This document shows, in pieces, positions 1 to 64,000 of a stretch of DNA of 64,000 bases. The notes beneath the pieces are model-generated. The model ran no database searches. It worked only from the letters and a program-made list of their open reading frames with translations, and was not told the origin of the DNA. How positions within the stretch are numbered: position 1 is the first letter of the stretch; every line of letters begins with the position of its first letter. Origin of the DNA: a bacterium (GTDB lineage Bacteria; CSSED10-310); NCBI GenBank assembly GCA_049652745.1, contig JBASEY010000042.1, positions 6,153 to 70,152 on the forward strand. The letters are read 5' to 3'. Both the position numbers and the translations under genes were made by a program.

Positions 1-35
1 ATGGATGCTCTGATTTCGAGGAATATATCCGAGCC

Positions 36-431
36 ATGCAAACGGTAACCCGTAAAACCTGTGTTCTTCTTTTGAGAGCGCCATCGCCGGTCGGGTTGAT
101 GGCGGATATATCTCGGACGATTCTTGGAACGCCATATGACAGCCCCAATTTTCAAATCGCCTATAACGCTCTTTTGCAAATGGGAATTTTCGCTGATGTG
201 GTTGTAGAAAACGACGGACTCTGGAAGCCCTGGAGATATTACACTTTGAGTGAAGCCGTCAATGATATTAAAGAGAAAATGGGGGTGATGGACCTCTGCC
301 GATATGATGACTATTTAATGGATTTGTTGGAAACACATTTACAGAAAACCGAACAAGGACTCATGTGGCCGGAGATTGTACGAACTGTTTTGGTGCACTG
401 GAATGTGGACAAATCGGAAGATCAGGTGTGA
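36..431 (+). CDS. hypothetical protein (131 aa); true start may be an internal Met near 99
   Basis: Intact ORF followed by a GGAGG-led downstream gene. No recognisable motifs. Confidence 0.35.
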   Translation: MQTVTRKTCVLLLRAPSPVGLMADISRTILGTPYDSPNFQIAYNALLQMGIFADVVVENDGLWKPWRYYTLSEAVNDIKEKMGVMDLCRYDDYLMDLLETHLQKTEQGLMWPEIVRTVLVHWNVDKSEDQV

Positions 432-550
432 CCCCTGCCGTTAAGAACAGAGAGATGGAGGATTGCCTGCGGGATCCCGTCGAGAAAGTATTTTTTTTCT
501 GAAACGTTTGGCCTGTTTCGGGTGTCATAAGAATACAGGAGGGCTCGAAG

Positions 551-1486
551 ATGAAAGCCAAACCTGCTATCGTTTCATTATTAGCCATCATAGTCTCATT
601 TAACTTTATATCAGGAGTTCAAGCCGTGAAATACAATAATTTAACGCCAGATGAAGAACGGGTTATTTTGCATAAAGGAACAGAGAGGCCGTTTACCGGT
701 GAATACTGGAATCACAAGGCTGAGGGGACATATATATGCCGGAATTGTAACACGCCATTGTATCGATCCGTCGATAAGTTCGATTCCGGATGTGGTTGGC
801 CGAGTTTCGACGATGAACTGCCCGGAGCCGTCAAGCGGCTGCCTGATGCCGACGGCCGTAGAACAGAGATTCTGTGTGCGACCTGCGGCGGGCATTTAGG
901 TCATGTTTTCAAAGGGGAGAAAATGACGGCGAAGAATACGCGTCACTGTGTGAATTCGCTGTCCATTCGCTTTGTTCCCGAAGGTGAACTTTTGCCGGAA
1001 CCGAAAGTCGGTCGAGCGATATTTGCCGGCGGTTGTTTCTGGGGGGTCGAATATTTCATGAAACAAAATCCCGGCGTTATTCGTGTGACCTCGGGATATA
1101 CAGGCGGCCATACTGAGAGACCGACATATAAAGAGGTTTGTTCCAAAAACACCGGCCATGCCGAAGCGGTGGAAGTTGTTTTTGATCCGGAAAAAACCGA
1201 TTTCGAAGCGTTGGCCAAACTGTTTTTTGAAACGCATGATCCTACTCAAGTCAATCGACAAGGGCCGGATATCGGCACTCAATACCGATCGGAAATATTT
1301 TATTTGAATGCGGAACAGAAACGCATTGCTGAAAAACTGATCAGTGAATTGACCGATCGAGGGTTCGATATTGCAACGAAAGTGACCGAAGCCGGAATTT
1401 TCTGGCCGGCTGAGGATTACCATCAAAATTACTACGAAAACAAAGGATCGAAGCCGTATTGCCATGCCTATGTCAAACGCTTTTAG
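551..1486 (+). CDS. msrAB: secreted bifunctional peptide-methionine sulfoxide reductase (MsrB-MsrA fusion)
   Basis: N-terminal signal peptide. SelR/MsrB zinc motifs (CRNC...CATCGGHLGHVF and GCGWPSF), then the MsrA GCFWG active-site motif. RBS AGGAGGG upstream. Confidence 0.9.
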   Translation: MKAKPAIVSLLAIIVSFNFISGVQAVKYNNLTPDEERVILHKGTERPFTGEYWNHKAEGTYICRNCNTPLYRSVDKFDSGCGWPSFDDELPGAVKRLPDADGRRTEILCATCGGHLGHVFKGEKMTAKNTRHCVNSLSIRFVPEGELLPEPKVGRAIFAGGCFWGVEYFMKQNPGVIRVTSGYTGGHTERPTYKEVCSKNTGHAEAVEVVFDPEKTDFEALAKLFFETHDPTQVNRQGPDIGTQYRSEIFYLNAEQKRIAEKLISELTDRGFDIATKVTEAGIFWPAEDYHQNYYENKGSKPYCHAYVKRF

Positions 1487-1601
1487 TCGAAATTTCGGAT
1501 GAATAGCGGCAATTTGCCGTAGCTTCGAAACGGGAAAAAGCTCCAATCTTTTCGAAAAAAAGCCAACAGTCGTCTTCTTGTGTAAGTAAAATGCGCGATA
1601 A

Positions 1602-2915
1602 TCAGGCGGTGCCGGAAACCGACACGGCATCGATCAAAATTTCAGGGCTGAAGGCGATAGGGTTATAGGCGATATCTTTTGTCATTCCTATGATTTTAAA
1701 GAAATCTTCATAGATATTGCCGGCGATCATGGTATCCATCGCTCGTCCCTGGATTTTTCCATCTTTGACATAGAAGCCGATACCGACATTCATCGAATAA
1801 TGGCCTTGCAGGATATTACCGGAGTGAAAGCCGATGACATCGTTGACGACAATGCCTTCCGGCATCATCGCGACCAGTTCGTCAAATGTTTTATTCCCTG
1901 GGCTCATAAACAGGTTGTTGAACCTGGGATTCGGCGCCACCTCGATTCCCCGTGTCCACATGGATCGTTTTATGCCGTTTCCAGTGGAGGCGCTTCCGTC
2001 TTTAGCGCCATTGGCCAGGTCAAAGATAAAATTTTTGAACACGCCGTTTTCGACGATAGGTTTTTTACGGGTAGGAACGCCTTCATCATCGAAAGGAGTG
2101 CTGCCGGGAGCCCAATCTGCTGTCGGGTCGTCGATCAAGGTCACTTCGGGGCCGAATATCCGCTTGCCTAATTTGTCTGCAAGCGGTGTCACGCCTCGAA
2201 CTTTCTGTGCTCCGTTGGCGCCTTCCATGATGCGATACAAAATGCTCCAGGTTGAAGATGAACGAAATAAAACCGGCATTTTGCGGGTGGAAACCCGGAT
2301 TTCTCTTTCCGATAAGCGGTTCTCGGTGATCAGTTCATCGATAATGTGAGTGGGAAACCGGAAATAACGGCATTGAGTCATCTCCTTATTGATACCTTCT
2401 TTGGATCGTTGGTACATCGAGAGCAGGCTGACGGTATACATGGTTTTTCGGTATGATTCAGTTTTTCCGGACGTATTCATCAAAGTGACATCGACGATTT
2501 CGTTGTCGAAATATAGATTCAGCGGGAGTTCCGGGTGATATTTTCCAACGTAATCATAGATGTCGCGCCCGTCGGCAACCATCCGTGCGGGTGTCAGGGA
2601 TTCCAATTCCGGATCACAAATTGCACCCCCGCAGCCCTTGCTGGATTCACCAGGAAATTGGAAGGGAGCCTCAGCGCCGAATTCGGCTGCGCGCAGAGCG
2701 GCTTCGACCATCCAGCTCGGTTCTTCGGTGGATGAGCCCTTCACGGTGCCGATGCGTCCATTCTTGATCACTCGAAGCGACACTTCATCGAGGTTTCGGG
2801 TGATGATATCCGCCTGACGCCAATTATAAAAATTCACCGGCGACGAAGTTTTTCTAATGTGATACACCTCAGCCTGATCGGCTTTTTCAGCAGCCAGTTT
2901 CAACAGCTTTTCCAT
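1602..2915 (-). CDS. pmbA: PmbA/TldE-family metalloprotease subunit
   Basis: TldD/PmbA-family architecture with no HExxxH motif. Lies immediately downstream of the HExxxH-bearing paralogue, overlapping it by 1 nt. Confidence 0.75.
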   Translation of the reverse strand: MEKLLKLAAEKADQAEVYHIRKTSSPVNFYNWRQADIITRNLDEVSLRVIKNGRIGTVKGSSTEEPSWMVEAALRAAEFGAEAPFQFPGESSKGCGGAICDPELESLTPARMVADGRDIYDYVGKYHPELPLNLYFDNEIVDVTLMNTSGKTESYRKTMYTVSLLSMYQRSKEGINKEMTQCRYFRFPTHIIDELITENRLSEREIRVSTRKMPVLFRSSSTWSILYRIMEGANGAQKVRGVTPLADKLGKRIFGPEVTLIDDPTADWAPGSTPFDDEGVPTRKKPIVENGVFKNFIFDLANGAKDGSASTGNGIKRSMWTRGIEVAPNPRFNNLFMSPGNKTFDELVAMMPEGIVVNDVIGFHSGNILQGHYSMNVGIGFYVKDGKIQGRAMDTMIAGNIYEDFFKIIGMTKDIAYNPIAFSPEILIDAVSVSGTA

Positions 2916-4303
2916 TATTCGCCTCCTATTATCACATTTTTAACCAGGACACTCGGACCACCGGTACCGCTTTTTTCCAGCATCTGCATGTCGAACAAGC
3001 CGGCTCTTGTCTTGCCGCATCCGCCGCCTTCATTCATTTTGAAGTCGTTCCCAACGCGAGCGATATTACCGAGAGTTTCGAAAACATTTCCGGATATATT
3101 GATGTCTTTGACCATTTTGCCGAGTTTGCCGTTTTTGATTTCGTAGCCGTATTGTGCGCCGAAGGTGAAAAGATCGCCCATGGTCTGGCCACCTTTTCCG
3201 CCGCATAAATACAAGCCGTTGTCGGCTTCGTTCAAAAGCTGCTCAAAAGGTGTTTCACCCTGTTCAATAAAGATGTTGGACATTCTGACCTGTGGCATGA
3301 ACCTATAGTCGACCGCACGACTGTTTCCCGTCAGCTCCCCGTCCAATTGTGCCGCAGAAAGTCTCGAATGCAGTCGCCCGGCCAGCAGACCGTCTTTGAC
3401 CAGGTAGGTTTTGGATGAACGGACTCCTTGTTCATCATAGCTATATGTGCCGCTTGCGCCCGGCCAACTGCCGTCATCGACGATATTCAAATGCGGTTCT
3501 CCCATTCGCCTGCCTATGACCAACATCTCTTGAAGGGACTTGTTATTGATAGTGTCGTCGGCTTCCGACAGGTGACCGAAGGCTTCATGGGTAAACACAC
3601 CTGACAGATCCTGGTCGGCGACGATCGTGTAAACTCCCGGTTTGACCGGCTCTGCTTTCAACAGGTCTACAGCAAGTTTTGCCCTGTGTTCCACATCTGC
3701 ATGCCTGTTCAGCAGCATCGCGTAATCGGCATCGAACCCCAAGGCGATACCCAGGCTGTCCGTGGCGCTTTCGTTTTTCGCGACGATTCGGAACGACATG
3801 AAACATTGAACGATATCTTGATCGATAGCGGTGCCTTCCGAGTTGACGAAGGTTTCATGTGTAAAGTTTTCATAATAGGTTCCGAATGTCGTGAACACGC
3901 CAGGTATATCCAGGATAAGTCGAAGGTAATCTCGTGCCAAAGCCACTTTGTCGTCGAAAGAGATTGTCCGCGGATCGAGTTTCATCACAGGAATGACGAC
4001 ATCTTCTACAACAGGGGCCGGCATAAGGCGGTTTGTCGAGTCAAAATCCGATAGGTGTAAAGCGCTGCGGGTCGCCAATTTGACTGCTTCCGCCAATTTT
4101 TCCGGCCGCGTAAACGCTGACGCTGCATAACCTCCATTTTTGAGAGCAGTGATACGTCCTCCTTTGATCACCGTGTTTGACACGCCGTTTATATCAAGTT
4201 TGTTGAACGTGATCGTCAGTTGGCGTGTGTCTTCATACTTGGCATCGATGTAATCGGCATCGGCGCCTTTGATCCCATTTTTTAAGACATGTTTCATTCT
4301 CAA
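2915..4303 (-). CDS. tldD: TldD-family zinc metalloprotease
   Basis: HEAFGHLSEADD (HExxxH) motif and a C-terminal GGGCGK motif characteristic of TldD. Confidence 0.85.
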   Translation of the reverse strand: MRMKHVLKNGIKGADADYIDAKYEDTRQLTITFNKLDINGVSNTVIKGGRITALKNGGYAASAFTRPEKLAEAVKLATRSALHLSDFDSTNRLMPAPVVEDVVIPVMKLDPRTISFDDKVALARDYLRLILDIPGVFTTFGTYYENFTHETFVNSEGTAIDQDIVQCFMSFRIVAKNESATDSLGIALGFDADYAMLLNRHADVEHRAKLAVDLLKAEPVKPGVYTIVADQDLSGVFTHEAFGHLSEADDTINNKSLQEMLVIGRRMGEPHLNIVDDGSWPGASGTYSYDEQGVRSSKTYLVKDGLLAGRLHSRLSAAQLDGELTGNSRAVDYRFMPQVRMSNIFIEQGETPFEQLLNEADNGLYLCGGKGGQTMGDLFTFGAQYGYEIKNGKLGKMVKDINISGNVFETLGNIARVGNDFKMNEGGGCGKTRAGLFDMQMLEKSGTGGPSVLVKNVIIGGE

Positions 4304-4605
4304 AACCCTCCAATCGTACCGTTTCAGCCTATATCAGACATTTTTCACCGATGCCATATTTTTTTCCTAAAAATCATTCGAAACGCTCCGCTTGTTTCTG
4401 GGCTTCTAAGCTGCGCTTTCCGCTTTGCTTGAATACGTATAAGCCTTATCCGGCGGAAAAACGCTGTTTCAGCCACTTTTCATGCATCTTTTCCAGCATG
4501 GCGGCCATTCTTTTAGATAGGATTTTTTTGTCTCTTTCACTTCGTCTTTTCCTTCGATAAAATACTTGGCGTCTTAAGAGTGTTTTTCGTATAAAGGGAT
4601 TTGCC

Positions 4606-5337
4606 ATGAAAAATTATCTGTTAATAGGTGCGTTTTGGGTTTTTGGGCTTCTTTTGGGAGGTGTTTGGTATCAATCGGAGTTGTCCATGGCAAATGCGGA
4701 AATTGCTCGATTGAATCGCGAACTCGCCTTAAAGACAAAACGCAATCTGATCCCGGATATGACGCGTATGATGGTTATGCCTGAGACGCGATCACACAAA
4801 TCTCTTCCATCATCTGAAGCAACGGAGGTCAAGCAGTCCGGCCCGTTCAAAGTATCGATCAAGCCTTCCGGATCAGGGTCATCTGCCGCTCTCGATCAGG
4901 AAGAATTCGCGGAAAAAGTCTCCGAGATGTTCGAAGATGCAAAGTCAGCGGACGAAGCATTTTCAGCGCTGTCGGATTTGTGGAATACCAGGCGTGAGCT
5001 GGCATTGGCATCGATGGTGGATAATTTGAGCCTGACGTCGGATGAAATAGTCAAGTTTGAGTCGGTAGTATCCGACATGAATGATTTACTTGCCGATGCA
5101 ATGAGTGATCTGTTCGATCGTTATGAGTTGACTGATGAGGAACCGTCTGTCGAAGAAGCTTTCCGGGTGGTAAATGATTTATCGGGTGTTTTTGTAGGAG
5201 CCTATGATTCCCTGGACACTGTTTTGCCGGGTAGATGGCGAGGTCAATTAGGCAGCCCTTTGGATTTGACGGCTTTCATCGACCCGATGATTTTCAAACC
5301 ATTTTTAGATCCTGAGCGGGATTGGTATTCCGAATGA
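4606..5337 (+). CDS. membrane-anchored acidic coiled-coil protein, first gene of an ABC-2 exporter operon
   Basis: N-terminal TM helix, then a predicted coiled coil and a very acidic C-terminal region. Overlaps the next gene by 16 nt. Confidence 0.5.
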   Translation: MKNYLLIGAFWVFGLLLGGVWYQSELSMANAEIARLNRELALKTKRNLIPDMTRMMVMPETRSHKSLPSSEATEVKQSGPFKVSIKPSGSGSSAALDQEEFAEKVSEMFEDAKSADEAFSALSDLWNTRRELALASMVDNLSLTSDEIVKFESVVSDMNDLLADAMSDLFDRYELTDEEPSVEEAFRVVNDLSGVFVGAYDSLDTVLPGRWRGQLGSPLDLTAFIDPMIFKPFLDPERDWYSE

Positions 5338-6239
5338 GCCGAGAATTGACGGACATTTTTCAGGTGGCTGGACACGATTTTCGGGACTCGATCCGAAGTC
5401 GTCGTCTTGTTGTCTGGGTATTGCTTTATCTGAGTGTTGCATGTGCCGGCACGTTCATTTTTTCCCGTGTTCTTCGAGAAATCGAGACACAGATATCAAA
5501 AGCCATAGCGGTGGATGCGTCGAAAACGACCGGCCAGGTTACGGTGACACTGCAAAAAAGCGAAGCTATACAAAAAACTGTCAGGGAGTTGATCAGTGAT
5601 GAAAGACTGGTGAATCAAATTCTCACGCTTCACCCGCTGGTTATTTTCTTTGCATGGTTTACGTTCACATTTATGCCTTTACTGGTCATCATCATCTGCT
5701 CGGATGCGATTGCGCGGGACATCAATACCCGCCACGTGCGATTCTTTTTATTTCGCACATCGCGATCGGCTTATGCAGTCGGCAAAGGTGTGAGTTCGGC
5801 GTTTCTTCTCCTGATAGCCTTGAGTTGTTCAGCGATAGCGACTTATGTAACCGGCGCTTTGGATGGGCAGGTGATTCTGGATCTCGGATCGGCGTTTCAT
5901 ATGCTGTTGTTCTTACTCAAGTCATGGTTTTTGATGCTGTCATATTTGGGTATTGCCCTGATGGCTTCTCAATTGCGTCGCTCGCCACTACAGGCGCAAT
6001 CTCTGGCGTTAATGATATTCTTCATTCTTGCGATTTTGCACCCTATCGCTTCAGTTAAAACCGGTCCGGGTTTCGCACGTTTATGGAGTGTGGCCACTAT
6101 TCTTTCGCCTTCATCGACCATTTATGATCTTTGGCATCCTGCATTGGCGAATAATTTGAAGTCTATTACCAGGTGTCTGGGACTCGGATTTATATATTTT
6201 TTTCTCGGTTTTTTATATTTTTCCAAGAGAGATGTCTGA
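5322..6239 (+). CDS. ABC-2 family transporter permease
   Basis: About 6 predicted TM helices. Its stop overlaps the start of the ATPase gene (TGATG). Confidence 0.6.
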   Translation: MVFRMSRELTDIFQVAGHDFRDSIRSRRLVVWVLLYLSVACAGTFIFSRVLREIETQISKAIAVDASKTTGQVTVTLQKSEAIQKTVRELISDERLVNQILTLHPLVIFFAWFTFTFMPLLVIIICSDAIARDINTRHVRFFLFRTSRSAYAVGKGVSSAFLLLIALSCSAIATYVTGALDGQVILDLGSAFHMLLFLLKSWFLMLSYLGIALMASQLRRSPLQAQSLALMIFFILAILHPIASVKTGPGFARLWSVATILSPSSTIYDLWHPALANNLKSITRCLGLGFIYFFLGFLYFSKRDV

Positions 6240-7177
6240 TGCACCCCTCAAGACCGGCTCTAGAGATTAAAAACCTGAAAAAATATTACGGTAAATATGC
6301 TGCGTTGTCGGATTTGAATCTGGTTGTTCCAGTGGGTTCCATCATGGGGTTGGTCGGGCCGAACGGGGCGGGAAAAACGACGGCTTTCGCTATCGTTTCC
6401 GGGCTTCTCAAAGCGGATGGCGGATCGATAGATGTGTTGGGAAATGGCACATTTAACCCTGTGCTGCACAAAGGCGTTTTGACACTGCTGCCCCAAGATG
6501 CGCAGTTACCAGGCCATAGTCGTGTCAGGGAAACTCTGGTGTTTTTCGGTTTGCTTCAGGGATTGACAAAAAAAGAGGCAGTGTTTTCCGCTGATCGAGC
6601 TTTGGAGTGGGTTGAACTGGCTGATCGAGCGGATGCGCTGGTTTCAACGCTTTCTCATGGCATGGTACGACGGCTTACTGTTGCTCAGGCCTTTATAGGC
6701 AACCCCGCACTGGTTCTTCTGGATGAGCCGACCAGCGGCCTGGATCCCCACCAAATTGTGCGTATAAGAGAATTGATCTCTTCATTTCGAGGTCATCGAA
6801 CGATAGTGATCAGTTCTCACGTTCTATCGGAAATCGAAGCGGCATGTGATCACATCGCTTTTATCGATAACGGGTGTACAACACGGCAGGACAAACTGGA
6901 CGATGTCGTCGGCAAACAGCGGCAATTGACCTTTATTTTAACTAAAAGCATCGATCATGTACCTGTCGATATTATACGGGCCTGTCCTGAATCTACATTT
7001 ACATTGGATTTAGATGGTCGGCGTCTGATCGCCAGCTTCACAGATGCCGTTTCACCTGCTATGATCAACAGGAAATTGTTGCCGGTTCTGCTGCAGGAAG
7101 GAATCGATATCGATGAAGTTAGGCGTGGAAGCAATCTTGAAACAATTTACCTTGAAAATAAGATAAAACAGCGATAA
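6239..7177 (+). CDS. ABC transporter ATP-binding protein with a C-terminal extension
   Basis: Walker A GPNGAGKTT, signature LSHGMVRRL, Walker B LLLDEPTSGLD. I moved the start to the ATG at 6239, downstream of the track's 6173. Confidence 0.85.
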   Translation: MHPSRPALEIKNLKKYYGKYAALSDLNLVVPVGSIMGLVGPNGAGKTTAFAIVSGLLKADGGSIDVLGNGTFNPVLHKGVLTLLPQDAQLPGHSRVRETLVFFGLLQGLTKKEAVFSADRALEWVELADRADALVSTLSHGMVRRLTVAQAFIGNPALVLLDEPTSGLDPHQIVRIRELISSFRGHRTIVISSHVLSEIEAACDHIAFIDNGCTTRQDKLDDVVGKQRQLTFILTKSIDHVPVDIIRACPESTFTLDLDGRRLIASFTDAVSPAMINRKLLPVLLQEGIDIDEVRRGSNLETIYLENKIKQR

Positions 7178-7203
7178 ACCCGGATCGGGCGTGAGCAAAT
7201 ATC

Positions 7204-8229
7204 ATGTGCATTAAAAAGAACATGCCTTCTTGTTTGAAAGCGACTGCTTTGTTTCAATTAGTGATCAAAGTTGCCCTGTGCCCATTGATCATAAGTATCT
7301 TAACCGGTTGTGTTCACTTAGAAAACGGAGTTAACGCCACATGTGCAGGTTTGATAGACTTGTCCCAAGGTCTGGATGGATTTTTCGGCGACCCGAAAGA
7401 AGATGACGCTTATCATGAAACGCGTTGGAAAATAGGTGGCGGAGCTCGTGTGAACAAGGACAATGAGTATGAATTTGTCGGCAGAAACAATCTGAAAATA
7501 GCGCTTCCCGGTACCAAAGAATCGTGGGGAATTTTAATCGGCGGATCAACGGAAAAAGAACCTTTATCTGTTGATACCTATGGGGGCGCAAGTCAACCGG
7601 ATTTGATTTTATCCAGCCCGTCTTCCCCTGTTCAACCTGACAAATCTTCAACAGAATCGGAGTCTTTTTTGCGGCTCTATGTCAAGGAAAGACCGTTTTT
7701 GGATTGGGATTTCGATGTCGGTGCCAAGTATAACGAGGATTGGAAAATGTTTGCTCGGCTTCGAGCTAAACGTATCGGGACGATAGGTACAAATAGTTAT
7801 TATGTCGCTCAGGAAGTTTTTTGGAGAAACACCGGTGAGGAATTCGGGCTCAAAACGGTTTTTGAACTGGACCAGCCCATAGGGCCTTGTGCGGTTTTAC
7901 GCGAATTCATCAGTTTTTATCACCATCATAAAAGTGTTGGAGTGGATATCTATACGGGGCTGAAACTTCGCACATGGGCGGGAAGAAAAATGGGTGTCGG
8001 AATAGAACTGATCAATTTTCTGACAACTGATCCATGGGAATATCGATATACGGACTTTCTCTGCCGTATCAGGCGCACGATCGGCAGAGAATGGTTCGAG
8101 ATTGAACTCACACCGAAAATGCGGATGCGTAAGCTCAGCGATGAATGGAAACAGGAATTATCGGCAGAATTGGTGTTGGCTCTGATTTTTGATGCAGAAC
8201 ATGTGATCAGACAAAACAATCATAACTAA
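7204..8229 (+). CDS. lipoprotein, possibly an outer-membrane component of the ABC-2 system
   Basis: Lipobox ILTGC. Alternating hydrophobic pattern in the C-terminal half. Confidence 0.5.
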   Translation: MCIKKNMPSCLKATALFQLVIKVALCPLIISILTGCVHLENGVNATCAGLIDLSQGLDGFFGDPKEDDAYHETRWKIGGGARVNKDNEYEFVGRNNLKIALPGTKESWGILIGGSTEKEPLSVDTYGGASQPDLILSSPSSPVQPDKSSTESESFLRLYVKERPFLDWDFDVGAKYNEDWKMFARLRAKRIGTIGTNSYYVAQEVFWRNTGEEFGLKTVFELDQPIGPCAVLREFISFYHHHKSVGVDIYTGLKLRTWAGRKMGVGIELINFLTTDPWEYRYTDFLCRIRRTIGREWFEIELTPKMRMRKLSDEWKQELSAELVLALIFDAEHVIRQNNHN

Positions 8230-9998
8230 AACAGCTCAAAACACGCTTTTTCAGAAGCGACGCCTTGAACATTCTGTTTCAATGGAATGACATACCAGCA
8301 GTACTTTCCAACTGAAAGCGTTTCAGCAATTCCTTTGACGATGACAACTTGAGTGGAACCGTATTTGGGGACCGATAAATTTTGACCATCGGGGAATTCA
8401 ATAACATACAAGTAACCATCAGCTCCCGGAACCGCGCTCCATTCAAGGTCTGGAAATCTTCCCCACCAAGCTGTGCCGTCAGCCGGAGAAATCAGGCGAG
8501 GACCGTAATTCGGCAAAGGCTTTTGCGCCAAATTTAATTGGTAATCGCTTTCAAGCTTTATCCCTATCCCGGTAACAACGGCGGAAATAACAAGTGTGCA
8601 AAGCAGCATAACCAAACGTATACGGCCGGAGATTTTTTGAAAAAACATCGGCATGCACAAGCTTGAAAAAAACAGGCTTGTTCCCACCAAGCTCCAAATC
8701 GTCCCCGGCGTCGGATTCAGCAATGACGGAACAGCATATCCCAAAAATGCCGGAAGAAAATGATTCCACAATCGATTGATGCCGTCTGTATGGACGATAG
8801 CCATTTCAGGAATGGTCAACAGAACACCTACTATTTGTAACAGTGACACGCACCATAAAAATAGAGAAAGGAGTATGATGGGTGTTGATCGAGGTCTATT
8901 GATTTCCAATGCTAGGAAAAGCCCTAGAAAAGGTAGCAAGGGGATGAGGTATCTTGCTGGAGGGCAGTGTCCGCTGTGCCAATCGATCCACGATCCGGAA
9001 AGCGTCCAGAATAAAATGACGATTCCCGCGGCGAAATTTAAATGTCGTGACCGGTTCCAACGGAATAGCAGTCCCCCCAATGCCGGTATAAAAATCGGCG
9101 CAAACACTATCAATCCAGCTTCGCGGTCAAATAAAAGCCCCAGCATACCAGTAAAAGGCTTGCCAAACCCTCCTGCTTTGACCCGAAGCACATAAAACAA
9201 CTCGTTAAACAGCGAATATTGCAATCCTATAAATAAGATAGCGCTGATAAGAAGAGGTGATAAAACAAGTAAGAGCTGTTTAAAGGTATAGTTACGGTTG
9301 AAGAGAAATATCAGTAAAACCGCCAGTGTGAAAAATGAGAATTTGATATGCATCCAGGGTAGGAGAGACAAAAAGAAACTGCCTGCGATAAAACGGGAAA
9401 GGCGCTGATCGAGTATCATCCATCGGAAAGCCAGCGGCAAAAAAAGTGCTGCTATAATATCGGGAAAGACCTTCCCGCTGCTCATGATAAATGGTAGGTT
9501 GAAAGCTGTTATGATGGTTGCCAGGGCGGCTTTCCAGGGTAAAACACCAAAATGCAAAGCTAGATAATAGACCTGTATTGCGGCAAAACTTGAAAGTAGC
9601 GTCAAAAACAAGATCACACCGTAACGCCCGCCAAGAAAAAACGGCAGCATAAGCAATATAGGCAAACCGGGTTCATGAGCGCTGACACTTCGTCCCGAAT
9701 CGCTATAAATCAAATGTGGGGTCACCTTGGTCACACCGAAAGCTTTCAGCTCAGTTGCTGAATAGTTGTTTTGAATATCGAGGTCTCCATCGTTCAACAA
9801 GCTGACCGTAATGACATAGTAATGGATTTCATCGCCGTGAAGGTTGCCCGGCAGTGTCGACAGATTGTGAAAGGCCATCGATACAGCAAAAACAACCGTT
9901 ATTATCACGAATGGAACGAACCGCTTCATTATGCCAATCATATCCGTTCCTTTCTTTGAATGCATGTATTTTTTTCTTATGAAGGTTTTTTGAAGCAA
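8226..9998 (-). CDS. GT-C fold membrane glycosyltransferase (PMT/ArnT-like) with a C-terminal extracytoplasmic domain
   Basis: More than 10 TM helices. First loop carries a DE motif (HGDEIHYY), as in GT39/GT83 enzymes. C-terminal roughly 110-aa soluble beta-rich domain. Confidence 0.5.
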   Translation of the reverse strand: MLQKTFIRKKYMHSKKGTDMIGIMKRFVPFVIITVVFAVSMAFHNLSTLPGNLHGDEIHYYVITVSLLNDGDLDIQNNYSATELKAFGVTKVTPHLIYSDSGRSVSAHEPGLPILLMLPFFLGGRYGVILFLTLLSSFAAIQVYYLALHFGVLPWKAALATIITAFNLPFIMSSGKVFPDIIAALFLPLAFRWMILDQRLSRFIAGSFFLSLLPWMHIKFSFFTLAVLLIFLFNRNYTFKQLLLVLSPLLISAILFIGLQYSLFNELFYVLRVKAGGFGKPFTGMLGLLFDREAGLIVFAPIFIPALGGLLFRWNRSRHLNFAAGIVILFWTLSGSWIDWHSGHCPPARYLIPLLPFLGLFLALEINRPRSTPIILLSLFLWCVSLLQIVGVLLTIPEMAIVHTDGINRLWNHFLPAFLGYAVPSLLNPTPGTIWSLVGTSLFFSSLCMPMFFQKISGRIRLVMLLCTLVISAVVTGIGIKLESDYQLNLAQKPLPNYGPRLISPADGTAWWGRFPDLEWSAVPGADGYLYVIEFPDGQNLSVPKYGSTQVVIVKGIAETLSVGKYCWYVIPLKQNVQGVASEKACFELF

Positions 9999-10031
9999 AA
10001 ATGTTTTGATCTTCTATCCTGTTCAGGCATA

Positions 10032-11057
10032 ATGTCCAGCGTGGCGCGCGTAACGGTAAACATATTGAATACGAACGAGATGCGTTTTCTTCCACGATGC
10101 GTGGATGCTGTGCTGAATCAGACGTATACGGACTATGAATGCGTCGTCATCGATAACGCATCGACGGACGGTTCCCCTGAATGGGTGGAGGCCAACCGCC
10201 CGGCAGTGAAAATTATACGGAATGCGTCTAATGAGTGGTATTGCGGGGGACACAATATAGGTATCCGCGAAACCAGCAGTGAGCTGTTGTTATTGTTGAA
10301 TTCCGATGTTTTTATCGAGCCGGATTTTTTAGAAAAAATGGTCGAAGGCATCGATGCCGATGAAAAACTGGGGGGCGTTCAAGGCAAGTTGTGGAAAATT
10401 TTGGACCCAGTCGGCGATGTTCCTCCACCAGATAAACGTTATATCGATACAACCGGTATTTTAATGACTCGAAGTCGGCGGAATTTCGATCGTTTTCAAG
10501 AATCCTTTGACGATGGAACGTTTGATGATCCAGGGCCTGTGTTCGGTCCTGACGGGTCCGCTCCGCTGTATCGCCGTTCGATGCTTGAAGACATCGCCAT
10601 AGATGGTGAATATTTCGATACGACCTTCAAAATTTATCGAGATGTCGTGGATTTAAGCTGGAGAGCCCGGTCGAGAGGTTGGAAATTTGCCTATGTTCCG
10701 AATGCGAAAGGATACCATGTTCGAGGCTTTTCGCCCCGAAAGCGCAAAAAACAACCTTTATTTTTCCGACGATTGTCTTATCGTAATCGGTATCTGACAT
10801 TGTTGAAAAATGAACAAACGCGATCGCTTCTTCCTCATTTACCGGAGTTTCTTGGGTTTGAAATCATGATGTTAGGGCATGTTTTATTCCGTGAACCGTC
10901 GTTGGTTTGTGCTTGGATGGACCTTTTAAAACTGCTTCCTCAGGCTCTGAAAAAAAGACGAAAAATCATGGCCGGAGCTGTCGTTCCGGCTGCTGATATC
11001 ACCCGTACGTTCGCTCGAAGAGCGCCTGACCTGCATCGCCGTGAAAAAGGAAGCTAG
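10032..11057 (+). CDS. family 2 glycosyltransferase
   Basis: GT2 motifs VVIDNASTDGS and a DxD region (LLLLNSDVF). I placed the start at an internal Met. Confidence 0.8.
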   Translation: MSSVARVTVNILNTNEMRFLPRCVDAVLNQTYTDYECVVIDNASTDGSPEWVEANRPAVKIIRNASNEWYCGGHNIGIRETSSELLLLLNSDVFIEPDFLEKMVEGIDADEKLGGVQGKLWKILDPVGDVPPPDKRYIDTTGILMTRSRRNFDRFQESFDDGTFDDPGPVFGPDGSAPLYRRSMLEDIAIDGEYFDTTFKIYRDVVDLSWRARSRGWKFAYVPNAKGYHVRGFSPRKRKKQPLFFRRLSYRNRYLTLLKNEQTRSLLPHLPEFLGFEIMMLGHVLFREPSLVCAWMDLLKLLPQALKKRRKIMAGAVVPAADITRTFARRAPDLHRREKGS

Positions 11058-11062
11058 ACGAT

Positions 11063-11806
11063 ATGGCCACACCGGTTATGAAGAAAAGCAAACCATGCCT
11101 AATCAGAACACTTGCCGGTTGGGGGTTCGGGCTGCCGATAACGTTTTTGACGGCTCTGACTGTGTTGGTGTGGTCTGCTGTCACTCGTAGCGGTGATGTG
11201 GTGCATAAAGGCGCTCGCTTTTGGGGCAGGGCAATATTGTGGTTATGTGATATCAAGGTCGTTATCAACGGTTTGGAACATCTGTCTGAATCCGCATCAT
11301 CGATGCTGATAGTCGCAAACCATCAAAGCATGTTCGATATTTTTGCGTTTGAGGGGTATTTTCCTGTCAAATTTGCCTGGATAGCGAAAAAGTCAATCTT
11401 CAGGATTCCGTTGGTGGGAGCGGCGATGAGGCGGGGAGGGTATATTTCCATCGACAGAGCGGATTCGGAAAGCGCCAGATTGTCTCTTCAAAAAGCGGCT
11501 GAACATCTACGGGATTATTCGATCGTGATTTTTCCGGAGGGTACCCGATCACGTTCCGGGAGCGTCGGTAAGTTCAAAAAAGGCGCTTTGCATCTGGCGG
11601 AAGCATCACGGGTGCCTATTTTACCGGTTACTGTAACCGGCTCCTGGGAGCGATTGAAACCTGAACATTGGGTCATTACCCCGGGAGTTTTGACGTTACA
11701 CATCGATCCACCTGTTTTGACGGTCGGCAAGACGCACGAAGAGATCGAAGAAGACTTGTCTGCTATCCGGGACGCCATGATACGGCGCGTGGATGCGTCA
11801 CATTGA
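11063..11806 (+). CDS. plsC: 1-acyl-sn-glycerol-3-phosphate acyltransferase
   Basis: NHQSxxD acyltransferase motif (VANHQSMFD) and FPEGTRS motif. Confidence 0.85.
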   Translation: MATPVMKKSKPCLIRTLAGWGFGLPITFLTALTVLVWSAVTRSGDVVHKGARFWGRAILWLCDIKVVINGLEHLSESASSMLIVANHQSMFDIFAFEGYFPVKFAWIAKKSIFRIPLVGAAMRRGGYISIDRADSESARLSLQKAAEHLRDYSIVIFPEGTRSRSGSVGKFKKGALHLAEASRVPILPVTVTGSWERLKPEHWVITPGVLTLHIDPPVLTVGKTHEEIEEDLSAIRDAMIRRVDASH

Positions 11807-12988
11807 GTCTCTATCGAGACCAAACTTTTTCATATATCGATAAAATGTGGCTTTATGAATTCCAAGGGCCTCTGAAGCCGCCGTGATATTTCCCTGATGC
11901 GCGACATAAGCTTTGCGTAAAAGTTCTGCTGTCGGTCGAAGGGAAGGCGGTTTATGCCGGGATGACGGACGCTCCGAAACAACCTGATATTCGCCGTCGA
12001 TGATGCCTCCTCCATGCACAGATTCACTATAGGGGGCTTTCTCGGGTGCAAGCCCGGCTTGATGAGGAATCAGGGCTTTCGGTAAAGGCTGTGACCAGGT
12101 TCCCGGCCAGCTTGGCGTATAACCTTTATAGGCTGAATGGGTGTCTTCAGATAATCTGCCATATTCAACATTTTGCAAGCCCCACGCACCGGCAGACAAA
12201 TAATCCCGCTCGGCGACCCACTCATTGAACGCGTCTTTCTCTATACGGTTGCCCTCTGTTTCAACATATACTCTCTCCAAAACATTGCGCAATTCTCGAA
12301 CATTCCCCGGCCAGTAGTAATCCAGCAGTAACTGCAAGGATTCTGAGGAGAGCTGCTGAATATTTTTTTTGTATCTCCGGTTCAGCATATCCAGGAAAAA
12401 ATCGACCAGAAGCGGAATATCGTTTTTTCTATCGCGCAATGCAGGGACATGGATTCGTAATACGGCCAGTCGGTGGTAAAGGTCACTTCTAAATCGTCCG
12501 CCGGCGACGAGTCTTTCGAGGTGGACATTGGTCGCGGCGACAATGCGCACATCGACAGGAATCAGTGTCTCCCCACCGATACGTTCAAATTTTCGCTCTT
12601 CAAGAACCCGAAGTATTTTGACCTGTATGCTGAGAGGCATGTCCCCGATTTCATCCAGAAAAAGGGTGCCATGATGCGCTCGTTCAAAACGACCGCGATG
12701 CGTTTTAACAGCGCCGGTAAACGCTCCCCTTTCATGGCCGAACAATTCTGATTCAAGTAGTTCTTCATGCAGAGCTGTGCAATTGATAGCCACAAAGGCG
12801 TTGTTGCGCCTGTTGCTGAACATATGCAAAGCCCTTGCAACCATTTCCTTGCCCGATCCGGTTTCACCGGTAATGACAACTGGAGCGTCGGTTGGAGCAT
12901 ACCGTTCAATTCGACGGAACATATCTTTCATCGAGCGTGAAGCGCCGATCATCCCGTAAAAAATATAAGATTGATAAGCCGACATCAT
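11798..12988 (-). CDS. sigma-54-dependent transcriptional activator lacking an N-terminal regulatory domain (PspF/HrpR-like)
   Basis: Walker A GETGSGKE, intact GAFTGA motif (ESELFGHERGAFTGA), arginine-finger region, and a C-terminal Fis-type HTH. Confidence 0.85.
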   Translation of the reverse strand: MMSAYQSYIFYGMIGASRSMKDMFRRIERYAPTDAPVVITGETGSGKEMVARALHMFSNRRNNAFVAINCTALHEELLESELFGHERGAFTGAVKTHRGRFERAHHGTLFLDEIGDMPLSIQVKILRVLEERKFERIGGETLIPVDVRIVAATNVHLERLVAGGRFRSDLYHRLAVLRIHVPALRDRKNDIPLLVDFFLDMLNRRYKKNIQQLSSESLQLLLDYYWPGNVRELRNVLERVYVETEGNRIEKDAFNEWVAERDYLSAGAWGLQNVEYGRLSEDTHSAYKGYTPSWPGTWSQPLPKALIPHQAGLAPEKAPYSESVHGGGIIDGEYQVVSERPSSRHKPPSLRPTAELLRKAYVAHQGNITAASEALGIHKATFYRYMKKFGLDRDSM

Positions 12989-13168
12989 CAGTTACTACTT
13001 TATGCGATTTACGGTGGTTTTTCAATTATCGAACGAAATCCGCCTGTGATCATACATGTGACAGGTGAGCTGAGATCGTGCGAGGTGTGGAATTGGCTGT
13101 CTTGACGCATCGAGGTTTTTCGGATACTGAGTGAGATCGGTGAAACGCGGGGTTTTAGGTAACGTATT

Positions 13169-14353
13169 ATGAAGACGAATAAATCGATTTATGCCGTAAT
13201 TGGTTGCGGTATGCAAGGTGTTGCAGAGGCGTATGATTTGGTTCGCTTTGGTCATGCCGAAAAAGTTGTGATGGTGGATTTGCGCCGGGAAGCCGCAGAG
13301 CAGGCGGCGGCTAGTGTCAACATGCTGACAGAGAGTGACAGGGCCGTTTCCATAGCGATCGATGCATCCCGAGGGGATGATATTGTTCGGATGCTTAGAG
13401 ATCACAATGTTACTGTTTGTTGTGGCGCTGCGCATTATGCACTCAATTATGAGCTTTCCAAAGCGGCTTTGGAAGCCGGTGCGCATTTTTGTGATATGGG
13501 AGGCAACACAGAAGTTGTCATGAAACAACACTTGCTGCATGATCCGGCGATGCAGAAAAACATTGGGATCGTTCCCGATTGCGGGATTGCGCCGGGAACT
13601 GCAAATATCCTGGCGGCACGTGCCATCAAACACATCGAATGCGATTCGATACAGATGTATTGCGGTGGTTTGCCGGTATCCAGAGATTTGCCGTTGGGGT
13701 ACAAATTGGTTTTTTCGATATCGGGTTTGACCAACGAATACACAGGTAACTGTATCGAGATACGAGATGGCCGGATTGTTTCCGTTCCAGCTTTTACTGA
13801 AAAAGAAGCTCTGGTGTTGCCGGAACCGGTGGGAGCCTGTGAAGCTTTTCTGACCAGTGGAGGTACCTCGACCGGGCCGATCAGTTTCCATGGCAAGCTG
13901 TCGTCATATGGATATAAAACCGTCCGATATCCCGGTCATTATGCAACAGTTCGCTCGATGATCGACATGGGGCTACTGGAATTGGATCCTGTTCAAGTTG
14001 CCGGTCAAGATGTTGTCCCCCGCGATCTGTTTCATGTTTTAGCGTCGGCTTATTGGGATTATCCGGATGAGCCGGATCTTCTTGTTTTGCGGGTTGTGGC
14101 TAAAGGGGCAATCGATGGTCGACCGGTCACAATGATTCAGGATCTGATGGATATACAAGATGGGAAAACCGGTTTTTCCGCTATGGCGCGAACGACGGCT
14201 TTTTCCGCTGCCATAATCGCGGAAGCTTTGGCATCGGGTGTTTTAGGTTCCGGTGTTCATTATCTTGAGCGGTCTGTCGACCCGGACTGGTTTGTCGAGG
14301 AAATGGCAAAGCGTTCGCTTCATGTTGTGACATTGATAGAATCCGCCGGATAA
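13169..14353 (+). CDS. saccharopine dehydrogenase family NAD(P)-dependent oxidoreductase
   Basis: N-terminal Rossmann motif AVIGCGMQG and Sacchrp_dh-like C-terminal region. Confidence 0.7.
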   Translation: MKTNKSIYAVIGCGMQGVAEAYDLVRFGHAEKVVMVDLRREAAEQAAASVNMLTESDRAVSIAIDASRGDDIVRMLRDHNVTVCCGAAHYALNYELSKAALEAGAHFCDMGGNTEVVMKQHLLHDPAMQKNIGIVPDCGIAPGTANILAARAIKHIECDSIQMYCGGLPVSRDLPLGYKLVFSISGLTNEYTGNCIEIRDGRIVSVPAFTEKEALVLPEPVGACEAFLTSGGTSTGPISFHGKLSSYGYKTVRYPGHYATVRSMIDMGLLELDPVQVAGQDVVPRDLFHVLASAYWDYPDEPDLLVLRVVAKGAIDGRPVTMIQDLMDIQDGKTGFSAMARTTAFSAAIIAEALASGVLGSGVHYLERSVDPDWFVEEMAKRSLHVVTLIESAG

Positions 14354-14408
14354 ACTAAACTGATAGCGACGTGCTGACCTGATACTTGGCTATGCAGAAA
14401 GTGATAAA

Positions 14409-17400
14409 ATGTCGGATTTTTTTTCTCTTATATCAAAACGTAATTTTTGCTTGATGACAGCCTTTCTTCTTGTTGTCGTCTGTGCCTATTCCGACGATCA
14501 TGCTCCAGTATCCATTTTAGATGATGCTTTTGAACGTGCCGGTGCTTTGCGTTCCGATTTGGTTGTTCCGGAACCTTGGGAATCAGGTTTGATCGTGGCG
14601 GGTCGGCAGCCGGCTTTGAGTGATGCTATGGTCGATCCGCTTTATATTGTGCCGCTGGCTCATGTTTTTGGCGCCAGGTTTCGAGGGTTGAAAGGAACGA
14701 TTTCACCGGACAGTCTATTGGATACAGCCTATGAAATGCTCCATATCAGCACAACGGCTCACAAATCTTTCGTGCCGGAACCGAAGAGCCTTGTGGATGC
14801 TTTGGAGTGGCTCCAGGCAAGTCATCACAGAGGTGTTATTGAGGCGCATTATAGATCACATTTGGAAAAGCGGATTGCCCAATGGCCCACTGAATTGGAA
14901 GAGGCGGTCAGCATACTTGTTCAGGCAATGACAACCGCGTCTATGCTGCATAAAGAAGCTTTGGCCGCCCTGGATACGGAAGAAATCGAATTGCTGAAGG
15001 AGTCGATTGTCTCGATCGTTTCCGATCCAATTTCTACAGACGGCCAAATATTTTTTTCTGATAATGATCTGGAATGGCCCAGAAATCTCCAGTTGATGGC
15101 AAAAGTCAATTTCAACAAATTGTTCTATGCCGCCGATATTCTGGCGAAGGCCGTTGTCATAACTCGAGCGGGTCTTCAGACTGTCGCCGCGAAAATTCCT
15201 GCAAATCACGAAGAAGTACTTCTCAATTTTTATTCGCCGATAGGTAGAATAGTTGTCGCCGGTACCGGTATCAACACGCATAACAGCGATGCCGCATTGC
15301 TGATAGATCTTGGAGGAAATGATATTTATTTGAACAATGCCGGAGGTTGCATTGAATCCGGCGTCGGTATATCTCTTTTAATAGATATCTCGGGCAACGA
15401 TATTTATGAAAACCTGAATCCGGGTTCTCTCGGCGGCGCTATTCTCGGTGTAGGAATGGTGTTTGATTGCGAAGGCAGGGATGTTTATCGCAGTGGTTCG
15501 TTATCTCAGGGGGCGGCGATAGGAGGAGTGGGGTTTTTATATGATGAGCGTGGGGATGACATCTATCATGCGAAGTCGTTTTGCCAGGGAGCGGCGGTTT
15601 TTGGGGTTGGGATTTCAATAGATCTTGAAGGCGACGATACGATCGTTTGTAAAAGTATGGGTCAGGGTTTTGGCTCGACACTCGGCCTTGGTTTAATGCT
15701 CAATATTGCCGGAAATGACAGTTACGCATCCGGAGTTGATTTGGCTGCAACCGAATCGAATCCCGGCTTCGTATTCGCTCAAGGAGCCGCTGCGGGTTTT
15801 TCGCCGTCGGATAAGTCCAAGAATGTCGGTTATTATGGAGGAATAGGATTTTTGATCGATGGCAAAGGTGATGATCAGTATCTTGCAGGCCAATTCTGCC
15901 AGGGTGCCGCCAAGTTCGGTTCTATGGGGCTGCTTCTGGATTGTGGTGGAGATGACTATTACCAAGCCGGAGATTTTTCGCAAGGAGCCGCCGAGGATTG
16001 GAGTTCGGCGGTCATCATCGACCTGAAAGGCTCCGACAGATATTTAGCGGGAGATACATCCCAGGCTGCGGCGGTGAACCATTCGACAGGTATTTGCCTG
16101 GATTACGAAGGCGATGATGAGTACACCCTTATTGGAGCGCATGGCCAAGGGCATGCCCGACAACCGTTTTCATTGGGATTATTCCTTGATTACAAGGGGT
16201 TTGATCGGTATTCAGGAGGTCCTTTCAGTCGAGGTTCCGTCGTCAACACGTTTCAAGATACCGGCTATATCATAGGTGTTTTTATTGACCACAGAGGAAA
16301 AGATATTTACGAGGGCGTTATTTACGAAAACGATTCTGATAAGGAGATAAACAATACATTTTGGAGCCGCCGATTCGGTGAAATCGGTATTGATACTCCC
16401 CTGGCGCCAGGATTGTATTTCTTGGATCAACAGGCTCATTCGCGTCACCAGCATTATGATATGAGCCCTGTAACGGATTTGGAAAGCGGGGTGGAATTGT
16501 CCCGTTTGGGAGCAGGTGATCCGTTTAAGTGTAATCATGCGTTAAGCTTTGTGAACGATAAAGGAAAGGATGCCATACCAATCATTATCAAAGCGGTAAG
16601 CCGTGGTCACGACTCTTTTCGCCGAACAATCGAAGAAGGCCTTGGTATTATATTATTACAGCATCCTGTCGATACGGAAAGCATCGATCAGCTTATTCCC
16701 CTGCTTGGTAATCTGGACCCCAAAACTCGACAATGGGCCTTGATTCAGTTAGCCAAATACTCCTCTTCCGACCTTGTCGAAGTGGTGGCGAATCACCTTC
16801 ACGACGACGATGCCGGGGTTCGTGAAGCTGCAGCCCGGATAGCCGGCGGAATAAAGAGCTCCAAGTTGGAGCGGGAACTGGCTCAAATGGCTGTCAACGA
16901 CACGAAGCCGGGATGCAGATATGTCGCCATGAAAGCTCTGGCGGTCAATACAAGTCCGGAGTATGAAGTTGTTTTCAGGAAAGGGCTGGGCGATTCTCAT
17001 TTGGCAGTTCATCATGCCGCATTGGACCGGGTTATTCATCAAAATGATCTTGTAGCTATAGGAGCGCTACAACTTTTATCATTAAGTCAAAATCCGTTTG
17101 TGCGTGTTTCTTCGGCAATCGGATTGATCCAATTGGGCGAAAAAAGCGGGTTTCCCATTTTGATCGATTCGCTGGAAGGAGTACCGCGAGAGATCTCGCC
17201 GTTCGACACTGCGCAAGATGTGTCTGAATTCATGGCAGAATACAGCGGGGTGGATCATGGTTGGAACAAGGGTACCTGGGAACAATGGTGGGCATCGAAT
17301 GAAGCGGATTTTTCATTGATGCGCTGCCAGAAGGCTCGTCAAGATTACCTTGAGTTTTACAGTTTGATAGCTACGATGCCCCCGATTCAAGTTGTGAATA

Positions 17401-17720
17401 GGCTCGATCAATTGCGAGCAAAATATCCGTTTTATAAGGGTATCGATAAGCGCCTTTCCGTATTTGTTCAAAAAGCATCGCAAATTGCAATGGCTGATAA
17501 GGCCTGGGATTCGGCGGGGAAATTGGTGGATTATTTGGTTGATATGAATCCGGATAATCCTGATACCTGGGTTACTCTATCTCAATATTTGCATTGGACC
17601 AAACGAACCGAAGAAGCATTGACTGCTTTGGAAAAAGCTCTGAATAAAGAACCTGAAAATGCACTTTACGGGCGCTTGAAAGAAATCTATGAGGATACAC
17701 TTCGGCGATCCGCTAATTAA
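14409..17720 (+). CDS. large secreted repeat protein: about 12 tandem 27-aa GDDxY/QGAA beta-solenoid-like repeats, then HEAT and C-terminal TPR repeats
   Basis: Signal peptide. Repeats GNDIY.., GRDVY..SQGAA..GVGFLYDER, GDDIY..CQGAA..GISIDLE and so on, between about nt 15260 and 16330. PBS-lyase/HEAT-like repeats near aa 680-900. TPR at the C-terminus. Confidence 0.7.
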   Translation: MSDFFSLISKRNFCLMTAFLLVVVCAYSDDHAPVSILDDAFERAGALRSDLVVPEPWESGLIVAGRQPALSDAMVDPLYIVPLAHVFGARFRGLKGTISPDSLLDTAYEMLHISTTAHKSFVPEPKSLVDALEWLQASHHRGVIEAHYRSHLEKRIAQWPTELEEAVSILVQAMTTASMLHKEALAALDTEEIELLKESIVSIVSDPISTDGQIFFSDNDLEWPRNLQLMAKVNFNKLFYAADILAKAVVITRAGLQTVAAKIPANHEEVLLNFYSPIGRIVVAGTGINTHNSDAALLIDLGGNDIYLNNAGGCIESGVGISLLIDISGNDIYENLNPGSLGGAILGVGMVFDCEGRDVYRSGSLSQGAAIGGVGFLYDERGDDIYHAKSFCQGAAVFGVGISIDLEGDDTIVCKSMGQGFGSTLGLGLMLNIAGNDSYASGVDLAATESNPGFVFAQGAAAGFSPSDKSKNVGYYGGIGFLIDGKGDDQYLAGQFCQGAAKFGSMGLLLDCGGDDYYQAGDFSQGAAEDWSSAVIIDLKGSDRYLAGDTSQAAAVNHSTGICLDYEGDDEYTLIGAHGQGHARQPFSLGLFLDYKGFDRYSGGPFSRGSVVNTFQDTGYIIGVFIDHRGKDIYEGVIYENDSDKEINNTFWSRRFGEIGIDTPLAPGLYFLDQQAHSRHQHYDMSPVTDLESGVELSRLGAGDPFKCNHALSFVNDKGKDAIPIIIKAVSRGHDSFRRTIEEGLGIILLQHPVDTESIDQLIPLLGNLDPKTRQWALIQLAKYSSSDLVEVVANHLHDDDAGVREAAARIAGGIKSSKLERELAQMAVNDTKPGCRYVAMKALAVNTSPEYEVVFRKGLGDSHLAVHHAALDRVIHQNDLVAIGALQLLSLSQNPFVRVSSAIGLIQLGEKSGFPILIDSLEGVPREISPFDTAQDVSEFMAEYSGVDHGWNKGTWEQWWASNEADFSLMRCQKARQDYLEFYSLIATMPPIQVVNRLDQLRAKYPFYKGIDKRLSVFVQKASQIAMADKAWDSAGKLVDYLVDMNPDNPDTWVTLSQYLHWTKRTEEALTALEKALNKEPENALYGRLKEIYEDTLRRSAN

Positions 17721-17735
17721 AAAGGAGGAGTTATC

Positions 17736-18920
17736 ATGCTGTTTTCTCGATCTGATGTAAATACACGTTTGATGATCTGTTTTTGTTCAATTGTAATCGT
17801 ATTTTTTTCATCATCCTCTCTGGCGTTTTTGTCACCCGAGACACCATTGCCGTCGCCACCGAAAAATTGTCATGCTGCTCTGGTTATGGAGGTTTCTTCG
17901 GGGGAAATAGTGTTTGAATACAATATAAACGATCGGGTCTATCCAGCGTCCATGGCCAAAATGATGTTGGTTTTGATAGCCATGGAAAAAGTGAAATCCG
18001 GAGAAATCTCTTTGGACGACGTAATAACCGTATCTGCCGCAGCTTCAAAGATCGGGGGTTCGCAAGTATACTTGAAACAAAATGAAACATTTACCTTACA
18101 GGATCTGTTGGAATCGGTTTTGATACAATCCGCCAATGATTCCAGCCATGCGATAGCGGAATATATAGCTGGTTCTCGAGATGGTTTTGTTGAGCTGATG
18201 AATCAAAGAGCCGCGCAATTAGGGATGGAGAACACGGTATATCAATCTCCGCACGGCCTTCCGCCTGATGCACAAAGAGGACCCGATATCACAACAGCTC
18301 GTGATTTGGCTGTTTTGGCTCGTGAACTATTGATCAATCATCCTGAAATACTTCAATGGACATCATTGGATACCAAACCTTTTCGTGACGGAACATTTAT
18401 TATGACCAATACGAATCGTTTGGTACGTAAATTTGACGGATGCGATGGAATAAAAACCGGTTATTATCGGGATGCCGGGTTCAGTATAACAGCTACGGCA
18501 CAGCAAAAAGGCGTGCGGGTCATCGCGGTTGTCGCTGGTTGTGGGAAAGGGAAAGAAAGGTTTGATGAAGCTGAAAGGCTTATGAAATGGGGTCTGTCGC
18601 TTTTTATAAACACTGAATTGATTTCGGCGGGGTTTCCTGTAGAGAATCTGATTCCGGTCGTAAACGGCGCCAAACTGGAAACTCGACCTGTGACTCAAAA
18701 CAGTGTGAGCGCCGTTATACCCAAGAACAGAGTGGGCGATATCATGATGAAAACCACTCTCGAACGTGAGCTGGTTGCGCCGTTGGAACCTGGAATAAAA
18801 TGTGGAAAAATAAGCTTTTCCCTGGATGACCATGAATTGGGAACAAGTGACCTGGTAACCTCGGAATCCATTGAAGCGCTGGGGTGGTGGGGACGATTGA
18901 AACGAAAAGTCGGGTTGTGA
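17736..18920 (+). CDS. D-alanyl-D-alanine carboxypeptidase (S11 peptidase, PBP5/6-like)
   Basis: SxxK motif (SMAK), SxN motif (SAND), KTG motif (IKTGYY). Signal peptide present. Confidence 0.85.
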   Translation: MLFSRSDVNTRLMICFCSIVIVFFSSSSLAFLSPETPLPSPPKNCHAALVMEVSSGEIVFEYNINDRVYPASMAKMMLVLIAMEKVKSGEISLDDVITVSAAASKIGGSQVYLKQNETFTLQDLLESVLIQSANDSSHAIAEYIAGSRDGFVELMNQRAAQLGMENTVYQSPHGLPPDAQRGPDITTARDLAVLARELLINHPEILQWTSLDTKPFRDGTFIMTNTNRLVRKFDGCDGIKTGYYRDAGFSITATAQQKGVRVIAVVAGCGKGKERFDEAERLMKWGLSLFINTELISAGFPVENLIPVVNGAKLETRPVTQNSVSAVIPKNRVGDIMMKTTLERELVAPLEPGIKCGKISFSLDDHELGTSDLVTSESIEALGWWGRLKRKVGL

Positions 18921-19196
18921 ACACCGAGCGGTTCGTGAATCGTCCTTGGTTCGGTCACCGAAGTCCAGGGTAAAGTCCGAAGAGATTGCTTGTTTTTTCG
19001 ATTTGTCACGTCTAATTATTTACGAATACTGCTTTACATGAGAGACTTCAGTTGAAGTCTAAAGGGCAGCGGATTTCTTGAGGATCAGGTTCAAGACCTT
19101 TCCGATATCGCTGATTACCGCTTCTTCCATACTTCATTTCAATACCCGTATCATCGGAGTGATAGGGATAGACAGCATAAAAGTGTGGGAATTTAA

Positions 19197-19225
19197 TTGA
19201 CTTTTCTTATTTCTTTTGGTATAAG
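19197..19225 (+). promoter_or_regulatory. sigma-70-type promoter candidate, TTGACT-17nt-TATAAG
   Basis: Near-consensus -35 and -10 hexamers with a 17-bp spacer, about 48 nt upstream of the beta-helix gene start. Confidence 0.45.
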
Positions 19226-19272
19226 TGTTCTGGAAGAGAAATAAAACCTTTATCAGAAAGGTAGGTTACACT

Positions 19273-20454
19273 ATGAAAAGGTTTGGGCTTATTATCATAA
19301 GTGTCGCATTTCTTGCGGTTCTGCCCTTGTCGGCGGCGACGTGGAAAGTTGGCAAAAGTACGCTGGCTGATTTCGACAGTATTCAGCAGGCAATTCTGGA
19401 CAGTTCTGTCCAAAGCGGTGATACCATATTGGTTTTACCGGGTGTTTATGTCGAGAATGTGTGGTTTCCGGCTAACAAGAACCTTGTTGTCAGGGGGGTA
19501 AAAGGGTATAAGGAGACGATCATTCAACGGCCTGAAATGGATTCAAAAGGTCCTCAGATGACGGTATTGATCAGAAGCCGGAGTGTTTTCGAAGGTTTCA
19601 CGGTAGAAGACCCAAAAGGAGTCATTTGGCCTTTAACAACACTGGAATCTCTGCCGCAACCGGGGGGACAAATCCTTGAAAACACCGCAGGCATCACCGT
19701 AACCGGTCCCGCAACAGTTAAGAACAATTACGTTTCTGGACACCGGTTTGGCATATTGCAAGAGTGTCCTTCGGGAGCAATGGGAATACCGCCTGTTATT
19801 CGGTTCAACATTGTAGAGCATAACGATATCGGGATCGGATGTTGTGAAACGTTTTCGATTTTTCGTGACAACATTGTCACCAACAACTTTTGGTTGGGAA
19901 TTTTCGTTGGGCATTCATCTTGTGATGAAATCGTCAATAATCTGGTAATTGGAAACGGCACTTTGGGCAGGGAGACCAGTTGTGGTGTATTTTGCTGGCA
20001 ATCATATACGTGGCGTCCGTATGAATTGAACCCGAAAATTTCCGCCAATACGATTGCAGCGAACAATGGTGACGGGATTATCTGTGTTTATGTTGAAGGC
20101 GCTCCCAATGTGCCTGTGATAGAACACTCGATCATTGCGCAAAATAGCGGTATTGGCATACACGTTGTTCCGGCGGACAATGAAAACGATACTCCGCGTC
20201 CCAGAGTTTACAACTGCAATATCTGGGGTAATGCTGTCGCCGATGTCAAAAACGTCAGTCGCACAATTAACTGCATCTCGGAAGACCCGTTGTTCGTTCA
20301 TGGATACCGACTGGATTATCTGTCCCCGTGCATTGACCGAGGCGCTCTGCCGGAAAACATCGGCAGTACGACCATCGACAATAAACCTGACAAGGGCAAA
20401 CAAGACCTTGGATTTCATTATCCGATACCGTTGATGCCGGGATTGTTGCAGTAA
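19273..20454 (+). CDS. secreted right-handed parallel beta-helix repeat protein
   Basis: Signal peptide. Repeated short beta-helix turns with N/G-rich caps (NosD/pectate-lyase-like). Preceded by a near-consensus sigma-70 promoter. Confidence 0.6.
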   Translation: MKRFGLIIISVAFLAVLPLSAATWKVGKSTLADFDSIQQAILDSSVQSGDTILVLPGVYVENVWFPANKNLVVRGVKGYKETIIQRPEMDSKGPQMTVLIRSRSVFEGFTVEDPKGVIWPLTTLESLPQPGGQILENTAGITVTGPATVKNNYVSGHRFGILQECPSGAMGIPPVIRFNIVEHNDIGIGCCETFSIFRDNIVTNNFWLGIFVGHSSCDEIVNNLVIGNGTLGRETSCGVFCWQSYTWRPYELNPKISANTIAANNGDGIICVYVEGAPNVPVIEHSIIAQNSGIGIHVVPADNENDTPRPRVYNCNIWGNAVADVKNVSRTINCISEDPLFVHGYRLDYLSPCIDRGALPENIGSTTIDNKPDKGKQDLGFHYPIPLMPGLLQ

Positions 20455-20599
20455 ATTTCGATACGGAAGCTGTTTCGAGCTGTTCGTGTGGGCTTGAATT
20501 GTTACGCTGAGAATTCTTGAAAAATATCGAATAAAGTTGATCTTTTACAAAAGGATGTTCTATCATGACCACGCTGGATTTTGTACGCAGAGGTTTGCC

Positions 20600-21187
20600 A
20601 TGATTAGATTTACAATGACTGTTTTCTTATGCTCCATAGTGGTTTTAACCGGTTGCCAGACGGCGCCGCGTGTTCACAGAATCGAAACCGATGAACCGAT
20701 TGATCTGAGTGGTCGTTGGAATGATACCGATTCACGTCTTGTTGCTGAAGAAATGATTTCCGACGCGCTGAACCGTCCATGGCTTATGGCGTTTGTGGAA
20801 AAGAACGGCAAAAAACCTGCCATTATCGTCGGCACCGTTCTCAATCGATCCCATGAATTGATCAGCACGGACACCTTTATCAAAGATATGGAGCGTGCAT
20901 TCATCAATGCTGGAAGCGTTCGCATCGTTCAGTCCGCTGAAGCGCGTGAACAGCTCCGTGATGAACGAGCTGACCAGCAACAGTTTGCCGATCCGGATAC
21001 GGCGAAGCGGTGGCGGCGGGAATTAGGAGCGGATTTTATGCTCCAGGGTGTTATCAATTCAATTGTCGATACACAGGACCGGCAGCAGCTTGTCTATTAT
21101 CAAGTTGACCTGGAACTCACCGATATCGAAACAAACGAAAAGGTTTGGCTCGGCGCCAAAAAAATCAGAAAGTTTGTAAACCGTTAA
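20600..21187 (+). CDS. LpoB-like lipoprotein (COG3417-like)
   Basis: Lipobox LTGC. The C-terminal domain pattern matches that of E. coli LpoB (VG.V.N.S..., GADFML.G.I...). Confidence 0.5.
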   Translation: MIRFTMTVFLCSIVVLTGCQTAPRVHRIETDEPIDLSGRWNDTDSRLVAEEMISDALNRPWLMAFVEKNGKKPAIIVGTVLNRSHELISTDTFIKDMERAFINAGSVRIVQSAEAREQLRDERADQQQFADPDTAKRWRRELGADFMLQGVINSIVDTQDRQQLVYYQVDLELTDIETNEKVWLGAKKIRKFVNR

Positions 21188-21226
21188 TAATCTGTCGGAT
21201 CAAACACTAAAAAAAGGTTTCTCTAT

Positions 21227-22624
21227 ATGAATTCCTTCACGCGGATTTCAGTTATCTTGGTTTTCCTTATAAATACACTGACAGGATGCGCAACGTATTA
21301 TCAACAAAATATTGCATTTCAACAGGCTATAGCGGCTGGTCAATATCATCAAGCTGTCGACTATCTGGAAAACAATAGTGCGCTCAGAAAAAAACCAAAC
21401 AAGCTATTGTATTATCTGGAAAAAGGAACAGCCCTTCATATGGCCGGCGAATATGGGGCCAGCAATGAAATGTTCGAAAAAGCGTATGCTTTTATAGATG
21501 ATTTTATCAAAAATCACGGTCTTGAGGCATTGTCTTTTATAACCAATCCAACTGTTGTTCCTTATCCCGGGGAAGATTTTGAGCGTGTTCAAATCCATTA
21601 TTTCAAGGCTTTGAATCATGCGATGACCGGGAATTTATCCGATGCGCTGGTCGAATGCAGGCGAATCAATATCAAACTCAACGAAATCAATGACAGATAT
21701 GAATCAAACAAACGAAACCACTATTCCGGGGATGCATTTGCTTGGAATTTAATGGGTATTTTTTATGACGCTTTAAAAGAGTACAACAATGCCTTTATTT
21801 GTTACAGAAATGCCTTGGCATTATATGAAACAGATTATTTAACGTATTATAACGTGCCGGTTCCACAACAATTGATACATGATCTGCTGAAGGCGGCGCA
21901 GGATGCCGGAATGTACCAGGAGTATGATTTTTACCATGAAAAATATGCGTTGTCGGATATATTGCCTGAAAAAAACGGTGAGGCCGGCGACGTCGTTGTT
22001 TTTTGGAACGATGGGTTGGCGCCGATCAAAACAGAAGACAGTCTGAATTTTTTTATTGAGCGGGGAGCTGGTGGAGTCATGATGTTTGTCAACCAGGAAC
22101 AGGATATTTGGTTGCCGATGCCGCCAACCGGTACAGGAAGTGGAAATGTGACGGATATGAGTTTTATCCGAATGGCTCTACCCCGCTACCTTGAAAGATC
22201 TCCTTTTTTTATCGAATGCAGAGTGTCAATCGGCTCTAAAGAAATTGTGCTGGAAAAAGCTCAGGATATCAATGCGATAGCATTTTTAAATCTTCAGGAT
22301 CGAATGGGTCGGGAATTGGGAAAGGCACTGCTTCGCATGGTGTTAAAACAGGGAATTGAAAAAGCGGCGCGTGACCAAGATGAAGGCCTTGGTTTGATCG
22401 TTTCGGTTATCAATGCGGTCACAGAAAAAGCCGATACCCGAAGCTGGCAGACGTTGCCTCACCATATCGACTATGCTCGAATTTCCGTAGAAGAAGGACA
22501 GTATCAGCTTGTTTTCAAACGATCCAGTTATACTGGCGCACAATACGAAACCATACAGGATGTCGTCGTGAAGAAGGGTAAAACCACGTTCGTCACTCTG
22601 TTCGATCCACAATCGATCCCGTGA
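21227..22624 (+). CDS. TPR-like lipoprotein partnered with the LpoB-like gene
   Basis: Lipobox LTGC. N-terminal helical-repeat/TPR-like region. Confidence 0.5.
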   Translation: MNSFTRISVILVFLINTLTGCATYYQQNIAFQQAIAAGQYHQAVDYLENNSALRKKPNKLLYYLEKGTALHMAGEYGASNEMFEKAYAFIDDFIKNHGLEALSFITNPTVVPYPGEDFERVQIHYFKALNHAMTGNLSDALVECRRINIKLNEINDRYESNKRNHYSGDAFAWNLMGIFYDALKEYNNAFICYRNALALYETDYLTYYNVPVPQQLIHDLLKAAQDAGMYQEYDFYHEKYALSDILPEKNGEAGDVVVFWNDGLAPIKTEDSLNFFIERGAGGVMMFVNQEQDIWLPMPPTGTGSGNVTDMSFIRMALPRYLERSPFFIECRVSIGSKEIVLEKAQDINAIAFLNLQDRMGRELGKALLRMVLKQGIEKAARDQDEGLGLIVSVINAVTEKADTRSWQTLPHHIDYARISVEEGQYQLVFKRSSYTGAQYETIQDVVVKKGKTTFVTLFDPQSIP

Positions 22625-22694
22625 TGCCGAAACGCTCTATCATATAATCTTAAAAAAGCAAAATCGAGAATGTGTCGTCGACGCTTCTGATCGC

Positions 22695-24065
22695 TCACAC
22701 CGCATGTGACACGCTGGACAGGTGAAACCCATCTATTCGGACCCAGGGAAACAGTCCCGGCCAATATTCGCCGTAAGTCTTTATCGCCGGCGTCATCCCG
22801 GTGATCCTATTCAGGCTGTTTATCGGTGAATCGTTAAACCGAAAATTGTTGACAGGGTAACGAATTTCTCCATTTTCAATCCAGAAAACACCGTCTCGGG
22901 TGAGTCCGGTGAGTTCAAGGCGGTTCCAATCGATGGGGTTGACATACCAGAAGGATTCAATCAAAAGCCCTTTATTCACACCTGTGACAAGGTCTTCTAC
23001 AGAAAATGTTCCTCCAGGCATAAACAAATTTTTTGGATATGCGATCGGATCGATATTTTTTATACGAGCATAATAAGGCGAATGCTGGAAATTTTGAATG
23101 GCGCCTTCCTTGATCCATTCTATTGTTTTCATCGGCAGTCCCATACTGAAAAAATTTCCGGCATAAGAACCTCCGGAACCTCCGGCGTTGCCGAATTTCA
23201 ACGTCGGGAGCTCGGGATGATTGACGACGCTTTTTATCGAGATGGAATCTTTGAAACACTTATCGCCTAACCTGCTGTTGTTTGATGATTTTCCAAAAAA
23301 AGAATGACCCTTATCAGCTTCTCTGGCGTCCATGGCAAATAGAAGAAACATCAGGTATTCAGAAAGAGCTTTAGGTGACAGGATGACGGTGTAAGTACCA
23401 GGTTCTTGATAACGGGGCTCCGCTGATTGCTTGGCTATTCGAATAGATCGTTCCACAGTGTCCAGGTAGTGGAATCTGTTCCAGTCTCCTTCCCACAAGT
23501 GTGCTTGGCTGCTGCCGTCATGTCGCCGGGTTCGTGTGGACAGAGAGATGGAAATTTCTGTTGACGGCTGCTCTGCGAACAAACCTTTTGTATTTGCAAC
23601 GGCTTTGCTCTTCTCGGTTACATACAGGTTGCCATATATGTTGACATCTCCAGCTTCACCCAGATCACATATTGTTTTGACGATATCGGCTCGAGAATCG
23701 ATGTCGAGCTGTGCCGTACTTTCAAACCAAGCGTTAGTATTTTCATATTTCTGCGGGCTGACAGGTTCGAAAAACTCCGGGTTTATCGGGGCATTTTGGG
23801 CGAATAGAATCGCTTTATTGACCAGTTCATCCAAGTTGTCGTTTTGAAGCAAGTTGGTTTGGATGACGGATTCTTTCCCTTCAACTGCTACAGCCAGGGT
23901 TAGCGAGGTGTTTTGATGGGTTTTATGCTGAGTGATTCGGTTGGCGGCAAATCGAATAGCGCCTACGTTGTCTTCCATTAGAACGGCGGCGGCATGATCG
24001 GCGCCTTTTTTCCGAGCTTTTTCCAGGATAGATTCCAATAGAGCCGTGGTATTCAATATAGTCAT
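22695..24065 (-). CDS. PmbA/TldE-family metalloprotease subunit (second pair)
   Basis: TldD/PmbA-family architecture without HExxxH. Its start overlaps the upstream TldD stop (ATGA). I trimmed the start to the Met at 24065. Confidence 0.7.
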   Translation of the reverse strand: MTILNTTALLESILEKARKKGADHAAAVLMEDNVGAIRFAANRITQHKTHQNTSLTLAVAVEGKESVIQTNLLQNDNLDELVNKAILFAQNAPINPEFFEPVSPQKYENTNAWFESTAQLDIDSRADIVKTICDLGEAGDVNIYGNLYVTEKSKAVANTKGLFAEQPSTEISISLSTRTRRHDGSSQAHLWEGDWNRFHYLDTVERSIRIAKQSAEPRYQEPGTYTVILSPKALSEYLMFLLFAMDAREADKGHSFFGKSSNNSRLGDKCFKDSISIKSVVNHPELPTLKFGNAGGSGGSYAGNFFSMGLPMKTIEWIKEGAIQNFQHSPYYARIKNIDPIAYPKNLFMPGGTFSVEDLVTGVNKGLLIESFWYVNPIDWNRLELTGLTRDGVFWIENGEIRYPVNNFRFNDSPINSLNRITGMTPAIKTYGEYWPGLFPWVRIDGFHLSSVSHAV

Positions 24066-25516
24066 TTTGTTTTCCTCCGTATCGAGATGTTTTTCAGGCG
24101 TAATGGTGCGCTTCCATGAGTCAGAGTGGCGTTTTGTACGGGTTGACCTTTTGCACAGCCCAAGAGGCCATAAGGCCGCCATTCTTCAGCACGGCAGACG
24201 CTGTCGAGAGAGCCCCAGAATGTTGGGTTGGCGCCATCGTATACGACGTTCCATAACGGCTCTTTAACTTTACCGTTTTGAATGCGCCTGCAATATTCGC
24301 CGCCGAACTGAAAATTCAGTCGCTGGTGATCAATACTGAAGGCGGCCATTCCATCGACAAGAATTCCGTTTTCAGTGTCTTCTATCAATTGAGCCAGCGT
24401 GGGTGAACCAGCCGGTCCAGGATCGATACCGATATTTGCCATTCTAAGTAAAGGGAAAGAGCTCCAATGATCTGCTCTGGCGCAGCCATGACTTTTTTTC
24501 TGTCCGATCAACGGTGCGGTGTCACGGGTAGTTGAATAATCCTTCAAAACACCATTTTCGACAAGCTTCCATTTATCAGCCGGTACACCTTCATCGTCAA
24601 AAGCACAGGTAGCCAGGCCGTTGGGAAGTGTTCTGTCTGCGGTGACATTGAACAGTTCCGAGCCGTAACGGTAGTGGTTCAGTTTGTCGGGGGTGGCAAA
24701 GGATGTGCCGGCATAATCCGCTTCCCATCCCAGCACTCTATCGAGCTCGGTAGCGTGTCCGATGGATTCATGAATGACAAGGCGGGTGTGATTGGGCATT
24801 AAAATCAAATCTGCTTTGTCTCTGTTCCAGGGTTTAGCATCCAGCAGTTCGACGGCTTCCCGGGCAACACGTGGTGCTGCAGCCAACAGCTCTTCAGACC
24901 GAATGCCCTCATATCCGACGCCTTGCTGCAGACTTTGATAACTTCTTGTTTCAGATCGATCGTGACTCACTGCTGTAGCTCTGTAATCAGCATCACTAGT
25001 TACCATTACTTGGTCGATACGGCTGCCTAAAGTGTTGACATACTTTTTATCGGTTCGCTGAAAAAGCATGAGCGAACTTGTTTCACTGACACGGTTTACG
25101 GCAGCCATAGATGCATTTATGGCAAGTAAAAGGTCAAATTTTTCTTGTAAGGGTATGGTGAAAGGATCGATTTGAAAGGCTGATTGCCATTGTGATTCAT
25201 AGGCTTTTAACGGTGTCGGTACAATGGAAACACGGGAAATTCGTGCGCCGGCTTCGGCTACCTGAACAGCTTTTTGTACCAGTTTAGCCATGTCTTTTTC
25301 TGTCGTCACTATGCCGGCGGCAAATCCCCAGGCGCCTTTGTGAAACACCCTGACATTCATGCCTTCACTGGCCTCATCAACCATAACATCGATCACTTGG
25401 TCACGGGCACGAAGAATTTGTTCTCGATAACTCCCCCATTGACTCTCCAAAAAAACAAGCTTTTTATCCATTGCCTCGTTTAAGGCGGCACAGAGTAATT
25501 TATCCACATCGATCAT
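24062..25516 (-). CDS. TldD-family zinc metalloprotease (second pair)
   Basis: HESIGHATELD HExxxH motif. TldD-like length and C-terminal Gly-rich region. Confidence 0.8.
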   Translation of the reverse strand: MIDVDKLLCAALNEAMDKKLVFLESQWGSYREQILRARDQVIDVMVDEASEGMNVRVFHKGAWGFAAGIVTTEKDMAKLVQKAVQVAEAGARISRVSIVPTPLKAYESQWQSAFQIDPFTIPLQEKFDLLLAINASMAAVNRVSETSSLMLFQRTDKKYVNTLGSRIDQVMVTSDADYRATAVSHDRSETRSYQSLQQGVGYEGIRSEELLAAAPRVAREAVELLDAKPWNRDKADLILMPNHTRLVIHESIGHATELDRVLGWEADYAGTSFATPDKLNHYRYGSELFNVTADRTLPNGLATCAFDDEGVPADKWKLVENGVLKDYSTTRDTAPLIGQKKSHGCARADHWSSFPLLRMANIGIDPGPAGSPTLAQLIEDTENGILVDGMAAFSIDHQRLNFQFGGEYCRRIQNGKVKEPLWNVVYDGANPTFWGSLDSVCRAEEWRPYGLLGCAKGQPVQNATLTHGSAPLRLKNISIRRKTK

Positions 25517-25739
25517 TGTCTTCTCCTTAATTTGATCTTCAATATTTCCAGGATTGCAGTTATGATATTATCCTGATATTCAACCTATCAAGGCTGGGAT
25601 GGCAGTGTGCGCCGGGAGTGATATTAAAATTTTGTCGATTTAAGGTCAACCAATAGTTACAATAGATCTGGAAAAGGATTTTTCAAGAATTGTCAGTCCT
25701 GCCGGAAAAACGAAACTTTCCGCTTAACAGGAGGAACTC

Positions 25740-27581
25740 ATGAAGGCATCAATCAACCTGCGTATCAAAGCTCCCAACAGTAAAATGCGTAATGTTCTTC
25801 TGGAAAAGAACGAAGTCATTATTGGCAGGGACGCTTCTTGTGATGTAAGAATTGTTGACCCGGAGGTTTCGCGTCGACATGCCGCCTTGCGAATAGAGTC
25901 TCCAGATAAGATAATCATCAAAGACCTGGGAAGCTCGAACGGCACCTATATTAAAAACTCGCCGATCACAGGAGAAAAACGAATTTCTCCCGAAACCACT
26001 ATTCGTATGGGGAATAGCTATATTACGATTGAAATCAAAGGGGAAATAAAAAGCCAGGGTTTTGATATGGTCGTTACTCCCTCAGCTTATCTGCCGATGT
26101 CGGAAATTCTTGAAAAAGACCTGGATTTTTTCAGTTCCAAGACAAAAGATTTGTTAAGTTTATTCGATGATCTTCTCAGTTTCAGTTTTAGCAAGATACG
26201 ATCAAGTCTGATACTGAGCAAGATAATGGGTATTCTTGAGGCAGACAATGGAATAGTCGTTCTAAAACGTTCCGAGAGTGATACCGAGAAAGCGATTCTT
26301 GCCCAAAAAGGCGAAATCGTTCATTATCCATCGAGTATATTTGAAGCGGTTGGGGAACGGGCGGATTGTATTGTTTTACCCGAAGTCGATTCAAAAGAAT
26401 ACGTAACCGATTTAGGGAAGAAAGGAATTGGATCGCTCATATGTGCGGCAGGAGTCAATTCCGGTTTAATTCGGGTTGTTATCTATCTTGATAGGTCTGT
26501 CGGCAAAAAGATATTCAACAAAAATGATTTAGGTATTCTATGTCACCTGGCTCAAATATACGCAGCAACGGTGACCTATAACGTCGATCAGAAGATACAG
26601 GAACGAAAACTGAGCGGATATGAAGCCGAGCGATTACATTTTTTCGGTGAACTTGCCACTGAAACCGATATTTCGACGTCCAGCTCAAATAAAAAAGTCC
26701 AGCAACTGATGTTCATTGCAATGCGTGTAGGCCAATCGGATCGCCATGTTTTTATACATGGTGAGCATGGCAGCGGGCGTTTGACTTTGGCAAAGCGAAT
26801 ACATGTTTTCAGTAACAGAAAAGAGGGTCCTTTTATTTTTATGGATGCTTTGTCGACACCTCGAGATCGGATAAGAGAGGTGTTGTTTGGGGGCGAAGAA
26901 AAGGACACAAGTCCAGGACTGCTCGAGAGATCGCAGGAAGGAACACTTTACATACAGGAGATTACGGCTGTTCCTCTGGATATTCAAAAGGAATTGGCTG
27001 GCGTGCTGAGCAACGAATATACGTCTGAAAGCGATAATCAGCGGCGCCTATATACCTCGGTTCGTTTAATTGTATCATCTTCGGTTCACCCGGATAAAAC
27101 TGTCGCTGACAGCACGTTTAATTCCAATTTGCTTGATTTGACCTATCCAACGGTGTTGTTTGTGCCGTCGTTGAAAGAACGGAATGAAGATATTCTGTCG
27201 TTGGCGAAACATTTTCTGCGTGAATATTTGCCGTCAAACTGCGCCATGCCCGATTTCAATCCTCAGGCGGTTGAGCTGCTGGTTCGGTATCCATGGCCGG
27301 GCAATATAACTGAACTTCGGGACACGATGAGCTATACGGCGGCGGTGTGCCGTGAAAGGGAATTACAGATAGGGGATTTACCATATAAGTTACGAGAACA
27401 TCCGTCGGTAACTGCATCTAAAAACTTGGGTTTACGTCAACAATTGGATACGTTGGAAACCAATTTGATACTTGGGGCTCTGGAGCGAAATCGTAAAATT
27501 GTGACAAAAGCGGCGAAATCGCTGGGATTGTCGGAATCGACACTTCGATATCGTATGCAGCGATTGAAAATCGAGGTTTGA
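25740..27581 (+). CDS. FHA / GAF-like / degenerate sigma-54-EBP AAA+ / Fis-HTH transcriptional regulator
   Basis: FHA motif (IGRD...RRHA...DLGSSNGT). Central GAF-like region. The AAA+ region is clearly EBP-like, but Walker A is GEHGSGR (Lys to Arg), GAFTGA is replaced by GGEEKDTSPG, and Walker B is YIQEI (Asp to Gln). C-terminal HTH present. Confidence 0.7.
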   Translation: MKASINLRIKAPNSKMRNVLLEKNEVIIGRDASCDVRIVDPEVSRRHAALRIESPDKIIIKDLGSSNGTYIKNSPITGEKRISPETTIRMGNSYITIEIKGEIKSQGFDMVVTPSAYLPMSEILEKDLDFFSSKTKDLLSLFDDLLSFSFSKIRSSLILSKIMGILEADNGIVVLKRSESDTEKAILAQKGEIVHYPSSIFEAVGERADCIVLPEVDSKEYVTDLGKKGIGSLICAAGVNSGLIRVVIYLDRSVGKKIFNKNDLGILCHLAQIYAATVTYNVDQKIQERKLSGYEAERLHFFGELATETDISTSSSNKKVQQLMFIAMRVGQSDRHVFIHGEHGSGRLTLAKRIHVFSNRKEGPFIFMDALSTPRDRIREVLFGGEEKDTSPGLLERSQEGTLYIQEITAVPLDIQKELAGVLSNEYTSESDNQRRLYTSVRLIVSSSVHPDKTVADSTFNSNLLDLTYPTVLFVPSLKERNEDILSLAKHFLREYLPSNCAMPDFNPQAVELLVRYPWPGNITELRDTMSYTAAVCRERELQIGDLPYKLREHPSVTASKNLGLRQQLDTLETNLILGALERNRKIVTKAAKSLGLSESTLRYRMQRLKIEV

Positions 27582-27630
27582 TCGAAGTTCATATTCTTTC
27601 CGGGTCGATTCTGCCTAAAAGTATTTTGAT

Positions 27631-28692
27631 TTAAGGTTCAGATAAAAATCGCAGGTTTGCCGGCGGTTTTTCGCTGCTGCCGGGACCCAGGACATATTTT
27701 GTGATAGCGGGGTAGACCTCGGCAAGCACATCTTGTCGAAGCCTTTCCCGTGTCACCTCGGGGTATTTTCGGTATTCGGCGGCAAGCAATTCAAAGCGGC
27801 CGGCTTCCCCACGGGCAGTTTCCAGTACCCTGTTTTTGTATGCTTCGGCATCTGTGGTCATTTTCAATGCTTCTGCCTGGGCTTCGGGCATGACACTCAT
27901 CGCATAGGCTTCCGCCTGATGGACAAATTCCCGGCTTTCTTCTTGAGCGTTGATAACATCGTTGAAAGCTTGAATAGTCGAACGCGGAGGTCTTACGTTA
28001 CGGATTTCCACGGACAGTATATCCAGGCCGAGGTGATGTTGTTTCATAAGATCCGCCAAGCGGTCGGCAACAAGGTCTCGCAGTTCGATTCGCCCGGACA
28101 CTAGAAGTTGGTCGACTTCCATACCGGATACGCTGTCAAGAATGACGTTCTGCACGAGCAGTTCTAAAACTTTTGAAGGTTGTCCCACATCGAACACGTA
28201 GGTGACAGGGTCTTTGATCTGGAAATTGACCAGAACAAGCAAGTGCAGGATATTTTTATCGCCGGTGACAATGTAGGGTATGGACAGGGTTCCTTGAGCC
28301 AATTGGTCAATTGGACCATACATCCGCTCAAACTCATCCACTTTTTGCGGGTCGGCGCCGAATCCGGCCTGGATAGTTTCGACCGATCGGGTTCTAACTT
28401 TTATCAGTTTGTCGATCGGCCAGGGCATTTTGATGCAGATACCCGGCTCGACACGGTTTCGAACGATTTTCCCAAACCTCATCACGATACCGGTTTCCTG
28501 AACACTGACTTGACGGACACAGGTCGAAGCATACAGCAACCCAAACAAAATCAGAGCGACTATGTAGGATCGGGACAAGATTTTTTTCATCATAGACAAC
28601 TGGTGGTTAAAATTGCCGTTTGCTGGCGCTGGTTGTGAAGAATTGCCGGTATTCATTTTTTTATCGAGTTTGTTTCTGATGAAGGGGTTCAA
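27631..28692 (-). CDS. SPFH/band-7 protein, HflK-like
   Basis: N-terminal TM helix, SPFH domain, C-terminal coiled coil. Start uncertain; it may be the internal MMKKIL. Confidence 0.7.
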   Translation of the reverse strand: MNPFIRNKLDKKMNTGNSSQPAPANGNFNHQLSMMKKILSRSYIVALILFGLLYASTCVRQVSVQETGIVMRFGKIVRNRVEPGICIKMPWPIDKLIKVRTRSVETIQAGFGADPQKVDEFERMYGPIDQLAQGTLSIPYIVTGDKNILHLLVLVNFQIKDPVTYVFDVGQPSKVLELLVQNVILDSVSGMEVDQLLVSGRIELRDLVADRLADLMKQHHLGLDILSVEIRNVRPPRSTIQAFNDVINAQEESREFVHQAEAYAMSVMPEAQAEALKMTTDAEAYKNRVLETARGEAGRFELLAAEYRKYPEVTRERLRQDVLAEVYPAITKYVLGPGSSEKPPANLRFLSEP

Positions 28693-29557
28693 ATAATTCC
28701 GAGTCCATCGATAGGATCACTGTGGTCTTTTCCCCCATTATCTTTTTTTCGGTTTCCAACGTTCTGATAAAAGCAAAAAATTCAGGGTTCTGCGAATAGG
28801 CTTTGCCATATATTTCAGCAGCTTCGGCATCTGCTTGGCCGCGTATAATTTCTGCATCGCGATAAGCGACAGCTAAAATATCGCTGCGTGCTCTGTCGGC
28901 TTCCGCTCGTATTTCGGAGGCTCGCTGTCTGCCTTGAGCGCGATACTCATTTGCAATAGCCGACCGTTCGGCAATCATTCTCCTATAAACGCTTCTTGCA
29001 TTGTCATCAGGAAGAGCGATTCTGGAAAAACCGACTTTTTCGATGACGATACCGTAGGAATTGATTCTTTTTTGAGAGTCTACACTAATTTTGTCGACGA
29101 TTTCGTTTGTTTGAATATTTTCGATTTCCGTCGAGATGATCTGATCCATGCGGTATTCACCGAAAGTCGATGCGACCAATGAGCAAACGACATCGTCCAG
29201 TTTTTGTCGAGCGGATTCCGTATTATGAATTGCTTGAAAGAAAACCAACGGATCGTTTACTCTCCAAAGAACATATGCTTGGATCAGCAGATTTTTCTTG
29301 TCGCCTGTAAGATATTCGATCAAGGGCGTTTCATAAGCCTGGAGTTTTTTATCTATCCGGTTTGTCACGGATATCGGCGCCGGCCACTTGATATAGAGTC
29401 CAGGCTGCTCATGGATCTTTCCGGGTTTTCCGAAATTTGTGATGACAGCGTATTCGTCCACGGAAACCGTGTAGAGACTTAGCACTAAAAGGACAATCAC
29501 AAGCCCGATTATCAATACGGGAACGATAATATTTTTGGTGTTCATCATCTTATTCAT
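28661..29557 (-). CDS. SPFH/band-7 protein, HflC-like
   Basis: Single N-terminal TM, SPFH domain, Ala/Arg-rich coiled-coil tail. Confidence 0.7.
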   Translation of the reverse strand: MNKMMNTKNIIVPVLIIGLVIVLLVLSLYTVSVDEYAVITNFGKPGKIHEQPGLYIKWPAPISVTNRIDKKLQAYETPLIEYLTGDKKNLLIQAYVLWRVNDPLVFFQAIHNTESARQKLDDVVCSLVASTFGEYRMDQIISTEIENIQTNEIVDKISVDSQKRINSYGIVIEKVGFSRIALPDDNARSVYRRMIAERSAIANEYRAQGRQRASEIRAEADRARSDILAVAYRDAEIIRGQADAEAAEIYGKAYSQNPEFFAFIRTLETEKKIMGEKTTVILSMDSELFEPLHQKQTR

Positions 29558-31304
29558 CGTTGATCATTACCCCTGAAACCTTGTTTGGGTTTGATTGGGA
29601 GATAAACAGATCCACCGGTCGCTTTGAAACACGGCTGTCAATCAGCCATAAAGGTTTTCCTGGCAGCCAGTAACCGAGAGCATCATGTCGTATTCGGAGT
29701 TTGTTTATCGATTTGTACTCTTTGAATGCGGCGGTGACGGACAGGAAGGCATTTGCTTGTCCGGCAGCCTTTTCAACGGTTTCTTTCTGATAGCTTTCCG
29801 CCTGGATAATCATGGATGCCGCTTCACCGGTCGTCAAAGGAAGAGTTTCCTTATAATAACCTCTAGCCTGCTCGATAGATGTTTCCAGATCCTCCTGGGC
29901 GCTTATGACATCTTCGAATGCGGGAGCCACTTCCATTGGCGGATGTACATCCAGAAAACAGATTTGCACAATTTCAATACCCAGATTGGCGGCATCCGCC
30001 GAGGATTGAATTGACTCGGTCACCGTCTGTTCAAATTTTTTACGACCATAAGCCAAAATATCGAAGAGCGAATGTTGAGCGGCCAGCCGGCACAGGATCT
30101 CGTACGACATCAACTCTAGCTGACTTTCCGGTTCGACGGCCGAATACAGATATGCGCCGACATCGACAACCCGGTAGTGCAGATTGGCTGCCAGCTCAAC
30201 AATAGCGCCGTCACCTGTTAAAACAGAGTATTCTTTTAGATAATGCGCTTTAGTCCATAAGATAATATCCGTTCTTTCTTTCGTCACATATCCCAGGCGC
30301 ATCCAGCGAACGGAATCCGTATCGATACGCTTGATACGGCTGATGGGTCTTGGCCAATCATAGTGTAATCCGGGGCCGACCGGGTTTTTGATATCGATAG
30401 GTTTTCCCAACCGTTCAACAATTGCTTGTTCACTGTAAGAAACGATATAAAAACCGGATATTATCCAGATGAACACGGCCAGAATCAGTGCTGATCGGAT
30501 GAAATTTCGGCGGAGTTTTTTTGTTTTTTCATGATTTTTCAGATCGAAATGATCGATCAGACGTGATATCAGGTGGTCTTTTTTTGTGTGTATATAACCC
30601 ATAGTGAACATGATAGCCCTGTCTTCCACCGTTCGCTCTTCCGGCATGACCTGATTACTTCGCGTCAGCATGATGGAAAAGGCGTTATAAAGAGTTTTCA
30701 AGGCAATTGCCAGAATCATCAGGGCAATAACACCGGCCATCCAGCGATCGATTCGAAATTCCATTTGTTCGCTCAACAGAGAAACAAGAACCAATATCAA
30801 AGAATAGATATCGACTTTTGAATGATAGGCATCGGCGACCAGAGCTGGTGAACCGGTTTCTTTGCCGACGCTTTCTTCAAAACGGAACCGAATATAACTG
30901 AATAGCATCAAGATCAGGACAATAGCTGCCGCGATAAGCGGATATCGAATAGTTTCCGGAGGGCCACCGAGAAAAACTTCCTTAAATACTCTTGCAGCCA
31001 CGGCTGCCAAAGCGATTCCTATAATCACGCAGGCTCGAGGTTCCCATGAAGAGCGTCTGATGAAACGAGCCTGTTTGTCGGCGGCATCAGCATCTTTTAT
31101 TTTTTCTTTTCGATCCAGAATCAGGGCGATAAACACCATGATAGTCGTGATCAAATCACCGAATGAGTGCCAGGCATCGGCCATAATGGATAGACTGCCG
31201 GTTATCGCCGCCAGGAAAAACTTGACGACAATGGATAACAAATCGACGAAAGCGACGATTATTGCGGTTTTTTCTTGTTTCCTCATGCCATGTGTCATCT
31301 CCAC
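29550..31304 (-). CDS. fusion of a cation-diffusion-facilitator (CDF) transmembrane domain to an SPFH (HflK-like) domain
   Basis: CDF TM2-like SIMADAWHSFGDL and TM5-like LVADAYHSKVD (HxxxD pairs), then an extra TM helix and a full SPFH domain with coiled-coil tail. Confidence 0.65.
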   Translation of the reverse strand: MEMTHGMRKQEKTAIIVAFVDLLSIVVKFFLAAITGSLSIMADAWHSFGDLITTIMVFIALILDRKEKIKDADAADKQARFIRRSSWEPRACVIIGIALAAVAARVFKEVFLGGPPETIRYPLIAAAIVLILMLFSYIRFRFEESVGKETGSPALVADAYHSKVDIYSLILVLVSLLSEQMEFRIDRWMAGVIALMILAIALKTLYNAFSIMLTRSNQVMPEERTVEDRAIMFTMGYIHTKKDHLISRLIDHFDLKNHEKTKKLRRNFIRSALILAVFIWIISGFYIVSYSEQAIVERLGKPIDIKNPVGPGLHYDWPRPISRIKRIDTDSVRWMRLGYVTKERTDIILWTKAHYLKEYSVLTGDGAIVELAANLHYRVVDVGAYLYSAVEPESQLELMSYEILCRLAAQHSLFDILAYGRKKFEQTVTESIQSSADAANLGIEIVQICFLDVHPPMEVAPAFEDVISAQEDLETSIEQARGYYKETLPLTTGEAASMIIQAESYQKETVEKAAGQANAFLSVTAAFKEYKSINKLRIRHDALGYWLPGKPLWLIDSRVSKRPVDLFISQSNPNKVSGVMINDE

Positions 31305-31484
31305 TGTTTTCCAAGTCTATAAAACATACATCTCTAAATCAAACGACTTAAAAAATGTAAGCGCTTTTTAAGTTGAGAAGAGTGTGACCGAGGTGCTTTT
31401 CGGATAGCAGTTTGATATCGGACCGTCAAATGTGCTCCAATCGATTGGTGTAGGCTGAATGATCCTTTTCTAGCGAGGGACGTT

Positions 31485-32327
31485 ATGAGCGGAATAATAT
31501 TTTTAAAGACGGAAAAACTCGATGAAATCAAAAATTTTTATCGAACCAGACTACAATGTGATCTTTGGTTGAACCAAAATACGTGCGTTGTGTTTCAACA
31601 CGGCAATCTGTTACTGGGTTTCTGCGCAGCAGAAAATGCGGAAACATCGGGCTGTATAACATTCTTTTTCCCCACATCAGCCGATGTCGATCGTATGTAC
31701 ATAGCGATGAAAGATACCGCCGATGGTCCTCCAAGAAATAACGACCAGTTTCAAATATATCAGTTTTTTGCCAGGGACCCCGAAGCTAGACTGCTGGAAT
31801 TTCAATGTTTTCAGCATCCGGTGAATCGACACATGACAGCATCTGAACTATTGATGCGCCGTCGCAGCGTGCGGGATTTTTTACCGATTCCCGTATCGGA
31901 TGAGATATTGGAACAGATTTTGGAAATCTGCCGATATGCTCCGACCTCGATGAATTCACAATCATATTATTTTAAGTTCATTTCCGATCCGGCGGTTCTG
32001 GCTTGGTTGGCTGGTGTACGCGGAATGCCGAGTGCACCGTTGGGGCGGGCGCCTATGGCGGTGGCGATCTGCGCCGATCCGGAAAAAACGAAACGACCGG
32101 ACCAGGATGCAGTCATCGCAGCGTATCATTTTTTGCTTGCTGCACGGCACTTTGGGTTGGGAACGTGCTGGGTAGCCGCGATGAATCGAGACGATGTAAA
32201 GGAGCGGCTTGAAATACCTCAACACTTTTACTTGTCAACCATAACACCGCTTGGATGGCCGAAATCTGTCAATCAAAATCTTCCTGATCGACGTGAAGGA
32301 CAAAAAATACTTTGGGGTGGAGACTAA
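31485..32327 (+). CDS. VOC/glyoxalase-like domain fused to a nitroreductase-family domain
   Basis: The C-terminal half carries nitroreductase motifs (RRSVRDF, LGTCWV). The N-terminal roughly 120 aa look VOC-like. Confidence 0.55.
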   Translation: MSGIIFLKTEKLDEIKNFYRTRLQCDLWLNQNTCVVFQHGNLLLGFCAAENAETSGCITFFFPTSADVDRMYIAMKDTADGPPRNNDQFQIYQFFARDPEARLLEFQCFQHPVNRHMTASELLMRRRSVRDFLPIPVSDEILEQILEICRYAPTSMNSQSYYFKFISDPAVLAWLAGVRGMPSAPLGRAPMAVAICADPEKTKRPDQDAVIAAYHFLLAARHFGLGTCWVAAMNRDDVKERLEIPQHFYLSTITPLGWPKSVNQNLPDRREGQKILWGGD

Positions 32328-32330
32328 GGT

Positions 32331-35321
32331 CTATTCCATACCTGGAATGAACCCACTGAATGCTTTGCGGAAATTTTCCAGAGCTTTGTGTTCTCCTTCC
32401 GATCGTAGGCGCATGTCATATTCCAAAATCGACAGGTTGGGGTTGAGATAAGGATCTTCGTATAGCGAGTTGCCCCATTTGGTCTGCATGTAAGTGATTT
32501 CCGCATTGAAACGAGGTCTGCGAACGGGATCGTTGTCGTCTAATCTGCTGATGCTCTCATGATGAATCAGGCGGGCGTAGGGTGTATATATTATTCGATA
32601 ACCTCTGCGTCGAATTTCCATACATAAGTCGATATCCCCAAATGAAACGGCGAGTTCTTCATTAAATCCCCCTGCTTCTTCAAAAACATCCTTTCTTGTC
32701 AGCAAACATGCAGCCGTCACAGCACTATAGTTTTTGACCATATTGGAATGTCCGAAGTAAACACCGTTGTTCTCCTGCATGCCTTTGAACGGGTGTCCGG
32801 CAATCCCGCCCATTCCCAAAATGACCCCTGCATGTTGGATCAAACCATTCGGATAAAGCAATTTTGCGCCGACCACACCGACTTCCTCTCGCTGACCATG
32901 CTCCATCATTGCCGTCAACCAGCCGCTTTGAGTAGCTTCAATATCGTTGTTTAAGAAAAGATAAACTTCAGCATCCGTATGCTGAACAGCATAATTGTTG
33001 ATGGATGAAAAATTGAATCGACCGGGGTATCTGATCGATCGAAACATTTTGTTTTTGGTGTGCATTTTTTTCAGAAACGAGAGCAGCAGGGTGTCGTCGC
33101 TGTCATTATCGACAACCAAAATCTCGTAATTGGGGTAAACGGTGTGTTTTTCTATGGATGTAATGCTTGTGCTCAGAAGGTCTACGGCATTTCGTGTGGG
33201 TATAATTATGCACACTTTTGGATGGTTTTCGATCTGATATTTTACCCGGTAGGAGCCAGGTGAAAGCCCGTTTTCAACATGCGCCTTCAGGCCTCGTCTT
33301 TCGATAGCGGCTTGAAGCGCTTTGATGGAGCTTTCACGATACAAGCCACCTTTCGCTTCCGGATCGACCGCCGTGGAATCGGGAACCATGCGCCAGTGAT
33401 ACAAAATTTTTGGAATATGAACGATACGACGAGCTTGTTCGGTGACACGAAGATATAGGTCATAATCCTGGCTTCCATCGAAGCCTTCACGAAATCCTCC
33501 GACACTCTCGAAAAGCGACCTTCGTATCACAGAAAAATGGTTCAAATAGTTGTTGCATAAAAGAAGATCCGGATCGAAATCAGGTTTATAAAAGGGTTGA
33601 CTGAATTCATCACCTTCCATATTGACTTTGTCCTCATCAGAATAGAAATAATCCGTATCCGGCTTAAACTTGAGTTGAAGTGCGATTTCCATTAGAGCGT
33701 CAGGATCGAGCAAATCATCATGGTCTAGAAGGCAGACGAACTCACCCTTTGCCATTTGGGCCGCCCGGTTGGTGGCGACAGCGATACCGCCGTTCACCTC
33801 GCTGAACAGAAATCGAACTCTAGCAGGGTCTTTTTCAGCATATTCTTGAATGATTCGACGCGGTTCATCGTCAGGTGAAGCATCATCCACAATACATAAT
33901 TCCCAGAAGGGATATCGCTGTGCTAAAACGGAATCGAGGGCGGCCCGCAATATTTTTTCTTCCGTGGCATAAACCGGCATCAGAATCGAAAAAAGATGCT
34001 TGATATCAAGTAATTGAATACGAGAATCCAATTGTTCGGAGTCTGTGCTTTCAGCGGCTTGTTTCTGCTTGATAAGTTGGTCTGTTTTAATTTTGTCGAC
34101 AAACTCCGACAATGATTCCACCGGTGATTCAAAGTGCGGAGAAGCGGTTTTTCGAAACAACTTCGAAGCAAATTTCAAGGGGGCCAGTATGATCTGTCCC
34201 GTTCGAAACGATGCTGAATTTTTTACAGTATGAAGCCCTTTTTCAAAGTCTTTGAGATGCTCCATCATTTTGCAGCTCATCTGCTCGGATTGTTCAACCA
34301 GGCTGTTTATATAGGCATCTTTCTCTTGTATACAATTATCTTTTATACGGATGGACATATCCTGTTTTCTTAATTGAATATGAGCGTTATCCAACTCATT
34401 TTGAAGTAGACGAATTGTCCGATGTAACTTGGTTAAAGAAAGAGCCTGTTCATAATGAATATGACCGAACTCCAAGATGGTTTTACCGGAAAATTCCAGA
34501 TATCGACTGACGATAGTGTTCAGTTCTCTTATCGAGTCTGATTTCTTTTCTCGGATTTCGTCGTGTATTTGGGTTAGACCATCGGCAAAAGAGCTCGTAC
34601 GGCAATCGGGATTTTTAAATATGACAACCATATCCCGGTATCCGGGCGCTGAAATGCAAACCGGTTCAGCCAGAGGTAAAAGCTCGTATTCAAAATTCAT
34701 AACGGCTTCAGGGCCGCTGCTAAGTTGGAGAAGATGCTTTACCGCCATGACAAGCCGCCACTTGCCAAGATCACCGTTCATAAAAGAGGTGTATTCAAGC
34801 CCCCGCTTTTTCAAAATGGAAAGAAAGGCTTCCATCTCCGGTAAACCGTTTTCAAGATGCTCCTGCAGCATAGGGTTGACTGAATTCAATAAAACTTTAT
34901 GGTACTCAGCCAGCCAGCGATCGGCGGCAATACGCAGATCATGATAAAAAGGCGCTCCCAGCAATAAGACATTTGATGTCACGCGCAGCGCTTCATCCAA
35001 AAATGTCGATCGTCTTGTTGGATGAATATGTTCGAAAACGTCCATACACAGCGTCAACTCGAAAGCGTTATCGTCAAAAGGGAGCGGTTGGTCGGGTGAA
35101 ATGGGCGAATATCCAGGTAACTCTGCAGCAACCGTATCGACAACTGAGCAATTGCAATTTTCCAGTATCCGATGAGAGGGTAACACGGGTTCACCGGCAA
35201 GTGTTTTGAAATAACCTCCGATATCCAGAATGTTGGGTTTTGGAGCTGACTCTCGAAGCAGCTCCAGGACCAATGCTGCGCCGCGATATCTCTCAACCTG
35301 ATCAAATGTCAACCCTTTCAT
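32331..35321 (-). CDS. multidomain glycan-synthesis enzyme: class I SAM methyltransferase, long coiled coil, two GT2 domains
   Basis: N-terminal MT motif I (ILDIGG). Coiled-coil region about aa 300-430. GT2 domain 1 (IVDDASPDD) and GT2 domain 2 (LVVDNDSDD). Confidence 0.8.
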   Translation of the reverse strand: MKGLTFDQVERYRGAALVLELLRESAPKPNILDIGGYFKTLAGEPVLPSHRILENCNCSVVDTVAAELPGYSPISPDQPLPFDDNAFELTLCMDVFEHIHPTRRSTFLDEALRVTSNVLLLGAPFYHDLRIAADRWLAEYHKVLLNSVNPMLQEHLENGLPEMEAFLSILKKRGLEYTSFMNGDLGKWRLVMAVKHLLQLSSGPEAVMNFEYELLPLAEPVCISAPGYRDMVVIFKNPDCRTSSFADGLTQIHDEIREKKSDSIRELNTIVSRYLEFSGKTILEFGHIHYEQALSLTKLHRTIRLLQNELDNAHIQLRKQDMSIRIKDNCIQEKDAYINSLVEQSEQMSCKMMEHLKDFEKGLHTVKNSASFRTGQIILAPLKFASKLFRKTASPHFESPVESLSEFVDKIKTDQLIKQKQAAESTDSEQLDSRIQLLDIKHLFSILMPVYATEEKILRAALDSVLAQRYPFWELCIVDDASPDDEPRRIIQEYAEKDPARVRFLFSEVNGGIAVATNRAAQMAKGEFVCLLDHDDLLDPDALMEIALQLKFKPDTDYFYSDEDKVNMEGDEFSQPFYKPDFDPDLLLCNNYLNHFSVIRRSLFESVGGFREGFDGSQDYDLYLRVTEQARRIVHIPKILYHWRMVPDSTAVDPEAKGGLYRESSIKALQAAIERRGLKAHVENGLSPGSYRVKYQIENHPKVCIIIPTRNAVDLLSTSITSIEKHTVYPNYEILVVDNDSDDTLLLSFLKKMHTKNKMFRSIRYPGRFNFSSINNYAVQHTDAEVYLFLNNDIEATQSGWLTAMMEHGQREEVGVVGAKLLYPNGLIQHAGVILGMGGIAGHPFKGMQENNGVYFGHSNMVKNYSAVTAACLLTRKDVFEEAGGFNEELAVSFGDIDLCMEIRRRGYRIIYTPYARLIHHESISRLDDNDPVRRPRFNAEITYMQTKWGNSLYEDPYLNPNLSILEYDMRLRSEGEHKALENFRKAFSGFIPGME

Positions 35322-35599
35322 ACAAAATCACTCCTGACAACATGTTTGCATCAATACGAACAGAATGCTCACTCGGCTTTCGCAAACCGAATGCTCTAGC
35401 TTTCACCGATAGATTACCTGTATCCAATGTAATTAAAAAGAGCTATTGCTCGTTAGCGATCACCGAACGATTAAATAGGGGCTTTGAACTACCGGCGAGT
35501 TCTGATTCCTGCTCTTTTACAACCGGCGTTTTACCGCTAGAATAAGCCTGTTTCATTTTGCGCTTCAAAGTAAAGCGTATTCGTGGAGACCTTTTATCA

Positions 35600-36295
35600 A
35601 TGGCGCGTCAACATGTTTTTATCTCTGCTTTTCTAGCCGTGATTATCACGGTAATGCCTTTGGCTGCCCTTTATCTTTTCGGTTTGGCTGTTCCCTCGGT
35701 GTTTCAATCCAAATTTGATTCTCCGGCGCCATCACTGCACCAGGGCGATATCTGGACACAAACGTTCTTTTTTCCAGACATGCCTGTGACTGGAATTACA
35801 CTGCGTCCTGGGACGTACGGGGGCGGCGGCTTTGGAGTGGTGACGGCTTGGATAGGCCCGGAGAGTGATTTTGAAGCCGGAGACCGCCGATTGTCAGGTC
35901 GGGAATTTATCATCGATATCGAACGGACAGATGACTCTAAACCACAGACCTATAGTTTTTCTTCAGTTCGATACGAAAAGGGAACGCCGGGAGTGCTGGT
36001 GTTGGTTGGAACCGATATTCCTCCGAAAAATGTCTTTACGTTATGGCAATATTCAGATAACAAGTATCCTGATAGCCATTTCAGTATTAACGGCAATCGG
36101 CAACAGGGAGACATTTTTTTTAAAATCCTTTCACCGGTTCGAGGTCTGGATATTTTCCGAATGATCAAATCCCGCTGGCAGTCTGGTTTCCGAATTGAAA
36201 GCGCTTGGCCGATACTCTCCATTTTTCTATGGACTGCGGCGTTAAGTACAGGGTTGTATTTATTGCTGTCTTGCCGCGGTCAGGGTGTGTCGTGA
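35600..36295 (+). CDS. hypothetical bitopic membrane protein
   Basis: N- and C-terminal TM helices flank a Gly-rich extracytoplasmic domain. Start chosen at the internal Met after GGAG. Confidence 0.4.
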   Translation: MARQHVFISAFLAVIITVMPLAALYLFGLAVPSVFQSKFDSPAPSLHQGDIWTQTFFFPDMPVTGITLRPGTYGGGGFGVVTAWIGPESDFEAGDRRLSGREFIIDIERTDDSKPQTYSFSSVRYEKGTPGVLVLVGTDIPPKNVFTLWQYSDNKYPDSHFSINGNRQQGDIFFKILSPVRGLDIFRMIKSRWQSGFRIESAWPILSIFLWTAALSTGLYLLLSCRGQGVS

Positions 36296-36321
36296 AAAGG
36301 CCGTTCTGGAAAAGGCCTTTT
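36295..36321 (+). terminator. weak candidate intrinsic terminator
   Basis: AAAAGGCC / GGCCTTTT stem with an 11-nt loop, then a T-run, immediately after the stop codon. Confidence 0.3.
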
Positions 36322-36348
36322 TTGGGGTTCGTATCACCTTGGATCGTC

Positions 36349-37209
36349 ATGACAGCGCTGATATTTTTTCTTCATCATATCGGGCAGCCTTTTCGTCATG
36401 CGCGTTCTGCCCTGCTGGTCACGTATCATGAAATGTTGCGGCATTATCACCAGGCAGCGGTTGAGATGGCCGGGTGGGATAAGGGTACTGATGCAGCGAC
36501 GGATTTTTGGCGAGTGGACAGTTACCGAAGCGCTGGAATGAGTATGCTTTTGAGCGGTAATTTCGATGAAGCGGTCGAATGGTTCAGTAGGATTGCTCGG
36601 AACGAGGGTGTATCCGACAAGAGCCATCATGATTATTTTGCCTTGATATACAGAGGTATTTGTTACCATAAAATCGGAATGTCCGATCGGGCTTACGAGG
36701 ATTGGTCTCTTGCTTTTCGATCGATACCGGAGCGGCATGATGCGTTTATTGTGACAGGTCACAGTCGATTGTTGGAAGGGGATTTTATCAGCGCTCAGGC
36801 TCATTACATGCGTGCCTTGGAGTTGGGCGGTCAACTGGGCCCTATTTATGCCGATATAGGTGATGCTTGGCGATATATCGGCAACATGGCATTGGCTGCC
36901 GATTATTACCGTATGGGGCTTCAAGAGGATCCGGTCGATGTGTTTTGTAGATTGAGGCAGGGTGAACTCGCCTTGATAGTCGACAACAATCCGGCGGCAG
37001 CATTGCGTGAATGTGCTCTGATCAGAAACTCGATGCCCAATCTGAGTGTTGTCGAGCAGCTTGAATCGGCAGCCCGCGAATGGGTTCCCGGCAATCGGCT
37101 TGAACACATACCAGCCGCACGCTTTGTCTCGGGCCCGGCTTATACGTGGAAAGTGTCGCCGTCCCGCCTGTACTTCGAATTTTTCCGGGAGGATTGGCAT
37201 GGCTGGTGA
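36349..37209 (+). CDS. TPR repeat protein
   Basis: Several TPR-like helical hairpins. Start set to the ATG at 36349, downstream of the hairpin. Confidence 0.55.
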   Translation: MTALIFFLHHIGQPFRHARSALLVTYHEMLRHYHQAAVEMAGWDKGTDAATDFWRVDSYRSAGMSMLLSGNFDEAVEWFSRIARNEGVSDKSHHDYFALIYRGICYHKIGMSDRAYEDWSLAFRSIPERHDAFIVTGHSRLLEGDFISAQAHYMRALELGGQLGPIYADIGDAWRYIGNMALAADYYRMGLQEDPVDVFCRLRQGELALIVDNNPAAALRECALIRNSMPNLSVVEQLESAAREWVPGNRLEHIPAARFVSGPAYTWKVSPSRLYFEFFREDWHGW

Positions 37210-38533
37210 CACGCACAGACCGATCTTTCGATATTGGCTGCCCTGGCTGCTGCTTTTTGTCATAACAGCATTTATGTTTGCCCTCTGGACGCCTCCGTTT
37301 CTTTACCCTGATGAACCGACACATTTGATCAGTTGTATGGAACGAACGAATCCTGCAGCTCGAGAATCGTTGGAAAAGCACATTTTATCGTCTATGACCG
37401 AACATGATTTTTGGGAACGCGTCGGTGTAGATTTTCCTTCGGTTCAACCGGACAAATTCTATCAGGCGCCTTTGCTGAGAATCGTGCCGACACAGTTTTC
37501 CAAACCTTTATTGTATTATCGGATTGCCGGCTTAATTCTTGAAAAAACCGGCAATCAGGATGTCCTTTCAGCTCTTTTTATCCTTCGAGGACTCGGTGTT
37601 TTTCTTACAGCGATAGCCGCCGTTTTTTGGGGTTTGATCGTTGTAGAGGTTTTCCCGGATAGTCGATGGCAAGCGCTTGCCATGTCAACGATGGCGGTAC
37701 CGCAATATGTTTGGATGGCCGGGTCGGTGAATGCATCGGCTTTGGCCTGGATCAGCGGGAATATGATGCTGTTATCGGCATTGTGGTTGGTGCGACCGGA
37801 ACGCCGTTACGCTGGATGGGGGTTGGCTCTTGCTGCAAGTGTTTTAGCCTCTGTTTCTCATCAAGCCGCTCTACCGCTTTTATTTGTCTGCGTCGCCGGT
37901 ATCATACTGGGAAGACATCGTGTTCAACGCCATCGTGTTCCGTGGTGGACTTGGTCGTTTATCGGTATCGGATCGGCCTGCACATTTTTTCTGATTTTAG
38001 TCTATAAACCCGTCGTCATCAGGGAATATGCTCTTCGGCTAACAGAGCTTTTTTGGGGCCTTCGCGACAGTGGAGCGATACCTTGGAACATTCCCTGGCT
38101 GACTCGATTCCTGGCAGGCTTTGTGCGGAGTGCGATTTTGAATTTTGGATGGATGTCGTTGGAAGGACCAGAGTGGATTTACTATGTTTATGGAATCCTA
38201 TCGATAGCGGCGATTACGGGATGGATTTGTATGTTGCTCCGTCGCAAAAAACCTGAGATGTTGCGTGATGGACTACAGGCAGTCATACTGGTGATCGGTA
38301 TGTTGACAATGTTCATAGCATCGACTGTAAGCTTTTTTTTAAAGGGCAGCCTGTCTCAGGGACGATATCTTTTTCCAGCCCTGCCGGCCTTTGGAGTTGT
38401 CATGGCAGCAGGGCTGAGCGGTTTGGTATCGAAATCGTGGCATCGTTTAACCATAACCATTAGTGTTTCATTTTTATGGGGTGTTGTTTTCTGGAGCTTA
38501 TTTCACGTTTTGATCAAAGGTTTTTATTTTTAA
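37199..38533 (+). CDS. polytopic membrane protein, GT-C-like (DUF2142-like)
   Basis: More than 10 TM helices. YPDEPTH motif in the first loop. Overlaps the end of the TPR gene. Confidence 0.45.
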   Translation: MAGDTHRPIFRYWLPWLLLFVITAFMFALWTPPFLYPDEPTHLISCMERTNPAARESLEKHILSSMTEHDFWERVGVDFPSVQPDKFYQAPLLRIVPTQFSKPLLYYRIAGLILEKTGNQDVLSALFILRGLGVFLTAIAAVFWGLIVVEVFPDSRWQALAMSTMAVPQYVWMAGSVNASALAWISGNMMLLSALWLVRPERRYAGWGLALAASVLASVSHQAALPLLFVCVAGIILGRHRVQRHRVPWWTWSFIGIGSACTFFLILVYKPVVIREYALRLTELFWGLRDSGAIPWNIPWLTRFLAGFVRSAILNFGWMSLEGPEWIYYVYGILSIAAITGWICMLLRRKKPEMLRDGLQAVILVIGMLTMFIASTVSFFLKGSLSQGRYLFPALPAFGVVMAAGLSGLVSKSWHRLTITISVSFLWGVVFWSLFHVLIKGFYF

Positions 38534-38590
38534 AACGTGAGCATTTGAAAATATTTCTTTATTAAGAGCTGTGTCTAAAAAAAACAGGTT

Positions 38591-39394
38591 TTATTTTCTA
38601 CATATTAACAGTGTGGCGTATCCAGGAATGCCAAGCGCCCGCCATAGAAAATCCAACCGTGTGAACAGCCAGACAAAAGGATAGATCGCTGAATAGAAAG
38701 CCAGTTGTTTTCGATGTTTTTGTACTTCTTCAGCACTGCCGGGAGTAATATGGCCATCTCGTTTTTCAACGGTTTTTCCTCGCATAAATTTAATGAAAGC
38801 GAAATTGATCAAAAACTCCACGAGTTCCGTAAAAAATCGTGAATAAGTTGTAGCTTGTTCAACTTTCAATCCTGCTTCGGTAAACATTTTTATCAATTCT
38901 TCCAACGTGTATCCTTCCACCACATGACCATATTGATCCGGTGTCAATCCGCTGAGATTTTTTAGTTTATTGACCAGGTAAAAAGGGCCTGTCGCTGGCG
39001 TCGACAAGATTAACACCCCGTTGTTTTTCAAGACTCTGACCATTTCTTCGGCAAAAGAAACATCGTCTTTGATGTGTTCTAAGATATCTAATGATACGAT
39101 GACGTCAAAACTGGCTGACGGGTGAGGAATACTGTTCGGTGAAATCACGGCGACTTTAGGGCCGACAAGATCGCGGGTGGCTTTGACATTCACGAAATCC
39201 AAATCTTCATGAAACCAAACGCCGCCTTCGTTTTTCAGGAAGTAGCTTATTGTTCCTTTTGCGCAGCCAAGGTCCAGACATCGACAACCTGTCATATCCG
39301 GTAAAATTTTCTTTATAATCCGCCATTTTTCTTTCTTTTTAAGCGTTTTTTTGAACATTTTCAGTTGCCAAGCTTCGGAGCCCGCCATAACCAT
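38591..39394 (-). CDS. class I SAM-dependent methyltransferase
   Basis: Motif I LDLGCAKG and motif post-I. Start trimmed to the internal Met (MVMAGSEA). Confidence 0.7.
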   Translation of the reverse strand: MVMAGSEAWQLKMFKKTLKKKEKWRIIKKILPDMTGCRCLDLGCAKGTISYFLKNEGGVWFHEDLDFVNVKATRDLVGPKVAVISPNSIPHPSASFDVIVSLDILEHIKDDVSFAEEMVRVLKNNGVLILSTPATGPFYLVNKLKNLSGLTPDQYGHVVEGYTLEELIKMFTEAGLKVEQATTYSRFFTELVEFLINFAFIKFMRGKTVEKRDGHITPGSAEEVQKHRKQLAFYSAIYPFVWLFTRLDFLWRALGIPGYATLLICRK

Positions 39395-39598
39395 CTTCCC
39401 CCTCGCGAATGAATTCTTGGGTTTTGGAGAACATGTTTCAACTCGTTGGGCACATGTTAAAACACGGGGTCTTATAAATAATTGAAACAAGGCAAGAATT
39501 CAAACGTGTGTTTGGAGTCGGCAATCTGGACATTTACATTGCTTTCACGTTACACTCACTATTCCGGTTGGATCGTTAAACGTAAAGGAGATAAATCT

Positions 39599-41005
39599 AT
39601 GGCGATCAACAGAGGTGAAAAAATAAAAATTTTATTGCAATCAGAAACAAGTTTGGATCATGTGGTCATTACCGGCTGGATTCGGCAGAAGCGTGAAAGC
39701 AAATCATTGTTGTTTTTACTGATCAATGACGGCTCGTGCCTATCGGGAATACAGGTTGTAGCTGAATCCCATCTTGAGAATTTTGAATCGGTCAGGAAAA
39801 CATCGATTGGATCGAGTGTTCGTATCTCGGGTCGTCTTGTCGATTCACCAGGCAAAGAGCAGAAATATGAAATTCATGCCGACCAAATCGAGATTTTCGG
39901 TGAGTGCGACGATGACTACCCTCTTCAGAAAAAACGGCATAGTTACGAGTTTTTACGCTCGATCGCTCATTTGAGACCTAGAACCAACAGTTTTGGGGCG
40001 GTTTTTCGTGTTCGGAATGCCGCGGCATATGCCATTCATGAATTTTTTCAGGAAAAAGGCTTTTTTTACATTCACACGCCGATAATCAGCAGCTCGGATT
40101 GTGAAGGCGCCGGTGAGATGTTTCAGGTCACAACTCTCCCTTTGCACAATGTGCCAATGAGGAAAACCGATCAAGGTGGGCTGGAAGTGGATTTCTCTCA
40201 GGATTTTTTCAAAATTCCGACAGGTTTGACGGTCAGCGGGCAGCTTGAAGGAGAGTTGTTTGCAATGTCCTTGTCGGAAATTTACACCTTCGGCCCGACA
40301 TTTCGAGCAGAAAACTCCAATACACCTCGACATGCGGCGGAATTCTGGATGATCGAGCCGGAAATGGCGTTTTATGATTTGGACGATAATATCGCTCTAG
40401 CAGAGTTGTTTATCAAAGAAGTCACTCGGCGCGTGCGCCGACGATGTGAAGACGATCTGGCATTTTTCAATGAGCGGATCGATCCAACATTGTTTGAACG
40501 ATTGGACGCGATAGAAAAATTCACGTTTGAGATACTGACTTATACCGAGGCGGTTGATTTGCTTAAAAAGTCAAACAAAACGTTTGATTTTCCCGTTTCT
40601 TGGGGTATGGATTTACAAACGGAGCACGAACGGTATTTGACGGAGGAATTGATTAAAAAGCCGACTTTTGTCCGGGATTATCCGTTGGATATCAAAGCGT
40701 TTTACATGCGTCGCAGTGATGACGGCAGAACAGTCGCCGCTATGGATCTTCTGGTGCCTCGTATCGGTGAGATAATCGGCGGCAGTCAGCGTGAAGAACG
40801 GTTGGATGTTTTAAAGGAGCTGATAGAACTCAAAGGCCTGGATATGAAAAACTATTGGTGGTATCTGGATACTCGGCGTTTTGGCTCGGCTCCTCATGCC
40901 GGTTTCGGTCTTGGATTTGAACGGCTGCTTCAATACGTGACCGGAATGGCCAACATACGTGATGTCATTCCTTTTCCGAGGACTCCGGGGAATGCGGAGT
41001 TTTAG
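39599..41005 (+). CDS. asnS: asparaginyl-tRNA synthetase
   Basis: Class II aaRS motifs (FRAENSNTPRHAAEFWMIEPEM, GSAPHAGFGLGFERL). RBS AAAGGAG 8 nt upstream of the ATG at 39599. Confidence 0.9.
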   Translation: MAINRGEKIKILLQSETSLDHVVITGWIRQKRESKSLLFLLINDGSCLSGIQVVAESHLENFESVRKTSIGSSVRISGRLVDSPGKEQKYEIHADQIEIFGECDDDYPLQKKRHSYEFLRSIAHLRPRTNSFGAVFRVRNAAAYAIHEFFQEKGFFYIHTPIISSSDCEGAGEMFQVTTLPLHNVPMRKTDQGGLEVDFSQDFFKIPTGLTVSGQLEGELFAMSLSEIYTFGPTFRAENSNTPRHAAEFWMIEPEMAFYDLDDNIALAELFIKEVTRRVRRRCEDDLAFFNERIDPTLFERLDAIEKFTFEILTYTEAVDLLKKSNKTFDFPVSWGMDLQTEHERYLTEELIKKPTFVRDYPLDIKAFYMRRSDDGRTVAAMDLLVPRIGEIIGGSQREERLDVLKELIELKGLDMKNYWWYLDTRRFGSAPHAGFGLGFERLLQYVTGMANIRDVIPFPRTPGNAEF

Positions 41006-41591
41006 TGTTTTCTTTTTGTTCGGCGTCGCCGGCATGTAATGTCTGTTCACCATCTTTCAAGACATTTAGTATGTTTTGACGTGAAGAGCCTATCCAGCGT
41101 TCAGGAAGAAGATAGTCTATCCATTCGTCCGGTAAAACGTTTACAGTCGCCGCAGCGCCATTGACGATTTTCAGGCTGACAGAAGAATTGTCGATCCAAG
41201 GCCTGGTTGATGGAATAAGATAGACAATTGTCAGAATGGCTCCGGAGATCGCCAGGCCTTGTACCAGCCCTAGAAGTCCGCCCAGCAGGCGGTTAAGAAA
41301 GCTCAGGTTGGCCAATGATACGATTCGGTGCATCAAAGCTGCCAGTATGAACCCGGCAAGAGAAGTCAAGGAAAAGATAATGATGAAAGAGAGCAGTTTG
41401 CCGACAAAAAAATCTTTTGCGCCGAAAAACTGACCGATTGCAACTCCCAGCGGCCGAGCAAAAGCCATGCTTAAAACGATACCACCGATAATGCCTAGCA
41501 AGCCTAGAACCGTTCGGATAAACCCCTTGAAAATTCCGGTCACCGTAGGTGCCACAAGAATACAGACTATAAAATAATCGAGGGTGTTCAT
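40965..41591 (-). CDS. cvpA: CvpA-family membrane protein (colicin V production protein)
   Basis: Typical CvpA N-terminus (LDYFIVCILV...GIFKGFIRTVLGLLG) and 4 TM helices. Confidence 0.8.
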   Translation of the reverse strand: MNTLDYFIVCILVAPTVTGIFKGFIRTVLGLLGIIGGIVLSMAFARPLGVAIGQFFGAKDFFVGKLLSFIIIFSLTSLAGFILAALMHRIVSLANLSFLNRLLGGLLGLVQGLAISGAILTIVYLIPSTRPWIDNSSVSLKIVNGAAATVNVLPDEWIDYLLPERWIGSSRQNILNVLKDGEQTLHAGDAEQKENTKTPHSPESSEKE

Positions 41592-42769
41592 ACTGCCATC
41601 TTCCCTTTATCATAGTGCTGAAGGATATGTTCCGCTGCAACACGGGCGCCCTGGGCGCATGCGGCTTCAGTTGAGCCGGGAGCATCAGCCGGATTTCGAC
41701 TCATCAAATCTTCCAAATAATGTTTCCAGTTACCTTCAAGCAAAACTTTCCGGGGAATATATATACCGCAATTCCAATAGGGCATTTGTTCCATGATCAC
41801 ATCATATTCTCGGAACGGACCTCGATCGGTGTAAAGCATTCGAGTATGATTGACGGCACATTCGGACACGATTCCATACCCCGGTTTGGTGACGACGACA
41901 TCCACTGCTCCAACAAGATCGGGATATTTTATACCATATGATTCAAGCGGTTTCAATTCCGTTATCTGCATGCTGTTCATTGGAAATGTAGTAAGCAATC
42001 GAAAATCTTGTAATTGATTCGAAGCTCCTAAAGATTTTCCATCCAAACCCATTCCTCCGAACGAAAGCAGTACGAGAGGTCTTGTTTCCGTGTGTAAGCC
42101 AAGGCGTTTTCTGACCACACTTTTAGGCAGCGTGGCTTTTCTGCCCAGCATAGGTATATCGGAAATCGTCGGGAACGTACCCATTGCCGGCGCATATGGC
42201 AACCGTAACAACTCATCACAAAGGGAATACTCATTTCTCATGCCGTCAGCGATTTCTGCGACTTTGGGATAGTCATCGATCCATGCGTCGTAGATCCAGT
42301 CCCACGAAAAATTCGTTACGGCGAGGCTGGGTATTCCCACCGACCGAGCCAACATATGCGCGGCGGATGGTATATCGCTGACGACACATCCGGCTCGGTG
42401 AGTTTTCAGTGAAGATATTTCTGTTTGACAAATTTCCGGAAACCTGTCTTTTAACTGTTCAAACTCCCGTATAGTCTCTGGTACATCCATTGAAATGCCG
42501 TCTTTTTGCACTACGCCGATGTCCATTTTACAATACGTGACAGTGTAGTCCGGACACATCTCGGCAAAGATTTTTCGTGATGCCCATGACCTGATATAAA
42601 TGGGAATGTCGGGTCTGAAACGCTTTAAAGCATCGATGACTTCGATAGATCGGGTTGCATGGCCGAAACCATGTCCCGAGATATAGTAAAAAATCGATCG
42701 CTCCGATGCCCGGCTGGGCGTGGGGAGACGTTCATTATCGTTGTTTTTTCGATTCACGAACCTGTTCAC
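41588..42769 (-). CDS. GT-B fold glycosyltransferase-like protein (MurG/GT28/GT1-like)
   Basis: N-terminal Gly-rich ISGHGFGHATR motif and C-terminal KPGYG...E region, typical of GT-B nucleotide-sugar binding. Family assignment tentative. Confidence 0.45.
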   Translation of the reverse strand: MNRFVNRKNNDNERLPTPSRASERSIFYYISGHGFGHATRSIEVIDALKRFRPDIPIYIRSWASRKIFAEMCPDYTVTYCKMDIGVVQKDGISMDVPETIREFEQLKDRFPEICQTEISSLKTHRAGCVVSDIPSAAHMLARSVGIPSLAVTNFSWDWIYDAWIDDYPKVAEIADGMRNEYSLCDELLRLPYAPAMGTFPTISDIPMLGRKATLPKSVVRKRLGLHTETRPLVLLSFGGMGLDGKSLGASNQLQDFRLLTTFPMNSMQITELKPLESYGIKYPDLVGAVDVVVTKPGYGIVSECAVNHTRMLYTDRGPFREYDVIMEQMPYWNCGIYIPRKVLLEGNWKHYLEDLMSRNPADAPGSTEAACAQGARVAAEHILQHYDKGKMAV

Positions 42770-42779
42770 ACGTTGTCAT

Positions 42780-44228
42780 TCAAGTGTCGTTCGAGCGTTT
42801 GACACGTTTTTTTCTTGTAAAACCGGATGTGTTGAAACCTTCCTGCAGAGCTCGCCACAGCGATATTTTCCAACGTTTTCGATAGATAAACAGAAAGCTG
42901 ATTCGATGAATGAGAGTGAAGACGACATTGGGAGGCCATTTCAGCAACGGTTTTATCAAGGGAAACAGCGCAGGATAATTGAACAGAATATAAAAAAACT
43001 TATGTAAATTCACGCTTTGGCGTATCGCAGGCTGTTGTAGAACGCTGTTTGAATGGTAGTTGGGTTCGATTGCATCGACATCCAGGTGGGGAACCAGCTT
43101 TTCCGCTAAAACCATATCACCTAGTTCCGTTCGAGGATAAGGTTGAAATACCGAGCACCATGTGAAGGTTGGATTGAGTTCCCAGGTAAAGGTCACCGTT
43201 CGAAACGCCTGCTCCAACGTTTCATTGGGAAGGCCAAGAATATTGGTTGTGCAAAAATTGATTTTATACTTGTGGAACAACGCCGCCGCTTCTTTCAACT
43301 GAGCGTCGGTGATGTTTTTATTCAAAATTTCATTTCTTAATCGTTCATCCCCTGTTTCGACACCGATAACCACGTTGTAGCATCCGGCATCTTTCAATGC
43401 TTTGACGGTTTCGTCATCGATGGAATCCGCTCGTGCATAGCAGATAAAAGGCAAATCGAAGTTTTTTGCATATTTGTCACAAAATTCCAGCAGCCAGGTT
43501 TTGTTTACGGCAAATTGGTCGTCTTCGAATAGAAACGTTTCAACCGGCCAACGCTTTTTCAAGGCTTTCATCTCGTCAATTACATTATCGACGGATCGCC
43601 GTCTTATATAAGCGCCTTTACCCTTATAGAGTTTTTTCATGCTGTGATTGAAACAAAACGCGCAATTGTGTGGACAACCTCTGCTGGAAATCAATCTTTT
43701 AATAGGGTTGTCCTTGATCAAGGGGTATCGATAAAGGGACTCCCGGTTGACAAACGGCAGGGAATCCAGATCTTCGATAAGGGGTCTGACGGGGTTCCGA
43801 ATGATTTGGCCGCCTATTTTGACGTGGATATTTTCTACATGCTGAATGTCATCGGGAATTTTTTCTACAGCGAGAATTTCCGGAAGAACATATTCCCCTT
43901 CTCCGACACAGATCATGTCCAGGTATGATGAATGAGACAAAATTTCGGGAAAAAACGTCGGATGTGGTCCTCCCATTATCGTAGTGATATCGGAGCTGAT
44001 TTCTTTTTTGATATGTTCGCACAGTTGGTGAGCCCAAAGTTGTGTTCCCGTCACCGTGCTGAATGCGACAAATCGAGGCTTTGAGCGGTTGACTTCTTTT
44101 AGGAGGTCCTTGTCTTTCCCAATGACGATATCGGCTTTAAACCCGGCTTTCCGGGCGGCCGCCACCAGGCTCATAGCGCCTAAAGATTCAAACCAAATGT
44201 TTTGCAAAAATAAAATATCCACTCGCAC
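42780..44228 (-). CDS. B12-binding domain radical SAM protein
   Basis: N-terminal cobalamin-binding Rossmann region. CxxxCxxC (CPHNCAFC) radical SAM cluster motif. Confidence 0.85.
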   Translation of the reverse strand: MRVDILFLQNIWFESLGAMSLVAAARKAGFKADIVIGKDKDLLKEVNRSKPRFVAFSTVTGTQLWAHQLCEHIKKEISSDITTIMGGPHPTFFPEILSHSSYLDMICVGEGEYVLPEILAVEKIPDDIQHVENIHVKIGGQIIRNPVRPLIEDLDSLPFVNRESLYRYPLIKDNPIKRLISSRGCPHNCAFCFNHSMKKLYKGKGAYIRRRSVDNVIDEMKALKKRWPVETFLFEDDQFAVNKTWLLEFCDKYAKNFDLPFICYARADSIDDETVKALKDAGCYNVVIGVETGDERLRNEILNKNITDAQLKEAAALFHKYKINFCTTNILGLPNETLEQAFRTVTFTWELNPTFTWCSVFQPYPRTELGDMVLAEKLVPHLDVDAIEPNYHSNSVLQQPAIRQSVNLHKFFYILFNYPALFPLIKPLLKWPPNVVFTLIHRISFLFIYRKRWKISLWRALQEGFNTSGFTRKKRVKRSNDT

Positions 44229-44463
44229 TGTTTACCGTTTCTTCGGTCTCAGGTCAAGATCATCACCATGGACTGGTCTTCAAACAACCTGGAACGACGT
44301 TCTTTTCTTAGCGCCATGCCGAAGGGTGTTTTTGAGGGAACGACAAATTCACAAGCATGCCCGGCCATGTTTTCAACTCGATATCACGATCTTTTGAAAT
44401 GAAATTTATATTTTTATCGCTCCAATTTTACAAAAAATCAGACTTTTGCCAGAATAGGCTAGG

Positions 44464-45735
44464 GTGCGAACACGGATTGGGAGGTGTTTTATAGTGAATC
44501 ATTTCGGCAAAATAAAATGGTTTCTGGTGTTGATGTTTTTATTTCCTCGTGCGGTGTATTCAAATGCTGTGATTTACCCTGTTTTTGCGGATGGATGGCT
44601 TGTAGCCGGCAATAAAACCGTTGGGACGGCGGTTCGCCTTATGCGTGTCGGGATGTGGTCGGAGGCTCAGGAGGAACTGCAAAAGTCGGTATGGAATCGA
44701 CCGCGAAATCATGCCGCTCAATTCAATTTAGGCGTGTGCTATGAACGTGTCGGGCAGCTTGAAAACGCCAAACGTTTTTACCAGCGTGCCGTCGATCTTC
44801 GTCCGGAGGCTCTTTATTGTGAAGGACTGGCTCGTTTGGACGGCGTCGCAGGCAGGGGCGCTGAATTTGTCAAGTTTTTAATACCCTGTGATAGTTCGTG
44901 TAACCATGGATATGTATTTGCCAGAGCCGGCATGTGGGAATATGCCTCCCGGCTATTTGAAAATGCTTATCATTATCGATCGAATGCCACCACGGCTTTG
45001 AACCTTGCCGTGGCTTATGAAGTGTTGGGCAATCGTCGGGACGCCGATCGAATGATTCGGAATGCATCGGCATTGGGTAGTAATCAGCAATATTTGTCCT
45101 TCGCGCACTATCTGTCATCATCGTCGGATTTACCGTTGGAGATGGCGATATGTTTGCCGGATATTACGACCGTTACCGATATGCCGGTATTGAAAACAGC
45201 ATTTATCATCGGTGACAACGCAGTATTGCGTTTGAGTCCGTCGCACGACTCCCCTGTCTTGGCGCAGTTGCGCCAAAATACCCGGGTCGATGTTCTGTCG
45301 CTCTCATCGACGTGGACACGGGTTCGAACTCACCAAAACAAAGAAGGATTTTTACCGACACTGTTTCTCTCTTCAGAATATGTTACAGAAAAAACGGCAG
45401 TTCATGGTTATTCAACTGCGCATTCACAGGCTGCCGTAATAGAAGAGCATGAAGAATATGATGAGTATGAAGATATTTATGAACAGATTTTTGAAAATCC
45501 CGAGCCTTCGATTACCGTGACGATTCCTGAGGATGGAAACCGTGTAGCCATACGTGAAAAACCATCGTTGATGGCTGAAATAACGGGATATTTGGAGCCG
45601 GGGGATAGTCTGGAAGTCAGGGAAAGCGATGTTTCATCCTGGTATGAAATTGTTGATGATTCGCGGCCTCAAGGGTTTATCTTAAAAATGCATACCAAGG
45701 CGCTCGAAAAGCGCCTTCTTGGCGATGAGAACTGA
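44464..45735 (+). CDS. secreted TPR protein with two C-terminal bacterial SH3-like domains
   Basis: Signal peptide. TPR-like repeats. Two SH3b-like segments near the C-terminus. Confidence 0.5.
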   Translation: MRTRIGRCFIVNHFGKIKWFLVLMFLFPRAVYSNAVIYPVFADGWLVAGNKTVGTAVRLMRVGMWSEAQEELQKSVWNRPRNHAAQFNLGVCYERVGQLENAKRFYQRAVDLRPEALYCEGLARLDGVAGRGAEFVKFLIPCDSSCNHGYVFARAGMWEYASRLFENAYHYRSNATTALNLAVAYEVLGNRRDADRMIRNASALGSNQQYLSFAHYLSSSSDLPLEMAICLPDITTVTDMPVLKTAFIIGDNAVLRLSPSHDSPVLAQLRQNTRVDVLSLSSTWTRVRTHQNKEGFLPTLFLSSEYVTEKTAVHGYSTAHSQAAVIEEHEEYDEYEDIYEQIFENPEPSITVTIPEDGNRVAIREKPSLMAEITGYLEPGDSLEVRESDVSSWYEIVDDSRPQGFILKMHTKALEKRLLGDEN

Positions 45736-45740
45736 GCGGC

Positions 45741-45755
45741 GCGCTCTGCGAGCGC
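45741..45755 (+). terminator. stem-loop GCGCTC-TGC-GAGCGC directly after a stop codon
   Basis: 7-bp GC-rich stem with a 3-nt loop. The same 15-mer recurs at 49079-49093. Confidence 0.45.
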
Positions 45756-46060
45756 GGTTCCTGGTTTCTGGTACTGGGTTTCTGGTTAGGTTTTTCAGTA
45801 GATTCATTTTTGGTGAGTCACCTATATGGTGGTAGATAACTATAGTTTCTTAAGTCGAACCACTTGGTGATTGGTTATTGGACATTGGATATTGGATATT
45901 GAATCTTCCATCCCTTGCCCCTTACCTCTTACCCCTGCTTCTTGCTTATAAAGCTAACCATTTGGATATTGGACATTCGGTCATACTTGATACTTTTGTG
46001 ACCATGATGTATAATAACTACAAAGTTTGCATTCTTTGAGATAGCGACGGATTTTATCGC
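45756..46060 (+). repeat. intergenic repeat element, copy A, carrying the promoter and RBS of the downstream gene
   Basis: Shares the GGTTCCTGGTTTCTG 5' motif, ATTGGAN heptad tandems (45877-45904), polypyrimidine tract CCCTTGCCCCTTACCTCTTACCCCTGCT and 3' motif GGATTTTATCG.TG.CCTTTGAAAGAAGGAG with copies B and C. Contains TTGATA-17nt-TATAAT (45987-46015). Confidence 0.6.
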
Positions 46061-46066
46061 TGACCT

Positions 46067-49000
46067 TTGAAAGAAGGAGCCAACATTATGAAACATTATT
46101 GCTGGTGGATAAAAACGTTAGTTGTCATCTGTATTCTGTTCGGATGCCAACTCGCCTCTTCAATGGCTGCGGTCACCATCGATGTGGAGATGCGTTTGAA
46201 TGACGGCGGCTTTGTATCGTATGACCATTTTCAAGCCGATTTGTATCTGAATAACTTGGGTCGAATGGTGTCGGATGCGAGTATATTCGGAATACTCGAG
46301 GTAATGGGTGAGTTTTTCTTTTGGCCGTCATTTTCGAGTGAAGTTGATTTTGAGTTGATGGATATAAAACCTGGCGAAACGGTGGTGACTATTCTAGCGT
46401 TTGATTTCGGTGACATCGAGGATTTCATCCCGTTCGGGCCGATGGTTTTCTGGGGAGCCTGGTTTTTGGATATGGAAACGTGGAACTACGATTCTCAGGA
46501 GTTTTGGTTGGGTCCAGAGCATAAATGGACGCCGACCCCTACGCCTACACCGACATCTACGCCTGCATCCACAATAATAGTCTCAGAAATGGTTTTCATT
46601 CCTCCAGGAACTTACATGCGTGGTTCACCGGACGATGAACCCTGTCGTTTCGCAAATGAAATCCGCAGGCAGATCTCTCTGACTCGTGGGTTTTATATGA
46701 TGCAAACGGAGGTGACCCGTCGGATGTGGGCGGATCTGAAATCCGTTCAGCCGGATTTGCCGGATGATCCGAGCGCAACGGCATTCAGCCCGACGATGGA
46801 TCATCCTGTACAGAATGTTACATGGTTTGATGCAGTATTGTTTGCAAATCTCATGTCACTTCAGGAAGGGTACAGGCAGTGCTACTATCTGGACCAGGTT
46901 TTCATGACGCCGTTGGATGCGACGAATTACACTTCGAATTCAGTCTATTGTGATTTCAATGCAAATGGATATCGTCTGCCTACTGATGCGGAATGGGAAT
47001 ACGCGTGCCGAGCAGGATCGGTCGGGCCGTTTTCATGCAGTGACCCCGATTTTACCGATTTGACTTGTCAATCTTGTGTACCGGGAACTCATCCGGAATT
47101 GGAGCGGCATTGCGTGTATTGTGCCAATAATTGGAATGGACCTGAAGTTGTAGGCAGTAAGTATCCGAATATGTGGGGCTTATATGATATGCACGGGAAC
47201 GTGTTTGAATGGTGTTGGGATTGGTATACCGTGAATCCATCGAGACCATTTGTGGATCCGACGGGACCGGAAACCGGCATACATAGAGTGGAGCGCGGTG
47301 GTTCATGGAGCGTCTACGCACAAAACTGCCGCTCGGCGATTCGGAGCAAGAACACGCCTTACAACCGAGACAACAATCGGGGTTTTCGTCTTGTCAGAAG
47401 CGCTACCGGGTTTATTTATATTCCTGGAGGAACATACACGCAAGGTTCACCAGACGATGAACCCTGTCGTCAGAGTGATGAAGACCAATATCACGTCACA
47501 CTGACCTGCGGATTTGACATGATGGTTACGGAGGCGACTCGGCAGATGTGGGCGGATCTAAAGCATTTTCTGAGCAGCTTTCCGGAAGACCCGAGCGATA
47601 CGAGTATCAGCCCGTCAATGATTCATCCTGTGCAGAATGTCACATGGAACGAAGCCGTATTATTTGCGAATATCTTGTCGATAAAGCGTAGGTTTGTTCC
47701 GTGCTACTATGCTGATGCGGAATTTACGGATGCCATAAATCTGAATAATTACACCTCAGATACAATTTTTTGTAATTTCGACGCTAACGGATATCGTCTG
47801 CCTACCGAAGCGGAATGGGAATATGCGTGTCGGGCAGGGACGGTCTGGCCGTTTACATGCTATGAGCCGAAGTATAACACCCGTAATTGTGAAACCTGTG
47901 AAGAAGAAACACATCGAACACTGGAACAGTACTGCGTCTATTGTGCAGCCGGCCAGACAGGAGCGAGTGTTGTCGGCAGCAAAAATGCCAATCAATGGGG
48001 GTTTTACGACATGCATGGCAATGTGAATGAATGGTGTTGGGATAGATATGGTTCGTATCCATCGGGCTCTGTAACGGATCCGACGGGACCGGAAACAGGA
48101 TCAAATCGAGTGGCACGGGGTGGCAGTTGGAACTGTAGCGCACGGAGCTGTCGGTCGGCGAATCGCAACAGCATTGCTCCGGACAGCCGTAGCCACCTTC
48201 TAGGTTTTCGCCTTGTGAGGAAGCCTATGGAGCTTACTCATATTTCCTCAGGAGATTTCAATCAAGGTCCATCATGGTATTTAGAACCTTGTCGTGACTC
48301 CTCTCTTGAAATCGGGCGTCACGTTACGCTGACCAGAGATTTCGAAATAATGCTTACAGAGGTGACCCGGCAGATGTGGGCTGATTTGAAGGCTGTTTGC
48401 CCGATGTTGCCGAACGATCCGAGCGACGAGACGGTGAGTCCGACGATGGATCATCCCGTGCAGAATGTCACATGGAATGAAGCTGTATTATTTGCGAATC
48501 TGATGTCGGCAAAGGACGGCTACAGGCAGTGCTATTACAAAGATGCTTATTTCACGTTGGTGCTAAGTGTGACGAATTACAATGAGCGCTTTTTCTTTTG
48601 CGATTTTGAAGCGGATGGGTACCGCCTTCCCACTGAAGCGGAATGGGAATATGTGTGTAGGGCTGGGACGACCGGAGCGTTTTCATGCGATGAGCCGTAT
48701 TATGATAGCTATAATTGTGAATCCTGTGATCCGGGAACGCTCCTGGATCTGGAACAGTATTGCGTCTTTTGTGCAAATTCTTCGAATGGTGCTGAGCTTG
48801 TCGGCAGTAAGCTTCCTAATCCATGGGAATTGTATGACATGCATGGCAACGTGAGTGAGTGGTGTTGGGACTGCTTTGAAAAATATCCATCGAAGCCTGT
48901 TGTAGATCCGACAGGAGGACCGCAACCCTGCCCTCTCGATTCACGCATAGAGCGAGGCGGCAGTTGGGATCACCCCGCGAAGTTCTGTCGGACGGCAAGT

Positions 49001-49072
49001 CGATCTTTTAGTAACTCCCGCACCCGTAAAAATTATCGGGGTTTTCGTCTTGTCAAAACGGTATTCCGCTAA
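46067..49072 (+). CDS. lipoprotein with three tandem FGE-sulfatase (SUMF1/GldK-like) domains
   Basis: Lipobox LFGC. PTPTPTPTSTP linker. Three repeats of about 277 aa, each with YRLPTEAEWEY.CRAG, YDMHGNV.EWCWD and RGGSW motifs. DNA-level period about 831 bp (domains begin near 46568, 47411, 48242). Confidence 0.8.
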   Translation: MKEGANIMKHYCWWIKTLVVICILFGCQLASSMAAVTIDVEMRLNDGGFVSYDHFQADLYLNNLGRMVSDASIFGILEVMGEFFFWPSFSSEVDFELMDIKPGETVVTILAFDFGDIEDFIPFGPMVFWGAWFLDMETWNYDSQEFWLGPEHKWTPTPTPTPTSTPASTIIVSEMVFIPPGTYMRGSPDDEPCRFANEIRRQISLTRGFYMMQTEVTRRMWADLKSVQPDLPDDPSATAFSPTMDHPVQNVTWFDAVLFANLMSLQEGYRQCYYLDQVFMTPLDATNYTSNSVYCDFNANGYRLPTDAEWEYACRAGSVGPFSCSDPDFTDLTCQSCVPGTHPELERHCVYCANNWNGPEVVGSKYPNMWGLYDMHGNVFEWCWDWYTVNPSRPFVDPTGPETGIHRVERGGSWSVYAQNCRSAIRSKNTPYNRDNNRGFRLVRSATGFIYIPGGTYTQGSPDDEPCRQSDEDQYHVTLTCGFDMMVTEATRQMWADLKHFLSSFPEDPSDTSISPSMIHPVQNVTWNEAVLFANILSIKRRFVPCYYADAEFTDAINLNNYTSDTIFCNFDANGYRLPTEAEWEYACRAGTVWPFTCYEPKYNTRNCETCEEETHRTLEQYCVYCAAGQTGASVVGSKNANQWGFYDMHGNVNEWCWDRYGSYPSGSVTDPTGPETGSNRVARGGSWNCSARSCRSANRNSIAPDSRSHLLGFRLVRKPMELTHISSGDFNQGPSWYLEPCRDSSLEIGRHVTLTRDFEIMLTEVTRQMWADLKAVCPMLPNDPSDETVSPTMDHPVQNVTWNEAVLFANLMSAKDGYRQCYYKDAYFTLVLSVTNYNERFFFCDFEADGYRLPTEAEWEYVCRAGTTGAFSCDEPYYDSYNCESCDPGTLLDLEQYCVFCANSSNGAELVGSKLPNPWELYDMHGNVSEWCWDCFEKYPSKPVVDPTGGPQPCPLDSRIERGGSWDHPAKFCRTASRSFSNSRTRKNYRGFRLVKTVFR

Positions 49073-49078
49073 TCAGGT

Positions 49079-49093
49079 GCGCTCTGCGAGCGC
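49079..49093. terminator. bidirectional stem-loop GCGCTCTGCGAGCGC between convergent genes
   Basis: Identical 15-mer hairpin to 45741-45755. Followed by GTGCTGAG x2 and a GGTTTTTCA motif shared with copy A. Confidence 0.45.
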
Positions 49094-49130
49094 TTCAGTG
49101 CTGAGTGCTGAGTTATAGGTTTTTCACTCG

Positions 49131-50423
49131 TTAGTCGGAAAGCCGGAAAACACGGACACCGATCGTAAAACAAAGTAAACCGATACCAAGAGTTATCCCA
49201 CAGGGTAAAAGCATGTCAACGAATGAAAACTGTCGCCATACAGCGCCTTCCAAAGCCAGCATCGCCCATTTGATCGGGCTGACAAAGCTGATATTTTGCA
49301 GCCAGACCGGCATGACGAACAGTGGAATCATACCGCCGCCAAGCATGGACATGACAAGCAAGACAGCCCAGCCGATACCACTCGCCGACCGTTCCGTTTT
49401 GCCCAGAACGGACAGCAGCATCATAATCCCGACGAAACCGGTACAAATAGAAAGTATCGCCATCGCCAGAAGCGGAAAGGAATAGGGTTTTACCTGGAAA
49501 AAGAGTACGCCCAGCAACAGAAGTCCACACGAAATAGCCAGTGTCGTTAAAAAACATCCTAATGCTTTACCAGCCAGTATTTGCGTCATGCTCACAGGAG
49601 CGATTCGAAGTCGAGTCATAGTGCCGTGCGTCCGCTCGACGACCAATGAAATACTGAATACAGCGGTGCCTCCGATGATTCCCCAAATAATGCCTTGCGG
49701 AAATGATATGTCATAACCGTTTTGCGGCCCTTTTCGTTCACGTATTACTTCCGTGTAGTGAATAGTAAGAGGCTGAAATCCGGAGAAGCCTTCCGTGTCG
49801 GCAATTTCATCGTCGCTCTGATCGGTTTCGTTCAGATGCTCCATAAATTTGTCTAACTCCGTTAGGAATTGCCTGTAACGGTGAACTGTTTCCGAGCCCC
49901 ATTCGTTCGACTCATCCAGTTCCGGCAGAAAGGAGTGGATTTGTTCCCGCATCTTTACGGGATCAGAGAAGACTTTCTGAAATCCTGGAAGACTGTAATT
50001 CATCAGTATGCCTTGAAGCATTCCGGCGGTCACTTTCTGTGCAGGGTCAACCCCCAGCTCAACTTCCGGCGGCTGCCCCTGAAACAAATTCTTTCGCGCA
50101 TGGCCGAATCCGGGAAGCAGCACTACATATGCAGGTGCCGATCCCAGACGCACCTTTTCCACCGCTTCCTCCCGTGTTGCCATTTGAATACGCAGTTCAT
50201 CGGCATTTTCCAGTTGCCCGATGAATTCACGCGATTCATCACTCATGTCTTCATCCACTACCAATAAGGCAAGTGATCCTCTACTGCCGCCGCCTGAAAA
50301 GATAGTGCCGAAAAACAAGGCGAACAAAAGAGGAAAAAAGACTGTAAAGAAAAATCCAGGTTTATCACGAATCAACAAACGGATATCTTTCAGTGCCATG
50401 GTAAGTATTGTGCTCATGATCAA
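49131..50423 (-). CDS. ABC-2 type transporter permease
   Basis: N-terminal TM, large extracytoplasmic loop, then 5 C-terminal TM helices. Overlaps the ATPase gene by 4 nt. Confidence 0.7.
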   Translation of the reverse strand: MIMSTILTMALKDIRLLIRDKPGFFFTVFFPLLFALFFGTIFSGGGSRGSLALLVVDEDMSDESREFIGQLENADELRIQMATREEAVEKVRLGSAPAYVVLLPGFGHARKNLFQGQPPEVELGVDPAQKVTAGMLQGILMNYSLPGFQKVFSDPVKMREQIHSFLPELDESNEWGSETVHRYRQFLTELDKFMEHLNETDQSDDEIADTEGFSGFQPLTIHYTEVIRERKGPQNGYDISFPQGIIWGIIGGTAVFSISLVVERTHGTMTRLRIAPVSMTQILAGKALGCFLTTLAISCGLLLLGVLFFQVKPYSFPLLAMAILSICTGFVGIMMLLSVLGKTERSASGIGWAVLLVMSMLGGGMIPLFVMPVWLQNISFVSPIKWAMLALEGAVWRQFSFVDMLLPCGITLGIGLLCFTIGVRVFRLSD

Positions 50424-51304
50424 TCTCTCAGTGACCGGCCGGTCAGGGTTAGAAACACGTTTTCCAGTGTGGGTGATTCGACTGAGAAGCGCTGTAGATT
50501 TCCGCCGTTCTGAAGGCGAACCAGTTCCCCGACGGGGTCATTGGTTTCAATTCTGAATTGCCGGTCTTCCCGCTCAGCGATAACGACGCTTTTTCCACCG
50601 TGCGCAGCAATCAATTCATTGACAGTGCCCAGTGCAATCAATCGACCATGATCGACGATAGCGACCCGATCACAGAGTTTCTGGGCTTCTTCCATGTAGT
50701 GCGTAGTATAAAGAATGGTAACACCGCTGTTTTTGAGAAGCGTGACATTATCAAAAAGCGCGTTTCGTGACTGGGGGTCCACACCAGCGGTAGGTTCATC
50801 CATGAAAACGACTTTCGGCTGATGAATCAGCGCTGCCGCAAGATTCAGTCGTCGTTTCATGCCTCCCGAAAATATTCCTGCCCGGTCGCGTTTTCGATCG
50901 ATCAAACCGACAAAATCCAGGGATTCTTCAACGCGATTTTTCAAATAAGTTCCGTGTAACTGTTGCAACCGACCGAAAAAAAACAGGTTTTCTTCAGCGG
51001 TCAATTCATCATATAACGCTATCGCCTGAGGCGCTATACCGATCAAACGGCGAACCTCAGGGTTTTCCGGTGATCCCTTTCCTCCGATATCGACTCGGCC
51101 GCTATCCGGACGAAGTAAACCGGCTGCCATGCTTACCGTGGTTGTTTTCCCTGCTCCGTTAGGTCCCAGAAGACCAAACACTTCGCCGGAAGAAATTTTC
51201 AGAGACAAGTCGGCAACAGCAACCGTATCTCCGTATGTTTTTTTCAGATCTTCAAGATGTATCACAATAACGCCCTTTCCCCAAATATCGGATGAACAAA
51301 TCAT
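50420..51304 (-). CDS. ABC transporter ATP-binding protein
   Basis: Walker A GPNGAGKTT, signature FSGGMKRRL, Walker B VVFMDEPTAGVD. Confidence 0.85.
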   Translation of the reverse strand: MICSSDIWGKGVIVIHLEDLKKTYGDTVAVADLSLKISSGEVFGLLGPNGAGKTTTVSMAAGLLRPDSGRVDIGGKGSPENPEVRRLIGIAPQAIALYDELTAEENLFFFGRLQQLHGTYLKNRVEESLDFVGLIDRKRDRAGIFSGGMKRRLNLAAALIHQPKVVFMDEPTAGVDPQSRNALFDNVTLLKNSGVTILYTTHYMEEAQKLCDRVAIVDHGRLIALGTVNELIAAHGGKSVVIAEREDRQFRIETNDPVGELVRLQNGGNLQRFSVESPTLENVFLTLTGRSLRD

Positions 51305-51618
51305 ATTGCCTAATGACTATTTTTGGCAATAGTATTGGGGCCACATCTGTCTATCATGAGATGCTGTTAGACAAGCTGGAGATGTGGCTGAAAATATTTT
51401 GAACACGATTCCAAAGATTACAAAGATGGGCAGGATTAGATTCTGATCTCTTTTCAATTTGACGCAATGTTATAGGTGATTACAAATCCAAATCAAATAT
51501 AATCATTGTCGTTTTATTCAGATTGACCAATCGCCCGAAATCCTCCATAATACAAGCATTGCTGCCTTTACAAAGGCTTATGTTTGTTAGGTTTCTCACA
51601 TTAACGCAGGCAAGGACT

Positions 51619-52443
51619 ATGGATACGAAAATTGCAGTTTTCAAAGGGAAGAAAGTCCGGAAAACCATTCATAATAATGAATGGTGGTTTTCGGTAGTTG
51701 ATGTATGTTCAATTTTAACAGATAGTGCAGATCCCGGCGCTTATTGGCGTAAGTTAAAACAACGACTGAAAGAAGAAGGAAGCGAAGTCGTGACATTTTG
51801 TCACGGGTTGAAATTAGAAGCTCCAGACGGAAAGATGAGAAGCACCGATTGCGCTAATACAGAGGCTCTCTTTCGTGTAATCCAATCAATCCCGTCACCC
51901 AAGGCGGAACCATTCAAACGATGGCTTGCGAAAGTCGGATACGAGCGGGTTCAGGAAATCGAAGATCCGGAGTTGGCGACAAAGCGCACACGGGCTTTAT
52001 ATAAAGCGAAGGGATACAGTGACAATTGGATCGAGAAACGGATGCGCGGAATCGCAATCCGGGATGAACTCACTGATGAATGGCAAAAGCGCGGTGTCAA
52101 GGAAGCGTCCGAATACGCTATACTGACAGCGGAGATATACAAAGCGGCGTTCGACATGACGCCATCGGAATATAAAAAGCACAAAAATCTGAAACGGGAA
52201 AATCTGCGGGATCACATGACGGATCTTGAACTGATTTTTTCTATGCTTGGGGAAGCATCAACAACGGAGATTGCCAGAACCCGAGACGCAAGGGGTTTTG
52301 GTGAAAATAAAAAAGCAGCCAGGGACGGGGGCTCTGTTGCCGGCAGAGCCCGTAAAGATCTTGAGGAGAAAAGCGGTCGGAAATTGGTTTCAGAACAAAA
52401 CTATCTGGATGAACCGGAGGACAAGAAGTTGCTGGACAAATAG
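51619..52443 (+). CDS. Bro-N domain protein, DinD / phage-antirepressor-like
   Basis: The N-terminal IAVFKGKKVR...WWFSVVDVCSIL pattern matches Bro-N/DinD. Start set at MDTKIAVF. Confidence 0.6.
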   Translation: MDTKIAVFKGKKVRKTIHNNEWWFSVVDVCSILTDSADPGAYWRKLKQRLKEEGSEVVTFCHGLKLEAPDGKMRSTDCANTEALFRVIQSIPSPKAEPFKRWLAKVGYERVQEIEDPELATKRTRALYKAKGYSDNWIEKRMRGIAIRDELTDEWQKRGVKEASEYAILTAEIYKAAFDMTPSEYKKHKNLKRENLRDHMTDLELIFSMLGEASTTEIARTRDARGFGENKKAARDGGSVAGRARKDLEEKSGRKLVSEQNYLDEPEDKKLLDK

Positions 52444-52549
52444 AATAGATGATCAAACCAGGTTAGTTACATAAATACTTTCAAATGAGCTAACTTAAAA
52501 GGATAAATATTTTTTATGAGCACTTCAGATAGAGGCTTGAAGGGTTAGA

Positions 52550-52735
52550 ATGTTGGCTGCCAAAGATAAAATGCAAGAAATAATCAGAAACCAACCAGAC
52601 GACAGTACGTACGATGAAATTCTGAGGGAACTTGCTTTTGCAGGAATGATTGAGCGCGGTTTGAAAGATTCAAGAGCTGACCGATCGACCTCTAACGAAG
52701 AAATGAATCGCAGGATTCGTTCATGGCAGAGATAA
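52550..52735 (+). CDS. putative type II antitoxin (small, RHH/ParD-like)
   Basis: 61-aa ORF overlapping the downstream RelE/ParE-like ORF by 13 nt. C-terminal IERGLKDSRADR...EEMNRRIRSW pattern is typical of ParE/RelE-partner antitoxins. Confidence 0.45.
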   Translation: MLAAKDKMQEIIRNQPDDSTYDEILRELAFAGMIERGLKDSRADRSTSNEEMNRRIRSWQR

Positions 52736-52938
52736 AATGGACTGAAGAAGCCGTGAAATGGTTGGACGAGAAACATAATTACATCAAAATGGACAGTTCA
52801 TCCAAAGCTGATAAAGTTTTCTCAACAATATTTGATAGACTTCAGCTTTTAAAGTCATTTCCTGAATTAGGTTATCCAAATAAATCAGAAAAAGAAGGTG
52901 ACATTCGCGTCTATTCGCGGTTCCTGGTTTCTGATTGA
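52723..52938 (+). CDS. RelE/ParE-family toxin, apparently 3'-truncated by the repeat element (possible pseudogene)
   Basis: N-terminal alpha-helical ParE-like region ...FPELGYP...GDIRV. The last 7 codons and the stop are supplied by repeat copy B. Typical toxins are 85-100 aa; this one is 71. Confidence 0.45.
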   Translation: MAEIKWTEEAVKWLDEKHNYIKMDSSSKADKVFSTIFDRLQLLKSFPELGYPNKSEKEGDIRVYSRFLVSD

Positions 52939-53140
52939 GGTTTTTGATTGATACAGGTTCAATGATTTTTCTCTTTAAATTTGAAGACAATCGAGTCCGC
53001 TAACTATCACTTAGGAATTGGAAATTGGATATTGGACATTGAAAAATCCAACCCCTTACCCCTCACCTCTTACCCCTGCTCTTGGTGATTGAGAAAACAT
53101 ACAAAGGATTTTATCGATGGCCTTTGAAAGAAAAGGAATG
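52916..53140 (+). repeat. intergenic repeat element, copy B
   Basis: About 90% identical to copy C over about 180 bp. Heptads ATTGGAA ATTGGAT ATTGGAC ATTGAAA (53017-53044). Polypyrimidine tract. 3' motif GGATTTTATCGATGGCCTTTGAAAGAAAAGGA. Confidence 0.6.
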
Positions 53141-53187
53141 ATTAGAATCCGCACTTAGCCACAGATAAAATCTAATTATGATACAAA

Positions 53188-53592
53188 TTACTTTCTGTCT
53201 TTTAACAAATCGCGTATTTCTGTAAGCAATTTTTCCTGGACCGGGGGTTCCGGTGGAGCCTGGGGCGCTTCTTGCTCTTTCCGTTTGAGTGTGTTCATAG
53301 CCTTGACTGCCATGAAAATGGAGAAAGAGATGATCAGAAAATCGACGATCGTCTGAATGAATTTTCCATACCCGATGACAACCGCAGGATCATCTCCAAC
53401 AGCTTCTTTTAGAACAATCGCCAGGTTCGTGAAATCGACACCGCCCAACAATATACCGATAGGCGGCATGATCACATCACCTACGAAGGATGAAACGATT
53501 TTACCGAAAGCGGCACCGATAATGATACCGACAGCCATATCGATCACATTCCCTTTTACTGCAAATTCCTTGAACTCTTTTATCATACCCAT
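53188..53592 (-). CDS. mscL: large-conductance mechanosensitive channel
   Basis: Near-canonical MscL sequence ([35 protein letters not shown]...). Confidence 0.95.
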
Positions 53593-53797
53593 GGCACATC
53601 CCCCCTGTAAAAAATGATGGCTCTTATCGTCTGAAGAGCGATTGCTTTTGTGAAAGCGGATTTATGTTGCCGGTTGCGTAAAAAGCTTTTCTATTATCCC
53701 TTTTCTCATAATGACACGTTGACCGGCGTCTTTCGTTGCACCCTATAAATTATATCCAAAACGCGTGTTAACCGCAATGAAACGAGCATTCCACCTG

Positions 53798-53995
53798 CGC
53801 GGAACGCTGTTTCTGATTCCTGGTTGAGGTTTTTGATTGATACAGGTTCAATGATTTTTCTATTTAAATTTGAAGACAATCGCGCCTGCTAACTATCACT
53901 TGGGAATTGGAAATTGGACATTGAAAAATCCAACCCCTTATGCCTCCTACCTTACCCCTCACCCCCTGTTCCCGGCTTCTTGCCCTTCGATGGCT
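53798..53995 (+). repeat. intergenic repeat element, copy C
   Basis: Close homologue of copy B, with a rearranged 5' motif and one heptad fewer. Lies in direct orientation with B, so the two bracket mscL. Confidence 0.6.
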
Positions 53996-54060
53996 GATAG
54001 TGTTATCATAGACTTATAAAGATCAGCATTCCCAGTGTATGGCAGAGGAGGTTCGACGAT

Positions 54061-55386
54061 ATGGAAAAGCTTTTCAAGCTCAGGGAACACAAAACGGATG
54101 TGTCGACCGAAATCATGGCGGGTATCACGACGTTTTTGACGATGTCCTACATCATCGTCGTCAATCCCGGCATCTTGGAGGCTGCCGGGATACCCGTCGG
54201 TCCACAAACCGTCGCGACCATTTTAACGGCTGCTCTGGGCTGTATTTTGATGGCCTTTTATACCAATCGGCCGTTTGCGATGGCTCCCTATATGGGTGAA
54301 AATGCGTTCATCGCCTACACGGTTGTGCTGGGTATGGGCAAATCCTGGCAGGCGGGAATAACGGCTGTATTGATCGGAGGGATCGCCTTTATCTTGATCA
54401 CTGCGTTTAAGCTTCGTTCATGGTTGGCAGCGGCGATACCCACCAATTTGAAGCATTCGTTCGTCGTCGGCATAGGATTGTTTTTGACTTTGGTCGGCCT
54501 GTTGACATCGGGTCTGATCGTCAAACCGGAAGCCCCGGGAGTTCCAGTCGGAATAGGCGATTTAACGAGTGGTGAAAGCATTTTGGCCATCCTGGCGTTT
54601 TTGATCATGTCACTGATGATCATTCGCAAAATAAAAGGCGGCATCATGGCCGGAATTTTAGTGACGACCGCTCTGGCCTATTTCTTGAAATATACAGGCA
54701 TCGATCTGCCTTGTGTTTCCTTTCCTACAGGGTTTGTTTCCAAACCACCGTCTGTAACGCCCATCATGTTTCAATTTCGTTTCAACGAAGTGTTCACATG
54801 GGATTTTTTCCCCATTCTTTTAACCGTTTTTATCATGGATTTTGTCGACACCATGGGAACAGTCATCGGCGTCAGTGCTCGAGCAGGTTTTTTGGATGAG
54901 AACGGGAATCTTCCCGGCATAGAAAAGCCGATGATGGCCGATGCGATTTCTTCGGTTGTCGGTGCGTGTTTTGGAACGACCACCAGTGGCATCTATATCG
55001 AATCGGCGGCAGGAATCGAGGAAGGCGGCCGAACCGGTTTGACGACGCTGACAACCGGTGTTTTGTTTTTGCTGGCGCTGTTTTTTACGCCGATTTTGAC
55101 GGCGGTGCCTAAATGCGCTTATGGTCCGGCGCTGATCATCGTCGGGGTTCTGATGATGGACTCGGTACGAAGAATCGATTTTACGGATTTGACGGAGTGG
55201 ATACCTTCTTTTGTTGTCATCATCTTCATGTGTTTTTCCTATAATATCGGCATCGGCTGCACGGCGGGTTTTGTATCGTATCCGGTCGTAAAAACGATCG
55301 CCGGGAGATATCGAGAAGTCAATATCGGCACCTGGATTCTGGGCGCAGTATCGCTGCTGATGTTTATCTTTTATCCTTATCACTGA
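54061..55386 (+). CDS. NCS2-family purine permease (AzgA/PbuG-like guanine-hypoxanthine permease)
   Basis: The N-terminus TEIMAGITTFLTMSYIIVVNPGIL is typical of the AzgA/GhxP subfamily. RBS GGAGG upstream. Confidence 0.85.
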   Translation: MEKLFKLREHKTDVSTEIMAGITTFLTMSYIIVVNPGILEAAGIPVGPQTVATILTAALGCILMAFYTNRPFAMAPYMGENAFIAYTVVLGMGKSWQAGITAVLIGGIAFILITAFKLRSWLAAAIPTNLKHSFVVGIGLFLTLVGLLTSGLIVKPEAPGVPVGIGDLTSGESILAILAFLIMSLMIIRKIKGGIMAGILVTTALAYFLKYTGIDLPCVSFPTGFVSKPPSVTPIMFQFRFNEVFTWDFFPILLTVFIMDFVDTMGTVIGVSARAGFLDENGNLPGIEKPMMADAISSVVGACFGTTTSGIYIESAAGIEEGGRTGLTTLTTGVLFLLALFFTPILTAVPKCAYGPALIIVGVLMMDSVRRIDFTDLTEWIPSFVVIIFMCFSYNIGIGCTAGFVSYPVVKTIAGRYREVNIGTWILGAVSLLMFIFYPYH

Positions 55387-55453
55387 TCAAAGCAATAAAT
55401 CTATTAGGCGGTCAGCATTGAGCGATTTAGCCTGCTGTGCTATAAAACGCGGC

Positions 55454-56824
55454 ATGAAGAGGTTGGCTCCTGTTAAATATTTGTTCTTGATTTTGATAAT
55501 CGGTTTTTTCTTGTTGAATTCGGGATGTGATCGTGATGATTTGTCGAATTATCAACCGACAAAACAATCCGAAAAGCCGCTGAATGTATTGATGATTTGC
55601 CTGGACACGCTTCGCGCAGACCGGTTGAGCTGTTACGGATATGACCTGCCGACGTCACCGTTTATGGATGAACTGTCTCGACATTCTATTCTCCTGACAG
55701 ATGTGCTGGTTCAGAATCCTTCTACAATTTTGTCACACCGTGCTATCTTCACCGGGAATTATGTGTTCCGACAGGGGTCTGGGCCGGCACCCGAATCACA
55801 AACGCTTGCCGGTATACTGACAAAGGCGGGCTATGCCACAGCGGCATTCACGGATGGTGGTTTGATGAGCCTGCGTTTCGGCAACGCCCCTGGTTTCGAA
55901 CTCTATAACGATGCCGCAGGGGGCTCTAAACGCGTTTTCGGCAGAGGTGTCGACTGGATCGATTCCAATCCCGGAAAGCCGTTTTTTCTGTTTCTCCATA
56001 CTTATGAAGTTCATTACCCCTATACTCCTCCCCAACCATTTAACGATATGTTCCTGCCGACGGGTGAGCCACCTTATCACCTGGGAAAAGATTTCGGACA
56101 GGAGTATTGGAATAATCTGGATTTGAAAAGACAGGATTTTATTTGGATTTCCCGACGCTATGATGGTGGCATCAGATATGTCGATACGATTATGATGGAT
56201 TTGTGGAAAGCGTTGGTAACGCGAAACCTGTTGAACAACACAATTGTCATTATCCATTCCGATCACGGGGAAAGCATGGGGGAAAGACTCTTTGTCGGCC
56301 ATCGAGACCCCTATGAGCCTCAGATTCATATCCCGCTTCTGTTTCATGTTCCCGGCTGGAAACATGCCGTGATCGATGGCGCTGTCGAGAGCGTCGATAT
56401 CGCTCCCACCTTGCTCGATCTGCTCTCGATCAAATCACAAAGGTCTTTCTGCGGGCAGTCGCTGGTCTCAAATTTACACAACAGTGAACATTTAAGTGCG
56501 TTTCGACCCAGATTGAGCGAAACCTGGATGCGGGCATTTCGTCTTGGCCCTGAATGGAAATTGATGCTTTGTGACAAAGATGAAAATGATCGTTTATACC
56601 GTCTGACGGATGATCCTGAGGAAATGACAAGTCTGGACAAGGAATATCCGGAAATTGTCGAAGAGCTTAGACAAGGATTGGTACAGTTTATGGGGGTGGA
56701 GAGAACTCGCATTCACAAATTACCGGAAGCGCCCAAGGTGCCGGTTGTTTTGATGCCACTGGACGGTGAAAACGAAGAAAATGTCGAGATGCAACAATTG
56801 AGAGAATTAGGGTATATTCACTAA
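55454..56824 (+). CDS. sulfatase-like hydrolase/transferase of the alkaline-phosphatase superfamily (Thr-nucleophile variant, not the CxPxR type)
   Basis: Lipoprotein signal (LLNSGC). MICLDTLRADRLSCYGY motif in place of C-x-P-x-R. Metal-binding HSDHGE motif. Confidence 0.7.
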   Translation: MKRLAPVKYLFLILIIGFFLLNSGCDRDDLSNYQPTKQSEKPLNVLMICLDTLRADRLSCYGYDLPTSPFMDELSRHSILLTDVLVQNPSTILSHRAIFTGNYVFRQGSGPAPESQTLAGILTKAGYATAAFTDGGLMSLRFGNAPGFELYNDAAGGSKRVFGRGVDWIDSNPGKPFFLFLHTYEVHYPYTPPQPFNDMFLPTGEPPYHLGKDFGQEYWNNLDLKRQDFIWISRRYDGGIRYVDTIMMDLWKALVTRNLLNNTIVIIHSDHGESMGERLFVGHRDPYEPQIHIPLLFHVPGWKHAVIDGAVESVDIAPTLLDLLSIKSQRSFCGQSLVSNLHNSEHLSAFRPRLSETWMRAFRLGPEWKLMLCDKDENDRLYRLTDDPEEMTSLDKEYPEIVEELRQGLVQFMGVERTRIHKLPEAPKVPVVLMPLDGENEENVEMQQLRELGYIH

Positions 56825-56833
56825 AAGGAGGTT

Positions 56834-58336
56834 ATGGTGGTGGAAAATAATCCACAACGTAGTGAATCGGCTGAAAATGAGTATATGCAAATCCGATTGA
56901 AAAAAATCGAATTGATGAAAGATGAAGGAATTCAGGTTTACCCGGATCGGTTTCCGGACGCACTCACCTGCGGCGAAGCGGCGAAACTGCCGGCAGGACA
57001 TGAAGGTGTGCGATGCGCCGGCCGGATCATATCGATTCGGAAAATGGGCAAATTGATGTTTCTACATATCCAGGACATCACGGGAAAAATTCAAATCGCC
57101 CTTCGCAAAGGCGGTATCAGCGATAAGACCTTCGAGCTGGCAAAAGAAGTGTTGGATATCGGCGATTTTATCGGCGTGGAGGGGCACATAATTGTAACGC
57201 GAACCGGCGAACTGACAATCGATGTCACAGAGTACATGTTTCTATCTAAATCGCTCCATCCGCTGCCGGAAAAATGGCATGGGTTGACGGATACAGAAAT
57301 GATTTACCGGCGCCGCTACTTGGATTTGGTCATGAGTCAACATGCCAGGACCAAATTTCTGGCCAAAAGTCGATTGATCCAGGTCATGAGAGAAGTTTTT
57401 CTCAGAAACGACTTCATCGAGGTCGAGACTCCCGTTCTGCAATGCAAGCCGTCGGGGGCCATGGCGCGGCCTTTCCGCACCTATCATGAAGCGCTGAATA
57501 TGGATGTCTATCTGCGTATAGCGCCGGAAACCTACCTGAAACGCCTGTTGGTTGGAGGATACAATCGTGTTTTTGAGTTCGCACGGTGCTTTCGCAATGA
57601 AGGAATCAGCGCGGATCATCTTCAGGATTTCACCATGCTGGAATATTATGTGGCATACTGGAATTATGAAGACAATATGCGTTTTACCGAAAAATTGATT
57701 CAGGAAGCTATGGAAGCCGTCACGGGATCGACAAGGGTTGTTGTTGCAGGGCAAGAAATTGATTTTGGCGGCAATTGGGAACGAGTGACGTTCAGGGATG
57801 TGATCGCCCGGGATGCCGGAATCGATATCGACGAATATGCCGACGCTGATAGTCTACTGAAAGTAATAGTCGAACGGAACATTCTTCCGGGAGTTCCTTT
57901 GGAAGAGCTGAAAAAATTGGGACGAGGAAACCTGTTGGACCAGTTGTTCAAGAAAGTGTCGCGTCCGCGGATGATACAACCGCAATTTCTTGTCGGGCAT
58001 CCGATCGATGTGTCGCCCCTGGCCCGTTCAAATGATAAAAATCCATCAACAGTCGATCGTTTTCAACTGATCGCCGGCGGCGTCGAATTGGTCAATGCCT
58101 ACTCGGAGCTGGCCGATCCGGTCGATCAACGGCAACGATTCGAAGCTCAAGCACGGTTGCGGGCAGCCGGTGATGAAGAAGCTCTGGCTTATGACGAAGA
58201 TTATATTCTGGCATTGGAATATGCCATGCCGCCGGCTTCGGGCTGGGGAATGGGTATAGACAGATTTATGAAATTTCTTTTCAATGAAGAGAATATTAAA
58301 AACTGTGTGCTGTTTCCATTGATGCGGCCTGAGTGA
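56834..58336 (+). CDS. lysS: lysyl-tRNA synthetase, class II
   Basis: N-terminal OB-fold anticodon-binding domain. Class II motifs (FRNEG, GGVELVNAYSEL, GMGIDR). RBS AAAGGAGG. Confidence 0.9.
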   Translation: MVVENNPQRSESAENEYMQIRLKKIELMKDEGIQVYPDRFPDALTCGEAAKLPAGHEGVRCAGRIISIRKMGKLMFLHIQDITGKIQIALRKGGISDKTFELAKEVLDIGDFIGVEGHIIVTRTGELTIDVTEYMFLSKSLHPLPEKWHGLTDTEMIYRRRYLDLVMSQHARTKFLAKSRLIQVMREVFLRNDFIEVETPVLQCKPSGAMARPFRTYHEALNMDVYLRIAPETYLKRLLVGGYNRVFEFARCFRNEGISADHLQDFTMLEYYVAYWNYEDNMRFTEKLIQEAMEAVTGSTRVVVAGQEIDFGGNWERVTFRDVIARDAGIDIDEYADADSLLKVIVERNILPGVPLEELKKLGRGNLLDQLFKKVSRPRMIQPQFLVGHPIDVSPLARSNDKNPSTVDRFQLIAGGVELVNAYSELADPVDQRQRFEAQARLRAAGDEEALAYDEDYILALEYAMPPASGWGMGIDRFMKFLFNEENIKNCVLFPLMRPE

Positions 58337-58392
58337 CAAATCGAATCGTGAAGCAACCTAAACCAAACTCGTTATTTCAAAAGAGTCGTCTG

Positions 58393-60537
58393 ATGAAAAA
58401 AGACTTTTTATATTTTTCGATATCGATGACCCTGATTTTTGCTATAGGTATTCAGGTCTCGGAACAGATTGGATTCTGTGCTGATGACGCAGCTTCGGAT
58501 TATATAACGTTGTCGTTGGAAGCCGTCGAACTCCAGAAAACCGGACAATTCATGCGAGCCTGGAAAATATGGGACTCACTTGCGGCCGATCAAAAGTATC
58601 CGGCACGGTGGCACGCCCTGCATCTGGCGGCCTCTTCTCGCATTGCATACCTTAAAGAAATATCCGATATATCAGAGCGAACTTATCAGGATGTATATGA
58701 AACAGCTTTCACTGATTTATCGACACTCAAAGATAACCCGGACTATCCGATGCAGTCGACGGCAGCTCGTGAGTTGGCGAACTTTCTGCTATTTAAGGAA
58801 GATTGGACACGTTTGCTGGATCTGACGAGTAAAATACAATTGGATAGCCGCTATCGGTATATGCAGGCAGAAGCTTATTACCATTTGGGTCGATTCCAAG
58901 AAGCCGAACGGTTGACGCGGGAATTGTTTCTAAAACCCGACAATACCGATATCGTCAAGAATGTCGACGATTTGTACGAAAAAATTATGGCGGCGTTGAA
59001 AAAGAGTATCCCGTCACTCACGCCTCAGCAAATATTTCAACGGGGACGGGCGCTGGATGCTATCGGCAGGCGGCATGAAGCGGCTGAATGTTATCAACAG
59101 GTGATCGACAAGGATATATCACGGGATTTATCTGCCGAAGCCATGCTGTTCAAGGCAAAAGTTTTGTATGACACGTTTCAGAACGATGCATGTCTGGAGC
59201 TTTACGATCGGTTTTTAGCGCTATATCCAGGTCACACGTCGACGGCCACTGTTTTAATGCGGAAAAGCATAGTTTACCGCCGACAGGGAAACGATCCGAA
59301 ATACCTGGAAATGGCTGCAACCGTTGTAGACCGCCACAAGGGAAGCCGCTGGGTAAACACGGTGTTGATTGGGCGAGGAGATTACCATCGAAGCCAAGGT
59401 GATTGGGACAAAGCGGAATCGGACTATCAGCGGGTCATTCAATCCGGCGGCTCAGATCGGGATCAGGCATGGTGGAAGTGGGTCTGGACGGCGTTCAACA
59501 GGGGAAATACGCAGTCGGCATCGGAGAGGTTGGCGCAGATGATGGTTAAATACGCCGCTTCCGGATGGGATTTACCGATGCGGTACTGGCGCGGACGTTT
59601 CTATCAACTTGCGGACGCGAAACCTGAATTATACATCGCGGAGTACGAACGTTTGGCAGCGAATCACGCGTGGGAATATTACGGAGCTCAAGCTTCACGA
59701 CTGTTAAACAAACCTATTCCGGAACCTCTGGCAGAACCTATACCGGCGTTGACTGCTCAGGAAAAGCAATCGCCCTATGTTCAAGCAGCGGAATTTCTGG
59801 AAAAGCTGAGTTTTTGGGATCGTGCTGCGGCGGAATGGGAACGGGGTGCTATTCGTTTACAGCCGATTTCACAAGGATATTTTTTCCGCCAAATGAACAG
59901 CTTGGTCAATACCGGTAAAGTGGCTGAGGCTCGACGACAGGTTATGAAAAAATACGATAAAGCTGTCAACAATGGCCAAATTCCCAGGTTTGCCGCAGAA
60001 ATTCTTTATCCTTTTCCTGAGCGGTTTCGGCCTTTTTACCAAGAATCTACGCAACGTTCCGGTGGATTGGACCCCTGTCTTGCCGCCGCGGTGACTCTGC
60101 AGGAAAGCGGGTTTGACCAATTTGAGTTATCGCACAATTTGGCGGGAGGCCTGATGCAGGTTATGCCGAAGCTGTTTGAACGTTTGGCTGCCGATTGGCC
60201 GGAATCTCCCGGTGTGGATGAATATATGAATCCTGAATTCAATGTGCGGGCGGGAGTGGAATACCTGGCCTGGCTGCTGGAGCGGTTTGATGGATCGATA
60301 CCCAAGGCGCTGGCCGGGTATAATGCCGGTGAGCACAGAGTCGACGGTTGGATACGGGAATACCCTTATTCTGACGAAATATGGATCGAGCACATACCTT
60401 TCCTGCAAACACGTATGTTCGTCAAAAAAGTGATGGAAAATTACAGTTGTTATTCAGCGATATATCCTGAGCTGGGAGGCTCAGCACTGTTTGTCGATGG
60501 CAGGAGCGAGGGGAGCGAAGCCAAAGAACCTCGGTAA
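58393..60537 (+). CDS. soluble lytic murein transglycosylase (Slt family)
   Basis: Signal peptide, long superhelical/TPR-like N-terminal region, C-terminal SLT motif ESGFD...S.AGGLMQVMP. Confidence 0.8.
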   Translation: MKKDFLYFSISMTLIFAIGIQVSEQIGFCADDAASDYITLSLEAVELQKTGQFMRAWKIWDSLAADQKYPARWHALHLAASSRIAYLKEISDISERTYQDVYETAFTDLSTLKDNPDYPMQSTAARELANFLLFKEDWTRLLDLTSKIQLDSRYRYMQAEAYYHLGRFQEAERLTRELFLKPDNTDIVKNVDDLYEKIMAALKKSIPSLTPQQIFQRGRALDAIGRRHEAAECYQQVIDKDISRDLSAEAMLFKAKVLYDTFQNDACLELYDRFLALYPGHTSTATVLMRKSIVYRRQGNDPKYLEMAATVVDRHKGSRWVNTVLIGRGDYHRSQGDWDKAESDYQRVIQSGGSDRDQAWWKWVWTAFNRGNTQSASERLAQMMVKYAASGWDLPMRYWRGRFYQLADAKPELYIAEYERLAANHAWEYYGAQASRLLNKPIPEPLAEPIPALTAQEKQSPYVQAAEFLEKLSFWDRAAAEWERGAIRLQPISQGYFFRQMNSLVNTGKVAEARRQVMKKYDKAVNNGQIPRFAAEILYPFPERFRPFYQESTQRSGGLDPCLAAAVTLQESGFDQFELSHNLAGGLMQVMPKLFERLAADWPESPGVDEYMNPEFNVRAGVEYLAWLLERFDGSIPKALAGYNAGEHRVDGWIREYPYSDEIWIEHIPFLQTRMFVKKVMENYSCYSAIYPELGGSALFVDGRSEGSEAKEPR

Positions 60538-61802
60538 ACAACCCGCATCGATTCCGACGCGTATTGTGTCGATTGAGGTTTCCAGAGCAGGCATTCACCG
60601 TTTTCGAGGTTGCCCGGGTTCCAGCCGGGTCTTAGAAATTTCACATTGTTTCCAGTAAATCGATATATTCCTGTATCGCATTTCTCGAGTTTTCGTGGGA
60701 TTGCAAGGCCACCGGGACGATAAATCCGCTGACCGCCCGGGTTCGGCGCTGCCGGCGCATTTCTCCAAGGCCAATTCAGATCCATGGATGTACTCAGGTG
60801 GGCGGCAATCAACGGAGGCGCATCGCCCGACATTTCCATCGGCGTCAAGACAGGCGTCGAAGCGGTGATCCTCGGATTGATTTCGATGGCGTAAAATAAA
60901 CCGGTATCCTTTTCCAAAATGATATCCATACCCCAAAAACCGAAAAATCCTTTTTGATGCAAAACGGAGCCTGTTTTGTGTGCGATTCCTTGTGTCTGCC
61001 GCGCCACTTCAGATGAAAACTCACCCCAATGATTACCGGCTGAACCGATCCGTTTCGGCAAACCGTCAGTCGATTCGATAGTGATGGTTTCCTGAAGGAA
61101 GGGATGTGAAACCAGGGTAAAACCATCTTTGAACACACAGGCATTGACCGTCCAGGTATCGCCTTCAATTTTTTGACTGACTCGGCAATATCGGTTGGGA
61201 AACCGCTTGAGCAAAGCGGCCCAATCTTCTGTCGATGTGACCAGGAAAGTTCGGTTGCCTGAAAATCCCTTGGCAAATTGGCAGATAAACGGGAAAGGCG
61301 ACAGAGGCGGTTTCCGGATTAGGGTGTTTTCGCTGTCCAACAATAATTTTTTTGTGCTTGGAATTTGGACGCATGCTTGACGGGCTATGGCCGGGAAGAG
61401 CAATTTATTCTCCAGCCGCCTGGCTGCCGCCGGATCGCAGCCGATGACGTTGAAGCCCAGTTGACGCAGCTTTTGCGCGCTTTCGGCATCGGGTTTGAAC
61501 ATCAGAATCGATACCGGTTGATCGAGTGTTTTCATAAATGCTGTTGTCTGGCTATTTAACAATAGTTTTGCGGTGTTGTTTTCCGGAGCTCCAGATTGCT
61601 CTTCAAGACAAAAAACACGTATCCCCAGATTCCTCCATGATGTTACCCATGGATGATGTTCTGAAACGATCAGGACAAGATTTTTTACTCTGCCGTCGAG
61701 AGGAAAAACCTGTATGGTTTCTACACCTGCAGAAACGAACGTTCCGGGGATTTGGTTCAAATACTCCGCCCAATCGAGAGGCTTGTTCATATATGTTTCC
61801 AC
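60450..61802 (-). CDS. ATP-grasp domain protein of unknown specificity
   Basis: The C-terminal region (GFWGMDIILEKD...YAIEINPRITAS) matches the ATP-grasp Mg/ATP-binding fold. Convergently overlaps the SLT gene end by about 88 nt, so the C-terminus is uncertain. Confidence 0.5.
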   Translation of the reverse strand: METYMNKPLDWAEYLNQIPGTFVSAGVETIQVFPLDGRVKNLVLIVSEHHPWVTSWRNLGIRVFCLEEQSGAPENNTAKLLLNSQTTAFMKTLDQPVSILMFKPDAESAQKLRQLGFNVIGCDPAAARRLENKLLFPAIARQACVQIPSTKKLLLDSENTLIRKPPLSPFPFICQFAKGFSGNRTFLVTSTEDWAALLKRFPNRYCRVSQKIEGDTWTVNACVFKDGFTLVSHPFLQETITIESTDGLPKRIGSAGNHWGEFSSEVARQTQGIAHKTGSVLHQKGFFGFWGMDIILEKDTGLFYAIEINPRITASTPVLTPMEMSGDAPPLIAAHLSTSMDLNWPWRNAPAAPNPGGQRIYRPGGLAIPRKLEKCDTGIYRFTGNNVKFLRPGWNPGNLENGECLLWKPQSTQYASESMRVVYRGSLASLPSLLPSTNSAEPPSSGYIAE

Positions 61803-62854
61803 TTTCGGATGAACCGTTCGATTTCACCATACGTGAGCGCCGTGCAGACAGGGGCGTCGCCGAAATCGGGTTCTGATTGATTGTCTGAGTAACGTTTGCC
61901 GGTCAAAACCACCAGTGGGGTTCCAACGCCGCCCGCACGGCGCCAGCGGATCGCAGCGGCAAGAGCGCAACAGCCTTCGGAGGAGGTTTGAATGCTTTCT
62001 TTTTTCAATAGGTCATGCATATTTTCCGCATCGGAGTCATTCGTCAACCAACCCGAACCTCCGGTCGAGCGGATATATGTCAGCAATTCCGGATTCAATT
62101 TAGAAGAAGAAACGCCTCCGAATCCAGGGCTTCGGCCGTTCACTGGCATCGAGGGGGGTGAATCGTCGAATTCGGATGCTATAGCCGTGGCCTTCCCGGC
62201 TTGCACGGCGTGGAGTTCCGGGATTTTATCTATTTTGCCTTTTAAAACCATGTTTTTCATGGCGCGAGCGATACCTACCAGGGTTGCGCCGCTGGTCGTG
62301 AAAATGAAAATACTGCTGAATTTCCGGTGCGTGTAGAGCTCGCCCAGTGCATATCCCAGAGTCATGAATCCCTTTACTGCATTATCATCAGTGGAGGGTC
62401 TCAGGTTCGGCATACCGAAGCGTCGAGCGGCGTTTCGCGCTCGGTTTATCGGACTGTCACAGATGATCAGGCGTGGTTTGTATCGGGCGGCGGCGGTGAG
62501 TTTTACTGGATGAGTGTGTGGTGATACAAACACGAAGACCGGCATATCCGCTTGCGCGCCTGCAGCAGCGACCGCGACAGCGGCATTTCCCGATGACGGA
62601 ATGATCACTCCCGGCGCACCGGCCTGTCGCGCCAGACTGACCTGAAAAATGGCGGCTCGATCTTTGTGTGACCCTGTCGGGCAGTTCTGTTCCATTTTGA
62701 ATAGGCACGGTCCGATATCCCGGATGGTGCGGTGTTCGACAGGGGTTTCGGGAAAGCCGGGTAAACGGATTTCACGAGGCGGCGAGTCAGGTATTGTTTC
62801 GGCATATTGCCAATAAGCGTCCAACAACCGGTTTGTTCGTGAATTATCGATCAC
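61787..62854 (-). CDS. fold-type II PLP-dependent enzyme (threonine synthase / TrpB-like)
   Basis: Lysine motif PTGSHKDRAA. Gly-rich PLP phosphate-binding loops. Overlaps the ATP-grasp gene by 16 nt. Confidence 0.7.
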   Translation of the reverse strand: MIDNSRTNRLLDAYWQYAETIPDSPPREIRLPGFPETPVEHRTIRDIGPCLFKMEQNCPTGSHKDRAAIFQVSLARQAGAPGVIIPSSGNAAVAVAAAGAQADMPVFVFVSPHTHPVKLTAAARYKPRLIICDSPINRARNAARRFGMPNLRPSTDDNAVKGFMTLGYALGELYTHRKFSSIFIFTTSGATLVGIARAMKNMVLKGKIDKIPELHAVQAGKATAIASEFDDSPPSMPVNGRSPGFGGVSSSKLNPELLTYIRSTGGSGWLTNDSDAENMHDLLKKESIQTSSEGCCALAAAIRWRRAGGVGTPLVVLTGKRYSDNQSEPDFGDAPVCTALTYGEIERFIRKWKHI

Positions 62855-63980
62855 GGTTTATCGATCCTGTATCGGTTTTATCATTATTTTTTTGAGCCTG
62901 GCGTATTCTATCTCTGACAAGTCGACGGTAGCCGCGAGGCCCCGAATTGAACCGGTAGTGAAATCCTGCGCCGGCGGGACTCAGAACCAGGGCGTCGCCG
63001 GGGCGCAGCAATCTATCCGCCAGCTCCATAGCTTCTTCCAGGTTCGGTACATTGTGAACCGGGACCGATCCTGCCTGCTCGGCAACAGCTTGACCTGCAT
63101 CACCCGGTAAGCAAATGATATGTGTTGCACGATGCTGGGTCATAGCCTGCCGCAGGTGGCTGTAATCATCTCTGTTTCCTTTGATTTCGCCGCCGCAGAT
63201 CAGAATGATCGGTCTGTCGAGTGACTCCAAAGCCATGCGTGTGGCTTCGGGATTCGTGCAGGCCTCATCGTCGAAATAAACGATCTCGTTGGCTTCGCCG
63301 AGGTATTCCAGTCGGTGACGAACACCATGAAACGACCGAATGCCTTGTTGAATCGCTGATGCAGAAGCACCGGCGATAAATGCGGCAGTTGCGGCGGCGA
63401 GGCTGTTCAACAGGTTATGATGACCAGGCAGGCAAACATCGGAGGTGTCGAACAGATGATGAGAACGGCCATTTTCATCAAGAAACAGGCACTGTGAAGC
63501 TTTAAAACCTGTCGACAGAGGTGTTGCAGGGATCGACGATCCGTACATGACACATTTAGATTGGGTTTGTTGGGAGATAATACGGGAGCTTGGATCTTCG
63601 GTGTTCAGTATTGACCAGTCTTTTTCCGTTCTCGCTGTAAAAAGCTTGGTTTTGGTTTCACGATATGCTTCGAATGAGCCATGTTCGTCGATATGGTCCG
63701 GGCGGATATTTGTCAGGATCGCGATATGGGGTTTTTGGCCCAGTTCCATGAGTTGGCGGTTTGAAATTTCCAATAGCAGAAAACCGTTGGAAGGAAGCGC
63801 ATCCAGGTCTGTAAGAACTTGAGGGTGATACCGGTCGTTACCGCTGGTCAGGCAGGGAATACCGGCGGTTTTCAGCAGGTGCGACAGGCAGGTGGTCACG
63901 GTGGTTTTCCCGTTGGTGCCGGTCACGCCGATGATTGGCGCCGGGGACAGGGCGAAATACATTTGTGTCAAAAAGAACAT
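62844..63980 (-). CDS. Mur ligase family protein, MurD-like (N-terminus may lie beyond or at the window edge)
   Basis: GVTGTNGKTT P-loop, LEISNRQL and NIRPDHIDEH motifs, C-terminal H.VRHR.E motif. All resemble UDP-MurNAc-L-Ala:D-Glu ligase. Confidence 0.6.
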   Translation of the reverse strand: MFFLTQMYFALSPAPIIGVTGTNGKTTVTTCLSHLLKTAGIPCLTSGNDRYHPQVLTDLDALPSNGFLLLEISNRQLMELGQKPHIAILTNIRPDHIDEHGSFEAYRETKTKLFTARTEKDWSILNTEDPSSRIISQQTQSKCVMYGSSIPATPLSTGFKASQCLFLDENGRSHHLFDTSDVCLPGHHNLLNSLAAATAAFIAGASASAIQQGIRSFHGVRHRLEYLGEANEIVYFDDEACTNPEATRMALESLDRPIILICGGEIKGNRDDYSHLRQAMTQHRATHIICLPGDAGQAVAEQAGSVPVHNVPNLEEAMELADRLLRPGDALVLSPAGAGFHYRFNSGPRGYRRLVRDRIRQAQKNNDKTDTGSINRDR

Positions 63981-64000
63981 CGGGACACCCGATTGGCGGG

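Follow-up and report, generated by a model that had tools for sequence, protein, structure and literature searches.

Organization of the locus

The window, by which we mean the whole 64-kb stretch of DNA analysed here, contains on its forward strand an open reading frame at 46067/46088..49072, in which 46067 is the start of the frame and 46088 the probable ATG. Translation from this ATG gives a product of 994 aa, and an identical 994-aa protein is present in NCBI (P0001). The gene and its borders comprise the following features.

45741..45755, no strand: second copy of the stem-loop, 5 nt 3′ of the stop codon of the upstream TPR-SH3 gene, at the paralog indel junction
45987..46015, + strand: predicted sigma-70-like promoter, TTGATA-17-TATAAT, matching the consensus at 11/12 positions, with the function suggested by this consensus match only
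46073..46079, + strand: ribosome-binding site GAAGGAG, 8 nt 5′ of the ATG at 46088 (sequence inspection)
46088..46147, + strand: predicted lipoprotein signal peptide, MKHYCWWIKTLVVICILFG followed by C, with the lipobox LFGC and Cys20 (sequence inspection)
46166..46534, + strand: N-terminal β-sandwich of ~123 aa (the N-domain), which defines the family and has no Pfam match
46535..46582, + strand: Pro/Thr-rich linker, beginning TPTPTPTPTSTPAS (sequence inspection)
46583..47398, + strand: FGE-type C-type-lectin domain D1, aa 166-437 (PF03781, domain alignment)
47294..47398, + strand: C-terminal variable loop of D1, RGGSW...GFRLV, which corresponds to the variable region of TvpA and to the active-site segment of FGE (alignments)
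47399..48223, + strand: FGE-type C-type-lectin domain D2, aa 438-712 (PF03781; AF2 model, pLDDT 95.7)
48116..48223, + strand: C-terminal variable loop of D2 (alignments)
48224..49072, + strand: FGE-type C-type-lectin domain D3, aa 713-994, with the stop codon (PF03781)
48953..49060, + strand: C-terminal variable loop of D3 (alignments)
49079..49093, no strand: GC-rich stem-loop GCGCTC-TGC-GAGCGC, 6 nt 3′ of the stop codon, exact in the window and again, in the same position, 3′ of the ortholog gene (L002 12961)

The promoter region is also conserved in the ortholog locus L002, where it lies 5′ of each of the two family genes, and the lipobox, with its invariant Cys, is preserved in the ortholog and the paralogs (CILFGC, CILIGC and SILLGC). 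From this lipobox we infer that the product is a lipid-anchored, exported lipoprotein. Of the best 120 homologs, 18 retain the N-domain, and a profile search with it retrieved 1046 relatives at E<1e-3; its AF2 model is all-β (pLDDT 69), and its Foldseek matches, to Ig-like folds, were weak only. The Pro/Thr linkers of the paralogs are longer than that of the window protein.

Pfam matched PF03781 three times in the protein (E 5e-128) and found no other domain. The three FGE-type domains abut one another directly, and each contains the motifs YRLPT[DE]AEWEY (aa 295, 569 and 845), HGNVxEWC (aa 369, 643 and 919) and RGGSW (aa 403, 677 and 956), the positions of which give a repeat period of 274-279 aa, or 822-837 bp. 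A Cys cluster, C-x9-C-x2-C-x11-C-x2-C, is likewise conserved in each of D1-D3. An earlier note on this DNA had described a lipoprotein with three complete FGE-sulfatase domains, and the three PF03781 matches, the motifs and the period all agree with that description. The same note had considered the triple-domain form unusual, which it is not: among the best 120 homologs, 10 have one such domain, 29 have two, 29 have three, 42 have four, 8 have five and 2 have six. Tandem triple FGE/CLec proteins are also already in the literature (PMC5758913, PMC10907252). Multi-domain FGE forms are common among the homologs.

Age of the triplication

How old is this array? The pairwise identity of D1-D3 is 54-59% at the protein level and 68-71% at the DNA level by self-blastn, and TRF did not report a tandem repeat of the gene. 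The duplication that the earlier note had seen in the DNA is therefore real, yet it is visible at this low identity only, and its description as recent has to be abandoned, because the syntenic ortholog P0003, which shares 65% identity with the window protein, already carries the same three domains. In the tree, D1 pairs with D1 of P0003 (63% identity, 79% bootstrap) and D2 with D2 of P0003 (69% identity, 100% bootstrap); D3, the fastest-evolving of the three, has no resolved one-to-one pairing with a domain of P0003. The three domains thus go back to tandem duplication well before this lineage and the nearest sampled species diverged.

An assembly artefact was considered and rejected, since the copies are too diverged to have been collapsed or expanded; the architecture also recurs in independent assemblies. 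The ortholog has one and the same sequence on 8 contigs, of which four were read from different samples; a strain variant at 94% identity, from an independent assembly, has the same three-domain architecture. The order radical SAM, TPR-SH3, FGE, MscL, permease, sulfatase-like and LysRS is common to the two species, and the window LysRS is nearest to that of CSSED10-310. The gene is an ordinary and stable part of the chromosome of a CSSED10-310-like bacterium and is probably transcribed on its own.

Searching for family loci with an 8-sequence alignment, we found the family (an N-domain with 1-4 FGE domains) in five GTDB reference genomes (MAGs), of which one bears the name CSSED10-310, and these genomes encode several paralogs each. 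In the MAG of the window there are two additional paralogs, each with four domains. Domain copy number, from 1 to 4 or more, varies among the paralogs of this lineage-restricted family.

Replacement of the FGE catalytic residues

The copper-binding pair of FGE (human C336/C341, in the motif LCHxSYC) is absent as a pair from all three domains. Alignment to 6MUJ, together with the domain alignment, places V/A at the two positions in D1, C/A in D2 and H/A in D3. The single Cys of D2, Cys683, aligns with the first FGE Cys, and it is Ser in the 94%-identical strain variant. In the NCBIfam comparison, the PvdO model scored 178 against a cut-off of 500, the EgtB model TIGR03440 113 against 360, ovoA_Nterm 39 against 400 and TIGR02171 197 against 544; and because Pfam found no domain besides PF03781, there is no DinB-like domain. 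The sulfatase-like neighbour (55418..56824) reads PSTILSH where 4UPL, a solved protein of its family, reads PICGSSR, with Thr replacing the Cys of C-x-x-x-R. The Thr variant recognized in the earlier note is thereby confirmed, and with Thr at the nucleophile site FGE would not be needed. No CxPxR sulfatase is encoded in the 64-kb window, in which this Thr-nucleophile gene is the sole member of the sulfatase family.

Likeness to TvpA and divergence of the C-terminal loops

The best PDB sequence match of the protein was TvpA (2Y3C), at E 1.5e-28 as against about 1e-16 for true FGEs, and TvpA was also the best match of D3 (E 5.7e-23). Among fold matches of the D2 AF2 model, TvpA 2Y3C ranked highest, with a TM of 0.79, as against 0.74 for PvdO, 0.69 for human FGE and 0.49 for PorK. 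TvpA has been reported to be a binding lipoprotein devoid of FGE activity (PMC5758913), and its variable region (VR, 285-329) is equivalent to hFGE 322-369 (PMC5006420). The loops at this place are the most diverged segment between the window protein and its ortholog, with 43% identity as against 68% elsewhere, and the near-identical repeats of P0008, a related protein, show their greatest differences in the C-terminal part, where the loop lies.

Each domain presents a distinct C-terminal loop (RGGSW-x3-A-x2-CRSA-x-R-...-GFRLV) at the position of the ligand-binding surface of TvpA/Mtd, and with one such loop per domain a multivalent ligand-binding role appears most likely. By homology to TvpA/Mtd and in view of the loss of the catalytic residues, we predict that the protein is most likely a multivalent ligand-binding lipoprotein, adhesin- or receptor-like, at the cell envelope.

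The stem-loops at the borders of the gene

The 15-mer GCGCTCTGCGAGCGC occurs exactly at 45741 and 49079, which confirms its presence on both sides of the gene; 0.09 occurrences are expected at no more than two mismatches, and 0 of 100 shuffles reached the observed count. For the stem pattern GCGCTC-N3-7-GAGCGC, 0.00 are expected. The related motif TAGGTTTTTCA, exact at 45787 and 49116, is within chance, given that with one mismatch 4 were found against 1.5 expected and that 7 of 100 shuffles reached this number. The stem-loop at 49079 folds at about -9.5 kcal/mol and is followed by a weaker second hairpin and a T-run. Five instances lie directly 3′ of stop codons in the window and L002 together, all with the same stem, the loop being TGC in four and GGA in one; in L002 the stem-loop ends three consecutive genes, and it is the copy after the TPR-SH3 gene that has the different loop. 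The hairpin regions fold no better than shuffled sequence (z about 0), so that it is conservation that argues for a function of the hairpin, and no canonical U-tract follows immediately 3′. The stem-loop is probably a terminator or a transcript stabiliser, with weak support for the role of terminator.

Comparison with the ortholog locus places the upstream copy at the junction of a paralog indel. Window positions 45073-45756 align with L002 7500-8166 and positions 45741-48915 with L002 9634-12807, and the 15-mer with its 3′ flank (GGTTCC and heptamer repeats) matches the flank of a 444-aa paralog in L002. The stem-loop would be the repeat at which this 1.5-kb paralog unit was lost or gained. 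Among the 22 loci examined, the stem pattern is confined to this locus, and the four matches to the 21-mer (hairpin plus flank) in metagenome_contigs lie in unrelated high-GC coding sequence.

Discussion

How should this gene and its product be understood? We considered that the identical 15-mers flanking the gene might mark a mobile or recombination cassette, as the earlier note had proposed. This reading gains something from the ortholog locus, where a hairpin-bounded unit consisting of a promoter and the 444-aa paralog is present that is missing from the window, with the junction inside the hairpin. Nevertheless, we regard it as highly improbable. The three-domain gene stands in conserved synteny in two species and has its own predicted promoter; there is no integrase or transposase gene adjacent to it; neither the two other paralogs of the same MAG nor the family genes at any other family locus examined are followed by the hairpin; and the 21-mer matches in metagenomes are at chance level only. 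The upstream hairpin is a 3′ stem-loop at the paralog indel junction, and in L002 a third copy follows the TPR-SH3 gene; the window equals the ortholog locus minus one 1.5-kb segment whose junction lies in the repeat, for which a simple deletion or duplication between short repeats would suffice. The reading of the protein as a true SUMF1/EgtB/PvdO enzyme, that is, a sulfatase maturase or another oxidase with three catalytic copies, draws on the strong PF03781 match, on the NCBI product name "SUMF1/EgtB/PvdO family nonheme iron enzyme" and on the sulfatase-family gene 6 kb downstream. This too is very unlikely, since the copper-binding Cys pair is broken in D1-D3 and the lone D2 Cys varies between strains, a DinB-like domain is absent, the EgtB, OvoA, SenA and PvdO models fall far under their cut-offs, and the neighbouring sulfatase-like protein has Thr at its nucleophile position. 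The sulfatase-maturase role entertained in the earlier note fails on the missing Cys pair, and the signature C/S-x-P/A-x-R occurs in no window ORF of at least 200 aa; moreover, an exported lipoprotein would be ill-suited to maturing cytoplasmic or Sec-unfolded sulfatases. The other suggestion of the earlier note, a PorK/GldK- or GldJ-like part of a type IX secretion or gliding apparatus, is exceedingly unlikely. TIGR03525 (GldK) is indeed the top NCBIfam match (E 1.9e-59), and PorK is an FGE-fold lipoprotein (PDB 9MZU match), but the GldK score, added up from 4 matched stretches, is 202 where the cut-off is 350, all NCBIfam equivalogs remain under their cut-offs and the fold match to PorK is poor. 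In Pfam scans of the window ORFs, porL/M/N-like (gldL/M/N) genes were absent from the 64-kb window, the neighbours identified being TPR-SH3, ABC-2 transporter, Bro-N and MscL genes. T9SS is a system of the Bacteroidota and related FCB phyla and is not known from the CSSED10-310 lineage. The host lineage has been described as a sister of Acidobacteriota (PMC8248873).

A reading closer to the binding function asks whether the protein is, or descends from, the target of a diversity-generating retroelement (DGR), its loops being VRs rewritten from a template repeat (TR) and the reverse transcriptase (RT) being remote or since lost. TvpA, the best match by sequence and fold, is itself a DGR target; FGE-type CLec proteins form the largest class of DGR targets, and the known targets include one with three FGE domains in tandem as well as remote ones >100 kb away (PMC5758913, PMC10907252). 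A codon test of 16 hypervariable loop columns in 40 family domains, which are related and non-independent, showed that four-fold codons end in C/T in 66% of cases at these columns as against 35-41% elsewhere, in all eight codon families, that Ser is encoded by AGY in 64% as against 35%, and that K/E/Q/M/W are depleted (11% vs 18%). Across the CSSED10-310 family, this bias has the look expected of decayed AAY-derived codons (AAY-to-NNY), and the conserved β5 end (GFRLV) with the GC hairpin 3′ of the last loop resembles the layout that follows a VR (PMC5006420). However, the same hairpin stands 3′ of the non-lectin TPR-SH3 gene, and the kinship of the domains weakens the codon test. RVT_1 and Avd were absent from the window ORFs scanned with Pfam (46 ORFs and the FGE protein), the YxDD motif occurs in no window ORF of at least 200 aa, no RT is among the called genes of the three loci around the close homologs P0003, P0004 and P0008, and blastn of the gene against the window revealed no DGR component. 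Neither the window nor L007, from the same MAG, contains a TR-compatible sequence (degenerate pattern, at most 12 substitutions per 108 nt), and 325 kb of family loci are without an RT-like ORF or an A-biased repeat pair involving a family gene; the sole A-biased flag in them, a marginal pair of 58 nt in L013, does not overlap the FGE gene. Because the three loops differ at non-A positions, one common template is impossible. Against the 94%-identical strain, 5/72 loop residues and 51/922 residues in the rest differ, which is not VR hypervariation, and the ortholog sequence is unchanged on all 8 contigs, including the four read from different samples. We therefore consider it unlikely that the protein is a DGR target or the descendant of one with a distant or lost RT. 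As to the loops themselves, we hold it to be a tentative possibility that they are fossil variable regions and that the array is the relic of a DGR target or, less likely, a remote and rarely rewritten target. If true, a whole lineage-specific family of lipoproteins with 1-4 domains arose when binding modules evolved by a DGR were duplicated following the loss of the retroelement; a real codon footprint would show that such retroelement-evolved modules persist and multiply once the retroelement is gone.

Taken together, the protein is probably an old, three-copy, non-catalytic lectin lipoprotein of the FGE type that serves in binding, and not an enzyme, a part of a secretion ring or a mobile cassette. 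This reading corrects a likely mis-annotation, in that neither "nonheme iron enzyme" nor sulfatase maturase or T9SS part fits, and the domains, which lack the catalytic Cys pair, are similar to a binding module of the DGR type. A further result is the description, in a rare candidate phylum without cultured members, of a small family of paralogs that join a β-sandwich domain lacking a Pfam match to between one and four lectin-like domains. The use of these results is modest, and concerns envelope biology and the annotation of multi-FGE-domain proteins, of which metagenomes contain thousands; a specialist would find little in them that is surprising.

Comparison with known systems

PorK/GldK and GldJ, the lipoproteins of the T9SS ring and of gliding, resemble the window protein in being lipoproteins with a non-catalytic FGE fold; unlike PorK, the window protein is without large inserts, and it lies outside any porLMN context and in another phylum. 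FGE proper (human SUMF1 and the FGEs of Streptomyces and Thermomonospora) shares with it PF03781, the overall fold (TM about 0.69, human FGE against the D2 model) and the scaffold motifs YRLPTEAEWEY, HGNVxEW and RGGSW, whereas in the window protein the two catalytic Cys are replaced in all domains, the product is a predicted exported lipoprotein and no CxPxR substrate is encoded nearby.

Tandem arrays of FGE-type CLec domains also occur as presumed ligand sensors in conflict systems and at DGR loci, examples being a vWA domain with three tandem CLec domains and fusions of FGE to kinase or NTPase domains (PMC10907252, PMC5758913). Many homologs of the window protein are such sensor-type fusions, for instance with kinase or caspase domains. 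The window protein differs from them in being without a signalling or effector domain and without MoxR, vWA or STAND neighbours; as for membership in a defence system, there was no PADLOC match, and the PHROGs search hit nothing but a "kinase" family, by way of the FGE domain.

The nearest known relative is TvpA, the DGR-diversified variable protein 1 of Treponema denticola (PDB 2Y3C). Here the window protein differs in its three tandem domains, where TvpA has one, in its additional N-terminal β-sandwich domain, in the insert that holds the Cys cluster, absent from TvpA, and in that neither a cognate TR or RT nor hypervariation between strains was found for it. TvpA is nevertheless its top match in both sequence and fold, at 32% identity; both are lipoproteins, FGE activity or the residues for it are absent from both, and in both the C-terminal end of the domain carries a variable loop, after which comes a conserved β5 strand.

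Architecture of the predicted lipoprotein

The open reading frame at 46067..49072 (+) described in the earlier note is present in the sequence, and its probable start is the ATG at 46088, which has GAAGGAG 8 nt upstream. An NCBI MAG protein with exactly the resulting 994-aa sequence, encoded on contig JBASCJ010000038.1 (GCA_049651585.1), bears the product name 'SUMF1/EgtB/PvdO family nonheme iron enzyme'. The FGE gene and its protein contain the following features:

45987-46015, plus strand: sigma-70-like promoter TTGATA-17-TATAAT, a strong consensus match upstream of the FGE gene
N-terminus, plus strand: signal peptide, read from the sequence, ending in the lipobox LFG|C
46166-46534, plus strand: N-terminal β-sandwich (N-domain), 123 aa, no Pfam match
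Between N-domain and D1, plus strand: linker TPTPTPTPTSTPAS
aa 166-437, plus strand: domain D1, PF03781 FGE-sulfatase
aa 438-712, plus strand: domain D2, PF03781 FGE-sulfatase
aa 713-994, plus strand: domain D3, PF03781 FGE-sulfatase

The previously noted motifs YRLPTEAEWEY, HGNV.EWC.D and RGGSW recur in every one of D1-D3, 274-279 aa apart. Each domain also carries a Cys cluster, C-x9-C-x2-C-x11-C-x2-C (the D1 copy at 47036-47122, with equivalent segments in D2 and D3), which may form disulfides or a metal site; across the wider family it is kept only in part, the first Cys of the CxxC being invariant in 29 aligned domains. The N-domain has 1046 relatives in a representative library, the distant ones placed as the last domain at the very C-terminus of secreted subtilases, of C25 and M6 peptidases, and of β-helix and FG-GAP proteins, and it may serve in anchoring or sorting, as a module not recognised so far.

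Enzyme or binding module

Are these domains catalytic? True FGEs have a copper-binding Cys pair, whereas D1-D3 lack it: in the alignment, the two positions are V/A in D1, C/A in D2 and H/A in D3, and a strain variant of 94% identity has Ser in place of the lone Cys of D2. The NCBIfam equivalog models all score far under their cut-offs (GldK 202 against 350, PvdO 178 against 500, EgtB 113 against 360). The best solved sequence relative is TvpA, the Treponema target of a diversity-generating retroelement (DGR; PDB 2Y3C), at E 1.5e-28, where true FGEs reach about 1e-16 and PorK about 1e-14. The fold of the high-confidence AF2 model of D2 (pLDDT 95.7) likewise matches TvpA best, with a TM score of 0.79, then PvdO with 0.74, human FGE with 0.69 and PorK with 0.49. 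TvpA is reported to have no FGE activity and to act by binding (PMC5758913), and its variable region, the C-terminal 45 residues, occupies the same space as the FGE active-site segment (PMC5006420). This variable region corresponds to the RGGSW...GFRLV segment of D1-D3, which is their most diverged part, both among themselves and in comparison with the ortholog (43% identity against 68% elsewhere). Because the Cys pair is replaced, the enzyme models score under cut-off, TvpA is the nearest relative and the loop segment is the most diverged, the protein is most likely a lipoprotein that binds ligands at several sites and has no catalytic role. The earlier interpretation is supported as to three FGE-type domains in a lipoprotein, but not as to a sulfatase maturase or a T9SS role, since the Cys pair is absent and the scores fall short; both copper-binding positions are substituted across D1-D3, save for the D2 Cys, which is not conserved between strains.

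Age of the triplication

D1-D3 share 54-59% identity in protein and 68-71% in DNA. The ortholog (65% identity, 984 aa) likewise has three domains, and its locus is syntenic with the window in the order radical SAM, TPR-SH3, FGE gene, MscL, permease, sulfatase-like, LysRS; its protein sequence is identical on eight contigs, four of which were read from different samples. The two loci align collinearly over the entire FGE gene with 74% DNA identity. A neighbour-joining tree groups each of the first two domains with its counterpart in the ortholog (bootstrap 79% for D1, 100% for D2) and leaves D3 without a resolved partner. The three-domain syntenic ortholog, the one-to-one pairing of D1 and D2 and the divergence of the domains indicate that the three copies existed before the two species diverged, so that the duplication is not 'recent' as had been proposed. 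Divergence of the copies, together with the same architecture in the ortholog, also excludes an assembly artefact.

The flanking hairpin

The flanking 15-mer, GCGCTCTGCGAGCGC, occurs exactly at 45741 and 49079, and it had been taken to delimit a cassette. At the ortholog locus (L002), this 15-mer lies 3' of the three-domain gene and also of a second family gene, an additional 444-aa paralog with one FGE domain, and a hairpin variant with the same stem and the loop GGA lies 3' of the TPR-SH3 gene. The window corresponds to L002 without 8167-9633, a 1.5-kb unit of promoter plus 444-aa paralog (signal, N-domain and one FGE domain; window 45736-46087 against L002 8148-10000). The sequence 3' of the upstream hairpin in the window (GGTTCC, GGTTTCT repeats and TAGGTTTTTC) is that found beside the missing paralog. 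The indel junction falls within the GCGCTC...GAGCGC stem-loop, which suggests that deletion or duplication between short hairpin repeats produced the indel. The upstream hairpin is thus the 3'-terminal stem-loop of the neighbouring unit and not a boundary of the three-domain gene.

Both hairpin copies are exactly conserved in surroundings of about 74% identity (0.74^15, or about 0.01 per copy), which suggests constraint. The predicted fold is modest, at about -9.5 kcal/mol, and the regions fold no better than shuffles; a terminator or 3'-end stabiliser would be the simplest reading. No hairpin was found after other family paralogs in the same MAG or after the family genes at any other loci examined, and the 21-mer of hairpin plus flank gave only chance matches in metagenomes. 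The intergenic DNA beside the hairpins contains heptamer tandem repeats, GGTTTCT x4.6 (45756-45787), ATTGGAT x4.6 (45870-45901) and AGTGCTG x2.4 (49097-49113), of which the first, GGTTTCT, is also kept at the ortholog locus.

Gene neighbourhood

The neighbouring sulfatase-family (PF00884) protein at 55418..56824, syntenic in the ortholog locus, is the Thr-nucleophile variant previously suspected: in an alignment with the solved sulfatase-family protein 4UPL, the nucleophile Cys is replaced by Thr and the Arg by His. Within the alkaline-phosphatase superfamily it is more probably a phospho- or other transferase/hydrolase than a sulfatase. Of the genes that the earlier note proposed to look for in the genome, the window shows none: no C/S-x-P/A-x-R signature was found in window ORFs of at least 200 aa and no T9SS components in the window, the remaining genes of which are housekeeping and envelope genes. 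The segment between the FGE gene and MscL (49131-52443) encodes an ABC-2 permease paired with an ABC ATPase on the minus strand and a Bro-N domain protein on the plus strand. The ortholog locus lacks these genes, with MscL directly after the FGE gene and a ParE toxin gene farther on; the segment resembles an insertion, and the Bro-N domain may point to phage or mobile DNA. Two class-II lysyl-tRNA synthetase paralogs (39482-41005 and 56834-58336) lie 16 kb apart, both kept at matching positions in the ortholog locus, and the 64-kb window contains two separate TldD/PmbA metallopeptidase gene pairs (1602-4303 and 22695-25516).

Are the loops diversified by a retroelement?

Because TvpA is a DGR target, DGR components were sought. 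No RVT_1 or Avd domain was found in any window ORF scanned, and no YxDD motif in window ORFs of at least 200 aa. Neither the window nor the MAG's second contig has a sequence that could serve as a template repeat. The family loci scanned, 325 kb altogether, contain no RT-like ORF and no A-biased repeat pair with a family gene; one marginal 58-nt pair was flagged, in the locus L013, outside the FGE gene. The loops of D1-D3 (47294-47398, 48116-48223 and 48953-49060) differ at non-adenine positions, so no single template is common to the three, and against the 94%-identical strain variant their rate of change equals that of the remaining protein (5/72 residues against 51/922). Given these absences and the background rate, active diversification of the loops seems unlikely, and a DGR remote from the FGE gene could still lie elsewhere in the genome. 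In 40 family domains, C or T is the last base of 66% of the four-fold-degenerate codons at the 16 hypervariable loop columns, against 35-41% elsewhere, an excess present in all eight codon families; Ser is encoded as AGY in 64% against 35%, and K/E/Q/M/W are depleted. Such a pattern would be expected of decayed AAY-derived DGR codons, the test statistics being inflated by the relatedness of the 40 domains to each other. We regard this codon footprint as a lead, not a finding, for descent from DGR-evolved modules; a fossil DGR signature in the FGE gene is possible.

P0008 (L006 10001-13789), a related four-domain member, has near-identical repeats that differ most in the final ~130 nt of each, the stretch holding the lectin loop, the first ~30 nt being variable as well. 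It is a recent expansion with its differences concentrated in the loop region, and no RT lies within 10 kb of it.

Family and comparison with known proteins

The window LysRS is nearest a CSSED10-310 protein (73%; other phyla at most 58%), a phylum described as rare, anaerobic, Gram-negative and sister to Acidobacteriota (PMC8248873). The N-domain marks a narrower family: five GTDB genomes, one of them named candidate division CSSED10-310, encode it joined to between one and four FGE domains, with several paralogs each. The window's own MAG has two further four-domain paralogs in tandem (L007 203-8981), whose domains group by position in the tree, as would be expected if a two-domain unit had been duplicated. 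In a related MAG, six family genes lie within 18 kb, five of them consecutive (L010 3-17986). The family expands locally.

The triple-domain form is less unusual than had been thought. Among the 120 best of 6813 homologs, a sample skewed to multi-domain proteins by the three-domain query, the counts for one to six FGE domains are 10, 29, 29, 42, 8 and 2; many of the 120 are fusions to kinase, caspase or other domains. Tandem triple FGE/CLec proteins have already been described in surveys (PMC5758913, PMC10907252). The protein differs from TvpA in its Cys cluster, which TvpA lacks, and its N-domain without a Pfam match is lineage-specific; as a non-catalytic FGE-type lectin lipoprotein, it is of a known kind.

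Follow-up and report, generated by a model that had tools for sequence, protein, structure and literature searches.

The locus lies in a 64 kb window, by which the whole stretch of DNA that was analysed is meant, and it is compared with four relatives, Rel1 to Rel4. The genes and repeat copies between the TPR/SH3 gene and the right flank are the following.

45741 to 46075, forward strand: repeat copy A. The TPR/SH3 gene is followed here by a terminator-like hairpin and a GGTTTCT array, then come a distinct middle section and two further arrays, one of ATTGGAT and one that is C-rich, and a promoter and the FGE 5'UTR complete the copy.
46088 to 49072: the FGE gene, the product of which has three FGE-sulfatase domains.
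49079 to 49128, forward strand: a partial repeat copy after the FGE stop codon, with a hairpin, an AGTGCTG array and GGTTTTTCA.
49131 to 51304, reverse strand: the genes for an ABC-2 permease and an ABC ATPase, a pair that in Rel4 is natively located next to mscL, on its downstream side.
51400 to 51442, forward strand: module X, a second dispersed repeat module (GATTACAAA array ... GGCAGGATTAGATT), between the ABC ATPase gene and the Bro-N gene.
51583 to 52446, forward strand: a horizontally acquired cassette with a Bro-N/DinD-like gene (Pfam Bro-N).
52550 to 52735, forward strand: an intact antitoxin gene of 61 aa, recognized as an ORF.
52723 to 52938, forward strand: a 3'-truncated ParE/RelE-family toxin ORF of 71 aa, recognized by Pfam, homologue alignment, blastn and tblastn.
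52903 to 53135, forward strand: repeat copy B, with two ATTCGCG decamers, GGTTCCTGGTTTCTG, a core that copy C also has, heptamer arrays of AATTGGA and then ACCCCTT, and a tail, in that order; Rel1 and Rel3 have the degenerate element R0 at this position.
53136 to 53187: the mscL 3' flank, which is native and has orthologues in Rel1, Rel2 and Rel3.
53188 to 53592, reverse strand: an intact mscL gene of 134 aa (Pfam MscL, E 2.6e-48).
53790 to 53965, forward strand: repeat copy C, the 5' end of which continues the mscL upstream region, as does element E1 in Rel1.
54061 to 55386, forward strand: a xanthine/uracil-family permease gene (Pfam), with which the collinear right flank starts.

The 71-aa ORF carries the GenBank annotation RelE/ParE family toxin. 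It matches the Pfam profile ParE_toxin (PF05016) with an E-value of 9.6e-06 and 26.5 bits against a cut-off of 23, and its residues 4–64 cover only positions 1–60 of the 89 positions in the profile. A search of NCBIfam with the ORF gave no match, and a 98-aa homologue gave a RelE_StbE match that is below the cut-off. The toxin subfamily is rare, with only 9 clusters among 5.8 billion proteins, and a protein database search returned eight homologues besides the ORF itself. Six of these are 98 aa long; the other two (81 and 83 aa) either diverge or stop short. The ORF can be aligned to homologue residues 1–63, after which it diverges (YSRFLVSD and the stop codon), and residues 64–98 of the six full-length proteins have no counterpart in it. 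The 98-aa homologues align to the solved ParE structure PDB 6x0a over positions 14–95, and the missing segment, which includes YRIxY...IEIxxIxHGA, aligns to residues ~75–106 of that structure. The complete ParE fold, which includes the C-terminal beta-strands and helix of this segment, is therefore not encoded by the ORF. The truncation that the first-pass annotation had proposed is confirmed by this alignment, in which the full-length proteins are 98 aa, not 71, and the C-terminal core is absent from the ORF. The surviving 63 residues are presumably non-toxic, as they are without the conserved C-terminal core. The dN/dS of the truncated toxin is 0.27, not ~1, which means either that the truncation is recent or that the fragment has some remaining role. 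A literature search on ParE truncation returned nothing usable.

The locus resembles type II toxin-antitoxin modules (PF05016) in having, upstream of the toxin, a small antitoxin ORF that runs into its start, an overlap noted before and here found to be 13 nt, and in that the N-terminal two-thirds of the toxin match the profile. It is unlike functional ParE/RelE members in that the window copy is without profile positions 61–89 and the antitoxin is outside the curated families, matching neither Pfam nor NCBIfam.

The homology limit of the toxin is codon 63 (nt ~52911). A full-length toxin used in tblastn matches the window at 52723–52911 only, the last nucleotide that matches Rel1 by blastn is 52910, and the C-terminal 35 aa of the full-length toxin have no tblastn match in the whole 64 kb window (best E 2.4). 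Copy B was earlier thought to begin at 52916 and to contain the last seven codons and the stop codon of the ORF. The overlap is real, but it is longer than that. The 21-mer ATTCGCGTCTATTCGCGGTTC (52903–52923) recurs in the Rel2 repeat element that precedes the permease and has the decamer three times in tandem, so the true start of copy B is ~52903 and ~12 codons plus the stop codon overlap the repeat. The toxin-derived part of the ORF is 52723 to ~52902–52911 and the remaining codons and the stop codon are copy B sequence; the toxin does end inside copy B, with homology stopping at nt ~52911 and the repeat starting at ~52903. The junction lies in ~10 nt of microhomology between toxin codons 60–63, GAC ATT CGC GTC, and the ATTCGCGTCT module of the repeat. 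The first decamer of copy B reads (C)ATTCGCGTC(T), and the microhomology is ATTCG(C/T)GT(C/T).

The mscL gene is ~86% identical in nucleotide sequence to that of all four relatives, with a dN/dS of 0.054, and its upstream region of 197 nt (53593–53789) is conserved. In the orientation of the window, the gene order in Rel1 is FGE, mscL (reverse), antitoxin, toxin (98 aa) and permease, and Rel3 has the same order. Rel2, which belongs to one species cluster with Rel1 (95.9–97.8% nucleotide identity), features TPR/SH3, antitoxin', mscL (reverse) and permease, and Rel4 features the two ABC genes followed by mscL (reverse). The toxin-antitoxin pair of Rel1 and Rel3 is on the other side of mscL, which leaves room for a translocation history. 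The ABC pair of the window is 83% identical in nucleotide sequence to that of L078, where it is 246–265 nt from mscL, and collinearity of the permease flank with Rel1, Rel2 and Rel3 sets in at about 53866–53972. Because mscL has the same neighbourhood in four related lineages, and conserved flanks of its own, it is, as judged by gene order, native to this neighbourhood, with repeat elements on both sides. A JGI metagenome scan with the permease found 32 loci (best 73% identity); the seven closest or most informative of these, which were checked for neighbours, have no adjoining mscL or toxin-antitoxin pair and were of no help in polarising events.

Element R0 and its flank in Rel1 and Rel3 are the orthologues of the copy B tail and the mscL 3' flank. 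Since a degenerate copy is found at the same mscL 3' position in these sister genomes, copy B most likely predates the truncation, and the junction in microhomology points to a deletion. We therefore favour, with a probability of roughly 0.6, the reading that ORF 52723–52938 is the dead remnant of a 98-codon ParE/RelE-family toxin gene that lost its 3' end by deletion beside the pre-existing copy B. The deletion would have taken the 3' third of the toxin gene and any spacer behind it. Its right breakpoint would have been the 5' end of copy B, which would already have separated the toxin-antitoxin pair from the mscL 3' end, and the antitoxin would have been left intact. The junction pattern would fit illegitimate recombination or replication slippage, not transposition. 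Both the deletion and the order in which copy B came first are deduced from the degenerate R0 of Rel1 and Rel3 and from the microhomology, and the 3' end of an intact toxin copy to the left of mscL was observed in no genome.

Antitoxin orthologues in Rel1 and Rel3 are paired with the 98-aa toxin, and the same pair is also found in more distant loci. The Rel2 antitoxin has no toxin; it is 91% identical in nucleotide sequence over window positions 52534–52723, and its fusion to the mscL 3' flank, near codon 55, is at the microhomology AATC.CAG.AT.CG. The dN/dS of the antitoxin is 0.15–0.21. In the window, other sequence has taken the place of the native antitoxin promoter region, upstream of 52536. 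Its dS is 0.22 between the window and Rel2 and 0.37 between Rel1 and Rel2, whereas the dS of the genome backbone is 0.75 for the former pair and 0.09–0.14 for the latter. The antitoxin phylogeny tracks the position relative to mscL, not the genome phylogeny. These values indicate that the antitoxin to the left of mscL is a distinct copy common to the window and Rel2, and that this toxin-antitoxin copy has apparently decayed further in the Rel2 lineage, to the orphan antitoxin only. Both decay junctions, in the window and in Rel2, are at short and imperfect microhomologies, like those of the microhomology-mediated (illegitimate) deletions that form bacterial pseudogenes. Compared with such deletions there is nothing unusual in the window, and the likeness concerns a proposed mechanism, not a family. 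The close relatives provide a natural toxin-antitoxin decay series that consists of an intact pair, a clipped toxin and an orphan antitoxin. Decay of the toxin first, leaving the antitoxin, is a well-known fate of chromosomal toxin-antitoxin loci. The 71-aa ORF is better treated as a pseudogene or toxin remnant beside a surviving antitoxin, and the locus is a case of ordinary toxin-antitoxin decay in a repeat-rich, rearrangement-prone hotspot.

Copy B is a member of a lineage-specific, modular intergenic repeat family in an uncultured lineage. The modules of the family are short tandem arrays (GGTTTCT, ATTGGAY, ACCCCTT, AGTGCTG and ATTCGCGNNN), and the heptamer arrays in the repeat copies are detected by TRF. 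All family modules of the window are within 45.7–54.0 kb and on the forward strand. The copies are mosaics that differ in module content and length, every inspected copy is intergenic, and elements are found at the same intergenic positions in the relatives. The elements are co-oriented with the neighbouring genes and take up the space from a terminator-like hairpin to the promoter of the following gene, a rule drawn from about a dozen copies inspected by eye. The 18-mer CGCGGTTCCTGGTTTCTG is also found at the start of copy A (45753). The tail of copy B resembles the 5'UTR/RBS of the FGE gene, with 53106–53132 being 93% identical to 46049–46075, and the 3' half of copy C runs on into the permease promoter region, as does element E2 in Rel1. 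Rel1 has five repeat copies in 6.5 kb. The MAG CAYOJK01 has six pattern matches on five contigs, and blastn finds additional copies in those loci. Module X is 91–98% identical to three copies in a locus of CAYOJK01 (L020), a genome that is otherwise dissimilar, and has zero matches in the viral contig collection IMG/VR. An Rfam search of 50–56 kb at a permissive E-value gave a chance snoRNA-like match only (E 0.89) and found neither a riboswitch ahead of the permease nor any known RNA within the repeats. Folding of copies A, B and C on both strands gave z-scores of -0.4 to +0.2, except for -1.75 for the minus strand of A, and there is no support for a structured RNA in the repeats.

The family can be likened to the STRR heptanucleotide sequences of heterocystous cyanobacteria, and to REP/BIME and ERIC, in being dispersed, intergenic, lineage-specific and associated with rearrangement breakpoints; the likeness to STRR is a presumed one, and the literature search confirms only that the term STRR is in use. 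As in STRR, the copies are built of short tandem heptamer arrays (GGTTTCT, ATTGGAY, ACCCCTT), and the STRR-like character, tandem arrays of 7–10 nt units that are dispersed and intergenic in one lineage, is found here. However, the motifs and the host differ, the latter not evidently being a cyanobacterium, and unlike STRR, REP and ERIC the family has several different arrays in a fixed order between hairpin and promoter. It also differs from REP in that it is without a palindromic stem, with folding z-scores of ~0 and no Rfam match. What is documented is a repeat family without an Rfam match, the copies of which in the window coincide exactly with a synteny-breaking segment. The segment that is not collinear with Rel2 is 45773–53971 in the window (8.2 kb) and corresponds to 1.08 kb in Rel2, and the 45.7–54.0 kb range of the repeat modules is this same segment. 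The best explanation is that the repeat elements mark a hotspot of cassette gain and loss, which involves the FGE gene, the ABC pair, Bro-N and the toxin-antitoxin pair.

A different history, which we consider unlikely, is a repeat-mediated translocation of the mscL unit from a Rel1-like ancestor with the order mscL, E1, antitoxin, toxin, E2 and permease. A circle of mscL plus repeat would have been excised by homologous recombination and re-integrated into the element upstream of the permease, B and C would be the recombinant direct repeats, the toxin would have been clipped by a later deletion, and excision of the unit may be continuing today. In Rel1 and Rel3 the toxin-antitoxin pair and mscL are in the opposite order to the window, which is consistent with this, as is the mosaic structure of copy C, which has an E1-like 5' end and an E2-like 3' half. 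Copies B (52916–53076) and C (53805–53965) are, as the first-pass annotation had stated, direct copies that flank mscL; they are 889 bp apart from start to start, and 81% identical ungapped and 86% gapped. Their core is 94% identical (85/90) with an exact run of 38 nt (52935–52972 and 53824–53861, where chance expectation is zero matches), whereas their 5' ends are just 50% identical, which also suits the translocation; in the favoured reading the near-identical core probably results from gene conversion. Additionally, Logan contig L022 joins the truncated toxin and copy B directly to copy C and the permease, the switch point being exactly within the 38-nt core, on either side of which the contig is 100% identical to the window, and contig L002 is 919 nt long, the 889-nt period plus 30 nt, with a 30-nt prefix that equals its suffix, the signature of a cycle in the assembly graph. 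However, the k=31 Logan branching is inconsistent in other samples (L023 with L030), and L022 and L002 may be coverage drop-outs; contig ends at k=31 are a hint only, and L022, which lacks mscL, is ambiguous. The position of the antitoxin in Rel2, to the left of mscL as in the window, although Rel2 belongs to the species cluster of Rel1, also argues against the translocation. The Rel2 antitoxin allele is closer to that of the window than to that of Rel1, which implies two old distinct copies and no recent hop, and the tail of copy B is found where Rel1 has R0. A one-off recent translocation, be it of the toxin-antitoxin pair or of mscL, was downgraded as the main explanation, as the antitoxin phylogeny follows position.

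A broader proposal, distinctly unlikely in our judgement, is that the heptamer-array repeats act as recombinase-independent cassette boundaries, where co-oriented copies recombine and excise, delete or re-insert single-gene units, and that the 889-bp unit of B, mscL and C is polymorphic in natural populations. L022 would then be the deletion allele and L002 a circular or tandem form. If this were true, the repeat family would organise a hypervariable locus in an uncultured lineage, and excision of the mscL unit in populations would be a tidy case of repeat-driven gene-content polymorphism. As things stand, the locus shows ordinary genome dynamics and the value of the finding is mainly corrective.

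The first-pass annotation had suggested that insertion of the repeat inactivated the toxin and that the block at 51.3–54 kb is an accessory islet or a composite element that carries mscL as cargo. In this account, which we regard as very improbable and which is largely refuted, a MITE-like element was inserted into the toxin and a composite transposon with mscL lies in a Bro-N-led islet. It takes its appeal from a family that is multi-copy and dispersed, a toxin that ends at an element boundary, the direct repeats B and C, an AT-rich block and the horizontally acquired Bro-N gene. The repeats are like MITEs and IS-bounded composite transposons in being multi-copy short non-coding elements, two direct copies of which bracket a gene. 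They differ from both in that they have no terminal inverted repeats, target duplications, fixed length or cognate transposase. An inverted-repeat search of A, B and C found internal, non-terminal pairs only, no target-site duplication flanking the elements is visible in the sequence, and length and modules vary among the copies. The insertion model is further contradicted by the absence of any 3' remnant of the toxin beyond copy B or anywhere in the window, and by the degenerate copy at the same mscL 3' position in Rel1 and Rel3. No transposase, recombinase or integrase gene is found at 51–54 kb among the ORFs or by Pfam, and there is no tRNA gene anywhere in the window. Unlike the cargo of a composite transposon, the bracketed mscL is native in the relatives; it is found with its flanks in the same neighbourhood in Rel1 to Rel4, none of which provides an empty site, the elements are at the same intergenic positions there, and mscL is not to be read as mobile cargo.

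The block is indeed AT-richer than its surroundings, with a GC content of 0.36–0.45 versus 0.47–0.51 in the flanks. Most of the AT-richness is due to the toxin-antitoxin genes and to intergenic and repeat DNA, and the Bro-N cassette has a GC content of 0.461 against a window mean of 0.468. The islet suggestion holds in part. The Bro-N cassette (51583–52446) is accessory, and it alone is both absent from the relatives, Rel1 to Rel4, and discretely bounded. It is 85.5% identical in nucleotide sequence to L033–L035, in an unrelated context, and the limits of the match are exact: it begins 36 nt before the ATG and ends 3 nt after the stop codon. The Bro-N protein has at least 8000 matches at E <= 1e-20; the 120 matches listed are about 77–99% identical and come from several phyla, and the context of a 93%-identical homologue is also unrelated. 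A single islet is not supported. The hallmarks of one (integrase, tRNA target, deviant composition) are absent, and mscL is common to all four relatives, the antitoxin to Rel1–Rel3 and the toxin to Rel1 and Rel3. In Rel4 the ABC pair adjoins mscL, which limits the extra block to about 51281–53184, and by comparison of gene content this block is composite in turn, with a separately acquired Bro-N cassette and an antitoxin that is common to Rel2 and on the same side of mscL there.

An assembly artefact, a MAG contig with chimeric joins at the repeats and a toxin that is in truth not truncated, is hardly credible. In its favour, the Logan unitigs (k=31) always break within the shared 38-nt core, and the full path from truncated toxin through B, mscL and C to the permease is therefore found only in the NCBI MAG contig. 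Against it, the toxin/B junction (52903–52934) is upstream of the ambiguous core and was assembled independently, with 100% identity, in five Logan contigs (L022–L026), L002 and L003 provide continuity from the rest of B to mscL and from mscL to C, and B and C differ outside the 38 nt. Reads of 150 nt or a k above 38 should resolve B from C.

The repeat copies are accompanied by promoter-like sites. Downstream of copy A, at 45987–46015, there is a TTGATA-17-TATAAT site with 11/12 matches, and just 3' of copy C, at 53980–54009, there is a TTGCCC-18-TATCAT site that is conserved in Rel1 and Rel2. A 15-bp inverted repeat at 53107–53121 and 53158–53172 may be the mscL terminator. Two distant toxin homologues, P0004 and P0005, are located in unrelated neighbourhoods that adjoin integrase fragments, and all that these contexts show is that the toxin-antitoxin family is mobile elsewhere.

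The window lies on contig JARKRM010000173.1 of MAG GCA_029973845.1. The features of the locus, in window coordinates, are as follows.

44464-45735, + strand: TPR/SH3 protein
~45741-46075, + strand: repeat copy A
46088-49072, + strand: FGE gene, encoding a protein with three FGE-sulfatase domains
49131-51304, - strand: ABC-2 permease and ABC ATPase
51619-52443, + strand: Bro-N/DinD-like gene
52550-52735, + strand: antitoxin
52723-52938, + strand: toxin ORF
from ~52903, between toxin and mscL, + strand: repeat copy B
53188-53592, - strand: mscL
between mscL and permease, + strand: repeat copy C
54061-55386, + strand: xanthine/uracil-family permease
55418-56824, + strand: sulfatase

The toxin ORF is 71 codons long and, as the first-pass annotation proposed, it is truncated at the repeat. 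The Pfam ParE_toxin profile covers residues 4-64, corresponding to profile positions 1-60 of 89. The toxin subfamily is rare, forming nine clusters in a search of 5.8 billion proteins; six of the nine feature 98 aa rather than about 71, two (81 and 83 aa) are divergent or stop short, and the window ORF is the ninth. Alignment to the family revealed that the window toxin conforms up to ...EGDIRV (residue 63, position 52911) and then reads YSRFLVSD*, and that the C-terminal segment of the full-length homologues, LLYGHYRI(V/A)Y...IE(I/V)(L/I)G(V/I)FH(S/G)A(L/M)DIE(R/K)(F/Y)L, is absent. The toxin-family profile aligns to the solved ParE structure 6x0a over positions 14-95, which include the segment missing in the window. 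A full-length toxin used as tblastn query matched the window only at 52723-52911, and its last 35 residues had no match anywhere in the 64 kb. An assembly error at the junction of toxin and copy B is ruled out by five independent Logan contigs that carry it at 100% identity. Judged from these alignments, the ORF is a toxin pseudogene with a surviving antitoxin, a toxin-antitoxin module in decay.

Four related arrangements were found by exact-protein look-up; their gene orders are listed in window orientation.

Rel1 (L004-L009): TPR/SH3, FGE, FGE, mscL(-), antitoxin, toxin (98 aa), permease
Rel2 (L072-L077, including GCA_046128275.1): TPR/SH3, 60-aa antitoxin, mscL(-), permease; without toxin, FGE, ABC and Bro-N
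Rel3 (L079): Rel1-like core mscL-antitoxin-toxin-permease; left neighbour differs
Rel4 (L078): ABC-2 permease, ABC ATPase, mscL(-); spacer of only ~250 nt

The mscL and permease genes are 95.5-99.5% identical among Rel1, Rel2 and Rel3, the window shares about 86% identity with each of these, and Rel4 is 83-86% identical to the window and Rel1-Rel3. Orthology across the relatives covers mscL together with its 3' flank and ~200 nt upstream; mscL is therefore native, and the proposal that it is the cargo of a composite element is not sustained. Rel1 features repeat elements on both sides of mscL, a degenerate element (R0) at the 3' side and another (E1) at the 5' side. R0 and copy B have a common start, CGCGGTTCC, and a common end, ATCGATG...GATYAGAATC.

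The blastn homology between the window and Rel1 toxin-antitoxin pairs spans 52536-52910, and the 21-mer ATTCGCGTCTATTCGCGGTTC (52903-52923) straddles the point where toxin homology gives way to copy B. This 21-mer occurs exactly in all Rel2 loci, within an element 5' of the permease that features the decamer YYATTCGCGK three times in tandem and no toxin similarity. Its recurrence outside a toxin context places the start of copy B at ~52903; the overlap of the toxin 3' end with the repeat stands, and the earlier start at 52916 does not. Toxin codons 60-63 read GAC ATT CGC GTC in the window and GAT ATT CGT GTT in Rel1, and they overlap the first decamer of the element, giving a microhomology of ~10 nt. 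Insertion of the element into the toxin, as first proposed, is not supported: no toxin remnant lies 3' of copy B, and Rel1 and Rel3 have a counterpart element. The same two observations make deletion the simplest event: the element at the B position would already have been resident before the toxin was clipped, and a deletion would then have joined toxin codon ~63 to copy B at its 5' end. The mechanistic reading thereby moves from insertion and a composite transposon to an inferred deletion at an intergenic repeat already in place, in a hotspot of cassette shuffling. In Rel2, the antitoxin is fused at ~codon 55 to the mscL 3' flank across the imperfect homology AATC(G/A)CAG(G/A)AT(T/C)CG, the trace of a further deletion of this kind, a larger one, that removed the toxin and the B-position element. 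The orphan antitoxin (60 aa; L072 reverse complement 6772-6961 and equivalent positions in L073-L077) has its last codons replaced, and the toxin is absent.

In Rel1 and Rel3 the toxin-antitoxin genes stand on the right side of mscL; the window has them on the left side, as does Rel2 with its antitoxin alone. Antitoxin synonymous divergence (dS) between window and Rel2 is 0.22; the window-Rel1 value is 0.47 and the Rel1-Rel2 value 0.37. For the backbone, dS is 0.75 between window and Rel1 and 0.09-0.14 between Rel1 and Rel2. Antitoxin divergence tracks position and not genome phylogeny, so the left and right copies are distinct and old; a recent hop in the window lineage is rejected on the same ground. 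The window-Rel2 antitoxin dS of 0.22 against the backbone value of 0.75 suggests that lineages have exchanged the toxin-antitoxin region or that the polymorphism is an old one, and the left-of-mscL copy may have been the one exchanged. The antitoxin promoter region, GAAATGTTATACT..., is conserved between Rel1 and Rel2 and is replaced in the window 5' of 52536 (52447-52549).

Copies B and C were confirmed as direct repeats, with a spacing of 889 bp, an exact core of 38 nt and a gapped identity of 86%; the 18-mer first noted in copy B is present and also opens copy A. The B/C core is 94% identical versus 50% at the 5' ends, which looks like gene conversion between resident elements. A scan of GTDB species-representative genomes for the pattern common to A, B and C gave six hits in one other MAG, CAYOJK01, spread over five of its contigs; the remaining matches were few and isolated, mostly in identifiably unrelated taxa (e.g. 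Pedobacter, Lachnospiraceae, Tamlana). The CAYOJK01 loci have no nucleotide similarity to the window beyond the repeats, which feature the same module string: GC hairpin, (GGTTTCT)n, GGTTTTTCAG-type stretch, AACTATAG...CACTTGG, (ATTGGAY)n and (ACCCCTT)n. TRF detected period-7 arrays in A, B and C; in a partial copy 3' of the FGE gene (49079-49128) the array unit is AGTGCTG. Terminal inverted repeats are lacking in the copies, folding gave no RNA-structure signal, and an Rfam search of 50-56 kb, which covers B and C, found no match for either. Directly 3' of A lies a promoter-like site, TTGATA-17-TATAAT, and C is directly followed by another, TTGCCC-18-TATCAT, which relatives conserve. Copy A and the post-FGE copy each open with a terminator-like hairpin. 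At the loci inspected all copies are intergenic, each co-oriented with at least one flanking gene. The family is read as a lineage-specific modular intergenic repeat and not a transposable element. In kind it comes nearest to the STRR heptamer repeats of cyanobacteria. The window adds a new member to each of two known kinds, the toxin pseudogene whose antitoxin survives and the STRR-like repeat family.

The 3' tail of copy B (53106-53132) matches the FGE 5'UTR/RBS region (46049-46075) at 93% identity and still has a relic RBS and ATG (MIRIRT* mini-ORF); an FGE-type gene may once have followed copy B, which would then be what is left of its upstream region. A 15-bp inverted repeat (53107-53121/53158-53172; 87% complementary, 36-nt loop) spans this tail and the mscL 3' flank and may be the mscL terminator. 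A second dispersed repeat, the 43-nt module X (GAACACGATTACAAAGATTACAAAGATGGGCAGGATTAGATT, 51400-51442), is 91-98% identical to three CAYOJK01 copies (L020 6368-6410, 6663-6705, 6791-6833) and had no match in the IMG/VR viral contig collection.

The accessory islet proposed at 51.3-54 kb holds in part: Bro-N is acquired and a block of ~51281-53184 is extra, but mscL is native. At least 8000 proteins match the Bro-N/DinD-like protein at E <= 1e-20, and the best 120 of these have about 77-99% identity across several phyla. The nearest foreign copy is 85.5% identical at the nucleotide level, with gene-bounded homology (51583-52446) in an unrelated context. On these comparisons, Bro-N is a separate, horizontally acquired cassette. 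Sources named among the matches listed include Syntrophales, Omnitrophota, Thermodesulfobacteriota and Sedimentisphaerales, and the conservation is unusually strong for a gene moving between phyla. The extra DNA relative to Rel4, between the ABC ATPase and mscL, contains module X, Bro-N, antitoxin, clipped toxin and copy B. The segment non-collinear with Rel2 (45773-53971) runs from copy A at its left edge to copy C at its right, and includes all repeat-family modules of the 64 kb, on the + strand. The AT-richness noted earlier is real; its main sources are the toxin-antitoxin genes, the intergenic DNA and the repeats, and Bro-N is not among them.

Present-day excision of the mscL unit is a possibility raised by two assembly contigs. 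A Logan contig (L022, SRR35431069), 100% identical to the window on both sides (52292-54927 region), runs from the toxin and the 5' end of copy B to the 3' part of copy C and the permease, switching inside the 38-nt core and omitting mscL. A second contig (L002, SRR35431072) carries mscL in 919 nt, the 889-nt period plus k-1, and its identical 30-nt ends are the signature of an assembly-graph cycle. Together the two contigs match what would be expected if a deletion allele occurred alongside mscL units in circular or tandem form, and they may represent these. They may instead be k-mer graph artefacts: the branching pattern is inconsistent in another sample, so coverage drop-outs in the k=31 graphs are a possible source.

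The 994-aa FGE-sulfatase protein features an internal triplication (46593-49058; units of 822 and 828 nt, 68-84% identity), and Rel1 has an extra 444-aa FGE gene upstream and Rel2 has none. Two tandem sulfatase genes lie 3' of the permease in Rel2 (L072 3634-5121), and one in the window (~55.4-56.9 kb) and in Rel1.
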